A stretch of 64,000 nucleotides of DNA from a candidate division FCPU426 bacterium (lineage in GTDB: Bacteria; Oederibacteriota; Muellerivitia; Muellerivitales; Muellerivitaceae). The stretch is from NCBI GenBank assembly GCA_963719085.1, contig CAVRAL010000004.1:1088001-1152000 (forward strand), read 5' to 3'. Numbering within the stretch: the first letter of the stretch is position 1; the number at the start of each line of letters is the position of its first letter. Of this stretch, positions 1 to 64,000 are shown piece by piece. Both the position numbers and the translations under genes were made by a program. The notes beneath the pieces were generated by a model. That model was given only the letters and a program-made list of their open reading frames with translations. It was not told where the DNA came from and ran no database searches.

Positions 1-1
1 C

Positions 2-346
2 TTTATTGATTCCATTAACGCTTATCTTTACCACGACCCGGTGGCCTTGGCGCTCATGGCCTTTATCGCTTACGCCTATACCTACCACTATCTCAACTGG
101 TTTTCCAAAACCTCCATCATCCGGTGGCATGAGGTGTCCCGCGCCCGGCTCGGATGGATTTTGGGGATTTGGGCCGCGTCTTTGGCGCTTTCGGCGTGGA
201 ATTATCAAACGGGATTTCGCTGGCTCTTTTTCCTGAGTTTCACCCACGTGCTTTTGGAATTTCCCTTGAATCATTTGACTTGGGTGGGGATCGGAAAGCA
301 AATTCGAAACGGCGTTTCGCCCGAGGCGGGGTCCGAAGCCGGATAA
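2..346 (+). CDS. Hypothetical integral membrane protein (5'-truncated by window edge)
   Basis: Frame open from base 2; hydrophobic segments with His-containing motifs (YTYHYLNWFSKT, SFTHVLLEFPLNH). Confidence 0.75.
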   Translation, partial: FIDSINAYLYHDPVALALMAFIAYAYTYHYLNWFSKTSIIRWHEVSRARLGWILGIWAASLALSAWNYQTGFRWLFFLSFTHVLLEFPLNHLTWVGIGKQIRNGVSPEAGSEAG

Positions 347-352
347 CCCGCT

Positions 353-1168
353 TTATCGTTTCGCGTTAGCCGTCACCCAGCGCTTTTCGTCTTTTCCCGC
401 CCATAAGGTTTTGAAAATTTGCGAATGCACCAAGCCGTTGCTGGCCAAGGCGTTTTGAGCCAAAAGATCGAAGGGTTTTCCCGAGATGTCGGTGACCTTT
501 CCCCCGGCTTCCAACACCAGCAAAACCCCGGCCGCCATGTCCCAGGCCTGGATGCCTCTTTCCCAAAAACCCTCGAAGCGCCCGGCCGCCACATAGGCCA
601 GGTTCATGGCCGCGGAGCCGTCCCGGCGGACGCCCTGAGATTTCAACACGAAATTTTGGAAATTCTCGAAGTTATAAAGCGTCTTTAAAACCCCATAGGC
701 GAAGCCGGTACACAGCAGGCTTTTTTGCAAGGTCCCGACTTTGGAAACCCGAAGCCGGCGCCCGTTTAAAAAGGCGCCCTTGTTTTTTTCGGCGGTAAAG
801 CACTCATCCCGCAGGGAATCGTAAATGACCCCGGCCAGCAATTGTCCGTCCTTGACGAGGGCGATGGAAACGCAAAAAAAAGGATAGGCGTGGGCGTAAT
901 TGGTGGTGCCGTCCAAGGGGTCCACGATCCAGGTGTAATTGGCGTCGTCCAGCTGTCCCCCGGTTTCCTCACCCCAAAAGGTGTGGGTGGGGAAGTTCTT
1001 TTTTAAAAGGTCGAAGATGATTTTTTCACATCGGCCGTCCACTTCGGTGACCAGGTTCAATTGATTGCCCGACTTGAACCGGATGTCCCGGACCTTGCCG
1101 TAATAGCGTTTGTGGATTTTTCCGGCGGCCTTGGCGGCCTTGACGGCGGCGGTTAAAAAAGCGCTCAT
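353..1168 (-). CDS. suhB: Inositol monophosphatase family protein
   Basis: Motifs NLVTEVD, GEE, WIVDPLDGTTNY, GSAA, WDMAAG. Confidence 0.92.
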   Translation of the reverse strand: MSAFLTAAVKAAKAAGKIHKRYYGKVRDIRFKSGNQLNLVTEVDGRCEKIIFDLLKKNFPTHTFWGEETGGQLDDANYTWIVDPLDGTTNYAHAYPFFCVSIALVKDGQLLAGVIYDSLRDECFTAEKNKGAFLNGRRLRVSKVGTLQKSLLCTGFAYGVLKTLYNFENFQNFVLKSQGVRRDGSAAMNLAYVAAGRFEGFWERGIQAWDMAAGVLLVLEAGGKVTDISGKPFDLLAQNALASNGLVHSQIFKTLWAGKDEKRWVTANAKR

Positions 1169-1313
1169 GATTTCCCCTTGAAAAGAAGTTCGGGGATTCT
1201 AGCAGAAGAAAGGCCCGGCTGGGGGGGCCTTGACCGCGCTTGGAGCTCTTCTTACTAGTGATCCCAAGACAAGGGCGGAAAATTCCGTCCGGAAACAACG
1301 ATGGAGGAAAAAA

Positions 1314-1730
1314 ATGACATTTGGAAAATTGGTAAGTGGGCGTTTGGCGAACGATCTTTTAAACGAACGTAATTTTTGGGATTGGGCCGAGGGACGCACG
1401 CAGCTATTGCCGGCTGTCGATGTGGAGGAATCGGAGAACGACTATGTTTTTAGGGCCGAAATTCCGGGCCTGAAGAAGGAAGACGTCAAGATATCACTGG
1501 TGGACAACGTGCTGACGCTCGCGGGCGAGAAAAAAGCCGAGGAACGCCGGCAAGATAGGACCTATCACCGAGTGGAAAGGACTTCGGGTTCCTTCCGCAG
1601 GACCTATTCGATTTCCAAGCCTATCCAGGCCGATAAGATTTCGGCCCAATATAAGGACGGGGTTTTGGAAATCACGGTGCCCAAGGCCGAGGAAGCTAAG
1701 CCGCGGGAAATCGAGATCAAGGTTCAATAA
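1314..1730 (+). CDS. Small heat shock protein (Hsp20/alpha-crystallin)
   Basis: PAVDVEE, AEIPG, ERTSGSFRR, YKDGVLEITVPK; start moved to ATG 1314 after GGAGG SD. Confidence 0.93.
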   Translation: MTFGKLVSGRLANDLLNERNFWDWAEGRTQLLPAVDVEESENDYVFRAEIPGLKKEDVKISLVDNVLTLAGEKKAEERRQDRTYHRVERTSGSFRRTYSISKPIQADKISAQYKDGVLEITVPKAEEAKPREIEIKVQ

Positions 1731-1741
1731 AAGCCCTTTTG

Positions 1742-1776
1742 AAAAGCCCCCCGGCGAAGCGCCGGGGGGCTTTTTT
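1742..1776 (+). terminator. Intrinsic terminator after hsp20
   Basis: AAAAGCCCCCCGGCG-AAG-CGCCGGGGGGCTTTTTT perfect stem with T-tract. Confidence 0.9.
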
Positions 1777-1945
1777 GTTTCGGACGGCCTTCAGTCACCC
1801 CACAATGGGCCGCGCCGGTGTTTATTTTAAGAAAAACTCTTTGCGGCTTTCCTGGAAAGCGATAGGCTGGGCCCAGTCCCGGTAGGTGCGTGGGATGGAT
1901 CCCGGGACGGTCTGTCCGGGAAATAATTTTAAAAGGGAAAGCGCG

Positions 1946-2671
1946 ATGAGTTTATTGGTTCTATACAGCCTGCTGGTGGTCTTGACGGCTTGGGGCGGGG
2001 CGAGCGTGCCTTTCTTTTTTCACCGGAAGTCCAAAAACCATCCCTTTCTTCGGTTCTTTATCAGCTTCGGCGCCGGCATCATGCTGGGCGCGGCCTTTTT
2101 GCATCTTTTGCCCGACGCCTTTCAGCTGGCGGGCGCTTCGACCGGTTTTTGGGTTTTGGGCGGGTTTTTATTATTGTTTTTTTTAGAGTCCTTCAGTTTT
2201 TCCCACCCCTGCGAGGACGACGAGCACGATTATCATTCCCTGGGCTGGGTCGCCATGCTGGGTTTAAGCCTTCATAATTTGGTGAACGGCGTGGCTTTGG
2301 GATCGGGTTCCCGGATCGCGGCGGTGGGTTGGGTGGTTTTCATCGCCACCGTGGCCCACAAAGCGCCTGAGTTTTTCTCGCTCTCCAGCATTCTGTTGGC
2401 GGGCAAAAGATCCGCTCGAAGGGTCATTCCCATGGTGCTTTTTGTCTCGCTCATGATCCCCACGGGGGCGCTTCTTTCCGGATTTTTACTTTCCCAGAGC
2501 AGTCAATATGTTTTGGGCTGCGCTTTAGGATTCTCGTCCGGAACCTTTATCCATTTGGCGGTGGTGGATCTGGCCCCCGAAATGCGCCGTCAAGAACAAG
2601 GACGCCTTTACCATTTCGCCGCGTTTCTTTTCGGCGTGGCATTGATGGCGCTGGCGACCCGCTGGGAATGA
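1946..2671 (+). CDS. ZIP family metal (zinc) transporter
   Basis: GAGIMLGAAFLHLLPDA, His/acidic loop (HPCEDDEHDYH), LHNLVNG, AHKAPE, GTFIHLAVVDLAPE; ATG 1946 preferred. Confidence 0.9.
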   Translation: MSLLVLYSLLVVLTAWGGASVPFFFHRKSKNHPFLRFFISFGAGIMLGAAFLHLLPDAFQLAGASTGFWVLGGFLLLFFLESFSFSHPCEDDEHDYHSLGWVAMLGLSLHNLVNGVALGSGSRIAAVGWVVFIATVAHKAPEFFSLSSILLAGKRSARRVIPMVLFVSLMIPTGALLSGFLLSQSSQYVLGCALGFSSGTFIHLAVVDLAPEMRRQEQGRLYHFAAFLFGVALMALATRWE

Positions 2672-2805
2672 TATTCCATGGCTTCATCGTTAAATAGCTT
2701 TGATTTCAGGGCTCAAAACGTTTCCAAGTTGCAGGAGCCTAGGGCGGCTGATACAATGCCGGGGCTCTGCGTTAAATAGAAAATTTCAATCATCGGGACT
2801 TGGAA

Positions 2806-3564
2806 ATGCGTGTTTTTTTATGGATTTTAGGCATTCTTGCGGCCTTGGCCCTGATCTACGTTCTGTTTGTTGGATTGGGATTAAGCCATATTTTTAAATC
2901 CCATAAACAACTCAAAAAAATCCAAGTTTTGAATGATTTTGAATATCCGGACACCGATTTGGATTGGACCACGGGCGGTTATGTGACCTTGGAAAGTTCC
3001 ACCGAGAACCAAACCCACGGAAAACGGTCCCTGGAAGCCACCTACTTACTCCCGTCGGAATTCATGACAATGCCGACCCCGATGCCCACGGCCGTGCCGC
3101 CTCCAGTGGCCGCTTCGAATCCCAGCGGCAAAACCAAAAAGAAAGCCCTGTCCGCGCCGACACCCACACCTGAGGAGGACTTGGAACCCACCGCCACACC
3201 CGTGAATTGGCTGCCCACGATTACCTTAAGCACGGATTCAGTGACCAAAATCCCGCTTTATGATTGGACTGGATTTACCACCCTAAATATTGACGCTTTC
3301 AATCCCCAGGATAAGCCGGTGACCTATCATTTGGCCGTGGCCGATGGCAGGTCCTTTCAATACGAGACTTCCGGTGAGTTGACCCCGAAGAAAGTCACCA
3401 ATGTGTCGGTGAACTTGAGTGATCTGCTTCAAGCCCGGTTGGACTTGTCCGCGATTAGGTCCTTGAGCTTGGCGGTGGATACCCAAGGCAACAGCCTGCC
3501 GGTTCAAGTTTATTGGGATTACCTGCGCCTGGAAGAAGTGCTTCAGCCCCCCGCCAAGAAATAA
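2806..3564 (+). CDS. Membrane-anchored protein with carbohydrate-binding-like beta-sandwich and Pro/Thr-rich insert
   Basis: N-terminal TM; LNDFE, THGKRSL, DWTGFTTLNIDAFNP and VYWDYLRLE resemble galactose-binding-like/CBM folds; PTPMPT...PTPTP insert. Confidence 0.55.
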   Translation: MRVFLWILGILAALALIYVLFVGLGLSHIFKSHKQLKKIQVLNDFEYPDTDLDWTTGGYVTLESSTENQTHGKRSLEATYLLPSEFMTMPTPMPTAVPPPVAASNPSGKTKKKALSAPTPTPEEDLEPTATPVNWLPTITLSTDSVTKIPLYDWTGFTTLNIDAFNPQDKPVTYHLAVADGRSFQYETSGELTPKKVTNVSVNLSDLLQARLDLSAIRSLSLAVDTQGNSLPVQVYWDYLRLEEVLQPPAKK

Positions 3565-3730
3565 TTTTTTGACACTATGTCTTTCACAAAGCGGCCAAGA
3601 GCCCTCTTTATGAAACAATGATAAATGCCGATGAAGACTGATGTTGGAAACACGAAAATCGGAATTTATCAGCCTCGATCAATGTTTCAATAGGTCTTAT
3701 TTTTCGAAGTGAATCATTCGGTTATTTGTT

Positions 3731-5215
3731 TTAGAGAAAAAAAGTTCCCGAAAGCTCAAACCCGTTTTGGCTGGTGTCCGGGCTGGAAGCGTCGTTTAAA
3801 GGGAATACCTCGCCCAAAAGAAGTTTGGCGTCTAATAAAAGATTGTCTTCCCTTAAGCCCACTCCGCCGACTACGCTGGACGTCAGTGTTTGAAGGCGGG
3901 CGCCAAAACGTTCCTCGTCAATCTCGTTTAATATCCCGATGCGGATCGCCCACTCGGGGGCGATCCATTTTTCCCCGCCAAGGGCGATTTGGTAGCTGTC
4001 CAAATTTGGATCCGCTTGGCCGTCGGCGCCGGAATCCTGCGGATTGAAAGACCCGCCCAAATTATTTTGGGACCGAAACTGCAGGCCCACCAGGTAGTCT
4101 TCGGGCGCTTCTAAGCCAACTCCAACGGCGGTTTGAATCTGTTGATATTGGTCCGTTTCTAAAGGGGCCCCGCCGGGTTGAAATAATTTTTCGGTTAAAA
4201 ACCCGCAGGTCGCGGCCGCGCCTATTTTTAAATCCACGTCGCTTAAATGAATCCTTATTTTCGCCGCTCCCGTGAAGGTCGCGCCTTCGTCGTTCGATAA
4301 AAGATAATCCGGCTGGGTCTGGAAATCCGGGGACGAGGAAGGGACGGTTTGCGCGAAGCGAGTTTGCAGGCCGCTGGAGGAGGCGCTGAAACGAAGTTGA
4401 AGCGATTGGGGAATTTCGTAATAAACCTCGGCGGTTCCACTCGCTTGGCTGAGATGGTAAAGCCGTTGAAGCGGAAAAGGGCTTTGGCTGGGATAAAAAA
4501 CCGAAAGCGTTTGGGTTTGAGTATCGGGAGCCAGGTCCGTCTCAAAAAAACCGCCTAACTGCCAATGGGGGGAGAGCGGGGAATCGCCTTCAACCCCATG
4601 CGCCACGATCCCGGTTTTGAGCGTCCATTGGTTTTCGTTTGTGGTGCCGGATAAAACATTCACATCATTGTTAAAAGCCCCGGGCGCGAAAGTTTGATCG
4701 ATTTGCTGATCGCTGGTTTCAACTCCGAAGGCCAAGGCTCCCCAGTTCACCGCGGTTCGAAAAAGGCCAAAAGCGTCCGCCTGGTTGTATTGGTCGAGCT
4801 GCGAAAAAGCGGGTTGGTCGCGGGGATTGTCCAGGCCGCCCGTCGCTTGAACCGCCCATTGGGGGCTTAAAAAACCAAGCCAGCCTTGGTAACCGATATC
4901 CTTATTTTTCGTCCGGGGAAAGGTGCTCAGGATTTGTTCTTGACGGCCGCCATTCAAGGCGGGCGGCGGAAAAGGCGAATCAGCCCACTGGCCCGAAAGG
5001 TCCAGGCGGTTTTGGGGGGGTAAAAGGACCAAAGCGGCGGGGTTTCCATCCAAAAACAGGTTTAAATCGGCGGTTTCATCCGTGACGATAGTGGTCAAGC
5101 CCCCCATGGCGTCCACCCGGGTTTCGGAAGCGCCGCCGCGGGAGGGCGCGGCGAAGCCACAGGCCATCGAGAGGAAGACACTGATAACCCATAGGACCGC
5201 GCGGGGGTGTTTCAT
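3731..5215 (-). CDS. Outer-membrane beta-barrel, FadL/PorV-like N-terminal motif
   Basis: Signal peptide; RVDAMGG...DET...NPAAL resembles the RxxAMGG..ADD..NPAGL motif; amphipathic strands; ends GFELSGTFFL. Confidence 0.6.
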   Translation of the reverse strand: MKHPRAVLWVISVFLSMACGFAAPSRGGASETRVDAMGGLTTIVTDETADLNLFLDGNPAALVLLPPQNRLDLSGQWADSPFPPPALNGGRQEQILSTFPRTKNKDIGYQGWLGFLSPQWAVQATGGLDNPRDQPAFSQLDQYNQADAFGLFRTAVNWGALAFGVETSDQQIDQTFAPGAFNNDVNVLSGTTNENQWTLKTGIVAHGVEGDSPLSPHWQLGGFFETDLAPDTQTQTLSVFYPSQSPFPLQRLYHLSQASGTAEVYYEIPQSLQLRFSASSSGLQTRFAQTVPSSSPDFQTQPDYLLSNDEGATFTGAAKIRIHLSDVDLKIGAAATCGFLTEKLFQPGGAPLETDQYQQIQTAVGVGLEAPEDYLVGLQFRSQNNLGGSFNPQDSGADGQADPNLDSYQIALGGEKWIAPEWAIRIGILNEIDEERFGARLQTLTSSVVGGVGLREDNLLLDAKLLLGEVFPLNDASSPDTSQNGFELSGTFFL

Positions 5216-5468
5216 GGCAGGCTCCCAAAAATCCGGATGTCGGGCGGAAGTATAGCAGACCGGATGCTGGTTGCTCCCGCCCAAAAATCGGTTAAAATAT
5301 TTGAAAAGGCCTTAAGCGGTTGAACCCCGGATGATGGGGCCTTAATTCCAGTCGCGATTATTTTGGACTGCCTCCCAAAATCCGCGTGTATCAATATTGA
5401 GAATCCAAAGCCGATAACCCAGAACCCGTCCCCGGCGGGTTTTCTGTTGAGCGCATTTGAAGGAACCC

Positions 5469-8400
5469 ATGAAGACCAACACGCTGAAGCCCGTTCAAAC
5501 CGGGGACATCATTGAAGTGGAAATCCAATCGCTCGCCTTCGGCGGGGATTCGGTGAGCCGTTATGAAGGCTTCGCTCTTTTCGTGCGCGGCGGTTTGCCC
5601 GGCGAGCGGGTGAAGATCAAAATCACCCAGGTGAAGGACCATTACGCCACGGGTGAGATCGTGGAGATCCAGCGTTTTTCCCCCGACCGCGTGGCCCCGC
5701 CTTGTCCCATTTTCGAGGAGTGCGGCGGCTGTCAGTGGCAGCACCTTAATTATCCCAAACAGCTCCAGACCAAGCGCCAATTCGTGGTCGACGCTTTACA
5801 GCGCATCGCCAAGATGGACTCCGTCTTGGTCCAACCCTGCCTGCCTTCGGAATCTTCCTACGCCTACCGAAACAAGGCCATGCCGGTTTTATCCATGCGG
5901 GACGGCCATTTCATCTCGGGCATTTACGAACCCCGCTCCCACAAACTGGTGCCTTACCAGAATTGCCCCATCCAAGGCGACGCGATCAATGACCTCATCC
6001 AAAAGGCGCTCAAAAAAATAGACCTGGCGGGTTTAACGCCTTACCAGGAAAAAAAGCATTATGGGTTTTTGAGGCATTTGGCCGTGCGCCAGGGCGTGGG
6101 GACGGGCGAGCTTTTGCTGGCCTTCGTGACCCGCACCCAAATGCCGGAAGAGCGCCTGCATAAAACGACTTTGCTTCCGGAACCCTTGGCTGAAATTTTG
6201 CCCCGGGTAGCCAAAGAGCTGATGGAGGAGATCCCGGGTTTGGTGGGGGTTTTGCAAAACATCAATCCTTCCCGCACCAACATTGTTTTTGGATCCTCGA
6301 CGGAAGTTTTGGCGGGCCGGGATTATTACTTTGAGAAATTCGACGGGCTGACCCTGAAGGTTTCCCTGAAATCCTTCCTGCAGGTCAACACGCCGCAGGC
6401 TCAGGTGCTGCATACCATCGTGCGGGAGGCGCTCGGGGAGCCCGAGGGCCGTAAAAAATGGGGAACGGTTCTTGATCTTTATTCCGGCATCGGCACCCTG
6501 GCCATGGCCGTGGCGGATCGGGCCGATTATGTGGTCGGAGCCGAGGAAGTCGCCCCGGCGGTCGAGGACGCCCGTCAAAACGCCGAATTGAACCGCAAAA
6601 CAAACATCGATTATCTGGAAGGGGATGTGGCGGACCTTCTTTTGAAATTGAAGGCCCAAGGTCTCTCGCAAATTGACGCGGCCATCATGGACCCCCCGCG
6701 AAAAGGGGTTTTGCCTGAAGTGTTATCCCGCTTGACGGCGTTGAAGCCTGAACGCCTGGTTTATGTTTCCTGCGACCCCACGACTTTGGCCCGGGACTTG
6801 GCGCTTTTAATGAAGCACGGCTACAGTGTGGATTGGGCCCAGCCCCTGGATATGTTTCCCCAAACCTATCACGTGGAAACCGTCGTCCGGCTGACCCGGG
6901 AAAAACCTTTGTCGCCCGAGGAAGCCGCGCCGGCCAAACCGGAGCTGGAGCCTTTCCGCCTTCCCAAGATGGCCCGGGTCAGCTTGAACATATCGGCTTT
7001 GGGTCAAAAGATTCAGTTTGGGGTCGCCGCGGCGCAAACCGCCCTTTCGGGCCTGTTCCAAAAGAAGGATTCCATTCACTGGCCTTTAGCGGATCCGGCG
7101 AAGCTTGTGGTTGAAAAAGAGGCGCTTGAGACGGTTTCGGTGGAAGCGGCGAACGAAGAGCTGACGTTGGAATCCAGCCTGGAAGTTTCCGAGAAAGACG
7201 CCTTGGCCGAGCCGCTGCCCTCCCAGGCGCGGCCGGAGCGCCAGTTCCCGAATCAATGGATCGCCCTGCTTCGGCAAGGGACCCGGAATTTCCCCTGGAG
7301 TCCCCGGACGATCGGCATCGCTTTGCTTCTTTTATTCATCCTCGCCGGAGGCAGCTACTTCGCGGTGGCGGATTTGGCGCCCCTAATCGCCCGGTCCCCC
7401 TTCCAAGTGGCGACTACGCCGCAATTTATCCCCGATACCATCGCCATCATGCCCACGCGGAATTTTTTGAGGTATGAAATGGTGCCTTTTGAGGTGCGCA
7501 TCCATCCGGAGGACATGCCGCATTTTTCGGCCATGCACGCCGTGGTGGAGGTTTTTCATGACGGACAACCCGTGGCTATGGTGGATGGAAAAACGAAACT
7601 GTACCTAAAAAAAGACCCGGCGAACGCCCGTTTCATCGGCAATTGGCCCATTCCTTATAATCCCGAACCCGGCACCTACACCGCCCAAATCGCCTTGACC
7701 GGACCCCAGTGGCCCGACCCCAAAGGTTTCGAGTCCGCCTTTACCATTTCGCCTTTGAAGCCCTCGGGACTTTATCCGGGATACTCCGCGCTCACGATGG
7801 AAGGCGGCAAGCATCTATTCAACGGGGTGGTTCCGCCCGTGGATGGAAAGGGCCCGGATAGCCTGGCCAACGCGATGGGGTGGGTTAAATTCATGGGCGC
7901 TAACACCTATTGTTTTCTCGCCGGGCAGACCTCGGTTTGGGATAAGTTGAACCTGAAAGATTTTCCCTTTAACCGCGGAGACGTGGAGCTGGCCCATCGT
8001 TACGGCGCGGCGGCCCATGACGCGGGATTGAAGTTCGCGGCTTACATGACCACCTTCCGGGTGGTGGGCGATGGATGGCAGCAGGCCCAAGGCCATTATC
8101 AGTTCACCATGGGCTATGACGCGGATTCGGACCAAGTAGTCCCCACCGATTTTATTTCGCTTGAGGATCCCAACCGGCGGCAGGACATCGTGGGCTTATT
8201 GAAGGAGCTGGATAAAGACCCGAACATCGACATGATTGGCCTGGATTATGTCCGCACCGGAACGGGCGGCTATGAAATGGTCGATGAGTTCGTGCGCGAT
8301 TTGAACGTGCCGGGCCCGGCGGATTATTGGTCCATGTCCAAGGATGAGCGCATCCATTGGCTGGCCCGAACGGTGGCGCTCAAAGAAAACAAGGATGTGG

Positions 8401-9302
8401 TGGCGCTTTTTGAGTGGTGGCGCGCGCACAAGGTGGCGATGACCTTGAAGGCGCTGCTCGATCAAGCCAAGCTCAGCAAACCCGTTTTCACTTTCACCTT
8501 GGGCTGGGACATGGGACATGAGCATGGGCAAGATCCGGCCATGTTTGAGGACGCCGGAGTTAATTTTAACCACATCATGCTTTATCAAAGCGACCGAAAA
8601 ACGATTGAGCAAATGAACCTGCAATGGCCGGCTTATATTTCCCGCAGCAACGGCATGTACGCGCTGGGCGAGATGGTGGATGAGAATTGGGTTCAGGACT
8701 CCATCAACCCTCCGGGCCCGGAAGAGCTTTATAACCGGGAAGCGGAAACCTTCCAGAGCTGGCAGCCCGTCAACGCCGGGATCGGCATGTTTTGGCACGA
8801 CCTCTACCGTTTGATTTACGGCCAGAAGGGTCCCTATAGCGCCATGGAATGGGCGGTGGCCGGCGGCAAGGCGTTCTCCTTATTACAGCGAACCGAAGGC
8901 GTTTTGCCTTTGGAAATAGAGCTGACGATCCCGAAAGAAGCCCCGGCGGGGGTTCCGATTCCCATCAGCGTGATGATTCACAACTCATCCATTAACCCGA
9001 TGACCGGCATCGTGCTGCACCAGGTGGATACCTCCAAAGAATATTTCACCGACTTGGCCACCGTGGGCCCCTTTGACATTCCGGCGGGGGACATGGTCCG
9101 GGTCAAGGACCTTTATGTAACCCTTCCCAAAGAACCCCACCCGGAAAGGGACGACCGTTACATGGCGGCGGTGCTCGCGGAAAAACCCGGACAATCCTTA
9201 AGGGCCTTTGATTTCGCCTATGTGAAGGCTTTGCCGCCGGGGACGGCGATCAAGGCTACTGACATGCCAAAACCCGACGATGTCAAATCGGCGAACGAAT
9301 AA
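5469..9302 (+). CDS. rlmD: 23S rRNA m5U methyltransferase RlmD fused to TM helix and extracytoplasmic glycoside-hydrolase-like domain
   Basis: TRAM domain, CPIFEECGGC Fe-S motif, SFLQVN, DLYSGIG, DPPRKG, YVSCDPTTLARD, DMFPQTYHVE; then linker, TM (~7308-7370) and a ~640-aa domain containing DMIGLDYVR. Confidence 0.85.
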   Translation: MKTNTLKPVQTGDIIEVEIQSLAFGGDSVSRYEGFALFVRGGLPGERVKIKITQVKDHYATGEIVEIQRFSPDRVAPPCPIFEECGGCQWQHLNYPKQLQTKRQFVVDALQRIAKMDSVLVQPCLPSESSYAYRNKAMPVLSMRDGHFISGIYEPRSHKLVPYQNCPIQGDAINDLIQKALKKIDLAGLTPYQEKKHYGFLRHLAVRQGVGTGELLLAFVTRTQMPEERLHKTTLLPEPLAEILPRVAKELMEEIPGLVGVLQNINPSRTNIVFGSSTEVLAGRDYYFEKFDGLTLKVSLKSFLQVNTPQAQVLHTIVREALGEPEGRKKWGTVLDLYSGIGTLAMAVADRADYVVGAEEVAPAVEDARQNAELNRKTNIDYLEGDVADLLLKLKAQGLSQIDAAIMDPPRKGVLPEVLSRLTALKPERLVYVSCDPTTLARDLALLMKHGYSVDWAQPLDMFPQTYHVETVVRLTREKPLSPEEAAPAKPELEPFRLPKMARVSLNISALGQKIQFGVAAAQTALSGLFQKKDSIHWPLADPAKLVVEKEALETVSVEAANEELTLESSLEVSEKDALAEPLPSQARPERQFPNQWIALLRQGTRNFPWSPRTIGIALLLLFILAGGSYFAVADLAPLIARSPFQVATTPQFIPDTIAIMPTRNFLRYEMVPFEVRIHPEDMPHFSAMHAVVEVFHDGQPVAMVDGKTKLYLKKDPANARFIGNWPIPYNPEPGTYTAQIALTGPQWPDPKGFESAFTISPLKPSGLYPGYSALTMEGGKHLFNGVVPPVDGKGPDSLANAMGWVKFMGANTYCFLAGQTSVWDKLNLKDFPFNRGDVELAHRYGAAAHDAGLKFAAYMTTFRVVGDGWQQAQGHYQFTMGYDADSDQVVPTDFISLEDPNRRQDIVGLLKELDKDPNIDMIGLDYVRTGTGGYEMVDEFVRDLNVPGPADYWSMSKDERIHWLARTVALKENKDVVALFEWWRAHKVAMTLKALLDQAKLSKPVFTFTLGWDMGHEHGQDPAMFEDAGVNFNHIMLYQSDRKTIEQMNLQWPAYISRSNGMYALGEMVDENWVQDSINPPGPEELYNREAETFQSWQPVNAGIGMFWHDLYRLIYGQKGPYSAMEWAVAGGKAFSLLQRTEGVLPLEIELTIPKEAPAGVPIPISVMIHNSSINPMTGIVLHQVDTSKEYFTDLATVGPFDIPAGDMVRVKDLYVTLPKEPHPERDDRYMAAVLAEKPGQSLRAFDFAYVKALPPGTAIKATDMPKPDDVKSANE

Positions 9303-9465
9303 AACCATTCCTTTAGTTTATTGTGAAAATAAAAAGAGAAGGCCGTTTCGGACGCTTTTGACCGCCCGGCAGAGGCCCTTAAAACTGTTTTTTTAGCACC
9401 CCGGCAACCGTTTTTAGTACAATGACCGGCGCTTTGTCTCATGAATTCCTCATTGAGGGGTGGGT

Positions 9466-10233
9466 ATGGCCTCGTCCAAGTGGTTCTTGATCCTCGTGGG
9501 GACCCTGGGGATTTCTTTTTTAACCGGTTGCGGGGCGATTTTCATCAACGAAGGTTCCAAAGAATATTCCCGAACCGATAACCTTCAAAACCCCGACGAG
9601 AACAAACCCAAGGTCGTTGTGCCGGCCGAGCAGTGCCGGATCAGCGATTTCCAAGATTCCAGCACCGATGTTAACTCCAAGCTTTTTGGCGCCAGCGGCG
9701 GCACTTGGATCGCTTTTTCTTTCGGCGGCAACACGGTGAACAGCCCCTTTTTGGTGCCGGGCGGGGCGAATGGCGACAAGATGGCGGCGCATATCTATGG
9801 AACCTTAACGGACAAGGGAGACGCCTCTTATCCCTCTTTCACGCTTTCGTGCCAATTCACCCAAAGCGGTTTATATGACGCGTCCAACTTTACCGGGATC
9901 AAGTTCTACTATAAATGCCCGTCGAAGGACCAATCGTTGAAACGCCGGTTGGCCTTGGGGACGTCCCCCACCTTGCCGGCCTCCGCGGGCGGCAATTGCG
10001 CGGCGAATTGTTTTGACCATTTTGGAACCACGCTTCATTCTTCCGAGGATTGGGCGGTTTACAACTTGAAGTTCACCGATTTGACCCGGGAAGGCTGGGG
10101 CGCGCCGGTCACGCCGCCGGATTTGATTGATCATTTGAAAGAATTCATCAATTTATCATGGAACAACAGCGCCAATAACACGGCGGGAAGTTATCCGATT
10201 GACTTCTGGGTGGATGACGTCGAGTTTTTCTAA
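9466..10233 (+). CDS. Lipoprotein with CBM11/CIA30-like domain (paralog 1)
   Basis: Lipobox FLTG-C; YDASNFTGIKFY, GGNC..NCFDHFG, C-terminal DFWVDDVEFF. Confidence 0.75.
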   Translation: MASSKWFLILVGTLGISFLTGCGAIFINEGSKEYSRTDNLQNPDENKPKVVVPAEQCRISDFQDSSTDVNSKLFGASGGTWIAFSFGGNTVNSPFLVPGGANGDKMAAHIYGTLTDKGDASYPSFTLSCQFTQSGLYDASNFTGIKFYYKCPSKDQSLKRRLALGTSPTLPASAGGNCAANCFDHFGTTLHSSEDWAVYNLKFTDLTREGWGAPVTPPDLIDHLKEFINLSWNNSANNTAGSYPIDFWVDDVEFF

Positions 10234-10285
10234 AAAGTTTCGAACCGTTTAAACGACGGGACTAATTGTCAAACGAGAGGTTTTT

Positions 10286-12826
10286 TTGACTTTTCGCTTT
10301 CAAAACCTATTGACGGCCTTTTTCGTCCTTGTTTTTGGGGGGGCGATCGTTTCCGGGGCCTTCGCCGATCCTTTCGCCGATGTCACGGCGGATCAAAGTC
10401 TTTACCAACGGGTAAAAAAGTTGGGGGACGATGGTTTGCTGGATGCTCAAGACCGGGCGGTGTTGGATCAAGGCAAGGTCGTGAGCCGGCTGGAACTGGC
10501 TTTCTATACGGAAAAGGCCAAGGCCCGCATTGAAGCGCCTGAGCTGGCCCAGCCGGCGATCGCCACACCCACGCCGCAAGCCTTGCCGTCTCCCGTGATT
10601 TTGGCGCCCACGGCCGTGCCGACCGCCGCTCCGCCTTCCATTTATCCGTCGGCGGACAAGCAAGAAATTGAGGAACTGCTGAAAGAATTCCGCACCGAAT
10701 CCGTGCTTCTCAAGAGCCGTTTGAGCCTGGATGACACGCGCATCAAGGAACAAGAGGATGAATTGGACAAGCTCAAGACGGTCCAAGACGAAGTGGACGA
10801 GATTTGGAAGAAAGCCAATAAGTCCTCGGGAATCCCCAACCTTTACACCAACATCAATATGCGGGTGGAAAATATCAGCCTGTCGGGCCCGCTGACCCAG
10901 GAAAACGCCACCCGAATCCTTCAAGAAATTTACGTCGGAACCTACTCCGACCTGGGGGGCAAGGGCACCCTTTCGGCCGGCTTGGGAGCGCTGATTCCGG
11001 TGGATGGCGCCAACGCCTCTTACCAGCTTTTGGGCGTGGGAACGCAGCCGGTCTCGCTTTATATCGGGAATCCCAGCGTCACTTTCTTTAACTACGGGGA
11101 CCTGGGCCGGTGGGACACCACCTTCGCCGTGGAAACCTACCAGCCCGACACCAGCTTCGGGGCTTTCAGCCGCGGCTACGCCAATTACGCCATCAAGCGG
11201 TTTGAGGATCCTTTCGACATTAAAAATTTCAATGACGATAAAGACGCCAAAAACTGGGACGATTACATGAATCAGGTCAGCTATATCCCGGCCTATTCCA
11301 TGTCCGCGGGGAACGTGCAATCGGCGAACGACCGCGTGTTTGACGGCATGTACCTGGCGGGGAAGCAGGTTCCGTGGCTGGGTCCGGACGGGCGCATGTG
11401 GGTATTGGTGGGCCGCATGGGGACCAGCCCTTCCCAAACCCAACGCTGGGAAGAGGGCGCCAAAATCATGGAGCCTTGGGCGAATAATTTAGTCACGACC
11501 TCCATTTCCACCGAATGGGTGAACGATAACTTCGGCGTGAACCAAGCGCCCCAGCTGGATATGAAGGATTACGAGTTGGAGTTGAAACTCAACACGCCCG
11601 TGGCCGTTGATGTGGACGCCGGATTCTCCCATTTTTCCACTGGAGTGGACATCCTCAACCCGGCGGTCACGGCCGCCAATCCGGAAGCTTTGGAAGCCGG
11701 CGCGGGGCAGGCTTCGGTGGCTTATTATCCCTTCACGCTTTACGGCTTCGCGATCAGCGATGAATACGCCGACTTCCAAAGTAAGGTCACCATGAGCGGC
11801 CTTAACTTCGCCCGCTACGGCCTTTATTTCAGCCCCTCGGACTACAACGACGCCTATGGTTCCATCGGGGAGGTGGACAATCTTCAAAGCGACCGTTACG
11901 GCTGGCGCCTCAATGTGGGATGGGACGGCCGCAAACAGGATTGGATGAAGGAATGGCCCTCCTTTTTGGATACTTTCGTCGTCAATTTCGACGTGTCGCA
12001 GAAGACCGAATTCACCTCCGAGGTCAACAACGAAGGCGTGACCTCGGGTTACAACGAGATCGAGCCGACCCAAATGTTGAGCTTTTATTATCCCGACGAC
12101 GAAGGGCTTTGGGGCTTGAACCTCTGGGGCAATTATTCCCCCAACGTGAATCCGGTCCGTCAGGACTACATCAATAATATCGAGGACATCCGAAACGACG
12201 GGGACGTGTTGAATGATGATGTGCGCTATCAGTTCCGGATGACCAATGAGAGACTGCCTCTCATCATCCCGATTTATTCAGGCCCCGGAACCATCTTGAC
12301 CGACGGCAATGGCCATAATGTTTACTACAACATCACCAATATCAAAACCTACAACTACATCACCTTGACGACCAAACTGAAGTTCGACAAATGGTTCAAC
12401 CTGCCTCGGCCCCTGGATGGTTCTTTTTACATGACCGACAACGTGGTTTCGGGTTTGGCGTCCCAGGCCAATAACGCGCCGCTTCCTGCCGGCGCGGACC
12501 CCGCCTCGAATACCGAACTTCCCATGTCGGGCGCGATCCCGAACTTGTTTGAGCAGCGGGTCTTCAGCGGCGCCTTGATGGTCAGCCTAATGGACGACGT
12601 GGACTTGATGGCCGATATGGGATTGGAAACCTGGCGCAGCGCCTATACCTACCCCCAGGTGGACTACCAAACCCATGAGTACGGGCTGGGTGTCGCTTAT
12701 GACATCCCTTGGTGCGGGGGGAAAATGGAATTGCGTTATAAGCATATCGATTTCAATGATAAGTACGTCCCGGATAATGATTATTCGGGTGATCAGTTCT
12801 TTACCAAAATTAAGTTCATGTTTTGA
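10286..12826 (+). CDS. Large outer-membrane beta-barrel with N-terminal SLH-like domain and coiled coil (OmpM-like) 1
   Basis: TTG start after GAGAGG; signal peptide AFA; FADV...LYQRVKKL..DGLL...SRLELA; Pro/Thr linker; coiled coil IEELLKEF...; ends KIKFMF. Confidence 0.7.
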   Translation: MTFRFQNLLTAFFVLVFGGAIVSGAFADPFADVTADQSLYQRVKKLGDDGLLDAQDRAVLDQGKVVSRLELAFYTEKAKARIEAPELAQPAIATPTPQALPSPVILAPTAVPTAAPPSIYPSADKQEIEELLKEFRTESVLLKSRLSLDDTRIKEQEDELDKLKTVQDEVDEIWKKANKSSGIPNLYTNINMRVENISLSGPLTQENATRILQEIYVGTYSDLGGKGTLSAGLGALIPVDGANASYQLLGVGTQPVSLYIGNPSVTFFNYGDLGRWDTTFAVETYQPDTSFGAFSRGYANYAIKRFEDPFDIKNFNDDKDAKNWDDYMNQVSYIPAYSMSAGNVQSANDRVFDGMYLAGKQVPWLGPDGRMWVLVGRMGTSPSQTQRWEEGAKIMEPWANNLVTTSISTEWVNDNFGVNQAPQLDMKDYELELKLNTPVAVDVDAGFSHFSTGVDILNPAVTAANPEALEAGAGQASVAYYPFTLYGFAISDEYADFQSKVTMSGLNFARYGLYFSPSDYNDAYGSIGEVDNLQSDRYGWRLNVGWDGRKQDWMKEWPSFLDTFVVNFDVSQKTEFTSEVNNEGVTSGYNEIEPTQMLSFYYPDDEGLWGLNLWGNYSPNVNPVRQDYINNIEDIRNDGDVLNDDVRYQFRMTNERLPLIIPIYSGPGTILTDGNGHNVYYNITNIKTYNYITLTTKLKFDKWFNLPRPLDGSFYMTDNVVSGLASQANNAPLPAGADPASNTELPMSGAIPNLFEQRVFSGALMVSLMDDVDLMADMGLETWRSAYTYPQVDYQTHEYGLGVAYDIPWCGGKMELRYKHIDFNDKYVPDNDYSGDQFFTKIKFMF

Positions 12827-12834
12827 GGATTGGG

Positions 12835-15138
12835 ATGAAATTAACGGCTTCTCAAAATTTTAAAGGCTTTGGAACGGTTCTAAGCTTCGCGCTGGGCGTC
12901 CTCAGCTTCGTCCTCGGCTGCGCCTCGCCGGCGTGGGCGGACCATGGCAAGCTCGCGTCCGCGGACCGGGACGCTTGGATCAATTGGGATGTTTCCGAAC
13001 TGGTCGCGGCGGGCCTCGTTCCCGCCCCGGAAAAACCCGTGGAGCAAATGACGAATTTAGAAGTGGCGGAGCTCACCGCCAGCGCCTCCCGGCTTTATAT
13101 GGCCCAGGCGGACGTGAATATGCTTCCCCCGCCGCTTCCGACGGATTCCCCCGCCGCTTCCGACGGTCCGGGCCTTCCCGGAGCGTTGTCGGCCGAAGGG
13201 CCGGGGGACGCCAATAAAAGCTTGGGTGACTTGGTGCAGGAGTTCCGAGGGGAACTGAGCGCCATGGGCCTGGAAGTCGACCAACTGGAAGACCGGATCA
13301 CGGATGAAAAAACCCGCAATGAGGTATTCGCCACCCTCCAAGAGGATTATTTAAAAAGAACCGGCACCGAGGTCGGAGGGTCTTCCCGCGGCTACATGTA
13401 TAACTACCGGGGGTTCGGGGCCAACAGCCTTTATGGGCCCATGGGCTATAACGCCGCCATGTATTTGGAAGTGGATTTGAAAAGCGTGCCCATTCCCTCC
13501 ATCTTGTTCGACGCGCGCTTAAGGCTTTGGCGTTCCATTGGGATGTATTACCAGGATCCCGTCCAACCGCCTTACCAACTGCGCTGGATTTCTTTGACCA
13601 GTTACAACGACTTCGGTAATTTCACCGCGGGTGATTTTTTTAAGAGCTACACGCCCTTAACCCTTTGGAGCTATGACGTGCCGCTTTATACCATGATCGA
13701 GCCGACCTCTTTCCACCGCGACCGGGTGGACACCGAGGAGTTGGTTTATATGGATCAGAGTCCCGATTGGCATTTCCGGGGTTTTGAGGCGGAGACGGGC
13801 AAGGAATGGCCGAAAGATCCCGTGTTGAGTGGATTTAAATATCAGGTCATGTCGGGTCTCATGCAGGAACCCGGATCAACCAGCGGCGGATCGGTTTTTG
13901 GAAGCTATTACCTGGGCAGCCAAGGGTCACTGGGTCTTTTCAACCACATCCTCGATTTTACCAGCACGGGGTTGGTTTTATTTAATGATCCCGAAAGCGC
14001 CAATGTGCCTTATCAGCCCAATCAACCCTCCACTTTTCCCAAGCAATACGTGATCGGCAGCGTGACCTCCAAGACCACGATTCCTTTGGGGGACAAGGCG
14101 GACTTGAGCGCTTCCATGGAAAACGCCTTCAGCCAATATGACGATGACTTGAACAATCCCCAGCGGGTGTTCAAGGACTGGGCTTTATTGGCCAATGGTT
14201 CGCTCGATGTAGAGGGCGTCCATTTTACGGCGAAGTATATGAACAACGGCCCTTATTTTTATTCGCCCGGCGCCCAGACGAACAAATACACGCCCGCCTC
14301 GGGCTCGCCGGGATATTTAAGCTCCAATTTGGGAAGCGAATTCAGCGGTTTGGACAGCGGCCTTCCGGGTTACTTGAACCAGTTCGTCTTCCAGAACGTG
14401 AACCGGCCCTTCTTCGCGCCTTACGACCGTTTATCCGAAAACTTTTTGCCCTATGGCGATGCCTCCCCGAACCGGGAAGGCCTGGTGCTGGGTTTCTCGG
14501 CTGAGATCGGGGAGAAGGGCTGGCTCAAGCCCCAAGCTTCCTATGTGGTGACCGGGCAAGAAATTCAACCCAACCTGGTTTTGAACGGGGCGGGGACCGC
14601 GGCCATCCCGGTGGACAGCCAAACCAACACCACCACGCCCCGGGTTTTCGGGGGATACGAAGGCGCCCTATCGATGGATCTGGCCAAGGCTTTTGATCTG
14701 AACAATCAAACTTACGATGTCCAAGTGGACTATAAACACCAAACCGATGACTTGGGGCTTGGCGGGGTCAGTCCCTTTACCGTGAACACGCTTATTTTGG
14801 CGGGCGACTTTAATATTCCGGTCCACTTCCTGTCGACGGTGGTTTGGTCGCTGGCCTTTGAGCGCGCCCAAGCCAGCGGCAGTGAGTACGTTTTCGGGGG
14901 GAATCCCGAGACCTGGGCGAGTTATTCGTTCTATTTAGATGATTCGGAGCTCGGCCAGTATATTTATGAGCCCCTGAATCTGACCCGTCAAACCCTGGCT
15001 TTTGGCGCGATGCTGCCCCTGGGGGACAAGATCGATTTCAGGGCGGACCTATTTTTAACCCGTTACAACTGGGCGGATATCCCGACCTATGACCGGCAGG
15101 ATCAAATTTGGAGATTCACTTATGAAGCGCATTTCTAA
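12835..15138 (+). CDS. Large outer-membrane beta-barrel with SLH-like domain and coiled coil (OmpM-like) 2
   Basis: Signal peptide AWA; ELVAAGLV...MTNLEVA; LVQEFRGELSAMGLEVDQLEDRI coiled coil; ends FTYEAHF. Confidence 0.7.
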   Translation: MKLTASQNFKGFGTVLSFALGVLSFVLGCASPAWADHGKLASADRDAWINWDVSELVAAGLVPAPEKPVEQMTNLEVAELTASASRLYMAQADVNMLPPPLPTDSPAASDGPGLPGALSAEGPGDANKSLGDLVQEFRGELSAMGLEVDQLEDRITDEKTRNEVFATLQEDYLKRTGTEVGGSSRGYMYNYRGFGANSLYGPMGYNAAMYLEVDLKSVPIPSILFDARLRLWRSIGMYYQDPVQPPYQLRWISLTSYNDFGNFTAGDFFKSYTPLTLWSYDVPLYTMIEPTSFHRDRVDTEELVYMDQSPDWHFRGFEAETGKEWPKDPVLSGFKYQVMSGLMQEPGSTSGGSVFGSYYLGSQGSLGLFNHILDFTSTGLVLFNDPESANVPYQPNQPSTFPKQYVIGSVTSKTTIPLGDKADLSASMENAFSQYDDDLNNPQRVFKDWALLANGSLDVEGVHFTAKYMNNGPYFYSPGAQTNKYTPASGSPGYLSSNLGSEFSGLDSGLPGYLNQFVFQNVNRPFFAPYDRLSENFLPYGDASPNREGLVLGFSAEIGEKGWLKPQASYVVTGQEIQPNLVLNGAGTAAIPVDSQTNTTTPRVFGGYEGALSMDLAKAFDLNNQTYDVQVDYKHQTDDLGLGGVSPFTVNTLILAGDFNIPVHFLSTVVWSLAFERAQASGSEYVFGGNPETWASYSFYLDDSELGQYIYEPLNLTRQTLAFGAMLPLGDKIDFRADLFLTRYNWADIPTYDRQDQIWRFTYEAHF

Positions 15139-17515
15139 AAATTTATCGCTGCCCCTAACCGCCGCGGCCCTGACCTTAGGTCTGAGTCCGGCCCTTTTTG
15201 CCTCCACGGACCCGGTCCCCCAACAGAACTCGGCTGTCTTGTTCTCGACCGTTCCACTGGGCGATTCGACCTATGGGCGCTTGAGCCAGTTAGAGAAGGC
15301 CGGTCTTTTGCCCGCGGGCGCCGCCCAGCCGCCCCTGACCCGTTATGAAGTGGCCCAAGATATTTTGACGGCTCAAAACCGCTACCACCAAATCGTGGTG
15401 GCCGACGCCGATACGGACATGCTGCCTTCGGTGGAAGATTTAGGAAACGCGGGTGTGACCGCGGCTCCCGGGTCGGACACGGCCCTAACCGCTTCGGTTA
15501 CCGCCCCGGCCGCGCCTTCGGAACCGGTGACGGAGTCCGACGCGGATCTGGCCAAGGCCGCTCAAACCTTAACCAGCCTGCAAGACGCCTATCAATATGA
15601 ATTAAAAGCCGTTCAGGGCCAAAAAGACGCCACTTTGAAATCCTCCTCGGATGTGGAAGCCGGACAATACGATTTGTGGAAAAGATTGAAGGGGATTTCC
15701 GAATATCCCACCGTGGCCTGGCATGGGTTGGGAAGGGCGTTCCAAATTGCCCAGCAATATTACGGCGATACGGGCGCCATCGGGTTGAGCCACAACTCCA
15801 CCCAAACCGAATTGGGTTATATCGATTTTGAGCCTGAAGGCGTGGTCGATAAAGAAATCCGCTGGGATATGATCTTGCGTTATAAAACGCTGATGGAGTC
15901 GAACCAATCCGCTTCCATCGATACGCTCACCGTCCGCCGGGTCACCATGGATTATAACGCGCCTTGGGTTTCGGTCACCTTGGGTGATTTCGACGAGGCT
16001 TACACGCCTTTAACCCTTTGGAACCGGGATAATTTAGACCTGCGCTATAAACCCGAAATGATCGCCCGGGAAGACGATACTTTGAAATACGAAAGCTTTT
16101 TAAATAACGAGCCCAATTGGCCTTTCCGCGGCGCCCGGGCCAGCACGGAACTTTTGTGGCCCAACTCGGATCTGCTGGACCGCTTTAAAATTTCAGTGAT
16201 GGCCGACATGATCGCCAACGGTTTCAACGACACCACGGGACAGGCTTTTTATTACGGACCGGATAATTTCACCGACTTTATTTTCGGCGCCGACAGCGAG
16301 CTCAAGTCCAAGCGCTGGTATTTGGGCGGGAACGCCTCGATCCAATTGGCGATGGACGCCTACGCGGTTGTTTTGGCCGAGCCTTTGGGCACCAACCAAC
16401 CCAATTCCATTTACGTTCAATTCAATCCCGATACTTGGGCCCATCATTATCAGATCATCAGCTTGAAGCCTTCAGTGGACTTCGGGCTGGGGGATGACGC
16501 GTCCTTTGGGGGCGTTTGGGAAGGCGCTTCAGCGGTTTATCAGGACGATGAGCGGGACAATAATAAAATTGTCAGCGATTACGCCATCCTGGCGGGACCT
16601 TACTTACGGTTGGGCCATTCCAAGCTGACCTTCAACTATCTTTATGTGGGACCCTATTACTATTCGCCCCTGGCCCAGACCCGGCAGGATGATCTGGTCC
16701 CGGGTTCCAACGCGCAAGGCGCCGCCACCCCCGAGCTTTTCGACGCTCCCCTGCGCAGCCAGTTTTTCCTGAACGGCATCCCCCGCGCCGGCGGAATCTT
16801 CGGTTATTACGACCGCACCCAGGACAATACCTTCCCCTATGGGTTGGCGACTCCCAACCGGCAGGGCGCCGGGCTTGATTTGGACGTGAAAACACTTGAT
16901 AAAGACGCCCTGCAAATCTTGGGGTCGATCTACTTTGTTCAGGAAATCAGTGATAACCTTGTGGAAGAGAGCCAGGGCGGGGTTTATGTTCCGGTTCCGG
17001 TGGACGGGACCGCGTCGGCCCCGACCCCCCAGCGCAGTTTCACTTACGTGAATGTGGGACCCTCGTTGAACCTGGGGCCCGCTTTGGGCTTGGACCAGGA
17101 TTTAGTCGTGGGAACCAACGCCCGGTTCGAGCAGACCAACAGCTCGGTCGGCACGCTGACCAGCGCCTGGCTTTTAGGCGGAGTGCAGGTGGGGTTGTTC
17201 CCTTGGTGGGAAATGGCGGCTTCCTATAGCGACCAGGAAATAAAGGGCCATGACACCGGCATTGGGAACACCACTTTGGCGAGGTATTCGTATATTTTTG
17301 ATAATTCGGATTTTGGTTCTTACAACGTTTTTACGATCGACGGCAGCAACCAAAGTTTCCGCTTGTCGAGCGTGTTCAAGATCAACCGCAACTCGAGCCT
17401 TTATCTGGATTACGACCTGACCGGCGGGGACGCGGTCCCCTACGTGGGGTCCACGGCGCCGGGAACGAAGCTGAACAACCAGTACCTGGAGATGACTTAT
17501 GAAATCCAATTCTAA
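15122..17515 (+). CDS. Large outer-membrane beta-barrel with SLH-like domain and coiled coil (OmpM-like) 3
   Basis: FSTVP...YGRLSQLEKAGLL...LTRYEVA SLH-like motif; shares GDF..YTPLTLW, GPY.YSP.AQT, YDR..N..PYG.A.PNR.G with barrel 2; ends MTYEIQF. Confidence 0.7.
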   Translation: MKRISKNLSLPLTAAALTLGLSPALFASTDPVPQQNSAVLFSTVPLGDSTYGRLSQLEKAGLLPAGAAQPPLTRYEVAQDILTAQNRYHQIVVADADTDMLPSVEDLGNAGVTAAPGSDTALTASVTAPAAPSEPVTESDADLAKAAQTLTSLQDAYQYELKAVQGQKDATLKSSSDVEAGQYDLWKRLKGISEYPTVAWHGLGRAFQIAQQYYGDTGAIGLSHNSTQTELGYIDFEPEGVVDKEIRWDMILRYKTLMESNQSASIDTLTVRRVTMDYNAPWVSVTLGDFDEAYTPLTLWNRDNLDLRYKPEMIAREDDTLKYESFLNNEPNWPFRGARASTELLWPNSDLLDRFKISVMADMIANGFNDTTGQAFYYGPDNFTDFIFGADSELKSKRWYLGGNASIQLAMDAYAVVLAEPLGTNQPNSIYVQFNPDTWAHHYQIISLKPSVDFGLGDDASFGGVWEGASAVYQDDERDNNKIVSDYAILAGPYLRLGHSKLTFNYLYVGPYYYSPLAQTRQDDLVPGSNAQGAATPELFDAPLRSQFFLNGIPRAGGIFGYYDRTQDNTFPYGLATPNRQGAGLDLDVKTLDKDALQILGSIYFVQEISDNLVEESQGGVYVPVPVDGTASAPTPQRSFTYVNVGPSLNLGPALGLDQDLVVGTNARFEQTNSSVGTLTSAWLLGGVQVGLFPWWEMAASYSDQEIKGHDTGIGNTTLARYSYIFDNSDFGSYNVFTIDGSNQSFRLSSVFKINRNSSLYLDYDLTGGDAVPYVGSTAPGTKLNNQYLEMTYEIQF

Positions 17516-18320
17516 ACAACGGTGGTTCGGCCGCGTGAGCGGCGTCGCGGGCTGCGTCGCGCTCTTGGGCGGGTTGGTTCTTCTGTTGAATTCGGGCTGT
17601 CAATCCAGCGTCCCGGGTTTCGGGAATTATGCCGCCCCCAACTCGGTGCCCAACAGCAACCGGGTGGACCAGTTCGCCACCGGAAGTATCGCCATTAATC
17701 CCAACCTTTTCGAGGACAACAACCCGCCCAGTTACGTCTTGAAAACGCCGGGTTCGGTGACCTTCGTGAATAATTTCCCGACTTACGGATCCGGCAGCGG
17801 CCAATTGGTGCCGGGCGCCGGCGCGGTCAGCCCCTACGCTTACCAAATGTCGGGCGCGGTGACGGATTTGCTCGACAACACTTTTCCGGCCTTGGATTTG
17901 GAAATTCCGATGGAAAATTACACTTATTACGACGCGAATCATTTTAGCGGCGTCAAGTTTTACCTGAAAGTGGCCGATGATGATACGGCGGCCCACCGGG
18001 TGTTCGCCATCCCCGTGGCGCAAACCGTTCCCACGGGAACCAACAACGGCACCTGCCCGGCGGGGCCCAAACGCTGCTACGATCATTTCGCGGCGGACTA
18101 CAGCGGCGGCACCGGGGGCCAATGGCTTCTTTCCAGCTACAATTTCAGCGATCTCCAACAGCTTCAATCCGGCTACGCGCCGGTGGTCCCCACCTTGACC
18201 GGGGATAACGGGGCCAACTTGAAACAGACGCTTTGGCTGCAATGGGAAGAAGGAAACAACAACAAAAAGCCGGGTCTTGCCACGATCGATGTTTATGTGG
18301 ACGATATCGAGTTTTTTTAA
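17499..18320 (+). CDS. Lipoprotein with CBM11/CIA30-like domain (paralog 2)
   Basis: Lipobox-like NSG-C; YDANHFSGVKFY, GTCP..RCYDHF, ends DVYVDDIEFF. Confidence 0.72.
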   Translation: MKSNSKQRWFGRVSGVAGCVALLGGLVLLLNSGCQSSVPGFGNYAAPNSVPNSNRVDQFATGSIAINPNLFEDNNPPSYVLKTPGSVTFVNNFPTYGSGSGQLVPGAGAVSPYAYQMSGAVTDLLDNTFPALDLEIPMENYTYYDANHFSGVKFYLKVADDDTAAHRVFAIPVAQTVPTGTNNGTCPAGPKRCYDHFAADYSGGTGGQWLLSSYNFSDLQQLQSGYAPVVPTLTGDNGANLKQTLWLQWEEGNNNKKPGLATIDVYVDDIEFF

Positions 18321-18378
18321 AACAGTGGTAATTTTAAAGCAAGGTGGCTTGGGCAGAGCCCAAGCGGGGAAAGTGGCT

Positions 18379-19146
18379 ATGAACAACAAATCAGTTTTAA
18401 TTTTGGGCTTGGCGTTATTGGGCTTGCTCCAGGGATGTACGGAGAAGCTTCCCTTATCCAATCCGAATCTTATCTTGGCCCAGCCTTTGCCCGTCACGGT
18501 GGTCTCCGACTTTGGCAACGCCTCCTTGAAGACAAACCCCACGCTTTTTGACAGTGAAAAGGGTTTCTTTTTGGATGGATCCTACGCTTATAAAACGGAC
18601 AGCGGCTTGCAGCTGACGACGCCGCTTGTCAGCGCTTCCTTTCCCGATCCCAGCAACAGCCCCTACGCCTTGCATCTTTTCGGGACCTACATCGACTATG
18701 GCAACGGCGGTTATCCGGCCTTCGAACTGGAATGCTTTCCCCGCGCCGACAGCCAATTTTACGACCTCACCTCTTTCGCCGGCCTGACCGGCATTGAGTT
18801 CGACTGGTGCACCGGACCCACGGACAACTCAAATCAATACTTTTTTTGCCTGATCACCGCCCGCATCGCTCCCCAAAGCATCGGCGGGGATGGAACCTGC
18901 GGCACCCCCGGCGCCGTGCCTTGCTACGATTACCTCGGCAATTCGCTTTTTGGGACGGGCGGGAACTGGTTCCAGCTTCAGCTGCCTTTCAGCAATATGA
19001 ACACCCAATATTCTTCGGGCAGTCCGACCAACGTCACGGCCGCGGATATGACCCATGTTCTTCAATTAATGTGGACCAACCGGTCCAACAATGTTTCGGG
19101 CAATTACACCTGCGATATGTGGTTGGATGACATCCAGTTCTATTGA
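18379..19146 (+). CDS. Lipoprotein with CBM11/CIA30-like domain (paralog 3)
   Basis: ATG 18379; lipobox LLQG-C; GTC..PCYDYLG; ends DMWLDDIQFY. Confidence 0.75.
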   Translation: MNNKSVLILGLALLGLLQGCTEKLPLSNPNLILAQPLPVTVVSDFGNASLKTNPTLFDSEKGFFLDGSYAYKTDSGLQLTTPLVSASFPDPSNSPYALHLFGTYIDYGNGGYPAFELECFPRADSQFYDLTSFAGLTGIEFDWCTGPTDNSNQYFFCLITARIAPQSIGGDGTCGTPGAVPCYDYLGNSLFGTGGNWFQLQLPFSNMNTQYSSGSPTNVTAADMTHVLQLMWTNRSNNVSGNYTCDMWLDDIQFY

Positions 19147-19169
19147 TCGCCGGTTGAACCCATTTTTTT

Positions 19170-19200
19170 AAAAGGCGCGGCTAAAAGCCGGGCCTTTTTT
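19170..19200 (+). terminator. Intrinsic terminator
   Basis: AAAAGGCGCGGCT-AAA-AGCCGGGCCTTTTTT (one mismatch). Confidence 0.75.
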
Positions 19201-19279
19201 ATTTAAACTTGGTTTTAACGGGGAACAAAACCGTATTTTTAGCCCCGGAGGTTGTGGAAGCCCAATTTTTGTCCCCGGG

Positions 19280-19288
19280 TGGTATAAT
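19280..19288 (+). promoter_or_regulatory. Extended -10 promoter element for paralog 4
   Basis: TG-G-TATAAT about 75 nt upstream of ATG 19363. Confidence 0.55.
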
Positions 19289-19362
19289 TCAATAACGCCG
19301 ATCTAAATATAAAATATAAACAACCCAATGGCCGCCCCGCGTTTGAGTATGAGGAGGACCCT

Positions 19363-20148
19363 ATGAACAGCCGGACAAAATTGGTTTTATTATTCGCCGC
19401 GCTTTTCTGCCAAGGATGCCAAAACAATTCGCCCGCCGCGCAGTCGTTTTTGGCGCCCGCCCTTTCGAACAAAGTCGTGTCGAACTTTGGAGAGGCTTCG
19501 CTCAAGGTTAATCCAACCTTAACGGATTCGGCGGCGGGAACTTTTATCGATGGTAGTTATGGTTTCAGCGGCGATAGCGGCCTCGGGTTCGCCCCGCCCT
19601 TGGCCGATCCAAGCGGCAACCCTTACGCTTTGCATCTCTTCGGCGATTATATCGATTACGGCAACAACGGTTACCCGGCTTTTGAGATAGAGTGCCTGCC
19701 CCGGGCGAACGCTTCCTATCCCAACAACCTGTTTGATCTCGGGAGCCTCCAAGGTATCTCCTTCTGGTGGAACCGGGGGACGGATGACAACGCCAATCAG
19801 GTATTCTTTTGCCTGGTCACGGCGCGGATCGCCCCCCCCAGCATCGGGGGCGACTGCGGCGACCCCGGCAACCCCAGCACGGTGCCTTGTTATGACTACC
19901 TGGGGAATTCGCTTTTGGTATACCCCAGCGGCCAATGGTCTCATGTCACCCTTGATTTCGACGGTATGGGACTCCAGTATGGAGCGGGTGGTCCCGGCAC
20001 TGTCCAGACATACGATAGACAGCAGGTGCTTCAGTTCATGTGGACCAGCCGTTCGAATAATAATTCGAGCGCCAATAACCCGGCTGGGGGCCCGCCGGCC
20101 CAAAAATACACCGCTGACATCTGGCTCGACGACGTCGAATTATATTGA
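19363..20148 (+). CDS. Lipoprotein with CBM11/CIA30-like domain (paralog 4, close paralog of 3)
   Basis: GAGGAGG SD; lipobox FCQG-C; shares PYALHLFG.YIDYGN.GYPAFE.EC.PRA and FFCL.TARIAP.SIGGD with paralog 3. Confidence 0.78.
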   Translation: MNSRTKLVLLFAALFCQGCQNNSPAAQSFLAPALSNKVVSNFGEASLKVNPTLTDSAAGTFIDGSYGFSGDSGLGFAPPLADPSGNPYALHLFGDYIDYGNNGYPAFEIECLPRANASYPNNLFDLGSLQGISFWWNRGTDDNANQVFFCLVTARIAPPSIGGDCGDPGNPSTVPCYDYLGNSLLVYPSGQWSHVTLDFDGMGLQYGAGGPGTVQTYDRQQVLQFMWTSRSNNNSSANNPAGGPPAQKYTADIWLDDVELY

Positions 20149-20172
20149 TGGCGCGCGAAGACTCGATGGATC

Positions 20173-20199
20173 GGCGCGGTTAAAAACCGCGCCTTTTTT
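20173..20199 (+). terminator. Intrinsic terminator
   Basis: GGCGCGGTT-AAA-AACCGCGCC-TTTTTT. Confidence 0.85.
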
Positions 20200-20303
20200 A
20201 TTTCGCCCAATATTCCAAGGCTTTTCATTCCTTCTTTTTCCCCCGGGTCTGTCTTATACTAACCGCCTTTCAAACCCATCCTTTTTTCGGGAGTTCCAAG
20301 GCC

Positions 20304-22103
20304 TTGTCGCTCGACCATATCCGTAATTTTTGCATCATCGCCCATATCGACCACGGCAAAAGCACGCTGGCGGACCGCCTTTTGGAATTCACCGGCGCCA
20401 TTCCGCCCCGGGAAATGCGCGCCCAATTGATGGACCAAATGGATCTGGAACGGGAGCGGGGCATCACCATCAAGGCCAAGGCCGTGCGTTTTTTTTATAA
20501 GGCCAAAAACGGCAAGCGCTACGAGATGAACTTGATCGATACGCCAGGCCACGTGGATTTTAACTACGAGGTTTCCCGAAGCCTCAAGGCCTGCGAGGGG
20601 GCGCTTTTATTGATCGACGCCTCCCAAGGCGTGGAAGCCCAGACCCTGGCCAACGCCTTTTTGGCCATGGATCAGAAACTCACCATTATTCCCGTCATCA
20701 ATAAAATCGACCTGCCGGCCGCGGACGTGGAGCGCTGTAAAAAACAAATGGAAGAATCACTCGCCATCGAGGGCTCGGAAGCCATCTTGGCCTCGGCCAA
20801 GGATGGTTTGGGCATCGAGGATATTTTGGAGGCGATTGTGGAGCGGGTGCCGCCGCCCCAGGGCGAGGCCGCCGACCCGGTGAAGGGCCTTATTTTTGAT
20901 TCCATGTTCGACATTTACCGCGGCGTCATCATCTTCGTGCGGCTTTTGAACGGCACCATCCAAAAGGGAACCAAGATGAAGTTCATGGCCACCGATTTGG
21001 TTTTTGAGATCGAGGAAATCGGCGTCTTCAAACCCAAGATGGAAAAAGTCGAGAAGCTTTCCGCCGGGGAAGTGGGCTACATCTGCGCCAATATCAAGGA
21101 AGTGCGCGACGCCAAGGTGGGGGACACCATTACCGAAGCCAGCCGGCCCACCGCGGAGGCCCTGCCCGGGTTTAAGGATGTGTTGCCCATGGTTTTTTGC
21201 GGGCTCTTTCCCATCGACTCCGAGGACTACGACCACCTGAAGGAATCCCTGTCCAAGCTCAAACTGTCCGACGCGGCGCTTTCGTATGAGCCCGAGACTT
21301 CCGTCGCCTTGTCTTTCGGTTTTCGCTGCGGTTTTCTGGGCCTGCTCCATATGGAAATTGTGCAGGAACGTTTGGAGCGCGAATACAACCTCAACCTGAT
21401 CGCCACGGCGCCCAGCGTCATTTATCAGGTGGTCAAAACCAACCAGGAAGAAGTTTGGGTCGACAATCCGACCAAACTGCCCGAGATCACCTCGATCCAG
21501 GAAATCCGGGAGCCCATCATTGACGCGAAAATTATCGTGCCCGCCGATTATATCGGCGCGGTCATGACCCTGTGCCAGGAGCGCCGGGGAATTCACAAAA
21601 ACACCAGCTTCCTGGATCCCACCCGGGCCCAGATCGCCTATGAGCTTCCCCTGGCCGAAGTGGTCATGGATTTTTTCGACAAACTTAAAAGCTGCACCAA
21701 GGGCTACGCGTCGCTGGATTATGAGCCCATCGGCTACCGGGCGGGCCATATCGTGAAGGTCGACATCCTGCTGAACAACGAAGTGGTGGACGCGCTGTCC
21801 TTTATGGTGCATCGGGACAAGGCCGAGGCCCGGGGGCGGGGAATCGCCGAAAAGCTAAAGGAAATTATTCCCCAGCAGCTTTTCGAGGTGCCGATTCAAG
21901 CCGCCATCGGCGGAAAAATTATCGCCCGGGAGACGGTTCGGGCCCGCCGCAAGGACGTTTTGGCCAAATGTTACGGCGGGGATATCAGCCGCAAACGGAA
22001 ACTATTGGAGAAACAAAAAGAAGGTAAGAAGCGCATGAAGAACATCGGCAGCGTCGAAATACCTCAAGAAGCCTTTATGGCCGTCTTGCAGGTAGAGGAT
22101 TAA
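20304..22103 (+). CDS. lepA: Elongation factor 4 (LepA)
   Basis: [38 protein letters not shown]-terminal [18 protein letters not shown]. Confidence 0.98.
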
Positions 22104-22112
22104 GTCGCGGCA

Positions 22113-22277
22113 ATTTTCATTGATGAACGCAGATAAACGCCGATGAGGAATAAATCTAATCGAATTATCTGCGTTCATCTGCGTTCGCGCCGCTCCTCGA
22201 AGTAAAAGTTAGGGGAGGGCGGCATTGTCCCGGGAATCCTTAACGCCAATAGGGAGTCCCGGGACATCATTGTTAAT
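22113..22277 (+). repeat. Structured intergenic repeat, family 1 copy A
   Basis: ACGCAGAT-type periodic inverted arms, ends CATCATTGTTAA, with two extra internal hairpins. Confidence 0.8.
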
Positions 22278-22306
22278 CGCTGTAAATTTTTAAATCCGGA
22301 GAAGTC

Positions 22307-23119
22307 ATGGAAAACATCGATTTTACCCAGAATTTGAATTTGATTCTTTATTTCTTGGCGGCTCTGTTGACCTTGGTGGAGCTTTTCGTGAGGGTCGTTT
22401 GGCCCAAGCTCAAACCGTCCCCGGCACCCGCGCCCGGTCTTTTGGCCGCCAGCCGGCCTGGAAGTTGGATGGAAACCGTTGACTCCCTTTGGGTGGCCAT
22501 GGTGGTGGCCCTGACCTTGAAGGCCCTTCTGGTCCAGCCCTTTACCATTCCCTCGGGCTCAATGGAAGACACGCTCCAAATCGGCGATTATCTGCTGGTG
22601 AAAAAATATGAGTACGGCTATTCGCTTTTGAATAAGACCCCCCGGTTCCTGGAGTTCAACCATCCCAAGCGCGGGGATATTTTGGTTTTTGTTTATCCGG
22701 ATGACCATACGAAAGATTTCATCAAGCGCTGTATCGGTTTGCCCGGGGACGTGATTGAGCTTAAAAACGCCGAGCTTTACCTGAACGGCGTGAAGCAGGA
22801 TGAGCCTTATGTGAAACATCTTTTCACGCCGAGGGAAATCCTCCAAGAAGAAGGGCCGGACTCGCCCAAGGTCAATTTTGGACCCGTCACGGTGGCCCCG
22901 GGCCATTACTTTATGATGGGGGACAACCGGGACAACAGTTTGGATTCCCGATACTGGGGCCAGCTGGACGAGGAACTCGTCAAGGGCCAGGCCTGGCTCA
23001 TTTATTGGCATAGCGTGAATTTTCATCCGGACTTCAGCCGGATGTTCCATTTTATCGTGAACGCGCCTTCCACCGCGGCTCCGATGGCGCCTTCGGCGGC
23101 CGCGGCTAAGAAAAAATAG
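22307..23119 (+). CDS. lepB: Signal peptidase I
   Basis: IPSGSMEDTL..GD, DFIKRCIGLPGD, GDNRDNSLDSRYWG. Confidence 0.96.
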   Translation: MENIDFTQNLNLILYFLAALLTLVELFVRVVWPKLKPSPAPAPGLLAASRPGSWMETVDSLWVAMVVALTLKALLVQPFTIPSGSMEDTLQIGDYLLVKKYEYGYSLLNKTPRFLEFNHPKRGDILVFVYPDDHTKDFIKRCIGLPGDVIELKNAELYLNGVKQDEPYVKHLFTPREILQEEGPDSPKVNFGPVTVAPGHYFMMGDNRDNSLDSRYWGQLDEELVKGQAWLIYWHSVNFHPDFSRMFHFIVNAPSTAAPMAPSAAAAKKK

Positions 23120-23133
23120 GAGACCGCGAGGCC

Positions 23134-24246
23134 GTGAACGCTTATTTGCATATTCCCTTTTGCGCTTCCATTTGCAGTTACTGTGATTTCACGTCCTTTG
23201 CCGGACAGGACTCCAAAGTCGAAACTTACACGAAGGCCCTGATCCGGGAAATTGAAGGGTCGACGCTGACCGGGCCCCTTCAAACCGTTTATTTTGGCGG
23301 CGGGACGCCGTCGGTGCTTTCAGCGCCCCAGCTTGAAAAAATCCTAAGCGCGCTTCGCGCGAAAGCGGGGTTCGACCCGCGGATTGAAATTTCGCTTGAG
23401 GCCAATCCGGAAACCGTGACCCTTGAAAAAATGACGGCTTATCGGCGCTTGGGCGTCAACCGGGTCAGTTTCGGGGCCCAAGCCTCGCAAGAAAAAATCC
23501 TAAAACGTTTGGGACGGGGCCATTCCTGGGACCAGGTGGAAAAGGCCTTCCGCGCCGCGCGGGAAGCGGGGTTCACGAACTTGAACCTGGACTTGATGTT
23601 TGGCTTGCCGGGCCAGAGCGCCGATGATTTTAACGAGTCCCTTCAAAAAGCCGCCGCGCTCAAACCCGACCATCTTTCGGTTTATGCCCTTCAAGTGGAA
23701 GAGGGGACTCCCCTGGAGAAACAAGTTCAAACCGGGCTCGCGCTTCCCACGGAAGACGAGGTGGCCGACGAATACGAGAAGGCGCAAAGCTTTTTAAAGG
23801 CCCAGGGTTTTGAGCAATACGAGGTTTCCAATTTCGCGGTTTCCGGTAAAACCTGCCGGCATAATTGGAATATCTGGCGGGGGCAGGATTATTGGGGTTT
23901 TGGACTTTCGGCGGTGGGAACCGTCCAAGGCGTCCGGCACACCCATGACGAGAACTTGACCGGTTACCTGGAGACGGCCGCGGGGCGCAAGTCCCCGGTT
24001 TTAAGCTTGGAATCCTTGTCCCCGGAAGTTTTGGAGTTTGAAAAAATCATGTTGGCCCTCAGAACGTCCGAAGGGGTCCGCCGGCAGGATCTGGATCACT
24101 ACGCCAAAAGCCAAGGACTGTCTTATCAAGAACGCTTTCGTCTTTTTGAGGGCCGGGGCTGGCTGAGGCTAAGCGGGGACCATTATCAGGTGACGTCCAG
24201 CGGGTTCTTTGTGTTAAACGGTCTCTTAGAGACCTTGGTCGCCTAA
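23134..24246 (+). CDS. hemW: Radical SAM heme chaperone HemW (HemN-like)
   Basis: YLHIPFCASICSYCDF, YFGGGTPS, EANP, YEVSNFA; conserved position before hrcA. Confidence 0.9.
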   Translation: MNAYLHIPFCASICSYCDFTSFAGQDSKVETYTKALIREIEGSTLTGPLQTVYFGGGTPSVLSAPQLEKILSALRAKAGFDPRIEISLEANPETVTLEKMTAYRRLGVNRVSFGAQASQEKILKRLGRGHSWDQVEKAFRAAREAGFTNLNLDLMFGLPGQSADDFNESLQKAAALKPDHLSVYALQVEEGTPLEKQVQTGLALPTEDEVADEYEKAQSFLKAQGFEQYEVSNFAVSGKTCRHNWNIWRGQDYWGFGLSAVGTVQGVRHTHDENLTGYLETAAGRKSPVLSLESLSPEVLEFEKIMLALRTSEGVRRQDLDHYAKSQGLSYQERFRLFEGRGWLRLSGDHYQVTSSGFFVLNGLLETLVA

Positions 24247-24291
24247 ACCCGGCCCTCTCTTTTTGATAGAACGAATCCAATCCCCCGTAAG

Positions 24292-24319
24292 TTGACTTTC
24301 AAGTCCGGCCTCTTATTAT
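24292..24319 (+). promoter_or_regulatory. Sigma70-type promoter of hrcA-grpE-dnaK
   Basis: TTGACT-16 nt-TATTAT. Confidence 0.6.
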
Positions 24320-24334
24320 GAGGATGATAAAGAG

Positions 24335-24424
24335 CCGGACTTGTCCGGGCTGGTTCTTGTGAAGAAGAAAAAACAGGGCTAAGTCCAGTATGATTTTCAT
24401 CATCAGGAGCCGGATTGATCCGGC
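24335..24424 (+). promoter_or_regulatory. Two CCGGA-N4-TCCGG palindromes (candidate HrcA operators)
   Basis: CCGGACTTGTCCGG at 24335-24348 and GCCGGATTGATCCGGC at 24409-24424, both starting GAGCCGGA. Confidence 0.5.
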
Positions 24425-24455
24425 CTAAAGTTTAAGAAGAACGCTTAACTCAAAG

Positions 24456-25505
24456 GTGAACCAAGTGGCGATGGATTCCTCCAACCGATCGGAAGCCGTG
24501 CTGTCGACCGTGATCCACCAATATGTGGCCACGGCCAAGCCCGTCGCGTCGCTTTCCCTCTCCGGAAAAATTCAGGTCTCGCCCGCCACCATCCGCAGTG
24601 TTTTTATGCGCCTGGAAGACCAGGGTTACTTGAGCCACCCCCACACCTCCGCGGGCCGGGTGCCGACGGACCAAGGCTACCGTTTTTACGTGGAACGCCT
24701 GATGCGGGCCCGGGAACTAAGCCTGAAAGAAAGACATCGAATTGAAGGTGAGTATGAAAAGGCCAAGGACGAAGTCCAGGCCTTGATGCGGCATACGGCG
24801 AAAATTTTGTCCGCGATGACCCGTTTAGGCGGGCTGGCGGTTTACCATCTTCCGGATGAGGCCCAGCTTGATCATTTTAAGCTGGTCCCCATTGACGCGC
24901 GCAAGGTCATGGTCATCTTGGTTTTGGACAACGGCGTGGTGAAAGAGGAATTGGTCCGCTTGGAAGGCGTTTTGTCCCCGAAAGAATTGGCCAAGGTCAC
25001 CCAAGTCTTGAATTCCCGTTTTAAGGGTCTTTCGCTTTTCGAGATCCGCGCCGGCATGCTTTCGGACGCCCAAAAGCTTCGCGATCAAAAGCTGGATCTT
25101 CTCAAGGCGGCCCTGAAGACCATCGACAACGCGCTCGACCTGGAAGGCGACCAAATCCAGCTGGAGGGCTTTTCCCAATTGATGGAACAGCCCGAGTTTA
25201 AGACGATGGAGAACCTGGAGCGCATGATCCGCCTCGTCGAACAGCGCGGTCCCTTGAAGCCGATCTTGGAGAAGCAGAGATCGAATCCCGGTTTGGCGGT
25301 GGAAATCGGCGAAGCCTCCACACTGGGGCTTCAGGGCAAGAATTTTTCATTCATGCACCTGCCTTACCGTCTTCAGGGCAAGGTGGCGGGGGTTTTGGGG
25401 GTTTGGGGCCCCACCCGGATGGATTACGGCCGGGTCGCGGGACTGATGAGCCAAGTGGTCCGGTCCCTGGAAGAAGCTTTGAACAAACGAGGAGGATGGT
25501 CCTAA
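24456..25505 (+). CDS. hrcA: Heat-inducible transcription repressor HrcA
   Basis: SPATIR, GYL.HPHTSAGRVPTD.GYRFYV, GPTRMDY; start may be ATG 24471. Confidence 0.95.
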   Translation: MNQVAMDSSNRSEAVLSTVIHQYVATAKPVASLSLSGKIQVSPATIRSVFMRLEDQGYLSHPHTSAGRVPTDQGYRFYVERLMRARELSLKERHRIEGEYEKAKDEVQALMRHTAKILSAMTRLGGLAVYHLPDEAQLDHFKLVPIDARKVMVILVLDNGVVKEELVRLEGVLSPKELAKVTQVLNSRFKGLSLFEIRAGMLSDAQKLRDQKLDLLKAALKTIDNALDLEGDQIQLEGFSQLMEQPEFKTMENLERMIRLVEQRGPLKPILEKQRSNPGLAVEIGEASTLGLQGKNFSFMHLPYRLQGKVAGVLGVWGPTRMDYGRVAGLMSQVVRSLEEALNKRGGWS

Positions 25506-26095
25506 TGCCGGAAATGAATCAAAACAATAGGGGCGAGCCCGAAGTCGAGATTTTGAACAGCCATCCCACGTCTTACGATGACGCGGGTAACGCTTCCGAA
25601 CTGCCCACGGAAGAGCCTTTAAACCCCGCCGCCGCCGAGGCGGTGGACGAATGGAAGAAAAAGCACGATGAGGTGAAGGAGCAGCTGCTCTGGACGGCCG
25701 CCGAGTTCGATAATTACAAGAAGCGGGCCTTGAAGGAGAAGGAAGAGTTCCTTAAATTCGCTCAGGCGGGCTTGTTAAAAGAGTTTCTGGTGGTGGCGGA
25801 CAACCTGGAACGGGCCGTGGCTTCCGTCACGGGCGCCGACGGCACCATGGGAACCTTGAAACAAGGCGTGGAATTGACCCTGCGCCAGTTCCAAACCATT
25901 TTGGAAAAGCACGGCATCACCAAGATCAAGACCAAGGGGGAGAAGTTTGACCCCCGGGCCCATGAAGTCATGATGCAGGAAGAGACGGATCAATTCCCCG
26001 AGGAAACCGTCATTGAGGAGCTTCAAAGCGGATACAAGCTCCACGACCGTATTTTGCGTCCCGCGTTGGTGAAGATCGCCAAGAAAAAGGCGTGA
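25505..26095 (+). CDS. grpE: Nucleotide exchange factor GrpE
   Basis: AEFDNYKKR, DNLERA, FDPRAHE, GYKLHDRILRPALV; TAATG coupling to hrcA with GGAGG SD. Confidence 0.96.
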   Translation: MPEMNQNNRGEPEVEILNSHPTSYDDAGNASELPTEEPLNPAAAEAVDEWKKKHDEVKEQLLWTAAEFDNYKKRALKEKEEFLKFAQAGLLKEFLVVADNLERAVASVTGADGTMGTLKQGVELTLRQFQTILEKHGITKIKTKGEKFDPRAHEVMMQEETDQFPEETVIEELQSGYKLHDRILRPALVKIAKKKA

Positions 26096-26162
26096 TTTCG
26101 TTCCCGGGCCGGAGGTTTTGGCCGCAGGGAGATAAAGTAATAATTTTTAAGGAGAAGTTGAA

Positions 26163-28109
26163 ATGGCAACGAACAAAGTTTTAGGAATCGATTTAGGAAC
26201 CACGAATTCCTGTATGGCCATCATGGAGGGCGGCGAGCCCAAGGTGATCGCCAACGCGGAAGGCGCCCGGACCACGCCGTCCGTGGTGGGTTTTTCCAAG
26301 ACCGGCGAAAGGTTGATCGGCCGGGTCGCCAAGAACCAATCCATCACCAACCCGACGAACACCGTTTTTTCCATCAAGCGCTTTATGGGCCGCAAACTGC
26401 ACGACCCGGAAGTGGAACTGGACAAAAAGCTGGTGCCTTATAACCTGAAGGAAGCTTCCAACGGGGACGTTCGGGTCAAGATTGACGACAAGGAATATTC
26501 CCCGCCTGAAGTCTCGGCCATGATTTTGCAAAAACTCAAGGCTGACGCGGAGGCCTACCTGGGCACCACCATCACCGAAGCCGTGATTACGGTTCCGGCT
26601 TATTTCAACGACGCCCAGCGTCAAGCCACCAAGGACGCCGGCAAAATCGCCGGGCTGGATGTTTTGCGTATCATCAACGAGCCTACCGCAGCGGCCCTGG
26701 CCTATGGTTTGGACAAGGACAAAAAGAACGAAAAGATCGCCGTGTATGACTTGGGCGGCGGAACCTTTGACGTGTCCATTTTGGAATTGGGCGACGGCGT
26801 GTTCGAGGTCAAGTCCACCAATGGGGACACCCATTTGGGCGGCGACGACTTTGACCAGCGCATCATTCAATGGCTGATCGATGAGTTCAAAAAAGATTCC
26901 GGTGTTGATTTGAAGAACGACAAGATGGCCCTGCAGCGCCTCAAGGAAGCGGCGGAAAAGGCCAAGATCGACTTGTCGACCACGGCGGAAACCGAATTGA
27001 ACCTGCCCTTCATCACGGCGGACGCTAGCGGGCCTAAGCACATGAACTTGAAACTGACCCGCTCCAAGCTGGAACAACTGGTCGGGGACTTGGTCGAGAA
27101 AAGCGTGGAGCCCTGCCGCAAGGCCCTGAAGGACGCCGGCTACACGGTGGACGATATTCAGGAAGTGGTCCTGGTGGGCGGAATGACCCGCATGCCTTTG
27201 GTCGTGAAGACCGTGAAGGACTTTTTCAAACGCGAACCTCACAAGGGCGTGAACCCGGATGAGGTGGTGGCCGTGGGCGCCGCCATCCAAGGCGGGGTTT
27301 TGAAGGGAGAAGTCAAGGATGTGCTTCTCTTGGACGTGACGCCTTTGTCCTTGGGCGTGGAGACCCTGGGAGGGGTCATGACCAAGGTCATCGAGCGCAA
27401 CACCACCATCCCGGCCAAGAAGAGCCAGACTTTCTCGACCGCCGCCGACAGCCAAAGCACGGTTTCGATCCACGTGCTCCAGGGCGAGAGAGAAATGGCG
27501 ACCGACAACCGCACGCTGGGCCGCTTTGACCTGGTGGGCATTCCGCCGGCGCCCCGGGGAACCCCGCAGATTGAGGTGACCTTTAACATCGACGCCAACG
27601 GTATTTTGCACGTGGCCGCGAAAGATTTGGGCACAGGCAAGGAACAAAGCATCCAGATCACGCCGTCTTCCGGATTGTCCGAGGACGAGATCAAAAAGAT
27701 GCAAAAGGACGCCGAGCTTCACGCCGAGGATGATAAAAAGAAAAAAGAGAAGATCGAGGCGAAGAACCAGGCCGACACCCTGGCCTATTCCACCGAAAAG
27801 GCCCTGAAAGATTACGGGGACAAGGTGGATGCCGACACCAAGAAGCAGATCGAGGAAAAGCTCGAGGCTTTGAAGAAGCTCATGGCGGGCGAGGACGCGG
27901 AGGCCATTAAAAAGGCCTCGGAAGAACTCAGCCAAGCCGCGATGAAACTGGGCGAGATCATGTATAAGGAAGCGGCGGAGAAGGCCGGCGCCGCCGGCGC
28001 GGCCGCGGGCGCGCCGGAAGGCCAAGGCGGCCACGCCCATCCGGATGAAAAGCCCAAGGACGGTCCGGTGGACGCGGAGTATGAGCCTTCGGATAGCGAA
28101 AAAAAGTAA
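26163..28109 (+). CDS. dnaK: Chaperone DnaK
   Basis: [32 protein letters not shown]. Confidence 0.99.
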
Positions 28110-28137
28110 ATTTTAAGTTTTGAGATTTAGGTTGTGG

Positions 28138-28163
28138 AGGCGGCCTTTTAGGCCGCCTTTTTT
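28138..28163 (+). terminator. Intrinsic terminator after dnaK
   Basis: AGGCGGCCT-TTT-AGGCCGCCT-TTTTT. Confidence 0.88.
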
Positions 28164-28347
28164 ATTGGGCCAAGCCGCCTGGTTTTGCCAAAGGCCCAAA
28201 ATTCTTTCCGGATAAAAGCCAATAGAATTCGGACTAAATCCCGGCGGATTCCGCTGATTCCTGACTTCCCTTGATTGCGGCCCAAATAAGGCGCATGATG
28301 ATGTTCCTTTCGACTCCTCAAAGAGCCTGGAAGATGAGGAGGCCTCC

Positions 28348-28623
28348 ATGAAGCATGTTAAATATCCCGAAAGCATCGTTTGCGAAGATTGCCACAGTCC
28401 CGTCAAGATGGTGGATTGCCGGCTTTTGGACAAGGCGGTCAAGGGGAAGACCCATGTGGAATTCGACACGGTTTGCGTGGCTTGCGGGAAGCGCTTCTCG
28501 GTGAGCCGGGATTTGGAATATCTTCAGTACAGCGAACGCGAGTTTTGCATGGCCAAAAACCTGGTGGCGGTCGCTAAACCTTCCGGCAAACCGGCCCCGT
28601 CCAAGACCAAGATCAAGATTTAA
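28348..28623 (+). CDS. Small Cys-rich (zinc-ribbon-like) protein
   Basis: GAGGAGG SD; CEDC...CVAC pairs. Confidence 0.7.
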   Translation: MKHVKYPESIVCEDCHSPVKMVDCRLLDKAVKGKTHVEFDTVCVACGKRFSVSRDLEYLQYSEREFCMAKNLVAVAKPSGKPAPSKTKIKI

Positions 28624-28772
28624 GCTTTTTCCATGATTCCGCTCCGAAGGGTTTGCTGAGAATTGGTTTTTAAACCTTTTTGAAGGCCGTTCCTTGTTGA
28701 AATCCTCCCGTTCCCAAGCCTGAATTGTTGTAAAATTCCCCCCGGCTTTAACCCTGTTGAAAAAAGGCGTCC

Positions 28773-29927
28773 ATGCCCAAAAAAATCGCCATTCTCGGCT
28801 CGACCGGTTCCATCGGAAGGTCCACGCTTCAAGTGGTCGAGAAACTTTCGCCGGCTTTCCAAGTGGTGGGATTGACCGCCCACCAAAATTACCGGGAGCT
28901 GGCCCGGCAGATCAAACAGTTCCGGCCCAAAATGGCCGCGATCATGGATGAGAATTTTTTTGCCCCCCTGAAAAAACTGGTTCCGGGAAACGCCACCCGG
29001 CTTTTAGCCGGGTCCGAGGGTGTGGTGGCGGTCGCCGGGGAATCGGGCGCGCCCTTGGTTTTATCCGCCATCGTGGGGGCCGCGGGTCTCAAGCCGACCC
29101 TGACTGCCGTCCAAAAGGGAAAAGACATCGCCTTGGCCAACAAGGAAACCCTGGTGATGGCCGGGGAAGTGGTGGCGCGGGCGGCGAAAGAATCCGGATC
29201 CAAAATACTTCCGGTGGATAGCGAGCATTGCGCGGTATTCCAGTGCCTGGCGGCAGGCGGGGGCGATATCGGGGAAATCCATAAAATTCTTTTGACGGCG
29301 TCCGGCGGGCCTTTTCGAACGCTGGCGCGGAAGCGATTTCCCAAAATCACCTTGAAGCGGGCGCTGAACCACCCGACTTGGCGCATGGGGCCCAAGATCA
29401 CCATTGACTCCGCCACGCTGATGAACAAGGGGCTGGAAGTCATCGAGGCCCATTATCTTTTCGGCGCGCCTTATGAAAAGATCGACATCGTGATCCATCC
29501 GGAGTCCATCATCCACTCCATGGTGGAATATATTGACGGATCCGTATTGGCCCAATTGGGCACCACCGACATGCAGATTCCCATCCAGTACGCCTTGACC
29601 TATCCGGCGCGTGCGGAAGCGCCGGTGAAGCGGTTGGATTTGGCCGGTATCGGCCGGCTTCATTTTGAGGCGCCCGACCGCGAAAAATTTCCCTGCGTGG
29701 ACTTGGCATACGCCGCGGGAAAAAAGGGTGGTACGACTCCGGCGGTTTTAAACGCGGCCAATGAGGTGGCGGTGGCTTTATTTCTAAAAGGTAAAATTTC
29801 CTTTATTCAAATACCGAAAATCATCGCTAAAGTCCTCGGCAAACACCGCCCCCTGACAAACGCAAACCTGGATGGTATATTGGGCGCTGATCGTTGGGCC
29901 CGCGAAGAGGCCCTATCCCTAGTTTAG
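28773..29927 (+). CDS. dxr: 1-deoxy-D-xylulose-5-phosphate reductoisomerase
   Basis: LGSTGSIG, LANKE, PVDSEH, TASGGPF, HPTWRMGPKITIDSATLMNKGLE. Confidence 0.98.
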   Translation: MPKKIAILGSTGSIGRSTLQVVEKLSPAFQVVGLTAHQNYRELARQIKQFRPKMAAIMDENFFAPLKKLVPGNATRLLAGSEGVVAVAGESGAPLVLSAIVGAAGLKPTLTAVQKGKDIALANKETLVMAGEVVARAAKESGSKILPVDSEHCAVFQCLAAGGGDIGEIHKILLTASGGPFRTLARKRFPKITLKRALNHPTWRMGPKITIDSATLMNKGLEVIEAHYLFGAPYEKIDIVIHPESIIHSMVEYIDGSVLAQLGTTDMQIPIQYALTYPARAEAPVKRLDLAGIGRLHFEAPDREKFPCVDLAYAAGKKGGTTPAVLNAANEVAVALFLKGKISFIQIPKIIAKVLGKHRPLTNANLDGILGADRWAREEALSLV

Positions 29928-29940
29928 TGAAGGAATTCAA

Positions 29941-31290
29941 ATGAATATTTGGCTCGTGCTGGAAGTCGTCCTGGCTTTTACCTTGATCATCGCCATCCAT
30001 GAATGGGGCCATTTCATCGCCTGCCGGATTTTCGGCGTCCGGGTGGAGCGTTTCGCCATCGGCATGGGCCCGGTTCTTTTGGCTAGAAAATGGGGGGACA
30101 CGGAGTACGCGATTTGCGCCTTCCCCATCGGCGGCTACTGTAAACCCGCGGGCGGCGATTTAAGCGTGGAAAGCGCCGATAAGATGTACGAGAAGCCTCC
30201 CGTCCCCGGCGAGTTCCTTTACGCCTCCTGGTGGAAAAGGGTCGTGATCTTCCTGGCGGGCCCCGGCATGAATTATGTTTTGGCCTTTTTCGTCATGTTT
30301 TTCATCCTGGTGGTGGGGGAACAGATCCCCGTGGAAAAGCCCCAATTGGGTTTCGTGCCGCCGGGCAGCCTGGCCGCCCAAGCGGGATTGAAGAAAAACG
30401 ACACGCTCTTGAAAATCAACGGGCAGGACGTGAAAAACCTGTTCACGGACGAGGACACGATTTATGAAGGCCTGACCAAGGACCCCAACCAGGGAGTCGC
30501 CTTGACGGTTCAGCGAAAAGCGAAAATCTTCAACGTGACCCTCAAGGGTGATTTGAAAAAAGACGGTGTGGATCTGGGGATCTATTCGATCGCCCCGGCC
30601 ATGGTGGGCTCGGTGCCTCCGTCCACGCCGGCCAGTTTGGCGGGTTTAAAAGCCGGGGACACGATCCTTTCAGTGAATGGAAAAACCGTCTCCGATTGGG
30701 CCGAGTTGGCTTATAGCATCCGAAGCTCCGTGTCGGACGAGATCGACCTTCAGGTCTCGCGCGACGGCAAAACCTATCCGGTTAAAATCAACCGGGTTTA
30801 TAACGGCATGAACAAGGCCATCGGCATCGCGGCCCCCGAGCCGACCGAGTTTGAGGTTAAAAAAATGGGCCCGGTCGAGGCTTTCTCGACGGCGGCGACG
30901 CGCACGGAAGAATTCACCACCCTTTACCTGGGGTCCCTGGGTAAATTGGTCACGGGCAAGTTTTCCCTCAAGGACAGCGTGGGCGGCCCGATCACGATTA
31001 TGCGGGTCATGTACCAGAAGGCGTCCCAAAACTGGATCGAGTTCTTAAGCACGGTGGCTTTTATTTCTTTGGTACTGGGCCTGATGAATCTTTTGCCCAT
31101 TCCGGTGGTGGATGGCGGCCAAATTGTTTTATGCGTGATCGAGGGCATCAAGCGCGGCCCGGTTTCATTGCGCTGGCAGAATCTTTTCCAGACCGTGGGG
31201 TTTGTTTTTATCGTGGCCGTGATGGTGCTGGTGGTTTCCAACGACGTTTGGCGGTTGTTCCTGGAAAAATTCCACAGCCAAATCCCGTAA
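29941..31290 (+). CDS. rseP: RIP metalloprotease RseP (two PDZ domains)
   Basis: HEWGH, AGPGMN, NLLPIPVVDGG; follows dxr. Confidence 0.95.
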   Translation: MNIWLVLEVVLAFTLIIAIHEWGHFIACRIFGVRVERFAIGMGPVLLARKWGDTEYAICAFPIGGYCKPAGGDLSVESADKMYEKPPVPGEFLYASWWKRVVIFLAGPGMNYVLAFFVMFFILVVGEQIPVEKPQLGFVPPGSLAAQAGLKKNDTLLKINGQDVKNLFTDEDTIYEGLTKDPNQGVALTVQRKAKIFNVTLKGDLKKDGVDLGIYSIAPAMVGSVPPSTPASLAGLKAGDTILSVNGKTVSDWAELAYSIRSSVSDEIDLQVSRDGKTYPVKINRVYNGMNKAIGIAAPEPTEFEVKKMGPVEAFSTAATRTEEFTTLYLGSLGKLVTGKFSLKDSVGGPITIMRVMYQKASQNWIEFLSTVAFISLVLGLMNLLPIPVVDGGQIVLCVIEGIKRGPVSLRWQNLFQTVGFVFIVAVMVLVVSNDVWRLFLEKFHSQIP

Positions 31291-31300
31291 TAAAGAAAGC

Positions 31301-31420
31301 TTTTTACCACGAAGTTCACTAAGTACACGAAGCGCGGCAAAACATTGGGCCGAAAGAAATTTCAAAGAGATTGGTTTAATTATTTAACTTCGTGAACTTT
31401 GTGTACTTCGTGGTGAAAAA
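31301..31420. repeat. REP-like hairpin with 9-bp periodic arms (family 2)
   Basis: ACCACGAAGTTCACTAAGTACACGAAG ... CTTCGTGAACTTTGTGTACTTCGTGGT inverted arms around an AT-rich loop. Confidence 0.8.
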
Positions 31421-31456
31421 AATTTTAGAGCCTAAAAATCCTTGTCGGAGGGCTTC

Positions 31457-32629
31457 TTGAAACTGCATGAATACCAAGCGAAAGAAATTTTCGCCAAGTA
31501 CGGTCTCCCGGTCCAGCCGGGACAATTGGTCAAGCATCTCTCCGAAATCGACGAGGCGCTTAGGCGCTTTCCCCAAGGGCCTTGGGTGGTGAAGGCCCAG
31601 ATCCACGCCGGAGGCCGCGGCAAGGCGGGCGGCGTCAAGCTGGCCAAGACCGAGGCGGACCTTCGCCAAAGGGCCAGCGACATTTTGGGCATGACGCTCA
31701 TTTCCCCCCAGACCGGCCCCCAAGGCAAAACGGTCAAAAAAATATTCATCACGCCGGCGCTGGATTACGTGAAGGAACTTTATATCAGCGTGGTGCTGGA
31801 CCGGGGAACCCGCTGTCCCGTGATCTTGGCCTCCGCCGAGGGCGGCACCGAGATCGAGGAATTAGCCGCCACCAAACCCGAAGCCATCCAAAAGACCTTG
31901 ATCAACCCCCTGCAAGGGTTGGAGCCTTATCAGGCCCGGGAACTTTATTTAAGTTTGGGACTGCCCAAAGAACGCATCAACGCGGGCGCCAAGCTTTTCC
32001 AGGATTTAGTCAAACTATTCCTGGAGCTGGACCTGGCCATGCTGGAAGTGAACCCCTTAGTCGTTTTAAAGAACGGCGAGCTCAATTGCCTGGACGCCAA
32101 GGTGGCGTTCGAGGACAACGGCTTGGCCCGGCACAAAGAATATGAGGCCTGGCGCGATCCGGATGAGGAAGACGCCCGGGAATTGGAAGCGGGCAAGAGC
32201 GGGCTTTCGTATATCTCGCTGGACGGCAATATCGGCTGTTTGGTCAACGGGGCGGGACTGGCCATGGCCACCGCCGACGCCATTTCCTTTTTCGGCGGAT
32301 CACCGGCCAACTTCCTGGATGTGGGCGGCGGGGCCACCACCAAGGCCGTCACGGCGGCTTTTAAGATTATTTTGTCCGATGAGAGGGTGAAGGCCATTTT
32401 GGTCAATATTTTCGGCGGCATCATGAAGTGCGACATCATCGCCCAGGGCATCATCGACGCGGCCAAGGACGTGGGGCTGAAGCTTCCCCTGGTCGTCCGC
32501 TTGGAAGGAACCAACGTGGAAAAAGGCAAAGAGCTTTTAGCCAAGTCCGACCTCAAGTATCAATTCGCCTCCAGCATGGATGAGGCGGCCAAGACCGTGG
32601 TGGCCGCGGCCAAGGAGGCCCAAGCATGA
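31457..32629 (+). CDS. sucC: Succinyl-CoA synthetase beta subunit
   Basis: (TTG)[41 protein letters not shown]. Confidence 0.97.
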
Positions 32630-33537
32630 GCGTATTCCTCGATAAAAAATCTAAAGTCATCTGCCAGGGCATCACCGGCGCGGCCGGGCTTTTTCATTCC
32701 AAGAATTGCCGGGATTACGGCACCAAGATGGTGGGCGGAGTCACCCCGGGCAAGGGCGGCAGTGAAGTGGAAGGATTCAAGGTATTTGACACGGTAGCGG
32801 AGGCGGTCAAAAAAACCGGCGCCAATACCACCATGATCTTCGTGCCGGCGCTTTTCGCGGCGGACGCCATTTTAGAAGCCGCGGCGGCGGGCATTGAGCT
32901 GATCGTTTGCATTACCGAAGGCATCCCGGCCAATGACATGGCCCGGACGGCTGAAATTTTAAAGCGATACCCCAAGAGCCGCTTGATCGGCCCCAATTGC
33001 CCCGGGATCATCACGCCGGGCGTGGCGAAAGTCGGCATCATGCCGGGCTACATCCACAAGCCGGGCAAGATCGGGATCGTGTCCCGTTCCGGAACCTTGA
33101 CCTATGAGGCGGTTTGGCAGGTCACCCAGCTCAAGCTCGGCCAATCCACCTGCATCGGCATCGGCGGGGATCCCATTATCGGAACCAGCCATTTGGCGGC
33201 CTTGGAAGCTTTCAACCACGATAAGGACACGCAAGCCGTCATCATGATCGGGGAAATCGGTGGCACGGCCGAGGAAGAAGCCGCCCAATACGTGAAGAAA
33301 GAAATGAAAAAGCCCGTGGCGGCCTTCATCGCCGGCACCACGGCGCCTCCGGGCAAACGCATGGGCCACGCCGGCGCCATCGTTTCCGGCGGCAAGGGAA
33401 CGGCCAAGGAAAAGATGGCGGCGCTGGAAGCGGCTGGAATCGTGGTGGCCAAAAGCCCGGGCGAGATGGGGCAGGCTTTGCTGGAAGCGCTCAAGGGCAA
33501 GGGCCGCCGCAAAAGCCCTAAGAAAAAGTCTAAATAG
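32626..33537 (+). CDS. sucD: Succinyl-CoA synthetase alpha subunit
   Basis: [28 protein letters not shown]. Confidence 0.98.
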
Positions 33538-33565
33538 CTAAAAGCAAGGTTTCGTTGACCGCCAA

Positions 33566-33604
33566 GTAAAGTGTAAAAGGCGGATCCGCCCTTTTACACT
33601 TTAC
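33566..33604. terminator. Hairpin between convergent sucD and GT9 gene
   Basis: GTAAAGTGTAAAAGG...CCTTTTACACTTTAC 15-bp stem. Confidence 0.6.
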
Positions 33605-33677
33605 GAGGACGCCTAAGCATTTCTCCAAATTGATTTTTCAACCAAAACCAACTCAAAATTAAATGTGAATGTTTCTT

Positions 33678-34538
33678 CTATGAATTCATCCGGCTCATGG
33701 CGGCCAGGATAATGGACTCTTGCGGGCCCCAAAGGCGCGGGTCGGTGGTGTTGAAGACCGCGAAGGTTTTGACGCCGCAGGCTGAGGCCAGTTGGGTCAC
33801 TCCGCTGTCGTTGCCTAAATAACCGCAGGCCTGGGTCAGGACCGCGGCTAAATCCGGGAGTGTTAAAGATTCCGGTAAAACCTTCGCGCGGGGAATATCC
33901 TTGAACGCGGCGCGGATCTCGCCGACCCAGCCCATTTCGGCTTCTCCCCACAGCACCAATACCTGCCTGGATGTTTCAGCCACGGTTTTTTCGGCGGCTT
34001 TCTTAAAAAAAGAAAGCGGCGCGTTTTTGGCGGGACTTCCACTGCCCGGATGAAGGATGAAGGGCTGGGTGAGCCCAAGGCCCGCGCATAAGCTGAGCCC
34101 TCTTTCTTTTAAAGGGTCGGCAAGGACAAGCCGGGGGACCGGAGAAGCATCCTTAAGTCCCACCAAGTCGAGCCAGTAATGCCCCACCCAGCGTTCTTCC
34201 TTTAAGAAGTCCTCGAATTTTTTGGAGGGCCAATGTATTTTGAGGTTGGGAAAAGGCCTCAGTGCCTTTTCCAAACGATCATCCTTTTCCTTGAAGAAGA
34301 TAAAAACTTTGTTGAATTGGCTCAATTGAGGATCGGGTTCCCCACGGTAAAGGGATTCTAAAAGCGGTTCCAACGGAATCACTTGGGTCACGCCTAAAAG
34401 GGAAGTGCCCAAGGTTTGATAGGGCAAGGTTCCGGCCACGGTTACGGGAGCTTTAGCCCGCAAATATTGAAGGGCGGGTAAGGTGAGGATGCTGTCGCCT
34501 AAGCTTCCGGCGGCGAGGACCAGGATTGGATCACTCAT
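33678..34538 (-). CDS. Glycosyltransferase family 9 (heptosyltransferase-like)
   Basis: GSLGDSILTLP, LHPGSGSPAK, YLGNDSGVTQLA, TDPRLWGP. Confidence 0.85.
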   Translation of the reverse strand: MSDPILVLAAGSLGDSILTLPALQYLRAKAPVTVAGTLPYQTLGTSLLGVTQVIPLEPLLESLYRGEPDPQLSQFNKVFIFFKEKDDRLEKALRPFPNLKIHWPSKKFEDFLKEERWVGHYWLDLVGLKDASPVPRLVLADPLKERGLSLCAGLGLTQPFILHPGSGSPAKNAPLSFFKKAAEKTVAETSRQVLVLWGEAEMGWVGEIRAAFKDIPRAKVLPESLTLPDLAAVLTQACGYLGNDSGVTQLASACGVKTFAVFNTTDPRLWGPQESIILAAMSRMNS

Positions 34539-34707
34539 AGTGACTGCCCCAATTTGAAACTATGGAAGACGGAGTAGGGTAATGTGATTTGCCCGGCGAA
34601 GCCCACGGGGAGAAACTGGGCTGCAAGGACGAGGATTGGCATAGCTATAGAACCTCTTTCAATTTCAAACTGTCGTAACGAGAACAAGCCAATAGAGCGG
34701 GGCTTGC

Positions 34708-34886
34708 CCGGCGTAGCCCTTTGGGCGAAGCCGGGAGGATTGAGGGGTTGTCGGTCATGAGTTCTTATCCGGCTTTGCTCCAACCCCGGTTTGTGGCCAG
34801 GGTGAGTGGGATGATTTTACGAGCTCCGCCGGATGTTGCCCCGGCAACTGAGGATAACCCGGCGGAGCCCTTTTGGGCGAAGCGGG
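34708..34886. repeat. Two copies of a short REP-like hairpin CCCGGCG(T/G)AGCCC-T3/4-GGGCGAAGC.GGG
   Basis: Copies at ~34708-34737 and ~34858-34886; half copy near 34592. Confidence 0.7.
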
Positions 34887-35162
34887 GTCGATATTCTTTA
34901 GGTTTACCAACTTGGCAACAATTATAAGGGGTCAAAACAGTCCTTTAGGCTTGAACGTCTAAATGGCAGGCTTTTTCTAAAAACGTCAAAATACCTTACA
35001 AAATGAAGGGATTAGTCCCAAAGCCGGATTGGATTTATCGTTATTTTTGATTTATTTTAACCGTTTAAATGGCATAATTCCTGCTCGTTTAGAAGGTGCC
35101 TTTTGGATGAGTCTCAAGCGGGAAGATTAAATGACCGCTTTCATTAAACGAAGGAAGATTTC

Positions 35163-36776
35163 TTGTTCCTAAATAATCCAAAATTTTATTGGAAGGCCCT
35201 CCTCACATTCATGGGCTTTTGGGGTTTGAACCTCATTCCCTCGGCCGTTTGGGCGGACTCGCCTCAATTGACGGTTCAGGGCAATCATGTCGTGGTCAGC
35301 GGCGGTTGCACGATCCGGTTAAAAGGCGTGGACGTGGATAGCCTGGAATACGAAGCCGATGGTTACGGATCCAATCCTTCCGGGGGCGGCATCACGGCCA
35401 CCGCGGCCGCGGCCGTTACGGATTGGAACGCCAATATCATCCGATTACCCCTCAACCAGGATTACTGGTTTGGATGCGGCGGAGGCGGCGCGAATTATCA
35501 GAACATGGTCGATACCATCGTCAATTTTTGTAAAACCCATAACACTTACGTGCTCCTGGACTTGCATTGGTCGGGGGACCAAACCGGCGCCACCGCGCCT
35601 TGCGGCACCGGATGGGGAAACGACAATCCGCTAAACAACGGCCACCAGCTTTACATGCCGGATGACAACAGCGTCACCTTTTGGTCGGATGTGGCCGCGC
35701 GTTACGCCAATAACCCGGCGGTGCTTTTTGACCTGTTCAACGAGCCTTATGATTACCAAGGCAATGGATGGTCGGTCTGGTTCAATGGCGGGACGAATAC
35801 CGGCGTCACCCCTAGTTTCCATACGCCCGGCATGAAGGCTTTGCTGGGCGCGGTCCGCGCGGCGGGCGCGAACAATGTGGTGGTCGTGGGCGGTCTGGAC
35901 TACGCTTATGATTTATCGGGGGTGACCACCAACAACTGCGGGGGGCCCTGCAGTCTGGTGGATCAGGCCGGCGGCAATGGTATCGTTTACGCGTCCCATA
36001 TTTATCCCTATAAGGGAAGTAATCCCTGGAAGCCCTCCGATGGAGACGCGAAAATCACCCCCGCGACCGCTTTTTTCCCGGTCATCATCAGTGAGTTCGG
36101 CGAAAATCTGTCCAATACCGGGGTGACCCCGAATCCGGATACCAATGGCACCTGGGACCAAACGCTTTTGAACTGGATCAACGGAAGCAATTTGACGAGC
36201 TACGAATACGCGGCCACCGCCTGGGATTTTCACACCAGTTCCAGCCCGGATCTTTTAGTGAACTGGCAATACACGCCCACCACTTACCATGGCGTTCCGG
36301 TTTACAATTGGCTCCAGACTCCGGTGCCGACTTGCCTGGTCGCGACGGATACCCCGACGCCGGGCCCCTGTACGGCCGGCGGATTCACTTGTACGCCCAC
36401 CTTTACGGCGACTCTGAGCCCGACGGTGACCATCACCCCCACGCCCACGGTGACATTGACGCCGACGATTACGGATACGCCTAATCCCAGCTCCTTGATT
36501 CCTTTCCCCAATCCCACGGACGGGAAACAACCCATTTCCTTTTTCTATAACGTGACCGGGCCCGCCACGGAGGTGGATTTGAGGGTCTTTACGGTGGCCA
36601 ACCGATTGATTTTTAAGGATTTGGATTTAGCGACCGGAGCGGGGCAGCATACCTATAGTTTGAATTGGGTTGGGCGGGGCCTAAATCCGGCCAATGGGCT
36701 TTATTATTTCGTCCTCGACATCAAAAACAACGGCCAACGATCCCGGCAAATCATGAAGGTGCTGGTCGGCCGTTGA
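35163..36776 (+). CDS. Secreted GH5 glycoside hydrolase with Thr-Pro linker and T9SS-like C-terminal domain
   Basis: Signal peptide; NIIRLPL, LDLH, FDLFNEP (acid/base), HIY, ISEFG (nucleophile), TAW; TPT linker; PFPNP...ANGLYYF...MKVLVGR. Confidence 0.88.
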   Translation: MFLNNPKFYWKALLTFMGFWGLNLIPSAVWADSPQLTVQGNHVVVSGGCTIRLKGVDVDSLEYEADGYGSNPSGGGITATAAAAVTDWNANIIRLPLNQDYWFGCGGGGANYQNMVDTIVNFCKTHNTYVLLDLHWSGDQTGATAPCGTGWGNDNPLNNGHQLYMPDDNSVTFWSDVAARYANNPAVLFDLFNEPYDYQGNGWSVWFNGGTNTGVTPSFHTPGMKALLGAVRAAGANNVVVVGGLDYAYDLSGVTTNNCGGPCSLVDQAGGNGIVYASHIYPYKGSNPWKPSDGDAKITPATAFFPVIISEFGENLSNTGVTPNPDTNGTWDQTLLNWINGSNLTSYEYAATAWDFHTSSSPDLLVNWQYTPTTYHGVPVYNWLQTPVPTCLVATDTPTPGPCTAGGFTCTPTFTATLSPTVTITPTPTVTLTPTITDTPNPSSLIPFPNPTDGKQPISFFYNVTGPATEVDLRVFTVANRLIFKDLDLATGAGQHTYSLNWVGRGLNPANGLYYFVLDIKNNGQRSRQIMKVLVGR

Positions 36777-36852
36777 TGTCCGAGCTGTGCCTGACACCGA
36801 ATTCTTTTGGTATCATGGGGGGCCGGGGTACTTTTACCTTTAAGGAATTACA

Positions 36853-39573
36853 TTGTTTTTTTCATCCCTTAACTTAAAACGTTTGCTGCCCATCCTCGTT
36901 TGGGTTTTGGCGGCGGGGTTGCCCGCGCTGTCCCAAACCCTGCCGGCCACGATCACCGTGAACGCCGCCACGACCCTGACCTCTTTCGCGCCCCTGAGTA
37001 TTTTCGGCAACAATACGGCTTATTGGATTTCCAATACGGACAACCAAGCGGTGCAGTCCAAAGTCCAAGCGGCGGGGAATTATTTTTTGCGTTACCCGGG
37101 AGGCTCCTCCTCGGATGACTTCCATTGGAACGGAACCGGGGCTTTTAACGGCAGCGGCTATTGGGTGCCCAGCGGCACCACCTACTCGGCGGGTTTCGCC
37201 GATAATGAGACTTATCGAGGAACGACATCCAGTTATGGGGCGGCTTCCCATATTACCGATGGCAATCCTGCCTCGGTCTGGTTGTCCAACGTGGACACGG
37301 ATTTCCCCAACAGCCAATGGGCGGAACTGGATTTAACCGCCACCGCCTTGGTCAACGCGGTGACGATTGTTTGGGGCACTCCTTACGCCACTTCTTTCCA
37401 AATTCAGCGGTGGCCCAGCTCCGGATGGCCGCCGCCTTTGAGTGACAATTCCTCAAATAAATGGATAACGGTGGGGACCTACGCCGGTACGGGCGGTACC
37501 CAAGGCGTGACCTTTACTTCCGCCTCGGCGCAGTATTGGCGCGTATTGATGACGGCCAGTTCCGCGGGGGTGAGCGGCGCTTATTCCATCGGCGAGGTCA
37601 CCCTTTATAACGGGGCGACCAAAGTCTCCTCGAACACCACGACTCCCTCGGCCCAAACCCAAGTGGAAGTTTCCAGCACGGATCCCGCCAGCAGTAAAAA
37701 TTACACGACGGCTCCGCCGGGAAGCACGGATTTCGCCTCTTATATGACTTATGTCCAAGCGTTCACGCCCCATGCCATTCCCTTGATCACGGTGAATCTG
37801 GGAACCGGCACGGCTTCGGAAGCGGCTTCTTGGGTTTATTACGCCAATGTGACCAAGGGTTACGGCATCCATTATTGGCAGATTGGCAACGAGACCGAGG
37901 GTAATTGGGAAACCGGCGGGCCGCTTCCCGCGCAGGACTATGTGCGGCGCTATATCGAGTATTACAACGCGATGAAGGCGGTCGACCCGAGCATTATCAT
38001 CACGGGTCCGGTGTCGGGAAGTTTTCTCGACACCTCCAACATGTATGACGGAAAAAGTTATGTCCAGGATTTCATCAGTATGCTTCACGCCGATGGGGAT
38101 GACAGCTACATCGATGGAATTGATTTTCACTGGTATCCCAATTACGGGAGCTACACGGCGGCGACGGCCTTGGCCAGTCCCGCCCAATTGGACGCTTTCC
38201 CCGTCAGCCTCAATTCTTGGTTATCCGGTGTCTCGGGCGGGACCACGATCCCTGTTTTTATGAGCGAATATAACGTGGACGCGGGGGATGAGAATTTCCA
38301 GGTTCAACTCGGCAACGGACTTTGGGTGGCCGATTCCTTGGGCCATTTCATCGCCGATTTCGGAAGCCGCGGATTTTCCAATCTTTGGGATACCTTGAAC
38401 GGTGGAAGCGGCGTCACCAGCGTGACCGGCGGGGATTTGGGTTATTTGAACGTCAACAACAGCAGTGCCACTTACCAATACCAAGCCCACGCTTCTTATT
38501 GGGCCATCCAGATGATGACGAACGATTGGGCTATTCCGGCTGACGCCACGCCGCATCAATTGGTTTCCACCACCATCACGGGAGTGTCCTCGTCCTTGCT
38601 GGCGGCTTATTCGGATTACCGGCCGGACGGCATATTGTCCCTAATGGTAGTGAATAAAAACCCGACCGCCAGTTACGCTGTTACTTTAAATGTGGGGCCC
38701 TTTACGCCCAACGCCACAGCCAACGAATGGGTTTATAACTCCACCAACTACCAATGGGTCACTACCGGCGGCACGCCTTATCACGCGGCCCCCGATACGG
38801 CGCCCACCAGCTTGGTGGCCTCGGGCGTGTCGAATACTTTTCCGGTCACTTTCGGGCCCTATTCCATTAATGTCATTCAATTCACCAATTCGGGTGTGCC
38901 CACCCGCACGCCTACCCCTACTTATACGGCGACCCCCACGCTTACGATCACACCCACTCGAACCGCGACGGGAACTCCCACGGTCACCAATACCCGAACT
39001 GCGACCTCGACTCCCACCATTACGCTTACCCCCACCGTGACCTCCACGGTCACCGCGACACCCACGGTGACCCTGACGCCGACGATTACGGACACGCCCA
39101 CCATTACCCTGACGCCGGTTTTTACTTATACCCCCACCGTTACCCCGACGCCGACCCTAACGCCGACTTTCACCCTGACGCTCGTCCCGACGTTCACACC
39201 CACATTCACGCCGACGATCACCCCGACCTGGACGGCCTCGCCGACGGTGACGCCTTTGCCTTCGGCGACCCCGACCCCGGTGAACTTCGTCTTCATCCCT
39301 TATCCGAACCCCTCGAACGGTCAAAATCCAACTTCTTTTTATTACAACGTGACCCAGCCAGAAACGACGGTGTCTTTGAAGATATTCACCGTGGCGAACC
39401 GGATGATTTTTAATGACTCTTCTTTATCGACCGGCCTCGGCCAACACGCCTATACGTTGGACTGGGCGAGCTTGGGACTTCATCCGGCCAACGGCCTTTA
39501 TTATTTTATGGTGGAATTCAGGGATAATGGTCAGGTGAGCCGGCAGATCATGAAGGTTTTGGTCATCCGCTAA
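36853..39573 (+). CDS. Secreted clan GH-A glycosidase (GH51/GH44-like) with inserted discoidin/CBM32-like domain, long Thr-Pro linker and T9SS-like C-terminal domain
   Basis: [15 protein letters not shown]...QWAELDL...QYWRVLMT...IGEVTLY (discoidin), WQIGNE, DFHWYP, MSEYN; PYPNP...ANGLYYF...MKVLVIR. Confidence 0.78.
38898..39280 (+). repeat. Coding low-complexity Thr-Pro repeat (TPTxTx) linker
   Basis: About 125 aa of degenerate TPTVTxTPTIT units. Confidence 0.9.
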
Positions 39574-39600
39574 AAAAAACAGTAACAAAAACTCGAAGGC

Positions 39601-39778
39601 ATTTAACAATGATGGACGCTGATAAATTCCGATTGGGAAAAACCATAGGGTTCCGGTTGGTTCTTTCCGGCTTTCATCCGCGTTTGGGTCGATTCTTGAT
39701 GGACTAGTTTAGGGGACAGCGACATTGTCTCGGGTATCTTTGACTTCAATGTGGAAACCTGGGGCGTCATTGTTAAAT
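39601..39778 (+). repeat. Structured intergenic repeat, family 1 copy B
   Basis: Terminal inverted repeat ATTTAACAATGA/TCATTGTTAAAT with internal hairpins. Confidence 0.78.
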
Positions 39779-39843
39779 TGACTTTTGTTGAAGGTTCTAA
39801 GAGAAAAGCTCACAAAAAGAGCTAAAAGACCCGATCCTCCGGC

Positions 39844-39871
39844 TTGAAACCCCCTGTCCGCCCCATATAAT
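39844..39871 (+). promoter_or_regulatory. Sigma70-type promoter of ispG
   Basis: TTGAAA-16 nt-TATAAT, 28 nt before ATG. Confidence 0.7.
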
Positions 39872-39899
39872 GTGTTTATTCCCTTGAAGGAGCTGTTCG

Positions 39900-41009
39900 A
39901 TGGCTGAAATGTTCTACGAAATCAAGCGCCGCAAAACCCGTCCGGTCATGGTGGGCAAGGTCCAAGTCGGCGGCGGAGCCCCCATTTCCATCCAGTCCAT
40001 GACCAACACCCATACCTATGACGTGCAAGAAACCATCGACCAATGCAAGCGCTTGGAAGACGCGGGCTGCGAAATCATCCGCGTGACGGTGGAAAGCCCG
40101 AAAGCCTTAAAGGTTTTGGGACAGATCAAGGCCAAAATGAAGGTTCCCTTGGTGGCCGACATCCATTTTGCCCATGCCATGGCGCTGGGCGCCATTGATG
40201 AGGGCGCGGACAAGATCCGCATCAACCCGGGCAACATCGGCGGCATGGACCGCTTGGCTTTGGTGGTGGAGAAGTGCAAAAAGTTCAACGTGGCCATGCG
40301 GGTGGGCGTGAATTCGGGCTCGCTGGAAAAAGACCTCCTGGAAAAGCACGGGCATCCGACGCCGGAAGCCATCGTGGAATCGGCCATGCGCCATATCAAG
40401 TTCATCGAGTCCTTCGACTATCACAATATGATCATCTCGGTGAAGAGCTCGCACGTTCCCACCATGATCCGCTCTTACCGGCTTTTGGCCGAGCAATGCG
40501 ATTATCCTTTCCACGTGGGCGTGACCGAGGCCGGCACCAAGATGCAGGGAATCACCAAAAGCGCCGCGGGCATCGGGGCTGCCTTATCCGACGGCATCGG
40601 CGACACGATCCGGGTTTCCTTGACGGCGGACCCGGTGGAAGAAGTCAAAGTGGCCACCCACCTGCTGCGTTCCATGGGCTTCCGCAAAGAAGGCGTGGAT
40701 ATCGTGGCCTGCCCCACCTGCGGGCGATGCCATGTGGACTTGGAAAAGATGGTGGATCAAGTGGAAACCGCGACCCTCACCATGAAGACCCCCATGCGGG
40801 TGGCCATCATGGGCTGCGTGGTCAATGGGTTGGGCGAAGGCGCCGAGGCTGATATCGGCATCTGCTCGGAGAAGGGGCACGGGGTCATCATTGAGAAGGG
40901 GGAGATTAAAGTGCGCTTGAAGGAAGAAGAATTGGTTCCCCATTTGATCGGCGAGATCAAAAAGCGCAGCGCCGAGATGGAAAAGGCCGCCGCTCAGAAA
41001 TCGTCCTAA
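39900..41009 (+). CDS. ispG: (E)-4-hydroxy-3-methylbut-2-enyl diphosphate synthase
   Basis: IQSMTNT, VADIHF, RINPGN, GVNSGS, GVTEAG, GDTIRVSL, CPTCGR, MGCVVNG. Confidence 0.98.
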   Translation: MAEMFYEIKRRKTRPVMVGKVQVGGGAPISIQSMTNTHTYDVQETIDQCKRLEDAGCEIIRVTVESPKALKVLGQIKAKMKVPLVADIHFAHAMALGAIDEGADKIRINPGNIGGMDRLALVVEKCKKFNVAMRVGVNSGSLEKDLLEKHGHPTPEAIVESAMRHIKFIESFDYHNMIISVKSSHVPTMIRSYRLLAEQCDYPFHVGVTEAGTKMQGITKSAAGIGAALSDGIGDTIRVSLTADPVEEVKVATHLLRSMGFRKEGVDIVACPTCGRCHVDLEKMVDQVETATLTMKTPMRVAIMGCVVNGLGEGAEADIGICSEKGHGVIIEKGEIKVRLKEEELVPHLIGEIKKRSAEMEKAAAQKSS

Positions 41010-41039
41010 CGGTTAAAGTGAAGGTAGTGTGTTGTCGCC

Positions 41040-41067
41040 AAGAGGCGGGTGAAAACCCGCCTCTTTT
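41040..41067 (+). terminator. Intrinsic terminator after ispG
   Basis: AAGAGGCGGGT-GAAA-ACCCGCCTCTTTT. Confidence 0.8.
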
Positions 41068-41103
41068 GTTTATTCCCAGATAAAAATTTTTAAGGAACAA
41101 CGC

Positions 41104-42831
41104 ATGCGAGTCTCCCAAGCCCTCATTCCCACGGTCAAAGAAACACCCCAAGAAGCCGAGATTCCCTCTCACAAACTGATGCTTCGCGCGGGGCTGATGC
41201 GAAAAGTCGCCTCCGGCATTTATGAATACCTGCCGTTGGGCCAAAAGGTCATCCTCAAGGTGATGAGGATCATCCGCGAGGAAATGGAAGCCGCCGGCGC
41301 GCAAGAAGTGTTGCTTCCCATTCTCACCCCCGCTGAGCTTTGGCAGGAAACAGGCCGCTGGCAAAAATATGGAAAAGAATTGATGCGGGTGAAGGACCGC
41401 CACGAGCGCGATTACGCCCTGGGTCCCACGCATGAGGAAGTCATCACGGATCTGGTGCGCCGGGAGCTCAAAAGCTACAAGCAACTGCCCATGAATTTAT
41501 TCCAGATCGCCACCAAGTTCCGCGACGAGGTGCGGCCGAGGTTTGGCGTGATGCGCAGCCGGGAATTCCTCATGAAGGACGGCTATTCCTTCGACGTGGA
41601 CGACGACGCCTGCGACAAGACCTACTGGAAGATGTACGAGGCCTACAAGCGCATCTTCAAGCGCTGCGGGCTTCTCAGTTCGCCCGTTGAGGCGGATTCA
41701 GGGCTCATCGGCGGCAGTTTTACCCATGAATTCATGGTATTGGCCGAAACCGGCGAGGCCGCCATCGCTTTATGCGAGGCTTGCGGCTACGCGGCCAATA
41801 TGGAAAAGGCCCAGGGCGTGCCCGCGGCCCACGCGGTTTCCGCCGAAGGCGGGGCTTACCAAAAAATCTCCACCCCCGGCAAACACACGGTGGCCGATGT
41901 GGGCGCTTTTCTGAAACTACCCGCCCAGCAATTCATCAAGACCCTGCTTTTTATCGCCGACGGCAAACCCGTGGCGGTTTTGGTGCGGGGCGACCATGAC
42001 GTGAATGAAGTCAAGGTTCAAAATTATCTCCAGGCCGCCGAGATCAATTTGGCGTCGCCCGAAAAAGTCTATGAAGTGACCAAGGCTCCCGTGGGCTTCG
42101 CGGGCCCGGTGGGGCTCGCCGGGGTGAAAATCATCGCGGACGCGGAATTAAAAGGCGGACATCAGTATGTAACCGGGGGCTTGGCGAAGGATATCCATCT
42201 TACCGGGGTGGAACTGGGCCGGGATTTCGCCGAGCCCGAGTGGGGCGATTTCCGAAATGTGGTCATGGGCGACGGCTGTCCCAAGTGCGGCAAGCCCTTG
42301 AAGACCGGCCGGGGTATCGAGGTGGGGCAGACCTTTAAACTAGGCACCAAATATTCCGCCGCCATGAAATGCGTTTATTTAGGGGATGAAGGCAAAGATA
42401 AAGAAGCGGTCATGGGTTGCTACGGCATCGGCGTCACCCGCACGGTCGGCGCGGCCATTGAGCAGCATAACGACGAAAACGGCATCGTTTGGCCCATTTC
42501 GCTTTCGCCTTACCAGGTTCATTTGCTTTGCCTCAACCCGGCCGAGAGCGACGTGGTGAAGGTTGCCGATCAATGTTACGAGGATTTAAAGAAGGCGGGC
42601 TTCGAGGTTCTTTATGATGACCGGCTTGAGGCTTCGGCGGGATTCAAGTTTAAGGACGCCGATCTTTTAGGGCTGGCTTTGTCGGTCCGGGTGGGCGCCC
42701 GGGGTTTGAAGGAAGGCTTGGTGGAACTCAAGCGCCGCCGGGAAAAAGACGTCGTGAAAGTTCCCGTGGCTGAGGTGCTGGGCAAAGTGAAGGAACTCGC
42801 CGCCGAAGAATGGAAACTCTGCACGCCGTAA
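41104..42831 (+). CDS. proS: Proline--tRNA ligase (with editing insertion domain)
   Basis: SHKLMLRAG, GPTHEE, FRDEVRPRFGVMRSREF, GIEVGQTFKLG, MGCYGIG. Confidence 0.98.
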   Translation: MRVSQALIPTVKETPQEAEIPSHKLMLRAGLMRKVASGIYEYLPLGQKVILKVMRIIREEMEAAGAQEVLLPILTPAELWQETGRWQKYGKELMRVKDRHERDYALGPTHEEVITDLVRRELKSYKQLPMNLFQIATKFRDEVRPRFGVMRSREFLMKDGYSFDVDDDACDKTYWKMYEAYKRIFKRCGLLSSPVEADSGLIGGSFTHEFMVLAETGEAAIALCEACGYAANMEKAQGVPAAHAVSAEGGAYQKISTPGKHTVADVGAFLKLPAQQFIKTLLFIADGKPVAVLVRGDHDVNEVKVQNYLQAAEINLASPEKVYEVTKAPVGFAGPVGLAGVKIIADAELKGGHQYVTGGLAKDIHLTGVELGRDFAEPEWGDFRNVVMGDGCPKCGKPLKTGRGIEVGQTFKLGTKYSAAMKCVYLGDEGKDKEAVMGCYGIGVTRTVGAAIEQHNDENGIVWPISLSPYQVHLLCLNPAESDVVKVADQCYEDLKKAGFEVLYDDRLEASAGFKFKDADLLGLALSVRVGARGLKEGLVELKRRREKDVVKVPVAEVLGKVKELAAEEWKLCTP

Positions 42832-42843
42832 AGCAGAGGAATC

Positions 42844-42930
42844 ATTTTACAATGATAAACGCGGATGAACGCGGATGGTTTAAAACCAACTTGTTTTATC
42901 GGCGTTTATCCGCGTTCATCATTGTAAATT
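42844..42930. repeat. Structured intergenic repeat, family 1 copy C (short form)
   Basis: TTTACAATGATAAACGCGGATGAACGC...GCGTTTATCCGCGTTCATCATTGTAAA simple hairpin. Confidence 0.85.
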
Positions 42931-42951
42931 TCAGTTTTTGAAAGGTTTTTC

Positions 42952-44106
42952 TTGAAAATCGCGCTCGTCACCGACACCTACTATCCCCGCATCAACGGGG
43001 TCTCGGCTTCCACGCAAATTTTCGCCGAGGAATTCGGCAAACTGGGTCATGAAGTCCACATCTACGCCCCGGCTTTTCCTAACGCCGCCGACGATAGCGA
43101 AAATTACAAGGTTTTCCGCTTTCCTTCCTTGTACCTTTTCTTCGATCCAGAAGACCGCTTGCCCATGCCGGGCCGCGACAAGAAGCTGGTTCAGTTCTTC
43201 AAGGACCAAAAATACGACATCGTGCATACCCAGACGCCCTTTTCCCTCGGGGGGCCGGCGGTGAAGTGGGCGAGGGAAACCGGCGCTAAGGTCGTGCATA
43301 CCTACCACACGCTTTTCGCGGCCTATACCGAGCATTACCTTTGGTTCATCCCCAAGGCTTGGGGCATCGCCTACGCCAAGTCCGCCAGCCGAAAGTATTG
43401 CGATTCCTGCGACCTGGTCATCACGCCCTCCACTGCCATGCGCGGCGCGCTTCAAAGCTACAATGTGAAGGCGCCCATTGAGGTCATCCCGACCGGCATC
43501 CGGCTGGCTCGCTTCCAGGGCCGGGACTCCAAACGTTACCGGGAACTCAAGGGCTACCAGCCCCAGGACAAATTGCTGCTCTTCATGGGACGGGTAGCCG
43601 AGGAAAAGAACATCGATTTCCTTTTGAATGTCATCAACGGCCTGAGGCCTGAAATCCCGAAAATTCAATTCCTCATCGCCGGTGAAGGGCCCGCCAAAAA
43701 GCGTCTGGAAAAGATGGTCGCCGATTTGAATATGGGCGATTGCGTGCATTTCGCCGGCTATTTAAGTAAGGAAGATTGGCGCGATTGCTACGCCGGGTCC
43801 GACTTGTTTGTTTTCGCTTCCATCACGGAGACCCAAGGGCTGGTCGTCACCGAGGCGATGGCGGCGGAAACCCCCGTCGTGGCCGTGGGCGAGATGGGCA
43901 TTAAAGACGTGATGGCTTCCGGCAAGGGCGGCGTCATGACCAAGCTGGATGAGAAGGAATTCTCCGCCGCGGTCAAACGCATGCTGACGGATGACCCGTT
44001 TTACCAGGAAAAGAAATCCGAAACCCTGGCGGAAGCGGATAAATGGTCCTCCACCTCGATGGCCAAGCGCATGCTGGAAGCCTATGGCCGGATTTTAAAA
44101 AGTTAA
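42952..44106 (+). CDS. GT4 glycosyltransferase (diacylglycerol glucosyltransferase-like)
   Basis: TDTYYPRINGV, HTQTPF, HTYHT, GRVAEEKN, ETQGLVVTEAMAA. Confidence 0.88.
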   Translation: MKIALVTDTYYPRINGVSASTQIFAEEFGKLGHEVHIYAPAFPNAADDSENYKVFRFPSLYLFFDPEDRLPMPGRDKKLVQFFKDQKYDIVHTQTPFSLGGPAVKWARETGAKVVHTYHTLFAAYTEHYLWFIPKAWGIAYAKSASRKYCDSCDLVITPSTAMRGALQSYNVKAPIEVIPTGIRLARFQGRDSKRYRELKGYQPQDKLLLFMGRVAEEKNIDFLLNVINGLRPEIPKIQFLIAGEGPAKKRLEKMVADLNMGDCVHFAGYLSKEDWRDCYAGSDLFVFASITETQGLVVTEAMAAETPVVAVGEMGIKDVMASGKGGVMTKLDEKEFSAAVKRMLTDDPFYQEKKSETLAEADKWSSTSMAKRMLEAYGRILKS

Positions 44107-44116
44107 AGAAAAACAG

Positions 44117-44299
44117 TTTTTGCCGCCAAGACGCTCCCGGCGGCCTAGAATGAGGCCAATCGGCCGGGACCTATCGCCTTCGCTATAATGTTTGATTTGA
44201 GAGCGATGCAAGTCCGCCAAGAACGACGAAAGATCATCATGTCAAAATTTCTTATTTCTTTATGCCTTTTTTGGCGAACTTGGCGTCTTGGCGGTGAAA
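44117..44299. repeat. REP-like family 2 copy with inserted double-hairpin cassette
   Basis: GCCGCCAAGACGC ... CTTGGCGTCTTGGCGGT arms; hairpins at 44135-44169 and 44173-44207. Confidence 0.7.
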
Positions 44300-45111
44300 T
44301 AGGAGTTGTTTTGCTTTTTGTTTTTTCTTTCCCTGTTTTCGCTCAAACTTCCAACCCGCGAGAAACTTGGTCTGTCCTGCCCGCCGAGCCCCTATTCGCG
44401 CCCCTTATCGCGGATCCCCGGGAGCCCCACACTTCCATCACCGCCTATGGCAACGAGAATGACTTTGAGGGCGCGGTGGGAACCATGGTGGAGTTGGTCC
44501 GCTATAAGCCCATGGATGACACCGAGTGGGGTTGGGGACTTTTTGGGGCGGGTTATATCCTCTTAAGCGAGAACGGCGCCACCTTTCCCATGCAGGCCGG
44601 GGATTGGTACGCGGGCACCTATGTCAGCGAAAAAAGCGGGCCTTTTTCCTTTCGGTTGGAATTCGAGCACCAAAGCGCCCACTTGGGAGACGCCTTTGAC
44701 GGAAGCGCTACGGTCACGCCCATCTTTTACAGCCGGGAAAATTTCAACTTAAGCGCCTCTTATGACGCGGCCTCTTGGCTGCGGTTTTACGCCAATTTGG
44801 GGATTTGGGAAAACATCGCCCCGCCGGATAAACTTTTTTTCTGTTCTTTAGGGACGGAAATTTACACGCCGACCTTTTCATTTTTAGGCGCGGCCTTAAG
44901 GGGTTATGGCACCTATAACTTGAAACACAAAGAGGAGGCCGGCGGCGTCAATAACCAAACCATCCAGCTGGGACTTCAGCTGAAAGCCCATGAAGGCGAC
45001 CGGTCTTCGGTGCGCTTGGCCTTGGTTTACTACAACGGCAACGCGGAGTTCGGCCAGTTTTATCTCCAACATGACGAGCATTGGGGAACGGCGGTGTATT
45101 TTGATCCCTAA
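44239..45111 (+). CDS. DUF1207-like outer-membrane protein (paralog 1)
   Basis: LP..PLF.PLIADPRE, DWY.GTY.SE, HQSAHLGD, FGQFY, ends YFDP; start position uncertain. Confidence 0.65.
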   Translation: MSKFLISLCLFWRTWRLGGEIGVVLLFVFSFPVFAQTSNPRETWSVLPAEPLFAPLIADPREPHTSITAYGNENDFEGAVGTMVELVRYKPMDDTEWGWGLFGAGYILLSENGATFPMQAGDWYAGTYVSEKSGPFSFRLEFEHQSAHLGDAFDGSATVTPIFYSRENFNLSASYDAASWLRFYANLGIWENIAPPDKLFFCSLGTEIYTPTFSFLGAALRGYGTYNLKHKEEAGGVNNQTIQLGLQLKAHEGDRSSVRLALVYYNGNAEFGQFYLQHDEHWGTAVYFDP

Positions 45112-45127
45112 CCACGGCCAAGACTTT

Positions 45128-45227
45128 TTCACCACCAAGGCACCAAGACACCAAGAGAGATATAAGAAGAAAATTAAATTCTTTTTGATTTTTTGCCGTC
45201 CTTGGTGTCTTGGTGCCTTGGCGGTGA
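45128..45227. repeat. REP-like family 2 copy
   Basis: CACCACCAAGGCACCAAGACACCAAG ... CTTGGTGTCTTGGTGCCTTGGCGGTG. Confidence 0.85.
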
Positions 45228-46009
45228 TATTGGGTTTTCCTTGGGCCGCGGGGGCTCAAGAAACACCCCAATGGGTTTTGCTCCCGTCCCAATTGGTCTT
45301 TCGGCCGCTCATCGCCGATCCCCGGGAAATTCATGACAGCGTTTCGGCCAACGGCGCCTGGGATACCTATGAGGGGGACATCGGCGACATCATCGAGCTT
45401 CTTCAATGGCGTCCCTTGGATGGAAGCCGCTGGGCTTGGGGCATTGAGGGCGCCAGCGATATCCAATTGGACGGCTTGGGAAACGGCGTTTTTCCTGAGC
45501 GGGTCAGCGATTGGTATTTGGGAACTTATTTCAGCGAATCCTTAGGGGCGTTTTCCCACCGCCTGGAATACCTGCATGTGAGCTCGCATTTAGGGGACTC
45601 GCTTTTTCCCGATCCGCGCATCATCTTCACCCGGGAAAGCTTCCGTTGGACCACCTCTTTTGATCCTTCCCGTCAATTCCGGGTCTACGCCGGCGCCGGT
45701 TATTACCCCCACATGGCGCCGGATGACCAGCGCTTTTACGCCCATTGGGGCGCGGAGCTTTACAGCGAGGATTGGCCCCTGAGGGGAACCGTGGTTCGCG
45801 GCTATTTGGGCTACGACGGAAAATACCTGCGGGAAGCCGGGGGTGTTTTGGACCAGAATTTCGAGTTGGGCGTCCAATGGAAATGGACCCAGGATTCCAC
45901 CCGGGCGATCCGTGTGGCGGTTTCCTACTACGCCGGAAATTCGGACTTCGGACAATTCTACCGCCAAAGCGACAACCACTGGGCCTGGGGCGTTTATTTC
46001 GATCCCTAA
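45185..46009 (+). CDS. DUF1207-like outer-membrane protein (paralog 2)
   Basis: Same motifs (PLIADPRE, HVSSHLGD, FGQFY, YFDP); TTG 45185 is the inferred start. Confidence 0.62.
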   Translation: MIFCRPWCLGALAVILGFPWAAGAQETPQWVLLPSQLVFRPLIADPREIHDSVSANGAWDTYEGDIGDIIELLQWRPLDGSRWAWGIEGASDIQLDGLGNGVFPERVSDWYLGTYFSESLGAFSHRLEYLHVSSHLGDSLFPDPRIIFTRESFRWTTSFDPSRQFRVYAGAGYYPHMAPDDQRFYAHWGAELYSEDWPLRGTVVRGYLGYDGKYLREAGGVLDQNFELGVQWKWTQDSTRAIRVAVSYYAGNSDFGQFYRQSDNHWAWGVYFDP

Positions 46010-46093
46010 AAGGTCCTATTTTTCGCAGGCGGAATCGGCATTTTTTATGGAATAAGGGTATGGGTTCCTTCACTAGGTTAGTGGAGGACAATT

Positions 46094-47167
46094 ATGAAAA
46101 ACCCACGACGCTTATCGGTTTTGCTTATCTTTGCCGGACTGATTACGCTTCCTTGGGGTTGCATGAAGAGCTTTAGCTCTTTACCCGCCGCGCCCGGGTC
46201 GGCTCCACCGACCCCTACTGAGACATTTCAATTTAGTCCCACGAGCACCTCAACCGCCAATCCGGCTTTTACTTTCACCAATACCCCGACCATCACTAAT
46301 AGCCCGACTCCCAGTTTTACCCCGGCCAGCACGCCGACCTTGGTGGATATTAATTTCACCTCGGGCGTGACGGTTTTGCCGACAGGGGCCTATCAATTTG
46401 GAAACGTTCATTTGGGGGCGGGAGCTGTCGTCACCATCGCGGGAGCGGTCACGGTTCTTTGCAAGTCTTTCACCTTGGACGCGGGAGCGACCGTAACCGG
46501 CGCGGGCCAGGGATATTGGGGAACGGATTACCTTCCCTTGACGATAACCTGGATTGGCCCCGGACCTGGTTGGGGAGCATCGTCTCCGTGGCCTAGCAGT
46601 GACCTTTGGTTTTTATGTGGAGGCGGCGGCCACGGCGGCGCGGGAGGAACGGACTGCGATTCCCAAGGAAACTGTGTTTCAGGCGGGAAAGCAAACGACG
46701 ATCTTATCCATCCTTCGTTGATGGGGAGTGGAGGGGCTCAAGACTCGCTTAATTCCAAGTTGGCGCCGCCATGCTCAGCCGGCGGCGGCCTCTTGGTTCT
46801 GGTGGCTTATGACGCCGTGTCGAATCAGGTTCAACCGGTTACGATAAATGGAACTGTCGACATGAGCGGGGGAAAAGGATGCGGCACCGATTTCAATGGA
46901 GGCGATGCCGGAGGCGCGGGAGGCGGGATTTTAATCGAGGCCAGTTCGGTCCAAGGAAACGGATATTTAAATGCCAACGGGGGGAACGATGGGCAAATTA
47001 ATGGCGGCGGAGGCGGTGGCGGCATTATATCCTTGATCGAGAAAGTGCCTTCTTTTGCCGGAACCACTTCGGTTTTGGGCGGAAACTATGTTCCTGGCTA
47101 TGTCTCCCCAAATACAGGTGAAACCGGAAGTGTGACCGTCACGGCGGCGCCTTCCAGCGGGTATTAG
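46094..47167 (+). CDS. Glycine-rich lipoprotein with Thr-Pro linker
   Basis: GGAGG SD; lipobox PWG-C; TPT linker; GGGGHGGAGG, GSGG, GGAGGGI, GGGGGGGII repeats. Confidence 0.75.
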   Translation: MKNPRRLSVLLIFAGLITLPWGCMKSFSSLPAAPGSAPPTPTETFQFSPTSTSTANPAFTFTNTPTITNSPTPSFTPASTPTLVDINFTSGVTVLPTGAYQFGNVHLGAGAVVTIAGAVTVLCKSFTLDAGATVTGAGQGYWGTDYLPLTITWIGPGPGWGASSPWPSSDLWFLCGGGGHGGAGGTDCDSQGNCVSGGKANDDLIHPSLMGSGGAQDSLNSKLAPPCSAGGGLLVLVAYDAVSNQVQPVTINGTVDMSGGKGCGTDFNGGDAGGAGGGILIEASSVQGNGYLNANGGNDGQINGGGGGGGIISLIEKVPSFAGTTSVLGGNYVPGYVSPNTGETGSVTVTAAPSSGY

Positions 47168-47179
47168 TTCTTTCTTTTC

Positions 47180-47224
47180 AAAACAAAAACCTTCGGGAAA
47201 ATGCTCCCGAAGGTTTTTGTTTTT
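47180..47224 (+). terminator. Intrinsic terminator (possibly bidirectional)
   Basis: AAAACAAAAACCTTCGGGA...TCCCGAAGGTTTTTGTTTT long stem. Confidence 0.85.
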
Positions 47225-47293
47225 CAAGTTCTTTTAATTAAAAAACCTAAAATAAAAATCCACGAAAACGCGCGTTCCCGGGGGCCAAAAATC

Positions 47294-47321
47294 TTGACTT
47301 CTCCCCCATAGGTTGTATAGT
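47294..47321 (+). promoter_or_regulatory. Sigma70-type promoter of polC
   Basis: TTGACT-16 nt-TATAGT. Confidence 0.6.
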
Positions 47322-47368
47322 CCGAACAAACACCACCCACTCCCCAAATTTCCCCTGGATGAGGCCGC

Positions 47369-50300
47369 ATGACTCCGATCGGGACACAGTCCAACCCTGA
47401 AACCGAAGCCCCCGCTTCCCCTTTTTATGATTTACTCCAGCAAATCCCCTTGCAATGCCACGAAAAAGAACGGTTCCTTGAATCCGAGATTTTAAGCGTT
47501 CAAATCGACCCGAACCGCCAGCTGGTCTGGATGAAGCTGAAGATGCCGGCCATGGTGGGCGCGGAGTGTTTTGAGGGCCTGGCTTTGGGCCTCAAAGCCA
47601 CCTTGCCGGACGTGGCCAAGGTGATCCTGGATGTCCATTATCCGGCCGGCATTCTGGGCACCGCGGACTACTTGGCCCTTCACGGTAAAAATTTAGTGGC
47701 CGCTTTAATCGAGGAAGGGGACATCGCGGAGGGCTGGTTCGCCCATTGCCGGTTGGTCATGGAAAGTGAAAGCCTGGTTTTGCAGGTTCCCCATGAGTTG
47801 GCCCAACAGCAAATGGAACGCAAACAAGCCGCCAAGTTCCTTTCCGAAATGATGAAGGTGCGCTGCGGCGTGGAAGCGGCCGTCCGCGTGGAAACCCAAG
47901 CGTCCCTGCGGCCTGAGATTACCCCGGAGATGCTCGAGGCCGCCGCCGAGAAACCCAAGGAAGCGGCCAAGCTGACCGAGCCCGTTTCCATCCTGGGCCG
48001 CGCCATCGCCGCCGAGCCCCAATCCATGAACGTCCAGGACGAGCAGAATAGTTTTGTGGCCGAGGGCGAGATCATTATGTTCGAGACCTTCCAAACCCGA
48101 AGCGGCCGCCACCTGGTGAAACTGACCATCACGGATTACGTTGATTCTCTCGATGTCCGCTTTTTCCACGAGGGCGACGGCAAGTTCAAGGGCGGCTTGA
48201 AAGAGCGCGACTGGGTGCGGGTACGGGGCGATTTGCGGTTCGATAAATACGCGGCGGATGATTTAACCATGACGGCCCGCGACATCATGAAGGTGCCGCC
48301 CCCCGAATCGCGCCAGGACCGCGCCGTTGAAAAAAGGGTCGAGCTTCACTGCCACACCCAAATGAGCCGCATGGACGGACTTTCCAAAATCGACCGCCTG
48401 ATTGAGCGGGCCGCCAAGTGGGGCCACCCCGCCATCGCCATCACGGACCACGGCGTGGTGCAGGCTTACCCCGAAGCCCGGGCCGCCGCCAAAAAGCACG
48501 GCATCAAACTGATCCTGGGCATCGAAGGCTACCTGGTGGATGAGTTTAAACGGGAAAAGGGAATGCCCATTTACCACATCATCATCCTGGTCAAGAACAA
48601 GGCGGGCCTGAAGAACCTCTACAAATTGGTTTCGGAAAGCCATCTGCATTATTTTTACAAACGGCCGCTCATCCCTAAAGAACTGCTCGAAAAACACCGG
48701 GAAGGACTCATCATCGGCTCGGCCTGTGAGCAAGGCGAAATTTGGCAGCACCTTCTTAAAAAAGACAAGCCGCTGGAAGAAGTGGCGGCCTTTTATGATT
48801 ACGTCGAGATCCAGCCCTGCGGCAACAACGAGTTTATGATCGCGGACGGCGCGGTGAAGGATATGGCGGAGCTTCAGGCCTTGACCAAACAGCTTTACGA
48901 TTTGGGCAAAAGCATGGGCAAGATGGTTTTGGCCACCGGCGACTCGCACTTTTTGGAGCCCCGGGACGAGGTTTACCGCCGGATCATCCACGCGGGCATG
49001 GGCTATGGCGTGGAGCGCCAAGCGCCGCTTTATTTCAAAACCACCGATGAGCTTAAACGGGATTTTGAGTATTTCACCCCTGAGATCGTCCATGAATTGG
49101 TGGTGACCAATCCCAATAAAATCGCCGCCATGGTGGAGGATGTGGAACCCCTGCCCACCGAAACCCTGAGCCCCCATTGGGACGGGGCGGATGATTTGCT
49201 ACGAAAGACCGCCACCGACCAAGCCAAGGCGCTCTATGGCGACGCCTTGCCCGATTTCATCGAGAAGCGGCTCACCAAAGAACTCGACGCCATCATCAAC
49301 AATAAGTTTTCCACCTTGTATGTGATCGCCATGAAACTGGTGAAAAAGTCCATCTCGGACGGCTATCTGGTCGGAAGCCGGGGAAGCGTGGGAAGTTCTT
49401 TCGTGGCCTATTTATGCGGTATTACCGAGGTCAATCCCTTGCCGCCCCACTGGCGCTGTCCGGAGGGTCATTTTCACGAGTTCCCCGAAAATCCCGGCTC
49501 TTCCGCCGGCGTGGATATGCCCGAGAAAAAATGCCCCAAGTGCGGCATGCCCACCATCCGGGACGGCTTTTCCATCGCCTTCGAGGTTTTCATGGGCTTC
49601 AAGGGCGATAAGATGCCGGACATCGACTTGAATTTTTCCGGCGAGTACCAGCATGTGGCGCACAAATACGTGGAAGAGCTTTTCGGCAAGGAACATTGTT
49701 TCCGAGCCGGCACCATCTCGGCGGTGAAGGATAAGATCGCCTTCGGCTTTGTGAAAAAATTTGTCGAGGAAGTGGGGCGCAAACCCCGCAACGCGGAGCT
49801 CAACCGGCTGGTGAAGGGCTGCTCAGGCGTGTCCAAGACCACCGGCCAGCATCCGGGCGGCATCGTCATACTTCCTAAGCACATGGAAATTACCGACGTC
49901 TGTCCCGTTCAATACCCGGCGGACAACAAAGACGGCGACGTCATCACCACCCATTTTGACTATGACAGCATGCATGACTGCCTGGTCAAGCTCGACATCC
50001 TGGGCCATGACAATCCGACCAGCTTGAAGCGTTTGCAAACCATGACCGGGGTGTCGCCGGTCCACATTCCGCTCAACGATCCGGATACCATGAGTCTTTT
50101 TTCCGGGGTAGGCGCTTTGAAGCTGAAAGAAAAAATGGATTTTGATTTAGGAAGCTTAGGCATCCCCGAGTTCGGCACTTCCTTCGCCATGGACATGCTC
50201 CGGGATACCAAGCCCACCAAGTTCGAGCATTTGGCCCGATTGTCCGGTTTGGCGCATGGCACCGATGTGTGGCTGGGCAACGCGCAGGATTTAATTAAAA

Positions 50301-51043
50301 AAGGCACCGCCAACCTGTCGACCGTCATCTCCACCCGCGATGACATGTTGAACGACCTGGTGGCCCAAAAGATGGATGAGGCCTTGTCCTTCAAAATCAT
50401 GGAGTCGGTCCGCAAGGGCAAGGGGCTGACGCCGGAGTTTGAAAAGGCCTTGGCGGAAGCCAAGATTCCCACCTGGTACGTGGACAGCTGCCGCAAGATT
50501 AAGTACATCTTTCCCAAGGCCCATGCCGTGGCCTATTGCATCATGAGTTTCCGCATCGCTTATTTTAAAGTGCATTATCCCTTGGCCTTCTACGCCGATT
50601 ATTTCACCAACAAGTCCTCGGGCTTTGACGCCACCGTGGCCTGCGGGGGCTTGGGCAAGGTGAAGGAACACATTAAAAACGTGAAGGCCATGGAAAAGCC
50701 GACCAACAAAGAACTGGATGAAGTGTCGGTTTTGGAAGTGGCGGCCGAGATGTACGCCCGCGGGTTCAAGTTCTTGCCGGTGGATCTTTATACTTCCAAC
50801 ACCCATCAATTCAAGATCGAGAAGGCCAATGGCGAGGATTGCCTGCGGCCGCCCCTGATTGGGTTGCCGGGCCTGGGCGAAACGGCGGCGGAGTCCATTG
50901 TGGAAGAGCGCGCGAAGGGCGAGTTTACTTCGATTGAGGATTTGGTCGAGCGCTGCGGCATCAACAAGAACGTCATCGAGATCCTCAAGGGCCACGGCTG
51001 TCTGGGCGAGATGCCCGACTCCCAGCAAGTTTCGCTCTTCTAG
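47369..51043 (+). CDS. polC: DNA polymerase III PolC-type alpha subunit lacking the 3'-5' exonuclease insertion
   Basis: N-terminal domain and OB fold precede PHP (RVELHCHT..S.MDG, AITDHG); GSRGSVGSS, Zn finger, PDIDLNFSGEYQ, TTGQHPGG, KLDILGHD, FPKAHA. Confidence 0.95.
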   Translation: MTPIGTQSNPETEAPASPFYDLLQQIPLQCHEKERFLESEILSVQIDPNRQLVWMKLKMPAMVGAECFEGLALGLKATLPDVAKVILDVHYPAGILGTADYLALHGKNLVAALIEEGDIAEGWFAHCRLVMESESLVLQVPHELAQQQMERKQAAKFLSEMMKVRCGVEAAVRVETQASLRPEITPEMLEAAAEKPKEAAKLTEPVSILGRAIAAEPQSMNVQDEQNSFVAEGEIIMFETFQTRSGRHLVKLTITDYVDSLDVRFFHEGDGKFKGGLKERDWVRVRGDLRFDKYAADDLTMTARDIMKVPPPESRQDRAVEKRVELHCHTQMSRMDGLSKIDRLIERAAKWGHPAIAITDHGVVQAYPEARAAAKKHGIKLILGIEGYLVDEFKREKGMPIYHIIILVKNKAGLKNLYKLVSESHLHYFYKRPLIPKELLEKHREGLIIGSACEQGEIWQHLLKKDKPLEEVAAFYDYVEIQPCGNNEFMIADGAVKDMAELQALTKQLYDLGKSMGKMVLATGDSHFLEPRDEVYRRIIHAGMGYGVERQAPLYFKTTDELKRDFEYFTPEIVHELVVTNPNKIAAMVEDVEPLPTETLSPHWDGADDLLRKTATDQAKALYGDALPDFIEKRLTKELDAIINNKFSTLYVIAMKLVKKSISDGYLVGSRGSVGSSFVAYLCGITEVNPLPPHWRCPEGHFHEFPENPGSSAGVDMPEKKCPKCGMPTIRDGFSIAFEVFMGFKGDKMPDIDLNFSGEYQHVAHKYVEELFGKEHCFRAGTISAVKDKIAFGFVKKFVEEVGRKPRNAELNRLVKGCSGVSKTTGQHPGGIVILPKHMEITDVCPVQYPADNKDGDVITTHFDYDSMHDCLVKLDILGHDNPTSLKRLQTMTGVSPVHIPLNDPDTMSLFSGVGALKLKEKMDFDLGSLGIPEFGTSFAMDMLRDTKPTKFEHLARLSGLAHGTDVWLGNAQDLIKKGTANLSTVISTRDDMLNDLVAQKMDEALSFKIMESVRKGKGLTPEFEKALAEAKIPTWYVDSCRKIKYIFPKAHAVAYCIMSFRIAYFKVHYPLAFYADYFTNKSSGFDATVACGGLGKVKEHIKNVKAMEKPTNKELDEVSVLEVAAEMYARGFKFLPVDLYTSNTHQFKIEKANGEDCLRPPLIGLPGLGETAAESIVEERAKGEFTSIEDLVERCGINKNVIEILKGHGCLGEMPDSQQVSLF

Positions 51044-51172
51044 TTTTCATCACCACTATATGAAGTAGTGAAGAATCCATAAAAGCCCAATATCCAAGGC
51101 CTTCCCCGGGCTTTGGCCTTGCTATCATTAGGCCTTTTTGATAAAACATCCGTGCACATTTAAGGTTTTCCC

Positions 51173-51205
51173 AAAAAGTGGGCCCTTCCGGCCCGCTTTT
51201 TTTTT
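51173..51205 (+). promoter_or_regulatory. rimP leader terminator-like hairpin
   Basis: AAAAAGTGGGCC-CTTCC-GGCCCGCTTTTTTTTT upstream of rimP, matching the widespread rimP-leader pattern. Confidence 0.7.
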
Positions 51206-51258
51206 CACCTGTTTCAGGGATTGGCCTTGAGCGCGATTCGTTGATTTTGAGGTTGGAA

Positions 51259-51732
51259 ATGACCGATTCAAACCTGCCCGGTTCCTTTCAAATCCGGGAA
51301 GTGGCCGAAGTGGCGGCAAAAGACCAGTTTCTGGAGCTGTTTGATTTTTCGATGAGGACCCAGGGCAAAAATCTGGTCCTGACGGTGGTTTTGGACAAGA
51401 AAAGCGGTCCGGTCACGCTCGACGATTGCACCAGCGTCAGCCGGGACTTGGAACAAAAGCTGGACGAGCTTAATTTGATTGATCGGGCGTACCTTTTAGA
51501 GGTGTCGTCCCCGGGGCTGGATCGGCCCTTGAGAAATGCGGACGATTGTCTGAGATTTAAGGGCCGGCTGGCCCAGTTCGTGACGCTGGAGCCCTTGGAC
51601 GGCCAGAGTAGTTTTAGGGGAAGGCTTCAGGAAACCGCCGGGGACCTGGTGGAACTGGTGCTGGAAGGCGGGAAGCTGGTGCGGCTTCCATTCTCGAAGG
51701 TGAAGACGGCGCGGCTGATCGTCGAGATATAA
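51259..51732 (+). CDS. rimP: Ribosome maturation factor RimP
   Basis: VTLDDC..VSR, YLLEVSSPGLDRPL. Confidence 0.95.
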   Translation: MTDSNLPGSFQIREVAEVAAKDQFLELFDFSMRTQGKNLVLTVVLDKKSGPVTLDDCTSVSRDLEQKLDELNLIDRAYLLEVSSPGLDRPLRNADDCLRFKGRLAQFVTLEPLDGQSSFRGRLQETAGDLVELVLEGGKLVRLPFSKVKTARLIVEI

Positions 51733-51793
51733 GTTCTTAATTTTTAGTTTTGAGTTATGGAAACTTAGAACTGAAAACTTAGAACTAAAAACT
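51732..51793. repeat. Heptamer tandem/inverted repeat
   Basis: TTTTTAG/TTTTGAG units followed by AACTTAG AACTGAA AACTTAG AACTAAA. Confidence 0.6.
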
Positions 51794-51813
51794 GCAGCTC
51801 CTAGGGGTTGAAC

Positions 51814-53118
51814 ATGGGTAACGAATTAGCCTTGGTGATGAGCCAAATCGAGCATACCAAGCGGATCGACAAAAAGCGTTTGGTGGAAGCCATCCAAGCG
51901 GCCCTGTCCTCGGCGGCCAAGAAAATCTTCGGCGTGGGCCAGGAAGTGGAAGTCGAGTTCGACGAAATCAACACCGAGTTCCGCGCCTATTACCTGAAGG
52001 AAGTGGTGACCACGGTCACCGATCCCGGCACCCAGATCAACCTGGCGGACGCGCGCGCCATCAAGTCCGATGCCGAGCTGGATGAAGTCATCAAGATTCG
52101 CATTCCCGCGGAGCAATTCGGCCGCATCGCCGCCCAGACCGCCAAACAAGTCATCGTCCAGCGCGTGCAGGACGCCGAGCGCCAAAGCGTGTACGACCAG
52201 TTCAAGGAAAAAGAAGGCGATCTCATCACGGGCAACGTGCTTCGTTACGAGGGGCGCAACGTGATCATTTCCCTCGGCGACGCCGAGGCCCTGATGCCGC
52301 CCAAGGAACAGGTGCCGCGCGAGCGTTACGCCACGGGCGAGCGCATGAAATTTTTGGTGCTGGAAGTGCGCAAGACCCTGAAGGGTCCCGCCATTATCGT
52401 GAGCCGCGCCCATCCGAACCTGGTGCGCAAAATGTTTGAGCTCGAGGTGCCCGAGATTTATGAGGGCGTGGTCAAAATTGAGAGCGTGGCCCGGGAGCCC
52501 GGCGCCCGCACCAAGATCTCCGTCCGTTCCATGGGCGACGACCGCATTGACGCCGTGGGCGCCTGCGTGGGCGTCAAGGGCATCCGCGTGCAGAACATCG
52601 TGGATGAGGTGCGGGGAGAAAAGGTCGACATCGTGCGCTGGGATGATGATCCGCACAACTACCTGTCCAACGCCCTGTCGCCGGCGAAAATTTCCCGGAT
52701 TGTTTTCCACACCGACTCGCCCTCGGCGGAAGTGATCGTGCCCAACGACCAGCTGTCTTTGGCCATCGGCAAAAAGGGCCAAAACGCCCGGCTGGCGGCC
52801 CGCTTGACCGGCATCAAGGTCGATATTAAGAACGAGGAACAACACGCCACGGAGGAGCGGGCCCGCATGGACGCCCACTTCATGGAAATTTCCCAAGATG
52901 GCCCGGTGGGAGAGGCGAAGGCCCCGACGGAGGAGGACCGCAAGGTCGCCCCTCCGGATGAGATCAACGAAGGCGCCGTCCAAGGCGAGGTCACCGAGGT
53001 GACCGTGTCCAAGGATGAGAGCGGTGCGCCGATTATTCCGCCGACGACCGAGTTAAAACCATTGGAAAATGCCGCCGAGACGCCGAACCCAACCGATGTA
53101 CCTGAAGGGGAGGTTTAA
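51814..53118 (+). CDS. nusA: Transcription termination/antitermination factor NusA
   Basis: FGRIAAQTAKQV, REPGARTK, GACVG, LSLAIGKKGQNARLAARLTG; acidic C-terminal tail. Confidence 0.98.
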   Translation: MGNELALVMSQIEHTKRIDKKRLVEAIQAALSSAAKKIFGVGQEVEVEFDEINTEFRAYYLKEVVTTVTDPGTQINLADARAIKSDAELDEVIKIRIPAEQFGRIAAQTAKQVIVQRVQDAERQSVYDQFKEKEGDLITGNVLRYEGRNVIISLGDAEALMPPKEQVPRERYATGERMKFLVLEVRKTLKGPAIIVSRAHPNLVRKMFELEVPEIYEGVVKIESVAREPGARTKISVRSMGDDRIDAVGACVGVKGIRVQNIVDEVRGEKVDIVRWDDDPHNYLSNALSPAKISRIVFHTDSPSAEVIVPNDQLSLAIGKKGQNARLAARLTGIKVDIKNEEQHATEERARMDAHFMEISQDGPVGEAKAPTEEDRKVAPPDEINEGAVQGEVTEVTVSKDESGAPIIPPTTELKPLENAAETPNPTDVPEGEV

Positions 53119-53127
53119 GGACCGCTT

Positions 53128-55413
53128 ATGAGCAAACGGCTTTTTGAATTCGCCAAGGAACTGGGCCTCACCAGCAAAGAAGTGCTGGAGCGCACCAAAA
53201 AATTAGGCTTCAACATCCCGAGCCAGCTGACGGTGGTGGATGAAAAGGTCCAGGCCGACGTGCGCCGGGATTTAGGGTTGGTGGCCGATTTATCCGCCAC
53301 CGTTCCGCCCTCGCCTCCCGTTCCTTCAATGCCTGCCTCGGCCGTCAAAGCATCCCAGCCGACTCCCTTAAGAATGCCCGCGATGGGCAGCCAGCTCGGC
53401 ACGCCTTCGCCCTCGTCCAGGACCATCACGCGTCCCGCCGCGCCGACCCATCACCCGCGCCCCGCGCCCAAACCCGCGATGGCGCCTCGCAAACCCGCCG
53501 GATTCCCCAAGCCGATGCCGGTCAAGACCGGCGGACACGGATTGGCCGCGGGCCGTCCCCAGCTCAAACCCACCCAGGCATCCCGAGCGGAAGCTGAAGC
53601 TAAAGAAGCCGTCGTGGAGACGGATCCCGTGACCGGCGAACCTTTGGCCGGGCCCAAGGTGCTCACCAAGATCAAGGTGACTGAGGGCATCACGGTGGCC
53701 GAACTGGCCCAAAAGCTCGACGTCAAGGCCGGCATCCTGATTAAAGAACTGATGGACCTTAAAATTTTGGCCACCATCAACCAGAAGATGGACATGACGG
53801 TGGTGGAAACCCTCGCCAGCGCCCATGACGCGGAAGTCGAAGTGGTTCCGCTGTTCGGGTCCGAAATGTTCCAAGACGCTCCCGACGATCCCAAAGACTT
53901 GGTGCCGCGTTCGCCCGTGGTGACCATCATGGGCCACGTGGACCATGGAAAGACCCTGCTCCTGGACGCGATCCGCAAAACCAAAGTGGCCGAAGGCGAA
54001 GCCGGCGGCATCACCCAGCATATCGGCGCCTACCAAGTGAAGCACGACAAGGGAACCATTACCTTCCTCGATACGCCGGGCCATGAGGCTTTCACCCTGA
54101 TGCGCGCCCGCGGCGCCAAAGCCACGGACCTGGTGGTCTTGGTGGTGGCGGCCGATGACGGGGTGATGCCCCAGACACTGGAAGCCATCGATCACGCCAA
54201 GGAAGCCAAGGTCCCCATCGTGGTGGCCATCAACAAAATCGACAAACCCGAGGCCAATCCGGACCGGGTCAAGACCCAGCTCGCCGAGCGTGGTTTGCAG
54301 CCTGAGGACTGGGGCGGCAAGACCATCTTCGTTGAGGTTTCGGCCAAGAAGCGTTTGGGCCTGGACAAGCTTCTGGAGATGATTTTGCTTGAGTCGGAAA
54401 TTCTGGATCTGAAGGCCAATCCCAACCGCAGCGCCAAGGGCGTGGTGTTGGAAGCGCGCCTGGATAAGGGCCGCGGTTCCGTGGCCACCTTGCTTGTTGA
54501 AAAAGGAACCTTAAAAGTCGGCGACGACGTTTTGGCCGGCAGCACTTACGGCCGCGTCAAGGCCATGCATGACGACTTAGGCAAAAGCCTCAAGAGCGCC
54601 GGGCCCGCGGTGCCGGTGGAAATTTTAGGATTAAGCGACGTGCCCCAGGCCGGGGACGTGTTTTACGTGGTGGACGACCCGAAGATGGCGCGCGAAATTT
54701 CCACCCGCCGCATGGAAGCCCTGAAGGACAACCGCATCGTGGGCGCCATGAAGCACATCACCCTGGACAACCTCTTCGAGCAGATCAAAGAGGGACAGAT
54801 CAAGGAACTCAAGGTCATCGTCAAGGGCGACGTGCAGGGATCGGTGGAAGCCTTGACCCAATCGCTGGAAAAGCTCAGCGGCGAGAAGGTGGTCCTGAAG
54901 GTTATCCGCAGTTCCACCGGTAATATCGTCAATTCCGACATCCTGCTGGCCTCGGCTTCCAACGCCATCGTGGTGGGTTTCAACGTGAAGGCCGATACCA
55001 ACGTGAAATCGACCGCCGAACGCGAAGCCGTGGACGTGCGGGTTTACAAGATCATTTATGACGCGGTCGAGGACGTCCGCAAGGCCATGGAAGGCTTGCT
55101 GGAGCCGACCTACCGCCAGGTGGGAACGGGCCAAGCCGAAGTGCGCCAGCTCTTCTCAACGCCCAAGGGCGTTATCGCGGGCTCCATCGTAAAGACGGGC
55201 AAGATCACCCGCCAGGCCAAGGTTAAAGTGATGCGGGGCGATACGCTCGTTCACGAGGGGGCGCTGTCCTCCCTTCGCCGCTTTAAAGACGACGTGAAGG
55301 AAGTCAATGTCGGCTTTGAGTGCGGGATCGGCATCGAGGGATTCGACGAGGTTCAAGTCGGCGACATCCTGGAGTTTTATGTGATGGAAGCGGTCGCCCA
55401 AAAGCTGGAGTAA
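53128..55413 (+). CDS. infB: Translation initiation factor IF-2
   Basis: [35 protein letters not shown]. Confidence 0.99.
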
Positions 55414-55422
55414 AAACGGCAA

Positions 55423-55593
55423 TTAACAATGATGGACGCGGATACACGCTGATAAAGATGACGCCTAAAGAACCTCTCATTTGTTTTTAAAAATCGGCGC
55501 CATCCGCGTGACGCCGCCTTTCCGTATCGGAGTTGACAGAGGGCGGCTAATCTCGGGTTTTTGAGAATTGAAAACCCGAGGCATCATTGTAAA
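55423..55593 (+). repeat. Structured intergenic repeat, family 1 copy D
   Basis: TTAACAATGATG...CATCATTGTAAA termini; hairpins GCCGCC/GGCGGC and CTCGGGTTTT/AAAACCCGAG. Confidence 0.8.
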
Positions 55594-55617
55594 AGCGGGT
55601 TGTTTTCAGGAGCGGTT

Positions 55618-56019
55618 ATGAGTTTTAAACGAGCGGACCGGGTTTCGGAAGCCATTAAGCGGGAAGTCAGCTTGATGGTCCAACAAGACGTCAAGGATCC
55701 CCGGGTCCATTTTGTCACCGTGACCGACGTCAAAACCACCGACGATCTGCGTTACGCCAAGATCTATGTTTCCATCCTCGGCGATAAAGAAACCCGCAAA
55801 GAATCCTTGGCGGGCTTGGCCCACGCCAAAGGGTTTCTCCGCGGCGAGCTGGGCCGCCGCCTGGGCCTTCGATATACCCCGGACATCCAGTTTTTCCTCG
55901 ACGAGTCGCTCGACCATTCCATCCAGATCCGAACCCTTTTAAATAAAATCAAAAAAGCCGACGAACCAAACGGCAATGAGCCGAAGGACGACGTGTCCGA
56001 GGAAAAGAAAGATGAGTAA
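55618..56019 (+). CDS. rbfA: Ribosome-binding factor A
   Basis: RADRVSEAI, KDPR, DLRYAKIY, LRYTPDIQFFLD. Confidence 0.96.
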   Translation: MSFKRADRVSEAIKREVSLMVQQDVKDPRVHFVTVTDVKTTDDLRYAKIYVSILGDKETRKESLAGLAHAKGFLRGELGRRLGLRYTPDIQFFLDESLDHSIQIRTLLNKIKKADEPNGNEPKDDVSEEKKDE

Positions 56020-57004
56020 GCTTTCCCTCTTGAAGCGCGGTGATCGCTTGGCGATTCAAAAAATCGCGCGTCTGGTCCGCCGCAACGACCGGTTTTTACT
56101 GACCACCCATGAAAACCCCGACGGAGACGGTCTGGGCGCCCAATCGGCCCTCTATGTGGCCCTCAAAAAGCTGGGCAAAAAGGTCAAGGTGGTGAACCAC
56201 GATCTCCTGCCGCAAAAGTTTGATTACCTGGCCTTTAAAAACGCTTATCAAAAATCCGATATCGTTCCCGACCATCAAGTTTGCTTCGTCATGGACGCCG
56301 GCGATTTCACCCGCATCCGGGAAGGCGTGAAGCGGGTTGAGTTCAAGACCCTGGTCAATGTGGACCACCACTATTCCAATAACCTTTACGGCGATTACAA
56401 CCTGGTCCTGCCCAAAGCCGCGGCCACCGGTGAGGTGATTTATCACCTCATCAAGGCCTTGGGCGTGAAGATTGACGCCGCGATCGCCGAGAGCGTTTAT
56501 ACCTCGCTGGTCACGGATACGGGGGGCTTCCGCTACCGTAACACCACGCCGCAAGTGCTTCGGTTGGCGGCCGAGCTGGTGGAGGCGGGCGCCGACGCGC
56601 AAAAAGTTTGCGACCGGATCTTCGCCGGAGTCACCTCCCAGGCCATGGAACTCACCCGGATCTCGCTGGGAAAAACCCATCTTTACGATCACGGCGCCAT
56701 CGGCACGATGACCTTGACCCAGGCGGACCTCAAAAAATCACACGCTACCGATGACGATACGGAGAACCTGATCAACTTCGTGCGCAAGATCAACACGGTC
56801 AAGGTCTCGGTTTTTCTCAAGCAGCGGGAGGACGGCCGGCTGAAGCTGTCCCTGCGCTCGCGGTCCCCCAAGATCAATGTGGCCGAGATCGCCAAACACT
56901 TCGGGGGCGGCGGCCATTCCTACGCCGCCGGGGCGCTTTTGAGCGGTTCGTTGGACGGTGCCTTGAAAAAAGTCGTCGCGGTCTGCCGCCGCTTCCTGAA
57001 GTAG
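56012..57004 (+). CDS. DHH/DHHA1 phosphoesterase (NrnA-like nanoRNase)
   Basis: HENPDGD, VDHH, TDTGGF, SLRS, GGGGH. Confidence 0.93.
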   Translation: MSKLSLLKRGDRLAIQKIARLVRRNDRFLLTTHENPDGDGLGAQSALYVALKKLGKKVKVVNHDLLPQKFDYLAFKNAYQKSDIVPDHQVCFVMDAGDFTRIREGVKRVEFKTLVNVDHHYSNNLYGDYNLVLPKAAATGEVIYHLIKALGVKIDAAIAESVYTSLVTDTGGFRYRNTTPQVLRLAAELVEAGADAQKVCDRIFAGVTSQAMELTRISLGKTHLYDHGAIGTMTLTQADLKKSHATDDDTENLINFVRKINTVKVSVFLKQREDGRLKLSLRSRSPKINVAEIAKHFGGGGHSYAAGALLSGSLDGALKKVVAVCRRFLK

Positions 57005-57020
57005 CGCCAGCTAAAAACGT

Positions 57021-57120
57021 TCACCACCAAGACGCCAAGGCACCAAGAAAATCTGATCTTAAAACAAAATGAATTCCTAAAAGATGAGGTGTCCTTGGCT
57101 GCTTGGTGCCTTGGTGGTGA
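57021..57120. repeat. REP-like family 2 copy
   Basis: TCACCACCAAGACGCCAAGGCACCAAG ... CTTGGTGCCTTGGTGGTGA. Confidence 0.85.
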
Positions 57121-57167
57121 GGAATCGTTTTAAATGTCGGTTATTTTTAAACCCTTAAAAGGCTCTC

Positions 57168-58070
57168 ATGGACGGACTTCTCATTCTCGACAAACCTTCC
57201 CAATGGACTTCCCATGACGTGGTGGCCAAGGTCCGGGGCATCACGAAGGAGCGCCAGATCGGCCATTTAGGCACCTTGGACCCCTTGGCCACCGGTGTTT
57301 TGCCCCTGGCCTTGGGCGCGGCCACCCGGCTGATTGAGTTCGCCTCCCATGACAAAGAATACTGGGCCACCTGTCTTTTAGGCCAAACTACCGACAGCGA
57401 GGACGTGACAGGGAAATTATTGAGCGAAGCTTCCACTTCCCATTTAGAGGAAGGCCTGGTGCGGGAAAAAGTTTTGGGTTTGCGCCGATTGACCGAGCAA
57501 ATTCCACCCATGGTTTCGGCGATTAAAAAAGACGGCCAGAAACTTTACGAGCTGGCCCGCGCGGGAAAGAGCGTGGCCCGCGCGTCGCGGCCGATTCAAA
57601 TCCGTGAAATTGAGATTTTGGAATTGGTCTTGCCCCGGGTGACCTTTCGGGTGGCTTGCTCCGGCGGCACTTATGTGCGTTCGCTTTGCCGGGAATTGGG
57701 GGAGCAGTTAGGCGTGGGCGGATGCTTGGAAAAACTTAAACGCACCCGGTCCGGTTTGTTTAAACTGGATGACGCGGTGACCTTAGAAGAGTTGAAAAAA
57801 ATGGCGGAAGAAGGCAAGCTGGCATCGCGCTTAAAGCCGGTTCAGGAATTAATCATTGAGTGGCCCCGGTTTCAACCGGACGCGCAAACGCTCACTCGCT
57901 TTTGCCAAGGCCAGGCGATCGACGTGGCGGAGGCGGGATTCGCGGCCGGGTGGGTCAGGGTTTTGACGCCGGAGGGCCGGCTGGCGGGCGTGGGCCGGAT
58001 CGCCATGATGGAAGGGCAGGGTATGCGCTTGAGCCCGCAAAAAGTATTCGGAGTCAATGGAATCGAGTGA
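57168..58070 (+). CDS. truB: tRNA pseudouridine(55) synthase
   Basis: DKP..WTSHDVV, GHLGTLDPLATGVL, QIPP..SAIK, CSGGTYVRSL. Confidence 0.97.
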   Translation: MDGLLILDKPSQWTSHDVVAKVRGITKERQIGHLGTLDPLATGVLPLALGAATRLIEFASHDKEYWATCLLGQTTDSEDVTGKLLSEASTSHLEEGLVREKVLGLRRLTEQIPPMVSAIKKDGQKLYELARAGKSVARASRPIQIREIEILELVLPRVTFRVACSGGTYVRSLCRELGEQLGVGGCLEKLKRTRSGLFKLDDAVTLEELKKMAEEGKLASRLKPVQELIIEWPRFQPDAQTLTRFCQGQAIDVAEAGFAAGWVRVLTPEGRLAGVGRIAMMEGQGMRLSPQKVFGVNGIE

Positions 58071-58981
58071 AACATCAATTGAAGCCCATCGTCCTTACCA
58101 TCGGCGTTTTTGACGGCGTCCACCGGGGCCACCAGGCCTTGATCGCCGAAACCATCCGGCTGGCCAAGCGGCTCAAGGCAAGTCCGGAAGTCTTAACTTT
58201 TCAAGATCATCCGGCCCATGTCTTGACCGGGGCTCCGTCCATTCCCTTTTTATTGCCCCGGACTCAAACCTACGCCTTCCTTAAAAAAGCGGGCGCGAAA
58301 AAAGTATGGGCCATCCGTTTCACGAAAAGCTTCTCAAGAAAAACGCCTGAGGCCTTTGTGCGTTGGCTGGAAACTTTAGGCCAATTAAAAGGCGTGGTGG
58401 TGGGCGATAATTTCAGGTTTGGCCAAGGCGCCCAAGGCGATGTCGCCGAGCTTGAAAAATTGGGACGCCGTTATGGTTTCGTGGTAAAGGCCTTGAAGCC
58501 GGTCCGGATCCTCGGGGAAGCGGCCTCCTCCACCCGGGCCCGGCGTCTTTTGGCGCAGGGGCGCACGGAAGAAGCCAACCTGGTTTTGGGCCGGCCCTAC
58601 GCGCTAGAAGGGAAAGTGGTCCGGGGAAAAAGAGTGGGGCGTAAGATCGGATTTCCCACGGCCAATCTCGCGGCCGATCCCCGGTTTCTTCCGAAAGACG
58701 GCGTCTATGCCTGCGCGGTTCAAGTAGGGAAACATTTTTACCGGGCCGGGATGAATTTAGGAAAAAGGCCCACTTTTAAAAATGACGACCATCACCGGCA
58801 AGCCGAGGTGCATTTGCTTCGCTATTACGGTCCGCTTTATGGTCGGACACTCAAAGTTTATTTGCTTAAATATTTAAGGCCCGAGCGCAAGTTTCCCTCA
58901 ACCGTCGAGCTGGTGGCTCAAATTAAGAAAGACTTAAAGGTCATCGAGCGCGTTCAATTAAAGGGCTTAAAAGCCTTTTAA
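58067..58981 (+). CDS. ribF: Bifunctional riboflavin kinase/FAD synthetase
   Basis: GTG 58067; IGVFDGVHRGH, GDNFRFG, SSTRAR, GFPTANL, GVY, RPERKF. Confidence 0.96.
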   Translation: MKHQLKPIVLTIGVFDGVHRGHQALIAETIRLAKRLKASPEVLTFQDHPAHVLTGAPSIPFLLPRTQTYAFLKKAGAKKVWAIRFTKSFSRKTPEAFVRWLETLGQLKGVVVGDNFRFGQGAQGDVAELEKLGRRYGFVVKALKPVRILGEAASSTRARRLLAQGRTEEANLVLGRPYALEGKVVRGKRVGRKIGFPTANLAADPRFLPKDGVYACAVQVGKHFYRAGMNLGKRPTFKNDDHHRQAEVHLLRYYGPLYGRTLKVYLLKYLRPERKFPSTVELVAQIKKDLKVIERVQLKGLKAF

Positions 58982-59000
58982 TTAGTAGTACCCCACCATA

Positions 59001-59218
59001 CGTCATTGCGAGGAGCGTCGTTCATTGGTTTTAGCGACGAAGCAATCTCAGTTTATGATCTTTTGATACGCTACGGGATTTAGGCTTAAACAACCCATAA
59101 ACTGAGATTGGCTATGCCGACTACTCCATAAGCTAGGAGAATGGAGGTCGGCATGTCCCGATTTCAAAGTCTTTATTTAGTATCGGGAGCGTCACAAAGT
59201 TCGTTCCTCGCAAAGACG
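59001..59218. repeat. GTCATTGCGAG-type palindromic repeat (family 3) with inserted double-hairpin cassette
   Basis: CGTCATTGCGAGGAGC...GAAGCAATCTC...GAGATTG...TCCTCGCAAAGACG termini; hairpins 59114-59154 and 59156-59188. Confidence 0.8.
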
Positions 59219-59351
59219 AATTAAGGCCAAAATCCCTTCAAATCTCGCTATTCCTTTGGCTTTAAAGCCTTTACACCCATCCACTTCGGCCTTTAGAATA
59301 CCCGTCCCTGTCCGGCTTTTTAGCCATCCGACAGGGAAACGCAAGGCGATG

Positions 59352-59430
59352 ATCCTTCCCCTTGGCGTCCGTCCACTCTGACGGCCGCTCGGAGGTTCGG
59401 GGAGCCCGGCTTAAAACTTTATTTGGAGGC
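59352..59430 (+). ncRNA. Probable S15 autoregulatory leader
   Basis: CTTGGC..CCGTC-CACTCT-GACGG..GCTCGG..GGGGAG junction-like structure just upstream of rpsO. Confidence 0.45.
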
Positions 59431-59438
59431 CTCGCGCC

Positions 59439-59705
59439 ATGATGACGAAAGACAAGAAGATCCAGTTGATCCAAGATTTCCGCAAGAAGGAAACCGACAC
59501 CGGCTCGCCCGAAGTGCAGGTTGCCTTAATCACCGAGCGCATCAAGTACCTGACGGAACATTTCAAGAGCCATCCGAAAGACCATGCTTCGCGCCGGGGT
59601 TTGTTGAAGTTGGTCGGTCAGCGCCGCCGTTTCCTGGACTATCTCAAGAAACATGACGTCAAGGGCTACGCGGGATTGATCGAACGCTTGGGTCTTCGCA
59701 AGTAA
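59439..59705 (+). CDS. rpsO: 30S ribosomal protein S15
   Basis: [33 protein letters not shown]. Confidence 0.98.
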
Positions 59706-59726
59706 TTTTTTCCCGGCCTTAAGGGA

Positions 59727-59812
59727 AAACCTTGAAGGCACGGAGCCACAGAGAAAGCCCGCCTCACTTTGCCGGAGCTGGTTTTCTTTGTGCCTTTGTG
59801 TCCCGGGGTGAA
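59727..59812. repeat. Degenerate family 2 hairpin in the rpsO-pnp spacer
   Basis: AAGGCACGGAGCCACAGAGAAA ... TTTCTTTGTGCCTTTGTGTCC inverted arms. Confidence 0.5.
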
Positions 59813-59882
59813 GTTGGGTTTGTTTCCCAAGGCCGGTACTTTTTAAGAGGGTTCACCCCAAAACACACAGGAGGATTTTAAT

Positions 59883-61994
59883 ATGATGCAGCGTGTCAGC
59901 AGCCCCTTCGCGCATTCCACTTTTTCCATCGAAACCGGCCGTATGGCCAAACAAGCCGACGGGTCCGTCTTGGCCCAGTTCGGGGATACGGTCGTGATCG
60001 CCGCCGTTGTCGGAGCCAAAGACCCGATGCCCGGCAAGGATTTTTTCCCCCTGACCGTTGAGTACCGCGAGCGTTCCTCGTCCGCCGGCCGCATTCCCGG
60101 CGGCTGGTTCAAGCGGGAAGGCCGTCCGCGCACCAAGGAAACCTTGACGTCGCGTTTGATCGACCGCCCGATCCGCCCGCTTTTCCCGGATGGTTTCTTT
60201 AACGAAGTGCAAATGATGATCACGGTCATTTCCTCGGACCAGGAAAATGATTCCGACGTCTTGGCCGTCACGGCCGCTTCCGCCGCCTTGGCCGTTTCCG
60301 ATATCCCGGTGGCCGACATGTTCGGCTGCGTGCGCGTGGGCCGCATCAACGGGGACTTGGTGGTCAACCCGACCTTTGAGCAAATGAAAAAGAGCACGCT
60401 GGACTTGGTCGTGGCCGCCAGCCGCAAGGCCGTGGTCATGGTCGAGGGCGGCGCCGATGAGGAATCCGAATCGGTTGTTTTCGAGGCCATTAAGCTGGCC
60501 CACAAGGCCTGCCAGACCTTGATTGATTTACAAGAAGAGCTGGTCAAGAAAGCCGGCAAACCCAAGCGTCCCTTGACCTTGGTGAAGCCCGAAGCGGGCG
60601 TCGTGAGCGACGTGAAAAACTTCGCCCTTTCCAAGATGAAGGAAGCCATGGCGGAAAAGGACAAGCTCAAGCGCCAGGATAAGATCAGCGCGGTCACCAA
60701 GGAAACTTGGGAGCATTTCAAGGCCCAGCATGAAGGCCGGGAAAAAGAAATCCACGGCATCGTCCACGCCATTGAGTCGGATTTGGTCCGCGAGGCCATC
60801 TTGGACCGCCAAGAGCGCCAGGACGGACGCAAGTTCGATGAGTTCCGCCCGATCACTTCGGAAGTCGGCGTGTTGCCCCGCACCCACGGTTCGGCGCTTT
60901 TCACCCGCGGCCAGACCCAGGCTTTGGTGGTCACCACCATGGGAACCAAGGATGACCAGCAGATTTTGGAAGAGCTGGAAGGCGAAGTTAAAAAGCGCTT
61001 CATGCTCCATTACAACTTCCCGCCTTTCTCGGTGGGTGAGATCAAGCGTTTGTCGGGCCCCGGCCGCCGCGAAATCGGCCACGGCAACTTGGCCGAACGC
61101 GCCTTGGAGCCCTTGCTGCCTTCCTTTGACGAGTTTCCTTACACGGTCCAAGTGACCTCGGACATTTTGGAATCCAACGGTTCCTCGTCCATGGCCTCGG
61201 TTTGCGGCGGCTCCTTGTCCATGATGGACGCGGGCATTCCGCTCAAGGCCCCCTGCGCCGGCGTGGCGCTGGGTTTGGTCAGCAACGAGGATATGTCCAA
61301 GTACGCCATCCTGACCGATATCCAAGGATTGGAAGATCACTTCGGCGATATGGACTTCAAGGTCGCGGGAACCCGCAAGGGCATCACGGCCATCCAGATG
61401 GACATCAAAATTTTCGGACTGCCTTTCGAGGTGGTCGAAAAGGGTTTGGCGCAAGCCAAGCAGGGCCGCTTGACGATCTTGGACATCATGGACAAAACCA
61501 TGACGGGTCCGCGCGACAAGATGTCCGAATACGCCCCCCGCATCGTCTCGATCAAGGTACCCGTGGATAAGATCCGCGACATCATTGGCAAGGGCGGAGC
61601 CACCATCAAGAAAATCCAGGAAGACTTCCAGGTCGACGTCAATGTGGAAGACGACGGAACGGTCCACATCTCCTCGGCCAACGGAGCCGCGATCGACAAG
61701 GCGAAAGGCTTTATCGACGGCCTGATGGCGGAAGCCGAAGAAGGCAAGATTTACTTCGGGAAGGTCAAAAAGATCATGGACTTCGGCGCCTTCGTCGAGA
61801 TCCTGCCGGGCACGGACGGACTGGTGCACATTTCCCAGCTCGACAACCGCCGGGTGGAAAAGGTTGAGGAGGTCTTGAAGGAAGGGGACGAATTGCTGGT
61901 CAAGTGCATCGGCATCGACCCCAAGACCCGCAAGATCAAGCTGTCCCGCAAAGAAGCCCTGGGACTGAACATCGCGGATTACAAGAAAAACTAG
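59883..61994 (+). CDS. pnp: Polyribonucleotide nucleotidyltransferase (PNPase)
   Basis: AKQADG, FFPLTV, RLIDRPIRPLF, RREIGHG, ESNGSSSMASVCGG, GDMDFKVAG; KH and S1 domains. Confidence 0.99.
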   Translation: MMQRVSSPFAHSTFSIETGRMAKQADGSVLAQFGDTVVIAAVVGAKDPMPGKDFFPLTVEYRERSSSAGRIPGGWFKREGRPRTKETLTSRLIDRPIRPLFPDGFFNEVQMMITVISSDQENDSDVLAVTAASAALAVSDIPVADMFGCVRVGRINGDLVVNPTFEQMKKSTLDLVVAASRKAVVMVEGGADEESESVVFEAIKLAHKACQTLIDLQEELVKKAGKPKRPLTLVKPEAGVVSDVKNFALSKMKEAMAEKDKLKRQDKISAVTKETWEHFKAQHEGREKEIHGIVHAIESDLVREAILDRQERQDGRKFDEFRPITSEVGVLPRTHGSALFTRGQTQALVVTTMGTKDDQQILEELEGEVKKRFMLHYNFPPFSVGEIKRLSGPGRREIGHGNLAERALEPLLPSFDEFPYTVQVTSDILESNGSSSMASVCGGSLSMMDAGIPLKAPCAGVALGLVSNEDMSKYAILTDIQGLEDHFGDMDFKVAGTRKGITAIQMDIKIFGLPFEVVEKGLAQAKQGRLTILDIMDKTMTGPRDKMSEYAPRIVSIKVPVDKIRDIIGKGGATIKKIQEDFQVDVNVEDDGTVHISSANGAAIDKAKGFIDGLMAEAEEGKIYFGKVKKIMDFGAFVEILPGTDGLVHISQLDNRRVEKVEEVLKEGDELLVKCIGIDPKTRKIKLSRKEALGLNIADYKKN

Positions 61995-62007
61995 TCGTTA
62001 GATTGGT

Positions 62008-62039
62008 AAGAGCCTCGGCCTTTTGGCCGGGGCTTTTTT
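62008..62039 (+). terminator. Intrinsic terminator after pnp
   Basis: AAGAGCCTCGGCC-TTTT-GGCCGGGGCTTTTTT. Confidence 0.85.
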
Positions 62040-62110
62040 GTTTTAGAAGACTTTTATTTATCGATGCGATATGACTCTGTAATTCAGTTGGGCCAACATA
62101 GTTCAATTTT

Positions 62111-63379
62111 TTATGAGGTTTTTCTAAGGATATATATTTTCTTATAAGTGCCTAAGTAATCCTCTGGGCAAATTATTTTGTATCCATTTTTTCTTAATTC
62201 CAATTCAACTAAATAGTAAGTAATGGAAAACAAGCGCTTCTGAATTTCAAGCCATTCATTTTCATTTAATGTTTTTCCGTCCAAATGTTTTTGTTTGTAA
62301 ATATCAACCAGTCCAAGTTCTGGAACATAATTAAAGTCATCAAAATCAACGTTGTTGCAAATTTGATTGCCTTCATCAGGTCGGCCACCAAGCCAATGTT
62401 TAAATTCGTTATCGGTTACAAAAAACGGTTGAGATAAACTAGTTCTTACATCTTCGATCCACGGATCATTTATTTTGCTATATGTGGCTGAATCAACACC
62501 TAAACTTTCACACATGTTCAGAATAGTAGCGCCTCTGCTTCTCAAATCTGTTAAGTTGCCAATTGCCTTATCTATTCCTAGCGGAATTGGATAAAAAGCG
62601 GGTTTGCAAAGAAGCGCCTTCGGAAGTTGAGATAGTAATGGTGGAAGTGTATGTAATGTTGAAATCGGTGAAATTTGTTGATGTATTTGAGTGACAGGGT
62701 GTGTATTTTTTTCTGTTCTGGATCTGTTTAAGAAAAAGTAAAAAATATTTCCAAATAAAATTATTGATAATATAAAAACGGTTCTTCGATTGATCATTTT
62801 GAAAATAATGGCTTTTTGTTTTGGCTCCAGCTCGTGATTTCGATCATATTCCATAAGATCTCGCGGGTTGAAATTTTTGACTTCTACGGTTTCGTTGTAT
62901 ATTTTGGTTAAAGAGTTCCTATAAAAATCAAATAATCGTAAAAGCTTTTCTGCATCGGGCTTTGTTGAAAGTGGGTCCAGTGAGCCACCCTGAAGCAAGA
63001 ATTTTTTTTGCTCCTCTTCTCCCAAGGCCATTTTTAAAGCAACTGCAACCAGATATCTCCAATCTTGCATTTCACTTAGAGCAATACGATATTTTGTCGT
63101 AGGGTTTATGAAAGTTGGTAAATAAAGCCGGATTTTTAAATTTTCATCAATTCTTTTGTAAATGAAGCTTTTAAATGCCATTAGGGGTGTTGTATCGGCA
63201 TTTGATTTATTTCTAATCTTCCTAATTACTAAAGCCATCCAGTGAAATAAAAGAACAACACAAATACCAATAATCCCGGTCCCAATAGCTTTGACATATT
63301 GTGCATCTATCATTTGAACACCTGTTGCCAAACCGAAAAATATGACAAGTAAGTATTCAAAGTACGGTATTTCAGGCAT
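62111..63379 (-). CDS. AT-rich hypothetical membrane protein
   Basis: 422-codon ORF in markedly AT-rich DNA; two N-terminal and one central hydrophobic segment; no recognised motif. Confidence 0.65.
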   Translation of the reverse strand: MPEIPYFEYLLVIFFGLATGVQMIDAQYVKAIGTGIIGICVVLLFHWMALVIRKIRNKSNADTTPLMAFKSFIYKRIDENLKIRLYLPTFINPTTKYRIALSEMQDWRYLVAVALKMALGEEEQKKFLLQGGSLDPLSTKPDAEKLLRLFDFYRNSLTKIYNETVEVKNFNPRDLMEYDRNHELEPKQKAIIFKMINRRTVFILSIILFGNIFYFFLNRSRTEKNTHPVTQIHQQISPISTLHTLPPLLSQLPKALLCKPAFYPIPLGIDKAIGNLTDLRSRGATILNMCESLGVDSATYSKINDPWIEDVRTSLSQPFFVTDNEFKHWLGGRPDEGNQICNNVDFDDFNYVPELGLVDIYKQKHLDGKTLNENEWLEIQKRLFSITYYLVELELRKNGYKIICPEDYLGTYKKIYILRKTS

Positions 63380-63588
63380 GTGTCATTGTATCCAATCGGA
63401 TTAATCGCGATTAAAAACAGGAATACTTATGATCTCTTGAACCCAAGCGATTAGTGGTTTCAAATACTATCTGCGCATTCGAGTATACAATTTCCCCTTA
63501 GCCCTGTTTTAAATTGAATAAAGGCGTTTTTTTGGCCTGTGGTGTAAAATAATCTTACGCTTTTTGAACCTCTAACCGGATAGGTCCC

Positions 63589-63966
63589 TTGAAAAAAACC
63601 ATGCTTAAAAAAGAAGACTGGGGCCTTCTGACCATCACGGCTTTGCTTTCGACTTTTGTTTTCCCTCCCTACTTCATTTACATCATGACCATGGCGGCCT
63701 TGACCGAGTTCGCCCATCTTTGGACCACGCGGCTTTCCCGGGAAGAGCAGGAGACTTTCATCGAGTTCGAGAAAGAATTCCGCAAAGGCTACAAACTGGA
63801 AAAAGCTGGGGAATGGAAGGCCGCGATTCAGTGGTATCAAAAACTGGAAAAACGTTATTCCGACCTGCCCCAAGCCAGCAAACTCGCCACGCTTCAAATC
63901 CGCAAGCTCCGTTCCGCCAAGAAACCCAAGGGCGCGCCGCCGGTCAAAAAGGGAAAACCGTCATGA
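63589..63966 (+). CDS. Small membrane protein with TPR-like helical C-terminus
   Basis: Hydrophobic N-terminus; FRKGYKLEKAGEWKAAIQWYQKL..RY TPR-like; start may be ATG 63601. Confidence 0.6.
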   Translation: MKKTMLKKEDWGLLTITALLSTFVFPPYFIYIMTMAALTEFAHLWTTRLSREEQETFIEFEKEFRKGYKLEKAGEWKAAIQWYQKLEKRYSDLPQASKLATLQIRKLRSAKKPKGAPPVKKGKPS

Positions 63967-64000
63967 TGATCGCCCTTGTTTGCCGGGAATGCGGCCAGCC
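63963..64000 (+). CDS. Start of a probable zinc-ribbon protein (truncated by window)
   Basis: ATGA overlap with previous stop; MMIALVCRECGQ. Confidence 0.4.
   Translation, partial: MMIALVCRECGQ

Follow-up and report, generated by a model that had tools for sequence, protein, structure and literature searches.

Known RlmD and RlmCD proteins are soluble enzymes of about 430–480 amino acids. E. coli RlmD (RumA; 1UWV/2BH2) and S. pneumoniae RlmCD (5XJ1) have TRAM, central and Rossmann domains in common with the N-terminal part, or head, of the protein described here. This protein, encoded in a 64,000-nucleotide stretch of DNA from a candidate division FCPU426 bacterium (hereafter the window), runs ~800 residues further than those enzymes, through a linker, a putative export signal and a predicted exported enzyme; by comparison, the RlmD frames in the other families of the phylum are mostly 439–551 aa long. 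Judged by sequence, one gene at this locus joins a housekeeping rRNA methyltransferase to an exported glycosidase-like module. A literature search found no paper on RlmD fused to a module of this kind.

In the bitopic proteins ToxR/CadC and RodZ, a single membrane segment separates a nucleic-acid-binding head in the cytoplasm from a periplasmic domain, and this would be the topology of the fused protein if its signal stayed uncleaved. However, the head in that class binds DNA or the cytoskeleton and the periplasmic domain is a sensor, whereas the fused protein has an rRNA-modifying head and an enzyme-like outer part. A bacterial polyprotein that is split at an internal signal peptide is the cytochrome b/c1 precursor FbcH from Bradyrhizobium. 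Among the 12 best matches in a literature search on internal-signal-peptide polyproteins, only viral cases were found. In hepatitis C virus core–E1, as outlined in a passage of PMC5402940, the N-terminal protein is cytoplasmic, binds RNA and carries at its end the signal peptide for the next, exported protein; the split by signal peptidase leaves core membrane-anchored through that signal peptide, and signal-peptide peptidase then releases it. The fused protein has the same layout, with its processing predicted, and both kinds of peptidase are encoded in the genome, but here the pair consists of cellular housekeeping enzymes, not viral products.

E. coli DigH (YddW) is presumably a GHL10 protein. 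The C-terminal hydrolase domain of PgaB/BpsB (GH153; 4F9D, 6AU1), which is periplasmic and cleaves partly deacetylated PNAG, has a fold like that of the module; unlike PgaB, the fused protein has no deacetylase domain. Neither the window's protein nor any of 104 scanned relatives matched a GHL13/PgaB model, and no pga-type neighbours were seen around the module genes. Short passages in the literature state that DigH degrades denuded peptidoglycan glycans (PMC12288456) and that one GHL10 enzyme was active on starch (PMC9967864). Cwp19 of C. difficile (5OQ2) is a peptidoglycan-cleaving autolysin; the part of PMC5765458 concerned with its active site describes a signature of Asp–Tyr at β4 (Asp196–Tyr197), Tyr at β6, Gly at β7 and Phe at β8, and equates Asp466 at β4 of PgaB/BpsB with Cwp19 Asp196.

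The fused gene and its conservation

The first-pass annotation had described a single stop-free ORF of ~1277 codons, and the gene proved to be intact, lying in a frame that is uninterrupted across 5457..9302 (+) (Table 1). The ATG at 5469 is the likely translation start, yielding a 1277-aa product to which the protein in database record P0002 is identical.

Table 1. Features of the fused gene and its surroundings, in window coordinates.
Feature	Position	Strand	Basis or remark
Whole fused gene	5469..9302	+	1277 codons plus stop
Shine–Dalgarno-like GAAGGAA, ahead of ATG 5469	5459..5465	+	direct sequence reading
RlmD, 23S rRNA m5U methyltransferase, residues 1–478	5469..6902	+	TIGR00479, Pfam, motifs, confident predicted fold
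Linker, residues 479–611, about 134 aa	6903..7301	+	variable length in homologues
EPFRLPK, residues 494–500	6948..6968	+	conserved short motif, fused clade only
Predicted helix, residues 508–530	6990..7058	+	weakly hydrophobic here, strongly so in some homologues
Signal-peptide-like segment, residues 602–634	7272..7370	+	hydrophobicity, family columns, position
Predicted exported module, residues 635–1277	7371..9299	+	model pLDDT 93.2, pTM 0.91
N-terminal β-sandwich, residues 658–761	7440..7751	+	model secondary structure; weak MG2-type matches in relatives
(β/α)8 barrel, residues 773–1142	7785..8894	+	structural matches, conserved columns
DMIGLDYVR, residues 921–929, strand β4 with D–Y pair	8229..8255	+	translation, column counts
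C-terminal Ig-like β-sandwich, residues 1148–1255	8910..9233	+	model
lepA and lepB	20304..23119	+	context; follow module gene directly in unfused relatives

By its profile matches and motifs, the head is a complete RlmD-class 23S rRNA m5U methyltransferase, as the first-pass annotation had it: TRAM domain, Fe–S cysteines, SAM motif and catalytic Cys are all intact. The TIGR00479 profile gave 408.8 bits (cut-off 183.55), with residues 24–470 on profile positions 3–432 of 432; TRAM (PF01938) matched residues 9–65 at 45.6 bits (cut-off 21) and Pfam tRNA_U5-meth_tr matched residues 301–477. Among proteins of solved structure, S. pneumoniae RlmCD scored best (245 bits), against 162 bits for E. coli RumA 1UWV, and structure prediction gave the head a confident fold. 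The cysteines C79-x5-C85-x2-C88 and C166, which from the E. coli RumA literature we take to be the [4Fe-4S] ligands, are invariant across alignments of 24 and 47 fused proteins and align with cysteines of the phylum's standalone RlmDs. LDLYSGIGT (residues 335–343), DPPRKG (408–413), SCDP (C435) and HVE (E470) are all intact and do not vary within the fused family; the four motifs align with those of standalone RlmDs and are missing only in one lineage, f12, considered below. Following the RumA literature, they presumably represent SAM motif I, motif IV (DPPR), the catalytic Cys435 and the general-base Glu470.

RlmD and the module shared one frame, of 1243–1542 aa, in 27 of the 32 genomes of the window's order; in four of the other five the locus ran off a contig end, and the fifth, an 80%-complete genome, yielded neither half. 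Most of 66 related proteins were 1200–1510 aa long and carried TRAM and the U5-methyltransferase domain. The genomes of the order had one strong RlmD match each, with a weak second one in G061, and the fused gene was the only RlmD match over the cut-off in the window's own 99%-complete genome. Unfused module frames, of 594–754 aa, were found in 45 genomes of other families, where RlmD lies 30–265 kb away or on another contig; RlmD was near a standalone module in 0 of 67 loci. An AU test, for which the fused group was defined after the tree had been seen, did not reject a single clade of all fused modules (p 0.52), and the RlmD parts of the fused proteins group with one another. The fusion probably had a single origin, in which rlmD became linked, in frame, to the signal-peptide end of a module gene in a housekeeping operon.

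The stretch 6900–7400, where the first-pass annotation had looked to read support, has thin coverage. Low-depth soil-metagenome contigs span 6600–7075 and 7177–7559 with no differences and no indels; 7076–7176, within the linker, is unbridged by public contigs, and the matching runs may be the source sample itself. This gap and the low complexity of the linker are what could be said for a merger of two genes through an assembly or sequencing error that hid a stop codon or frameshift, to which we nevertheless attach next to no probability. The fusion is not an artefact: far better evidence than the contigs is the unbroken frame in those 27 of the order's 32 genomes, which were assembled independently, and the same continuous frame is found in dozens of proteins from different sources. 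In addition, the nearly complete genome holds no separate RlmD, and no start backed by a Shine–Dalgarno sequence was found ahead of the hydrophobic segment. An artefact is already effectively refuted, and the single-ORF fusion is genuine and kept throughout an order of uncultured bacteria. Neither outcome that the first-pass annotation named as a refutation was observed, since relatives in this order carry the fusion and no stop or frameshift was seen.

The linker and the internal signal-peptide-like segment

The distance from RlmD to the module varied from roughly 140 to 390 aa across homologues. In the window's protein, residues 532–596 of the linker are predicted to be disordered, and the linker is 40.8% identical in amino acids to that of relatives whose RlmD is 75–78% identical. 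Within EPFRLPK, F496 and R497 are nearly invariant, and the block has a pLDDT of about 81 in the model; the motif was not found in the tails of standalone RlmDs among those listed. In some homologues RlmD is directly followed by another hydrophobic stretch, 25–37 aa long, which the window's protein lacks. If membrane-spanning, it would give those homologues a different topology from that of the window's protein.

The first-pass annotation had placed a TM helix at ~7308–7370. A hydrophobic segment does lie there, as residues 613–640, with K/R on the N-terminal side, form the sole strongly hydrophobic stretch of the protein; however, its n-h-c layout and Ala-x-Ala indicate a putative signal peptidase I substrate. 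The n-region is RQGTRNFPWSPRT, the h-region IGIALLLLFILA and the c-region GGSYFAVA, with the predicted cut after Ala634, between nucleotides 7370 and 7371. We judged the cleavage site by counting the residues at −3 and −1 of the aligned site in 47 fused proteins. The −3/−1 rule was satisfied in 46 of the 47: −1 was Ala in 46, and at −3 there were 40 Ala and 4 Gly, with Ser, Thr and Val once each. Gly occupied −7, −6 and −5 in 32, 38 and 28 of these proteins, respectively, and Pro was never present at +1 in the columns listed. K/R was found at 613 in 36/47 and at 616 in 35/47, in keeping with a K/R-rich n-region; the h-region is about 10–12 residues long and Lys occurs at −2 in 29/47. The short h-region and the Lys at −2 make a better fit to a c-region than to a membrane helix.

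The segment occupies the same position as the N-terminal signal peptide of unfused relatives. All 23 of the standalone frames listed from the phylum begin with a classical cleavable signal peptide, 12–15 aa before the first conserved motif, and an N-terminal hydrophobic segment was present in 60 of 75 complete-looking standalone members. The fused proteins of f12 have no clear Ala-x-Ala after the hydrophobic segment. Taken together, residues 602–634 look like a cleavable signal peptide of the signal peptidase I type. The n-h-c layout, the conserved Ala-x-Ala and the equivalence to the signal peptide of unfused relatives suggest that the tether may be cut, in which case the mature products would be two separate proteins. 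An internal signal ~600 residues from the N-terminus could equally serve as an uncleaved signal anchor.

The glycosidase-like module and its genomic context

In the predicted structure, the C-terminal part, about 641–643 aa, folds as a β-sandwich, a (β/α)8 barrel and a second β-sandwich, and the GHL10/DUF4015-like barrel suspected from DMIGLDYVR was borne out. When the barrel was compared by VIA-align with 48,161 chains, Cwp19 5OQ2 came first (Z 22.4, rmsd 3.9, 300 residues of a 360-residue chain), with BpsB 6AU1 (Z 21.3, 320 residues), β-amylase 3VOC (Z 21.1) and PgaB 4F9D (Z 20.4, 281 residues) close behind. These top rows are effectively tied, GHL10, GH153, GH14 and GH35 falling within about 1–2 Z units, and their substrates differ. 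The nearest named cluster in the ESM Atlas was GHL10 (0.88). The window's module had no Pfam or NCBIfam match even at E ≤ 10, so that by the family threshold it is not a GHL10 member. Sub-threshold GHL10 matches, all in the same profile region, were found in 7 of 104 relatives (12.6–17.7 bits in 6/71 and 17.0 in 1/33), against a gathering threshold of 27.9 bits for PF02638. From its modeled fold, the module belongs to a small family that has no name and is a remote relative of GHL10, with 197 representatives in 1.84 billion proteins. In relatives, the C-terminal domain gave CARDB, Transglut_C and NEW3-type matches, with only the CARDB match of P0080 above the cut-off, at 26.1 bits; another weak match was to a GH20 enzyme, in its C-terminal domain.

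Near-invariant residues of the barrel are E778, R903, D926–Y927, R929, E936, H1019, Q1021, D1022, D1028, Y1039, G1067, D1071, F1108, H1110 and D1111, and by the model and column counts the acidic and polar ones sit at the ends of barrel strands. D926–Y927, Y1039, G1067 and F1108, each kept in 63–73 of 74 sequences, match the strand ends of the Cwp19 signature by position only, not by superposition. The layout would be Cwp19-like, with D–Y after β4, Y after β6, F in β8 and, in β7, G where clan-A enzymes have Glu. Compared with Cwp19, the module adds the N- and C-terminal β-sandwich domains, and E778, E936, H1019, D1022, D1028, D1071 and H1110–D1111 lie outside the signature as that part of PMC5765458 gives it. 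The first-pass annotation had left the choice between a glycan-binding and a glycan-processing domain. A GHL10-like module placed outside agrees with this, but it looks catalytic rather than merely glycan-binding, since the near-invariant acidic and polar set has been kept. By analogy with its structural neighbors, it most likely cleaves a cell-envelope glycan, for example peptidoglycan strands or exopolysaccharide.

The fused gene is followed by the barrel/lipoprotein cluster (9460–20148), in agreement with the first-pass annotation, which had put it directly upstream of that cluster. The genome's only signal peptidase I gene, lepB, lies 13 kb downstream of the fused gene, and the genome has one SppA. 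At 67 loci the module gene stands alone, closely packed with same-strand neighbors in operons: Dtd immediately precedes it in 14 cases, and AlaRS was found in 11 and SppA in 13. At 22 of the 67 loci, all in the window's phylum, lepA adjoins the module, which elsewhere in that phylum mostly lies immediately upstream of it; this synteny may signify no more than a housekeeping gene.

Probable processing of the fused protein and a possible further role of its head

We lean towards reading the gene product as a precursor whose two enzymes end up on either side of the inner membrane; signal peptidase would split it, and its module would be a glycan hydrolase. RlmD would fold in the cytoplasm; residues 602–634, once out of the ribosome, would serve as a Sec signal, and the module would be threaded into the periplasm. 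LepB would probably cut after Ala634 in Ala-x-Ala, setting free a soluble periplasmic glycan hydrolase. The long disordered tail of RlmD, together with what is left of the signal peptide, would keep the enzyme at the inner membrane face for as long as that remnant escapes degradation. The substrate would be an envelope glycan, on analogy with Cwp19, DigH and PgaB. The membrane-tethered enzyme proposed in the first-pass annotation agrees with this in its predicted sidedness, RlmD being cytoplasmic and the module exported, but not in a permanent tether, since the segment looks cleavable.

The f12 lineage is a second one with the fusion, in which the catalytic motifs of RlmD have been lost. Between two genera its head retains 67.4% amino acid identity, with pN of 0.21 against a saturated pS of 0.74, an estimate made from two genomes plus one more diverged protein. 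By these values, the dead head is still under purifying selection. The head therefore probably does more than methylate, which suggests a further role independent of methyl transfer.

This selection would be easily explained if head and module stayed linked, as in a single bitopic 140-kDa protein with an uncleaved signal anchor, RlmD on a ~130-aa disordered leash and the module on the periplasmic face. Such an anchor would agree with the single strongly hydrophobic helix, 612–640, preceded by K/R, with the f12 fusions that lack a clear Ala-x-Ala, and with standalone members of other phyla (P0063, P0072, P0080), which have long K/R-preceded anchors and no obvious cut site. We nevertheless find it rather unlikely for the window's protein, as an anchor needs neither the nearly universal Ala at −1, the small residue at −3, the Gly-rich helix breaker, the Lys at −2 nor the short h-region, and in the closest unfused relatives the homologous position is taken by a classical, cleavable signal peptide.

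A similarly small share of the probability goes to the halves having no functional link, a stop codon having been lost between neighboring housekeeping genes in an accident that was tolerated and is costly to undo. Each half retains its own full motif set and would still work, and re-splitting would require a new promoter, start codon and signal; the poorly conserved linker of variable length and the unrelated housekeeping genes in the module's operons (Dtd, AlaRS, SppA, lepA) point the same way. However, rlmD is not beside the module at any of the unfused loci, the two lying tens to hundreds of kilobases apart where they share a contig, and EPFRLPK at the junction is conserved in fused proteins only. 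Nor would the f12 head be a mere spacer, because its identity between genera persists with saturated synonymous sites although catalysis is lost.

Less probable again, and put forward tentatively, is that the head is more than a methyltransferase and, with its TRAM and Fe–S domains, binds RNA or ribosomes in the cytoplasm while being functionally wired to the exported glycan hydrolase. Such wiring would explain why the dead head and its cysteines are under purifying selection and why EPFRLPK is conserved. It would also explain the neighbors of the unfused module, which are translation genes (lepA, dtd, alaS) and genes for signal-peptide processing (lepB, sppA). If this is true, the head might deliver or time export of the hydrolase where ribosomes or rRNA are maturing, or it might inform envelope remodeling of how ribosome synthesis, or the Fe–S cluster, is faring.

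Fused gene and its distribution

The open frame on the + strand runs unbroken from 5457 to the stop at 9300–9302, and the ATG at 5469, with GAAGGAA in front, gives a product of 1277 residues. Residues 24–470 scored 408.8 bits on TIGR00479, the NCBIfam RlmD model (cut-off 183.55), and Pfam matches were obtained to TRAM (residues 9–65) and to the U5-methyltransferase domain. Among solved relatives, the best match to this head was S. pneumoniae RlmCD (5XJ1, 245 bits), with E. coli RumA at 162 bits (1UWV). The head keeps four cysteines, the SAM motif, DPPRKG, the SCDP cysteine and the HVE glutamate, all invariant in alignments of 24 and 47 fused homologues; their catalytic roles are assigned from the RumA literature. 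The single ORF with a complete RlmD described in the first-pass annotation was thus confirmed. The genome (3.04 Mb, five contigs, 99% complete) has a single RlmD-class match over the cut-off, and the fused gene encodes the organism's only RlmD.

Among 5.8 billion proteins, a word-indexed search found 66 relatives, mostly of 1200–1510 aa with TRAM and the methyltransferase domain, and with 46–94% identity in the C-terminal part. Public records label fused proteins of 1260–1460 aa simply "RlmD", which conceals both the fused architecture and the exported module. Ribosomal RNA-modifying enzymes are textbook soluble proteins, and no description of such an architecture was found in the literature on RlmD fusions and on membrane-anchored or periplasmic rRNA methyltransferases. 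The finding is real and unusual.

We searched 99 genomes of the window's phylum with the module and TIGR00479. Among the 32 genomes of the window's order (families f1 and f2, the window's own genome included), both matches fell within one open frame of 1243–1542 aa in 27, the gene was interrupted by contig ends in four, and neither half was found in the remaining one (80% complete). The order's genomes had no strong RlmD match beyond the fused one, and a weak second match in G061 alone. Public DNA contigs, all of low depth, matched positions 6600–7075 and 7177–7559 with no difference and left 7076–7176 unbridged; they possibly derive from the source sample and add little, and no RNA data set was listed as containing the gene. 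An assembly artefact was ruled out by the frame shared among these 27 genomes together with the single RlmD match in a nearly complete genome.

In other families of the phylum, the module occupies frames of its own (594–754 aa, 32–40% identity, 45 genomes), and RlmD is mostly an ordinary frame of ≈440–550 aa, 30–265 kb off or on another contig. Families f3–f6 and f13 have RlmD and lack the module in this search. The f4 RlmD (locus L115 in contig C35 of G006; also G007–G009) has frames of 639–681 aa with a C-terminal tail of ≈200 aa and no module attached; the tail is proline- and charge-rich, apparently disordered, and a different extension of the same enzyme. Across species-representative genomes, 320 loci matched, and the 80 analyzed comprised 12 intact fusions, one diverged fusion and 67 standalone modules. 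No rlmD lay near any of the 67 standalone modules, and rlmD as a former neighbor of the module was ruled out in all sampled unfused genomes. Standalone members also occur in MAGs labeled Elusimicrobiota, Edwardsbacteria, Armatimonadota, Gemmatimonadota and others. The fusion is confined to one order and the f12 lineage.

Fold and relationships of the C-terminal module

Residues 480–1277 gave no Pfam or NCBIfam match even at E ≤ 10, with the C-terminal 797 and 643 aa both tried. An AlphaFold model of the module, from an alignment of 74 family members, had a mean pLDDT of 93.2 and a pTM of 0.91, and placed a beta-sandwich at each end of a barrel (see the table). The model was compared with 48,161 chains by VIA-align, where the best rows were nearly tied. 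Foldseek with the whole module was less informative, returning only generic multi-domain glycosidases (GH66, GH5, GH13, GH2, GH35, GH14) at TM 0.2–0.4. A profile of the 74 members found nothing significant among PDB sequences; a GH20 enzyme ranked first through its Ig-like tail (E 0.0029), ahead of GH29 and arrestin matches that are noise. In the ESM Atlas, the nearest named cluster was GHL10 (0.88), followed by DUF4434, GH66, GHL6/DUF4015 and GHL13, and GHL10 matches below the Pfam threshold, in one shared profile region, were seen in 6/71 and 1/33 relatives.

Predicted structural features of the fused protein, and best structural matches and operon neighbors of the module
Feature	Position or family	Basis, score or occurrence
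Beta-sandwich	module residues 22–125	AlphaFold model
(beta/alpha)8 barrel	module residues 137–506	AlphaFold model
Ig-like beta-sandwich	module residues 512–619	AlphaFold model
RlmD fold, confident		model of residues 1–660
Helix	508–530	model of residues 1–660
Disorder, pLDDT 30–45	532–596	model of residues 1–660
Helix	612–640	model of residues 1–660
Cwp19 5OQ2	GHL10	Z 22.4 (VIA-align)
BpsB 6AU1, PgaB 4F9D hydrolase domain	GH153	Z 21.3, 20.4 (VIA-align)
Beta-amylase 3VOC	GH14	Z 21.1 (VIA-align)
Other enzymes	GH35, GH29, GH42, GH5	Z 17–21 (VIA-align)
D-Tyr-tRNA deacylase	directly upstream, same strand	14 Elusimicrobiota-type loci
Alanyl-tRNA synthetase	upstream, same strand	11 Elusimicrobiota-type loci
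SLOG/LOG-like (SLOG cluster4) protein	upstream, same strand	11 Elusimicrobiota-type loci
SppA	downstream, same strand	13 Elusimicrobiota-type loci
Yip1-domain protein	downstream, same strand	13 Elusimicrobiota-type loci
Unnamed ≈146-aa ORF	downstream, same strand	Elusimicrobiota-type loci

The 74 aligned members share a near-invariant polar set (E778, R903, D926, Y927, R929, E936, H1019, Q1021, D1022, D1028, Y1039, G1067, D1071, F1108, H1110, D1111), which sits in the model at the C-terminal ends of the barrel strands. A passage in PMC5765458 gives the GHL10 signature in Cwp19 as Asp196–Tyr197 on beta4, Tyr297 on beta6, Gly328 on beta7, replacing the usual Glu, and Phe367 on beta8. On the matching strands, the module carries D-Y, Y, G and F, a resemblance in strand position only. 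A GHL10/DUF4015-type barrel had been proposed from the first reading of the DNA; the TIM barrel, the Cwp19 match and the ESM Atlas cluster speak for it, but the module does not reach Pfam's own GHL10 threshold and so is not a member by that measure. We read the module as a glycoside-hydrolase-like enzyme that is catalytically competent and belongs to an unnamed family, remotely related to GHL10. We take DigH to belong to GHL10. PMC6016235 and PMC12288456 describe Cwp19 and DigH, respectively, as acting on peptidoglycan glycans, and PMC5765458 discusses PgaB as acting on PNAG. Because its characterized relatives act on these polymers, the most likely substrate of the module, by analogy, would be an envelope glycan.

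The family is small: at E ≤ 0.001, a set of 1.84 billion proteins yielded 197 representatives. One subclade (proteins P0112, P0113, P0119, P0121, P0136 and P0143; 816–855 aa) has an N-terminal anchor and then ≈220 extra residues, with no Pfam match in them, before the module.

Linker and hydrophobic segment

In the window's protein, RlmD and the signal are ≈134 residues apart; in homologues, roughly 140–390 residues lie between the RlmD end and the module start. Compared with the same relatives, identity was 40.8% in the linker, 75–78% in RlmD and 62–65% in the module. The motif EPFRLPK (494–500) is kept in most fused proteins and is modeled with a pLDDT of ≈81; the short tails at the C-terminal end of standalone RlmDs in the phylum do not carry it. 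An internal translation start was rejected: no SD-backed start lies ahead of the signal, the only SD-like context belongs to a GTG at residue 633, within the hydrophobic segment itself, and homologues do not conserve Met501.

The sole strongly hydrophobic segment is 613–640, exactly where the first-pass annotation had placed a TM helix, but its features resemble those of an internal cleavable signal peptide. It reads RQGTRNFPWSPRT, IGIALLLLFILA and GGSYFAVA, then DLAP. Across 47 aligned fused proteins, the Ala634 column is Ala in 46, and the −3 column is Ala in 40, Gly in four, and Ser, Thr and Val in one each; Gly occurs at −7, −6 and −5 in 32, 38 and 28 proteins, and Lys at −2 in 29. The n-region is K/R-rich and the uninterrupted hydrophobic core spans ≈10–12 residues. 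In the window's phylum, each of the 23 standalone module frames inspected starts with a predicted classical cleavable signal peptide, which ends 12–15 residues ahead of the conserved Y[LW]RYE[LIM]V opening the first beta-sandwich; across the whole family, an N-terminal hydrophobic segment is present in 60 of the 75 standalone proteins that look complete. Because the position is the same and the site is conserved, the fused segment is the positional heir of the standalone signal peptide, with its cleavage-site features kept, and judged from sequence it looks like an internal, cleavable signal peptide. The genome's one signal peptidase I is encoded in the window at 22307–23119, and the genome also has one SppA.

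These features bear on the earlier proposal of a membrane-tethered RlmD coupled to a periplasmic glycan domain. The fusion and the exported glycoside-hydrolase-like module stand, but the predicted signal-peptidase site makes a permanent tether doubtful. A hydrophobic segment that stays uncut, leaving a bitopic protein, is plausible and seems to us only somewhat less likely. The most probable reading is instead a single precursor carrying an active cytoplasmic RlmD and an exported envelope glycan hydrolase, the latter probably released.

Several homologues (P0009, P0021, P0043, P0045 and others) have a second strongly hydrophobic stretch of 25–37 aa, ≈50 residues after RlmD, which the window's protein lacks, having only a weakly hydrophobic helix at 508–530. 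This stretch could form a hairpin associated with the membrane or act as an amphipathic anchor, and would bear on topology.

Dead heads, gene neighborhood and meaning of the fusion

The f12 genomes G041 and G042 and the more diverged protein P0070 have the same fused layout in 1102–1171 aa; protein P0077 is identical to that of G042. The P0077 head has 25% identity to the window's RlmD (E 5e-25) and scored 72.8 bits on TIGR00479, under the cut-off. Compared by column, TRAM and the four cysteines survive in the heads of G041 and G042, but SAM motif I, DPPRKG, the SCDP cysteine and HVE are gone; the P0070 head has decayed further. No other RlmD was found at E ≤ 1e-30 in G041 or G042 (83% and 89% complete). 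A word-based search for further dead-head relatives returned only two f12 proteins, P0077 and P0215. The precomputed Pfam family PF21579 is listed for both in the protein collection; a direct Pfam scan of P0077 gave nothing at E ≤ 0.01.

In the RlmD tree, intact heads, dead heads and f3 formed one clade (SH-aLRT 91), the dead heads being on a branch 2.46 substitutions per site long. The two fused groups shared a clade of the module tree (support 98) with standalone modules of the phylum, its interior being unresolved. An AU test of all fused modules as one clade, a group named after the tree was seen, did not reject it (p 0.52), the constrained tree being 0.55 log-likelihood units better. The phylogenies are compatible with a single fusion event. 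Between G041 and G042, the dead heads were 67.4% identical over 448 codons (pN 0.208; pS 0.744, saturated) and the modules 73.6% identical (pN 0.153). In this small sample of one genome pair, the substitution pattern indicates that purifying selection acts on a predicted non-catalytic RlmD fold, and this selection is the best hint that the RlmD head may do something besides methyl transfer.

In unfused genomes of the phylum, lepA lies directly downstream of the module gene on the same strand, with a gap of 0–100 bp or an overlap, and lepB and a HemN-like gene are often near; lepA follows the module in 22/67 standalone loci. This synteny is confined to the window's phylum and was ruled out as a general functional clue. 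With lepA, D-Tyr-tRNA deacylase, alanyl-tRNA synthetase and SppA as its neighbors, the module is therefore habitually found in housekeeping operons mixing translation and signal-peptide-processing genes. The operon setting could be functionally meaningful; equally, it may account for nothing more than the origin of an in-frame fusion to a translation-related gene. Tight same-strand operons were seen in Elusimicrobiota-type genomes at loci L076, L077, L078, L093, L048, L063 and others.

In the window, the same lepA, lepB, hemN-like and hrcA series lies downstream, beyond an 11-kb insertion (9460–20148) that three relatives in the order (G054, G043, G068) share, likewise downstream of the fused gene. 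The insertion is the lipoprotein and barrel cluster that had been recognized directly downstream of the fused gene. It encodes four paralogous lipoproteins of ≈250–290 aa, with a lipobox Cys and the C-terminal motif W/Y-[VL]-DD-[VI]-[EQ]-[FL]-[FY], and three proteins of 771–846 aa ending in Phe, as outer-membrane barrels do; none had a Pfam or NCBIfam match. The same holds for two upstream ORFs, at 3731–5284 (−; 517 aa) and 2800–3564 (+; 254 aa), the shorter conserved beside the fused gene in all three relatives and the longer in G068 only.

The family of exported TIM-barrel enzymes that the module represents is unnamed and widely scattered; remote from GHL10 and set in housekeeping operons, it is therefore a candidate new cell-envelope glycan hydrolase. 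The f12 lineage is a natural experiment in which an rRNA methyltransferase fold may serve a non-enzymatic role. Throughout an order of uncultured soil bacteria, the only RlmD is produced as the head of a precursor with a predicted exported tail. A lasting tether would place 23S rRNA methylation at the membrane; cleavage would make the protein a polyprotein divided at an internal signal peptide, rare in cells and best known as a viral strategy.

Follow-up and report, generated by a model that had tools for sequence, protein, structure and literature searches.

A conserved cassette of three predicted wall-tethered barrels and CBM11-like lipoproteins related to Cytophaga chu_1276-1280, a probable TonB-independent glycan-uptake system

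We found seven co-oriented open reading frames on the + strand of the window (the whole 64,000-nucleotide stretch of a candidate division FCPU426 genome analyzed here) that encode, in order, a lipoprotein (LP1), three predicted outer-membrane barrels (B1-B2-B3) and three further lipoproteins (LP2-LP3-LP4). LP1 (9466..10233, alternative start 9460), with a predicted CBM11/CIA30-type β-sandwich, lies directly upstream of B1 (10286..12826), whose 846 aa comprise a signal peptide, an SLH domain, a Pro-rich linker, a coiled coil and a predicted plug-less barrel of 22 strands. B2 (12823..15138; 771 aa) and B3 (15089..17515; 808 aa; likely start at ATG 15122) each combine an SLH-like segment and a coil with a barrel placed in the CHU_1277 family by hhalign and, for B3, also by phmmer; all three barrels end in Phe. 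LP2 (17499..18320) and LP3 (18379..19146, alternative start 18277) align as paralogs of LP1, and LP4 (19363..20148) is a close duplicate of LP3 behind a stem-loop. None of the seven proteins has a meaningful Pfam or NCBIfam match, the single Pfam match being a sub-cutoff DUF1547 in the B2 linker. The gene order and domain succession given in the preliminary description are all in place; of its terminators, stem-loops do exist on the + strand in the LP3/LP4 gap (19178..19190) and after LP4 (20173..20193; 9 pairs and a T run), both as consensus matches only, but the number of stem-loops in the full scan does not rise above chance (30 observed versus 25.3 +/- 4.6 expected).

AF2 structures were predicted for B1 and LP1 only, and the architecture of B2 and B3 is taken from alignment. 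The B1 model (pLDDT 78.3) shows the SLH domain, the Pro-rich linker, coiled-coil helices at 96-155 and then 22 strands with no plug, in line with the channel expected earlier; "giant", as these barrels had been called, is overstated, since 22 strands is TonB-receptor size and falls within the 16-30 given for OmpM-like proteins (PMC10628300). On the model, strand count combined with loop parity identifies loops 3, 7 and 8 as the long outer ones. The postulated SLH-like segment is borne out by a match of the three-barrel profile to the OmpM SLH chain 8bz2 (E 0.0018) and by superposition of the modeled domain on 8BZ2 (Z 12.5, borderline for a helical domain; rmsd 2.1; 82 residues; 29% identity), with no Pfam SLH (PF00395) match anywhere in the genome. 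Plug (PF07715) and SusD are likewise Pfam-negative in the seven proteins, as had been proposed: there are 7 Plug matches elsewhere in the genome and no SusD (PF07980) in this 99%-complete assembly, for which a Bacteroides control was positive.

The earlier picture of three like barrels holds for B2 and B3, which are close paralogs; B1 is distant, because its direct alignment with B3 covers the SLH part only. The first barrel of Goldbacteria loci matches B1 over its full length (P 98.6%) and also matches the 570-aa Cytophagales family discussed below (P 92%, E 6e-7). No Cytophagales protein is named among the 47 matches of a word-limited search for B1-type barrels, so that B1 is at most a putative counterpart of CHU_1276. 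SlpA_C is weakly matched, below cut-off, by the Goldbacteria B1 proteins (4/4 scanned, E 3e-7 to 9e-4), and no OmpM or SlpA barrel family of Pfam matches B1-B3.

Profile comparison linked B2 and B3 to Cytophaga. Both match a 570-aa family (A9), whose named members belong to Cytophagales, Flavobacteriales or Bacteroidia, by hhalign at P 99.95% (B2: E 5e-38, 497 columns; B3: E 1.6e-37, 507 columns), and phmmer from B3 also reaches it; one named homolog of the barrel family is from Fibrobacterota. Two sequence-based routes place CHU_1277, an outer-membrane protein of Cytophaga hutchinsonii, in A9. The first is locus L036, where one product (375 aa) falls into the same 90% cluster as C. hutchinsonii CHU_1279 (WP_011584666.1) and the protein at the chu_1277 position has, as its C-terminal six residues, those ending 6 of the 141 A9 members; the corresponding ending pattern occurs in 44/141 members versus 0/1425 long ORFs of its own genome. 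The second is the printed CHU_1277 sequence (Table S2, PMC5553014), whose first ~360 residues, compared by eye, display the A9 consensus motifs in order. On these alignments B2 and B3 are full-length homologs of the family containing CHU_1277. The Cytophagales homologs lack SLH and coil (a median of 29 residues before strand 1, and more than 80 in 0/116), which makes the barrel the seat of the conserved function.

CHU_1276 and CHU_1277 are reported to be needed for cellulose use in C. hutchinsonii, and CHU_1279 to bind cellulose and to have a C-domain similar to CBM11 6R3M; the chu_1276-1280 cluster is reported in three Cytophagales species only, and cellulose uptake by Cytophaga-type bacteria without cellulosomes or SusC/SusD is called unresolved (PMC12016534).

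All four lipoproteins carry the lipobox, Cys pair and DD ending first described for them, and conserved Trp/Tyr residues are present. The other three are 27-31% identical to LP1 (LP2 by tblastn, E 2e-19), and LP4 is 51-54% identical to LP3, with no separate LP4-type best match in relatives. By a loose regular expression, a lipobox-like motif is found in 35/35 LP1 and 23/31 LP2 homologs. LP1, the most conserved lipoprotein and the first gene in 39/44 loci, is modeled (pLDDT 90.7) as a CBM11 β-sandwich tied with CIA30: its best structural match is CtCBM11 1v0a (Z 16.6, rmsd 2.8, 160 aligned), followed within 1 Z by the complex I assembly chain 7zkq_A (CIA30/NDUFAF1; Z 15.7), and CIA30 is a non-binding assembly factor. 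The top Foldseek match of LP1 is 6r3m, as reported for the CHU_1279 C-domain (PMC12016534). Relative to CBM11, the LP1-type proteins stand alone as lipoproteins, have a Cys pair in addition and lie below Pfam detection (PF03425 matches 0/4 window lipoproteins and 0/36 LP1 homolog rows, and one Goldbacteria counterpart below cut-off). Ligand binding is a candidate function. Their role may be partly structural, because binding-damaged CHU_1279 variants are reported still to restore growth (PMC12016534).

The cluster is conserved: the B1-B2-B3 order is fixed in 44/44 fetched loci of the order (42 distinct), LP2 follows B3 in most of them, and B2 and B3 form separate, well-supported groups in a quick tree. 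Of 20 loci fetched from the part of the phylum that contains Goldbacteria, 17 have a B1-like and a CHU_1277-like barrel gene with lipoprotein genes behind them. The length of the Pro-rich linker ranges between 26 and 173 residues, whereas the coil-to-barrel distance is near-invariant (B1, 51 in 78/79; B2, 43 in 47/47; B3, 41-43 in 54/54), the coil anchor of B1, which is not strictly equivalent to the others, lying ~8 residues further from the barrel. Loops 3 and 7 of B2/B3 are more conserved (0.72-0.75 and 0.65-0.67) than the rest of the barrel (0.57-0.58), and the long loops of B1 are not above its strands (0.56-0.63 versus 0.64).

The window copy sits between an rlmD fusion and lepA with no recognized CAZyme adjoining. 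The window's secreted GH enzymes, once proposed to feed the barrels, are 15 kb downstream past lepA, dnaK and other housekeeping genes, and the conserved neighbors are instead rlmD and lepA, which leaves that link unsupported. The genome has 6 GH5 and no GH9 at E<=1e-20. Among scanned cluster representatives, 18/20 non-core copies adjoin glycoside hydrolase or sugar genes (GH44, GH2, GH31, GH29, GH67, GH5, GH42-like, CBM11-bearing, sugar-binding-protein and galactokinase genes). In four scanned Goldbacteria loci GH9 is directly upstream of the barrels, echoing chu_1276-1280, and other neighbors there include BNR-repeat proteins (which we label GH74-like), GH44, GH31, GH2, CBM9 and CBM11. Across 99 genomes of the phylum, related and hence not independent, barrel and GH9 co-occur in 56, with barrel only in 10, GH9 only in 8 and neither in 25.

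From the modeled B1 and LP1 architecture, the sequence homology to CHU_1277, and the observed gene order and paralog contexts, which together favor the wall-anchored non-Sus channel with CBM-like lipoproteins first put forward, we consider it probable that the cassette specifies a TonB-independent, peptidoglycan-tethered and likely heterotrimeric channel for glycan fragments with CBM11-like surface lipoproteins, sharing ancestry with chu_1276-1280. Being homologous to that "atypical PUL", it is not without precedent; it is a further form of an already known system. B1, B2 and B3 would be plug-less 22-strand channels, most likely bundled through their SLH domains and coiled coils into one three-chain stalk that hooks on to the cell wall in the manner of OmpM, each chain coming from a different gene; we lean slightly toward such a heterotrimer, and lipoprotein-barrel contact seems an even call. 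Loops 3 and 7, long and conserved, probably bend into the pore and determine its selectivity, and the CBM11-like lipoproteins would bind β-glucan-type chains or fragments at the cell surface, delivering them to the channels or acting as caps. Glycans would enter by facilitated diffusion, with periplasmic hydrolysis and ABC import as the driving force, and not by TonB-gated transport. The window copy, as the fixed core copy, may also serve more generally as a tether and porin.

Both the cassette and chu_1276-1280 place outer-membrane barrel genes before CBM-like (CBM11-fold) proteins and lack SusC/SusD; however, the cassette has three barrels rather than two, each with the SLH, linker and coiled coil missing from the Cytophagales CHU_1277 family, its single-domain lipoproteins give no sequence alignment to CHU_1278 or CHU_1279, and the window copy has no adjoining hydrolase, unlike chu_1276-1280 with its GH9. 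With OmpM (Veillonella parvula OmpM1, 8BYM/8BZ2) and Deinococcus SlpA, B1 shares the SLH-coiled coil-barrel layout, and with OmpM the long loops 3 and 7, which constrict OmpM from within (PMC10628300). The cassette differs in strand number (22 versus 16 in OmpM1 and 30 in SlpA), in the long variable Pro-rich linker and dedicated lipoproteins, and in having three distinct paralogs in fixed order, suggesting a heterotrimer, where the solved structures are homotrimers; the barrel likeness to SlpA is weak, being confined to the Goldbacteria SlpA_C matches. SusC/SusD utilisomes are comparable in their 22-strand-size barrel, co-encoded surface lipoproteins and paralogous cassettes spread over different glycan loci, but the present system has no plug, no SusD and no detectable sequence relationship to them, and is predicted to be passive and wall-anchored.

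Alternatively, the cassette could chiefly provide the lineage with an envelope tether and general porin of the OmpM/SlpA type; the CBM-fold lipoproteins would then be assembly factors or structural lids, and recruitment to sugar loci would be limited to some of the duplicates. The constant position of the core copy among housekeeping genes (an rlmD fusion lies upstream in 22 loci and lepA follows in 19), the barrels in 32/32 genomes of the order, 5 of them without GH9, the OmpM layout, the SlpA_C matches and the CIA30 tie all fit this reading, which we still regard as rather unlikely: four OmpA-domain proteins in the genome could tether the membrane, no barrel match occurs in 29 genomes of families f3-f7 and f9, the Cytophagales homologs keep the barrel without SLH or coil, and tethering and uptake are compatible with each other. 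In family f3, 5/5 genomes encode GH9 and GH5 and none the barrel; this, the GH9-less genome and the core site at rlmD/lepA run against the glycan-channel reading, as do the missing PF03425 in LP1 homologs, the failure of LP1-LP4 to align with CHU_1278 or CHU_1279, the growth restored by binding-damaged CHU_1279, the CIA30 fold tie, the offset coil anchor of B1 and its long loops, which are no more conserved than its strands. That the system is a platform on the cell surface, serving to adhere to insoluble polysaccharide or to position hydrolases with little transport through the barrels, appears improbable: citing papers give CHU_1276 a role in glucose uptake and CHU_1277 one in cello-oligosaccharide assimilation, and large barrels with conserved loops and adjoining sugar-binding proteins fit import. 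Export of polysaccharide or protein has in its favor that AlgE heads the Foldseek matches of B1 and ushers head its VIA barrel matches; we consider it very improbable, since these matches are generic (by query TM 0.26-0.27; identity 6-11%; rmsd 5-13), TonB receptors and porins tie with them, and the neighboring genes encode hydrolases, sugar kinases and sugar-binding proteins rather than synthases. That the barrels are TonB-dependent transporters with an unrecognized or separately encoded plug is scarcely credible despite their 22 strands, TonB receptors among the VIA matches to B1 (Z 10-12), five TonB_C matches in the genome and the TBDT hits mentioned for CHU_1276 (PMC12016534), given that SLH and coil occupy the B1 region before strand 1, the Cytophagales family has only a signal-peptide-length segment there, Plug is confined to other proteins of the genome, and no tonB/exb gene is found among scanned or recurring neighbors.

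The glycan-channel reading can be extended, tentatively and with the balance still against it, to CHU_1277-family barrels as the core of a third, TonB-independent polysaccharide route in Cytophagales, Fibrobacterota and the Goldbacteria/Firestonebacteria phylum, descended from wall-tethering porins of the OmpM/SlpA type and elaborated here into a peptidoglycan-anchored 1:1:1 heterotrimer, CBM11-like lipoprotein caps and glycan-specialized paralogous cassettes. CHU_1277 now belongs to a family spanning at least three phyla, and the locus points to a CHU_1277-type barrel that would lack a plug and suggests its origin from wall-tethering porins. It supplies a concrete model of a plant-sugar uptake route that is little understood, predicting passive oligosaccharide flux, selectivity set by loops 3 and 7, a barrel hetero-oligomer and lipoprotein lids. 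The cassette can also be used to flag non-Sus glycan loci within this uncultured phylum, which includes demonstrated cellulose binders (PMC7031533).

The three barrel genes B1 (10286..12826), B2 (12823..15138) and B3 (15089..17515), together with the four CBM-like lipoprotein genes that flank them (LP1, 9466..10233, to LP4, which ends at 20148), form a densely packed cassette of seven genes in a single orientation, flanked by an RlmD fusion gene (5457-9302) and lepA (20304-22103). The 99%-complete host genome holds one copy of it. The cluster recognized in the preliminary description is real and conserved well beyond chance: barrels and lipoproteins are both present in 32/32 genomes of the order, many of which have several cassettes, and the order B1-B2-B3 is kept in all 44 fetched loci of the order, with LP1 placed first in 39. 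These 44 loci were drawn from the best matches, include two duplicate pairs and are in some cases split or cut by contig ends. Some related loci come from Candidatus Firestonebacteria, and the same phylum also has Candidatus Goldbacteria proteins (e.g., P0363, identical to the L095 query). Goldbacteria are placed within the FCPU426 16S cluster by PMC7031533, and we use Goldbacteria/Firestonebacteria phylum as a working name for the phylum of the host and its relatives.

Searches of Pfam and NCBIfam gave no meaningful match for any of the seven proteins, and PDB sequence searches assigned them to no family. We modeled B1 with AlphaFold2 from 83 sequences (pLDDT 78.3); models cover B1 and LP1, and the structures of B2, B3 and LP2-4 are inferred from alignments. 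From the N- to the C-terminus, the B1 model displays a helical domain, a Pro-rich linker without ordered structure, a helix of 60 residues and then the barrel, whose 22 membrane strands show consistent parity in the DSSP list; turns after even strands are short, and the outer loops after strands 5, 13 and 15 span 65, 46 and 110 residues. The N-terminal domain matches the SLH domain of OmpM (8BZ2) in structure (Z 12.5, rmsd 2.1, 82 aligned residues, 29% identity) and by profile (E 0.0018), despite a negative Pfam SLH result. As modeled, B1 has no room for a plug, which agrees with its earlier portrayal as a plugless barrel with an SLH segment. Ushers, TonB receptors, AlgE and OmpM all match the barrel fold equally and weakly, and hence the fold search does not assign it to a family.

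A phmmer search with B3 reaches 570-aa proteins whose named members are from Cytophagaceae, Flavobacteriales or Bacteroidia. Profile searches across phyla, for which Cytophaga hutchinsonii and Fibrobacter had been named at the start, lead to the family of CHU_1277 from the chu_1276-1280 'atypical PUL': the profile of this Cytophagales family aligns over almost the whole barrel with both B3 (P 99.95%, E 1.6e-37) and B2 (P 99.95%, E 5e-38), the strongest motifs being held by loops 3 and 7. To test the membership of CHU_1277, we located a further locus, L036, by a metagenome scan with the CHU_1279 antigen peptide from PMC12016534. It encodes a 375-aa protein of the same 90% cluster as C. hutchinsonii CHU_1279, a 385-aa protein upstream that takes the place of CHU_1278, and the beginning of a gene for which L037 has a GH9 as the counterpart; the gene at the chu_1277 position has a C-terminal end like that of the Cytophagales family. 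As an independent line, the first ~360 residues of CHU_1277, printed in Table S2 of PMC5553014, show the motifs of the family consensus in order and begin at strand 1, in a comparison made by eye and without a computed score. Since a median of only 29 residues precedes strand 1, the Cytophagales family lacks both plug and SLH. No CHU_1276 homologue was recognized in our search, and the PMC5891637 supplement has no CHU_1276/1277 entry. An index-level view of the literature, exclusive of subscription journals, bioRxiv supplements and figures, does not tie CHU_1277 to SLH-bearing barrels or to the Goldbacteria/Firestonebacteria phylum.

Direct profile comparison failed for B1 with the Cytophagales family (P 10%), as did direct comparison of B1 with the B3 barrel. 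By sequence, the link from B1 to this family runs via the Goldbacteria B1-like barrel: its match to B1 is full-length (P 98.6%), that to the Cytophagales family covers its C-terminal half (P 92%), and it hits SlpA_C below the cut-off. All these barrels may thus belong to one superfamily of OmpM/SlpA ancestry, through a chain of matches whose end links are weak. When the PDB was searched with the Goldbacteria B1 barrel and the Cytophagales profiles, only noise or a generic OprF barrel match came up. The Cytophagales profile has matches in 66/99 genomes of the phylum, and outside the host order 17 of the 20 fetched loci feature a pair, namely a B1-like barrel followed by a CHU_1277-like barrel and then lipoproteins, often with GH9 upstream. 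In a quick tree of 69 sampled rows, B2 and B3 form two groups, both to one side of a branch at 99%, in line with an origin of the triplet from the pair by duplication, provided that the root lies outside these groups. A divergent three-barrel cassette of another family (L098, G074:C1:596500-616400), with three small proteins downstream, one of them CBM30-like, has two CHU_1277-like barrels that group apart from B2 and B3 in this quick tree, suggesting that the triplet could have arisen a second time. One B3 match, P0198, is named Chitinivibrionales, and in the ESM Atlas the nearest clusters are mostly Fibrobacterota for B3 (0.95-0.96) and of mixed taxa for B1 (0.91-0.94); we treat this Fibrobacterota connection as a lead and not as a survey. 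By eye, the homologues P0198 and P0162 have an apparent short N-terminal coil with the SLH missing, and look like putative intermediates between the tethered and bare forms. In plasmid searches, neither a Cytophagales member nor the B1 barrel gave a match.

The confident LP1 model (pLDDT 90.7) is a CBM11/CIA30 sandwich (CtCBM11, Z 16.6; 7zkq_A, Z 15.7). The CBM-like nature ascribed to the lipoproteins thus stands for the LP1 fold, but none of them matches Pfam CBM11. Sequence comparison of LP1-4 with CHU_1278- and CHU_1279-like proteins also gave no match, and a complex prediction for a single pair, the B3 barrel and LP2, gave no answer (score 0.00) and so speaks neither for nor against a contact. 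Another lipoprotein family (cluster n2; L039, L040, L042, L044, L045, L047, L049), whose members have Thr/Pro-rich linkers and hit nothing in Pfam, lies beside 16 accessory cassettes and may be a substrate-specific surface protein.

We conclude that the cassette is a variant of the chu_1276-1280 kind, but with three barrels and a wall tether, and propose that it functions as a non-Sus glycan-uptake unit; a SusCD/TBDT system it is not. The anchor is like that of OmpM, in whose trimer a three-chain coil gathers three SLH domains and the inward loops 3 and 7 narrow the pore (PMC10628300). Coil lengths are near-invariant in each of the B1, B2 and B3 paralogues, and three fixed paralogues with such coils fit a single heterotrimer, in which case the two-barrel pair would be a 1:2 complex. 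Relative to the canonical SLH motif, B1 and B3 have a TRxE-like sequence and B2 has Asn in place of Arg, which fits SLH sites that are probably non-equivalent among the three barrels. As a plug is missing, uptake would proceed by facilitated diffusion, presumably drawn by hydrolases in the periplasm and by the binding proteins of ABC importers.

Genomic context supports this uptake reading in part. In 24/44 loci the cassette is the core copy, which sits at rlmD/lepA and has no recognized CAZyme neighbor. Among the 20 non-core copies, 18 adjoin genes for glycoside hydrolases, for CBM11-bearing or sugar-binding proteins, or for galactokinase; LacI or AraC regulators are often nearby. The mix of GH44, GH2, GH31 and GH29 suggests, from the established activities of these families, xyloglucan as the substrate of some copies. 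Besides the bare surroundings of the core copy, the absence of GH9 from the host genome and the presence of cellulase families without barrels in family f3 of the phylum count against uptake, as do the missing matches of the lipoproteins to Pfam CBM11 and to CHU_1278/1279. A tether or general-porin role, which can coexist with uptake, is the better-surviving alternative, though we consider it improbable; that the cassette is an adhesion platform is rather less probable still.

The window's GH5 and GH44-like genes, once thought to feed the system, are rejected as members of the locus. The GH5 protein and the GH44/GH51-like protein with a galactose-binding domain (35163-39573) have C-termini weakly resembling FlgD-Ig/T9SS-substrate tails, and Goldbacteria hydrolases bear similar C-termini, hinting at a possible T9SS-like sorting signal in the phylum. 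The RlmD fusion, upstream of the core cassette in 22 loci, combines a methyltransferase, a membrane segment and a strongly conserved ~640-aa exported domain; this C-terminal part has no match in Pfam or PDB and could be a periplasmic partner. Two ORFs without annotation precede it (2800-3564 and 3731-5284), the 517-aa one resembling, by position and size only, cluster n18, which precedes the rlmD fusion in three loci. Further along are two tandem DUF1207 proteins (above cut-off) followed by a 357-aa ORF without annotation (44188-46009), and a PolC-type DNA polymerase III alpha (47369-51043, above the curated cut-off) in this diderm lineage. The G+C content falls from about 0.55 to 0.39 at 62001-64000, which may mark the border of an acquired island.
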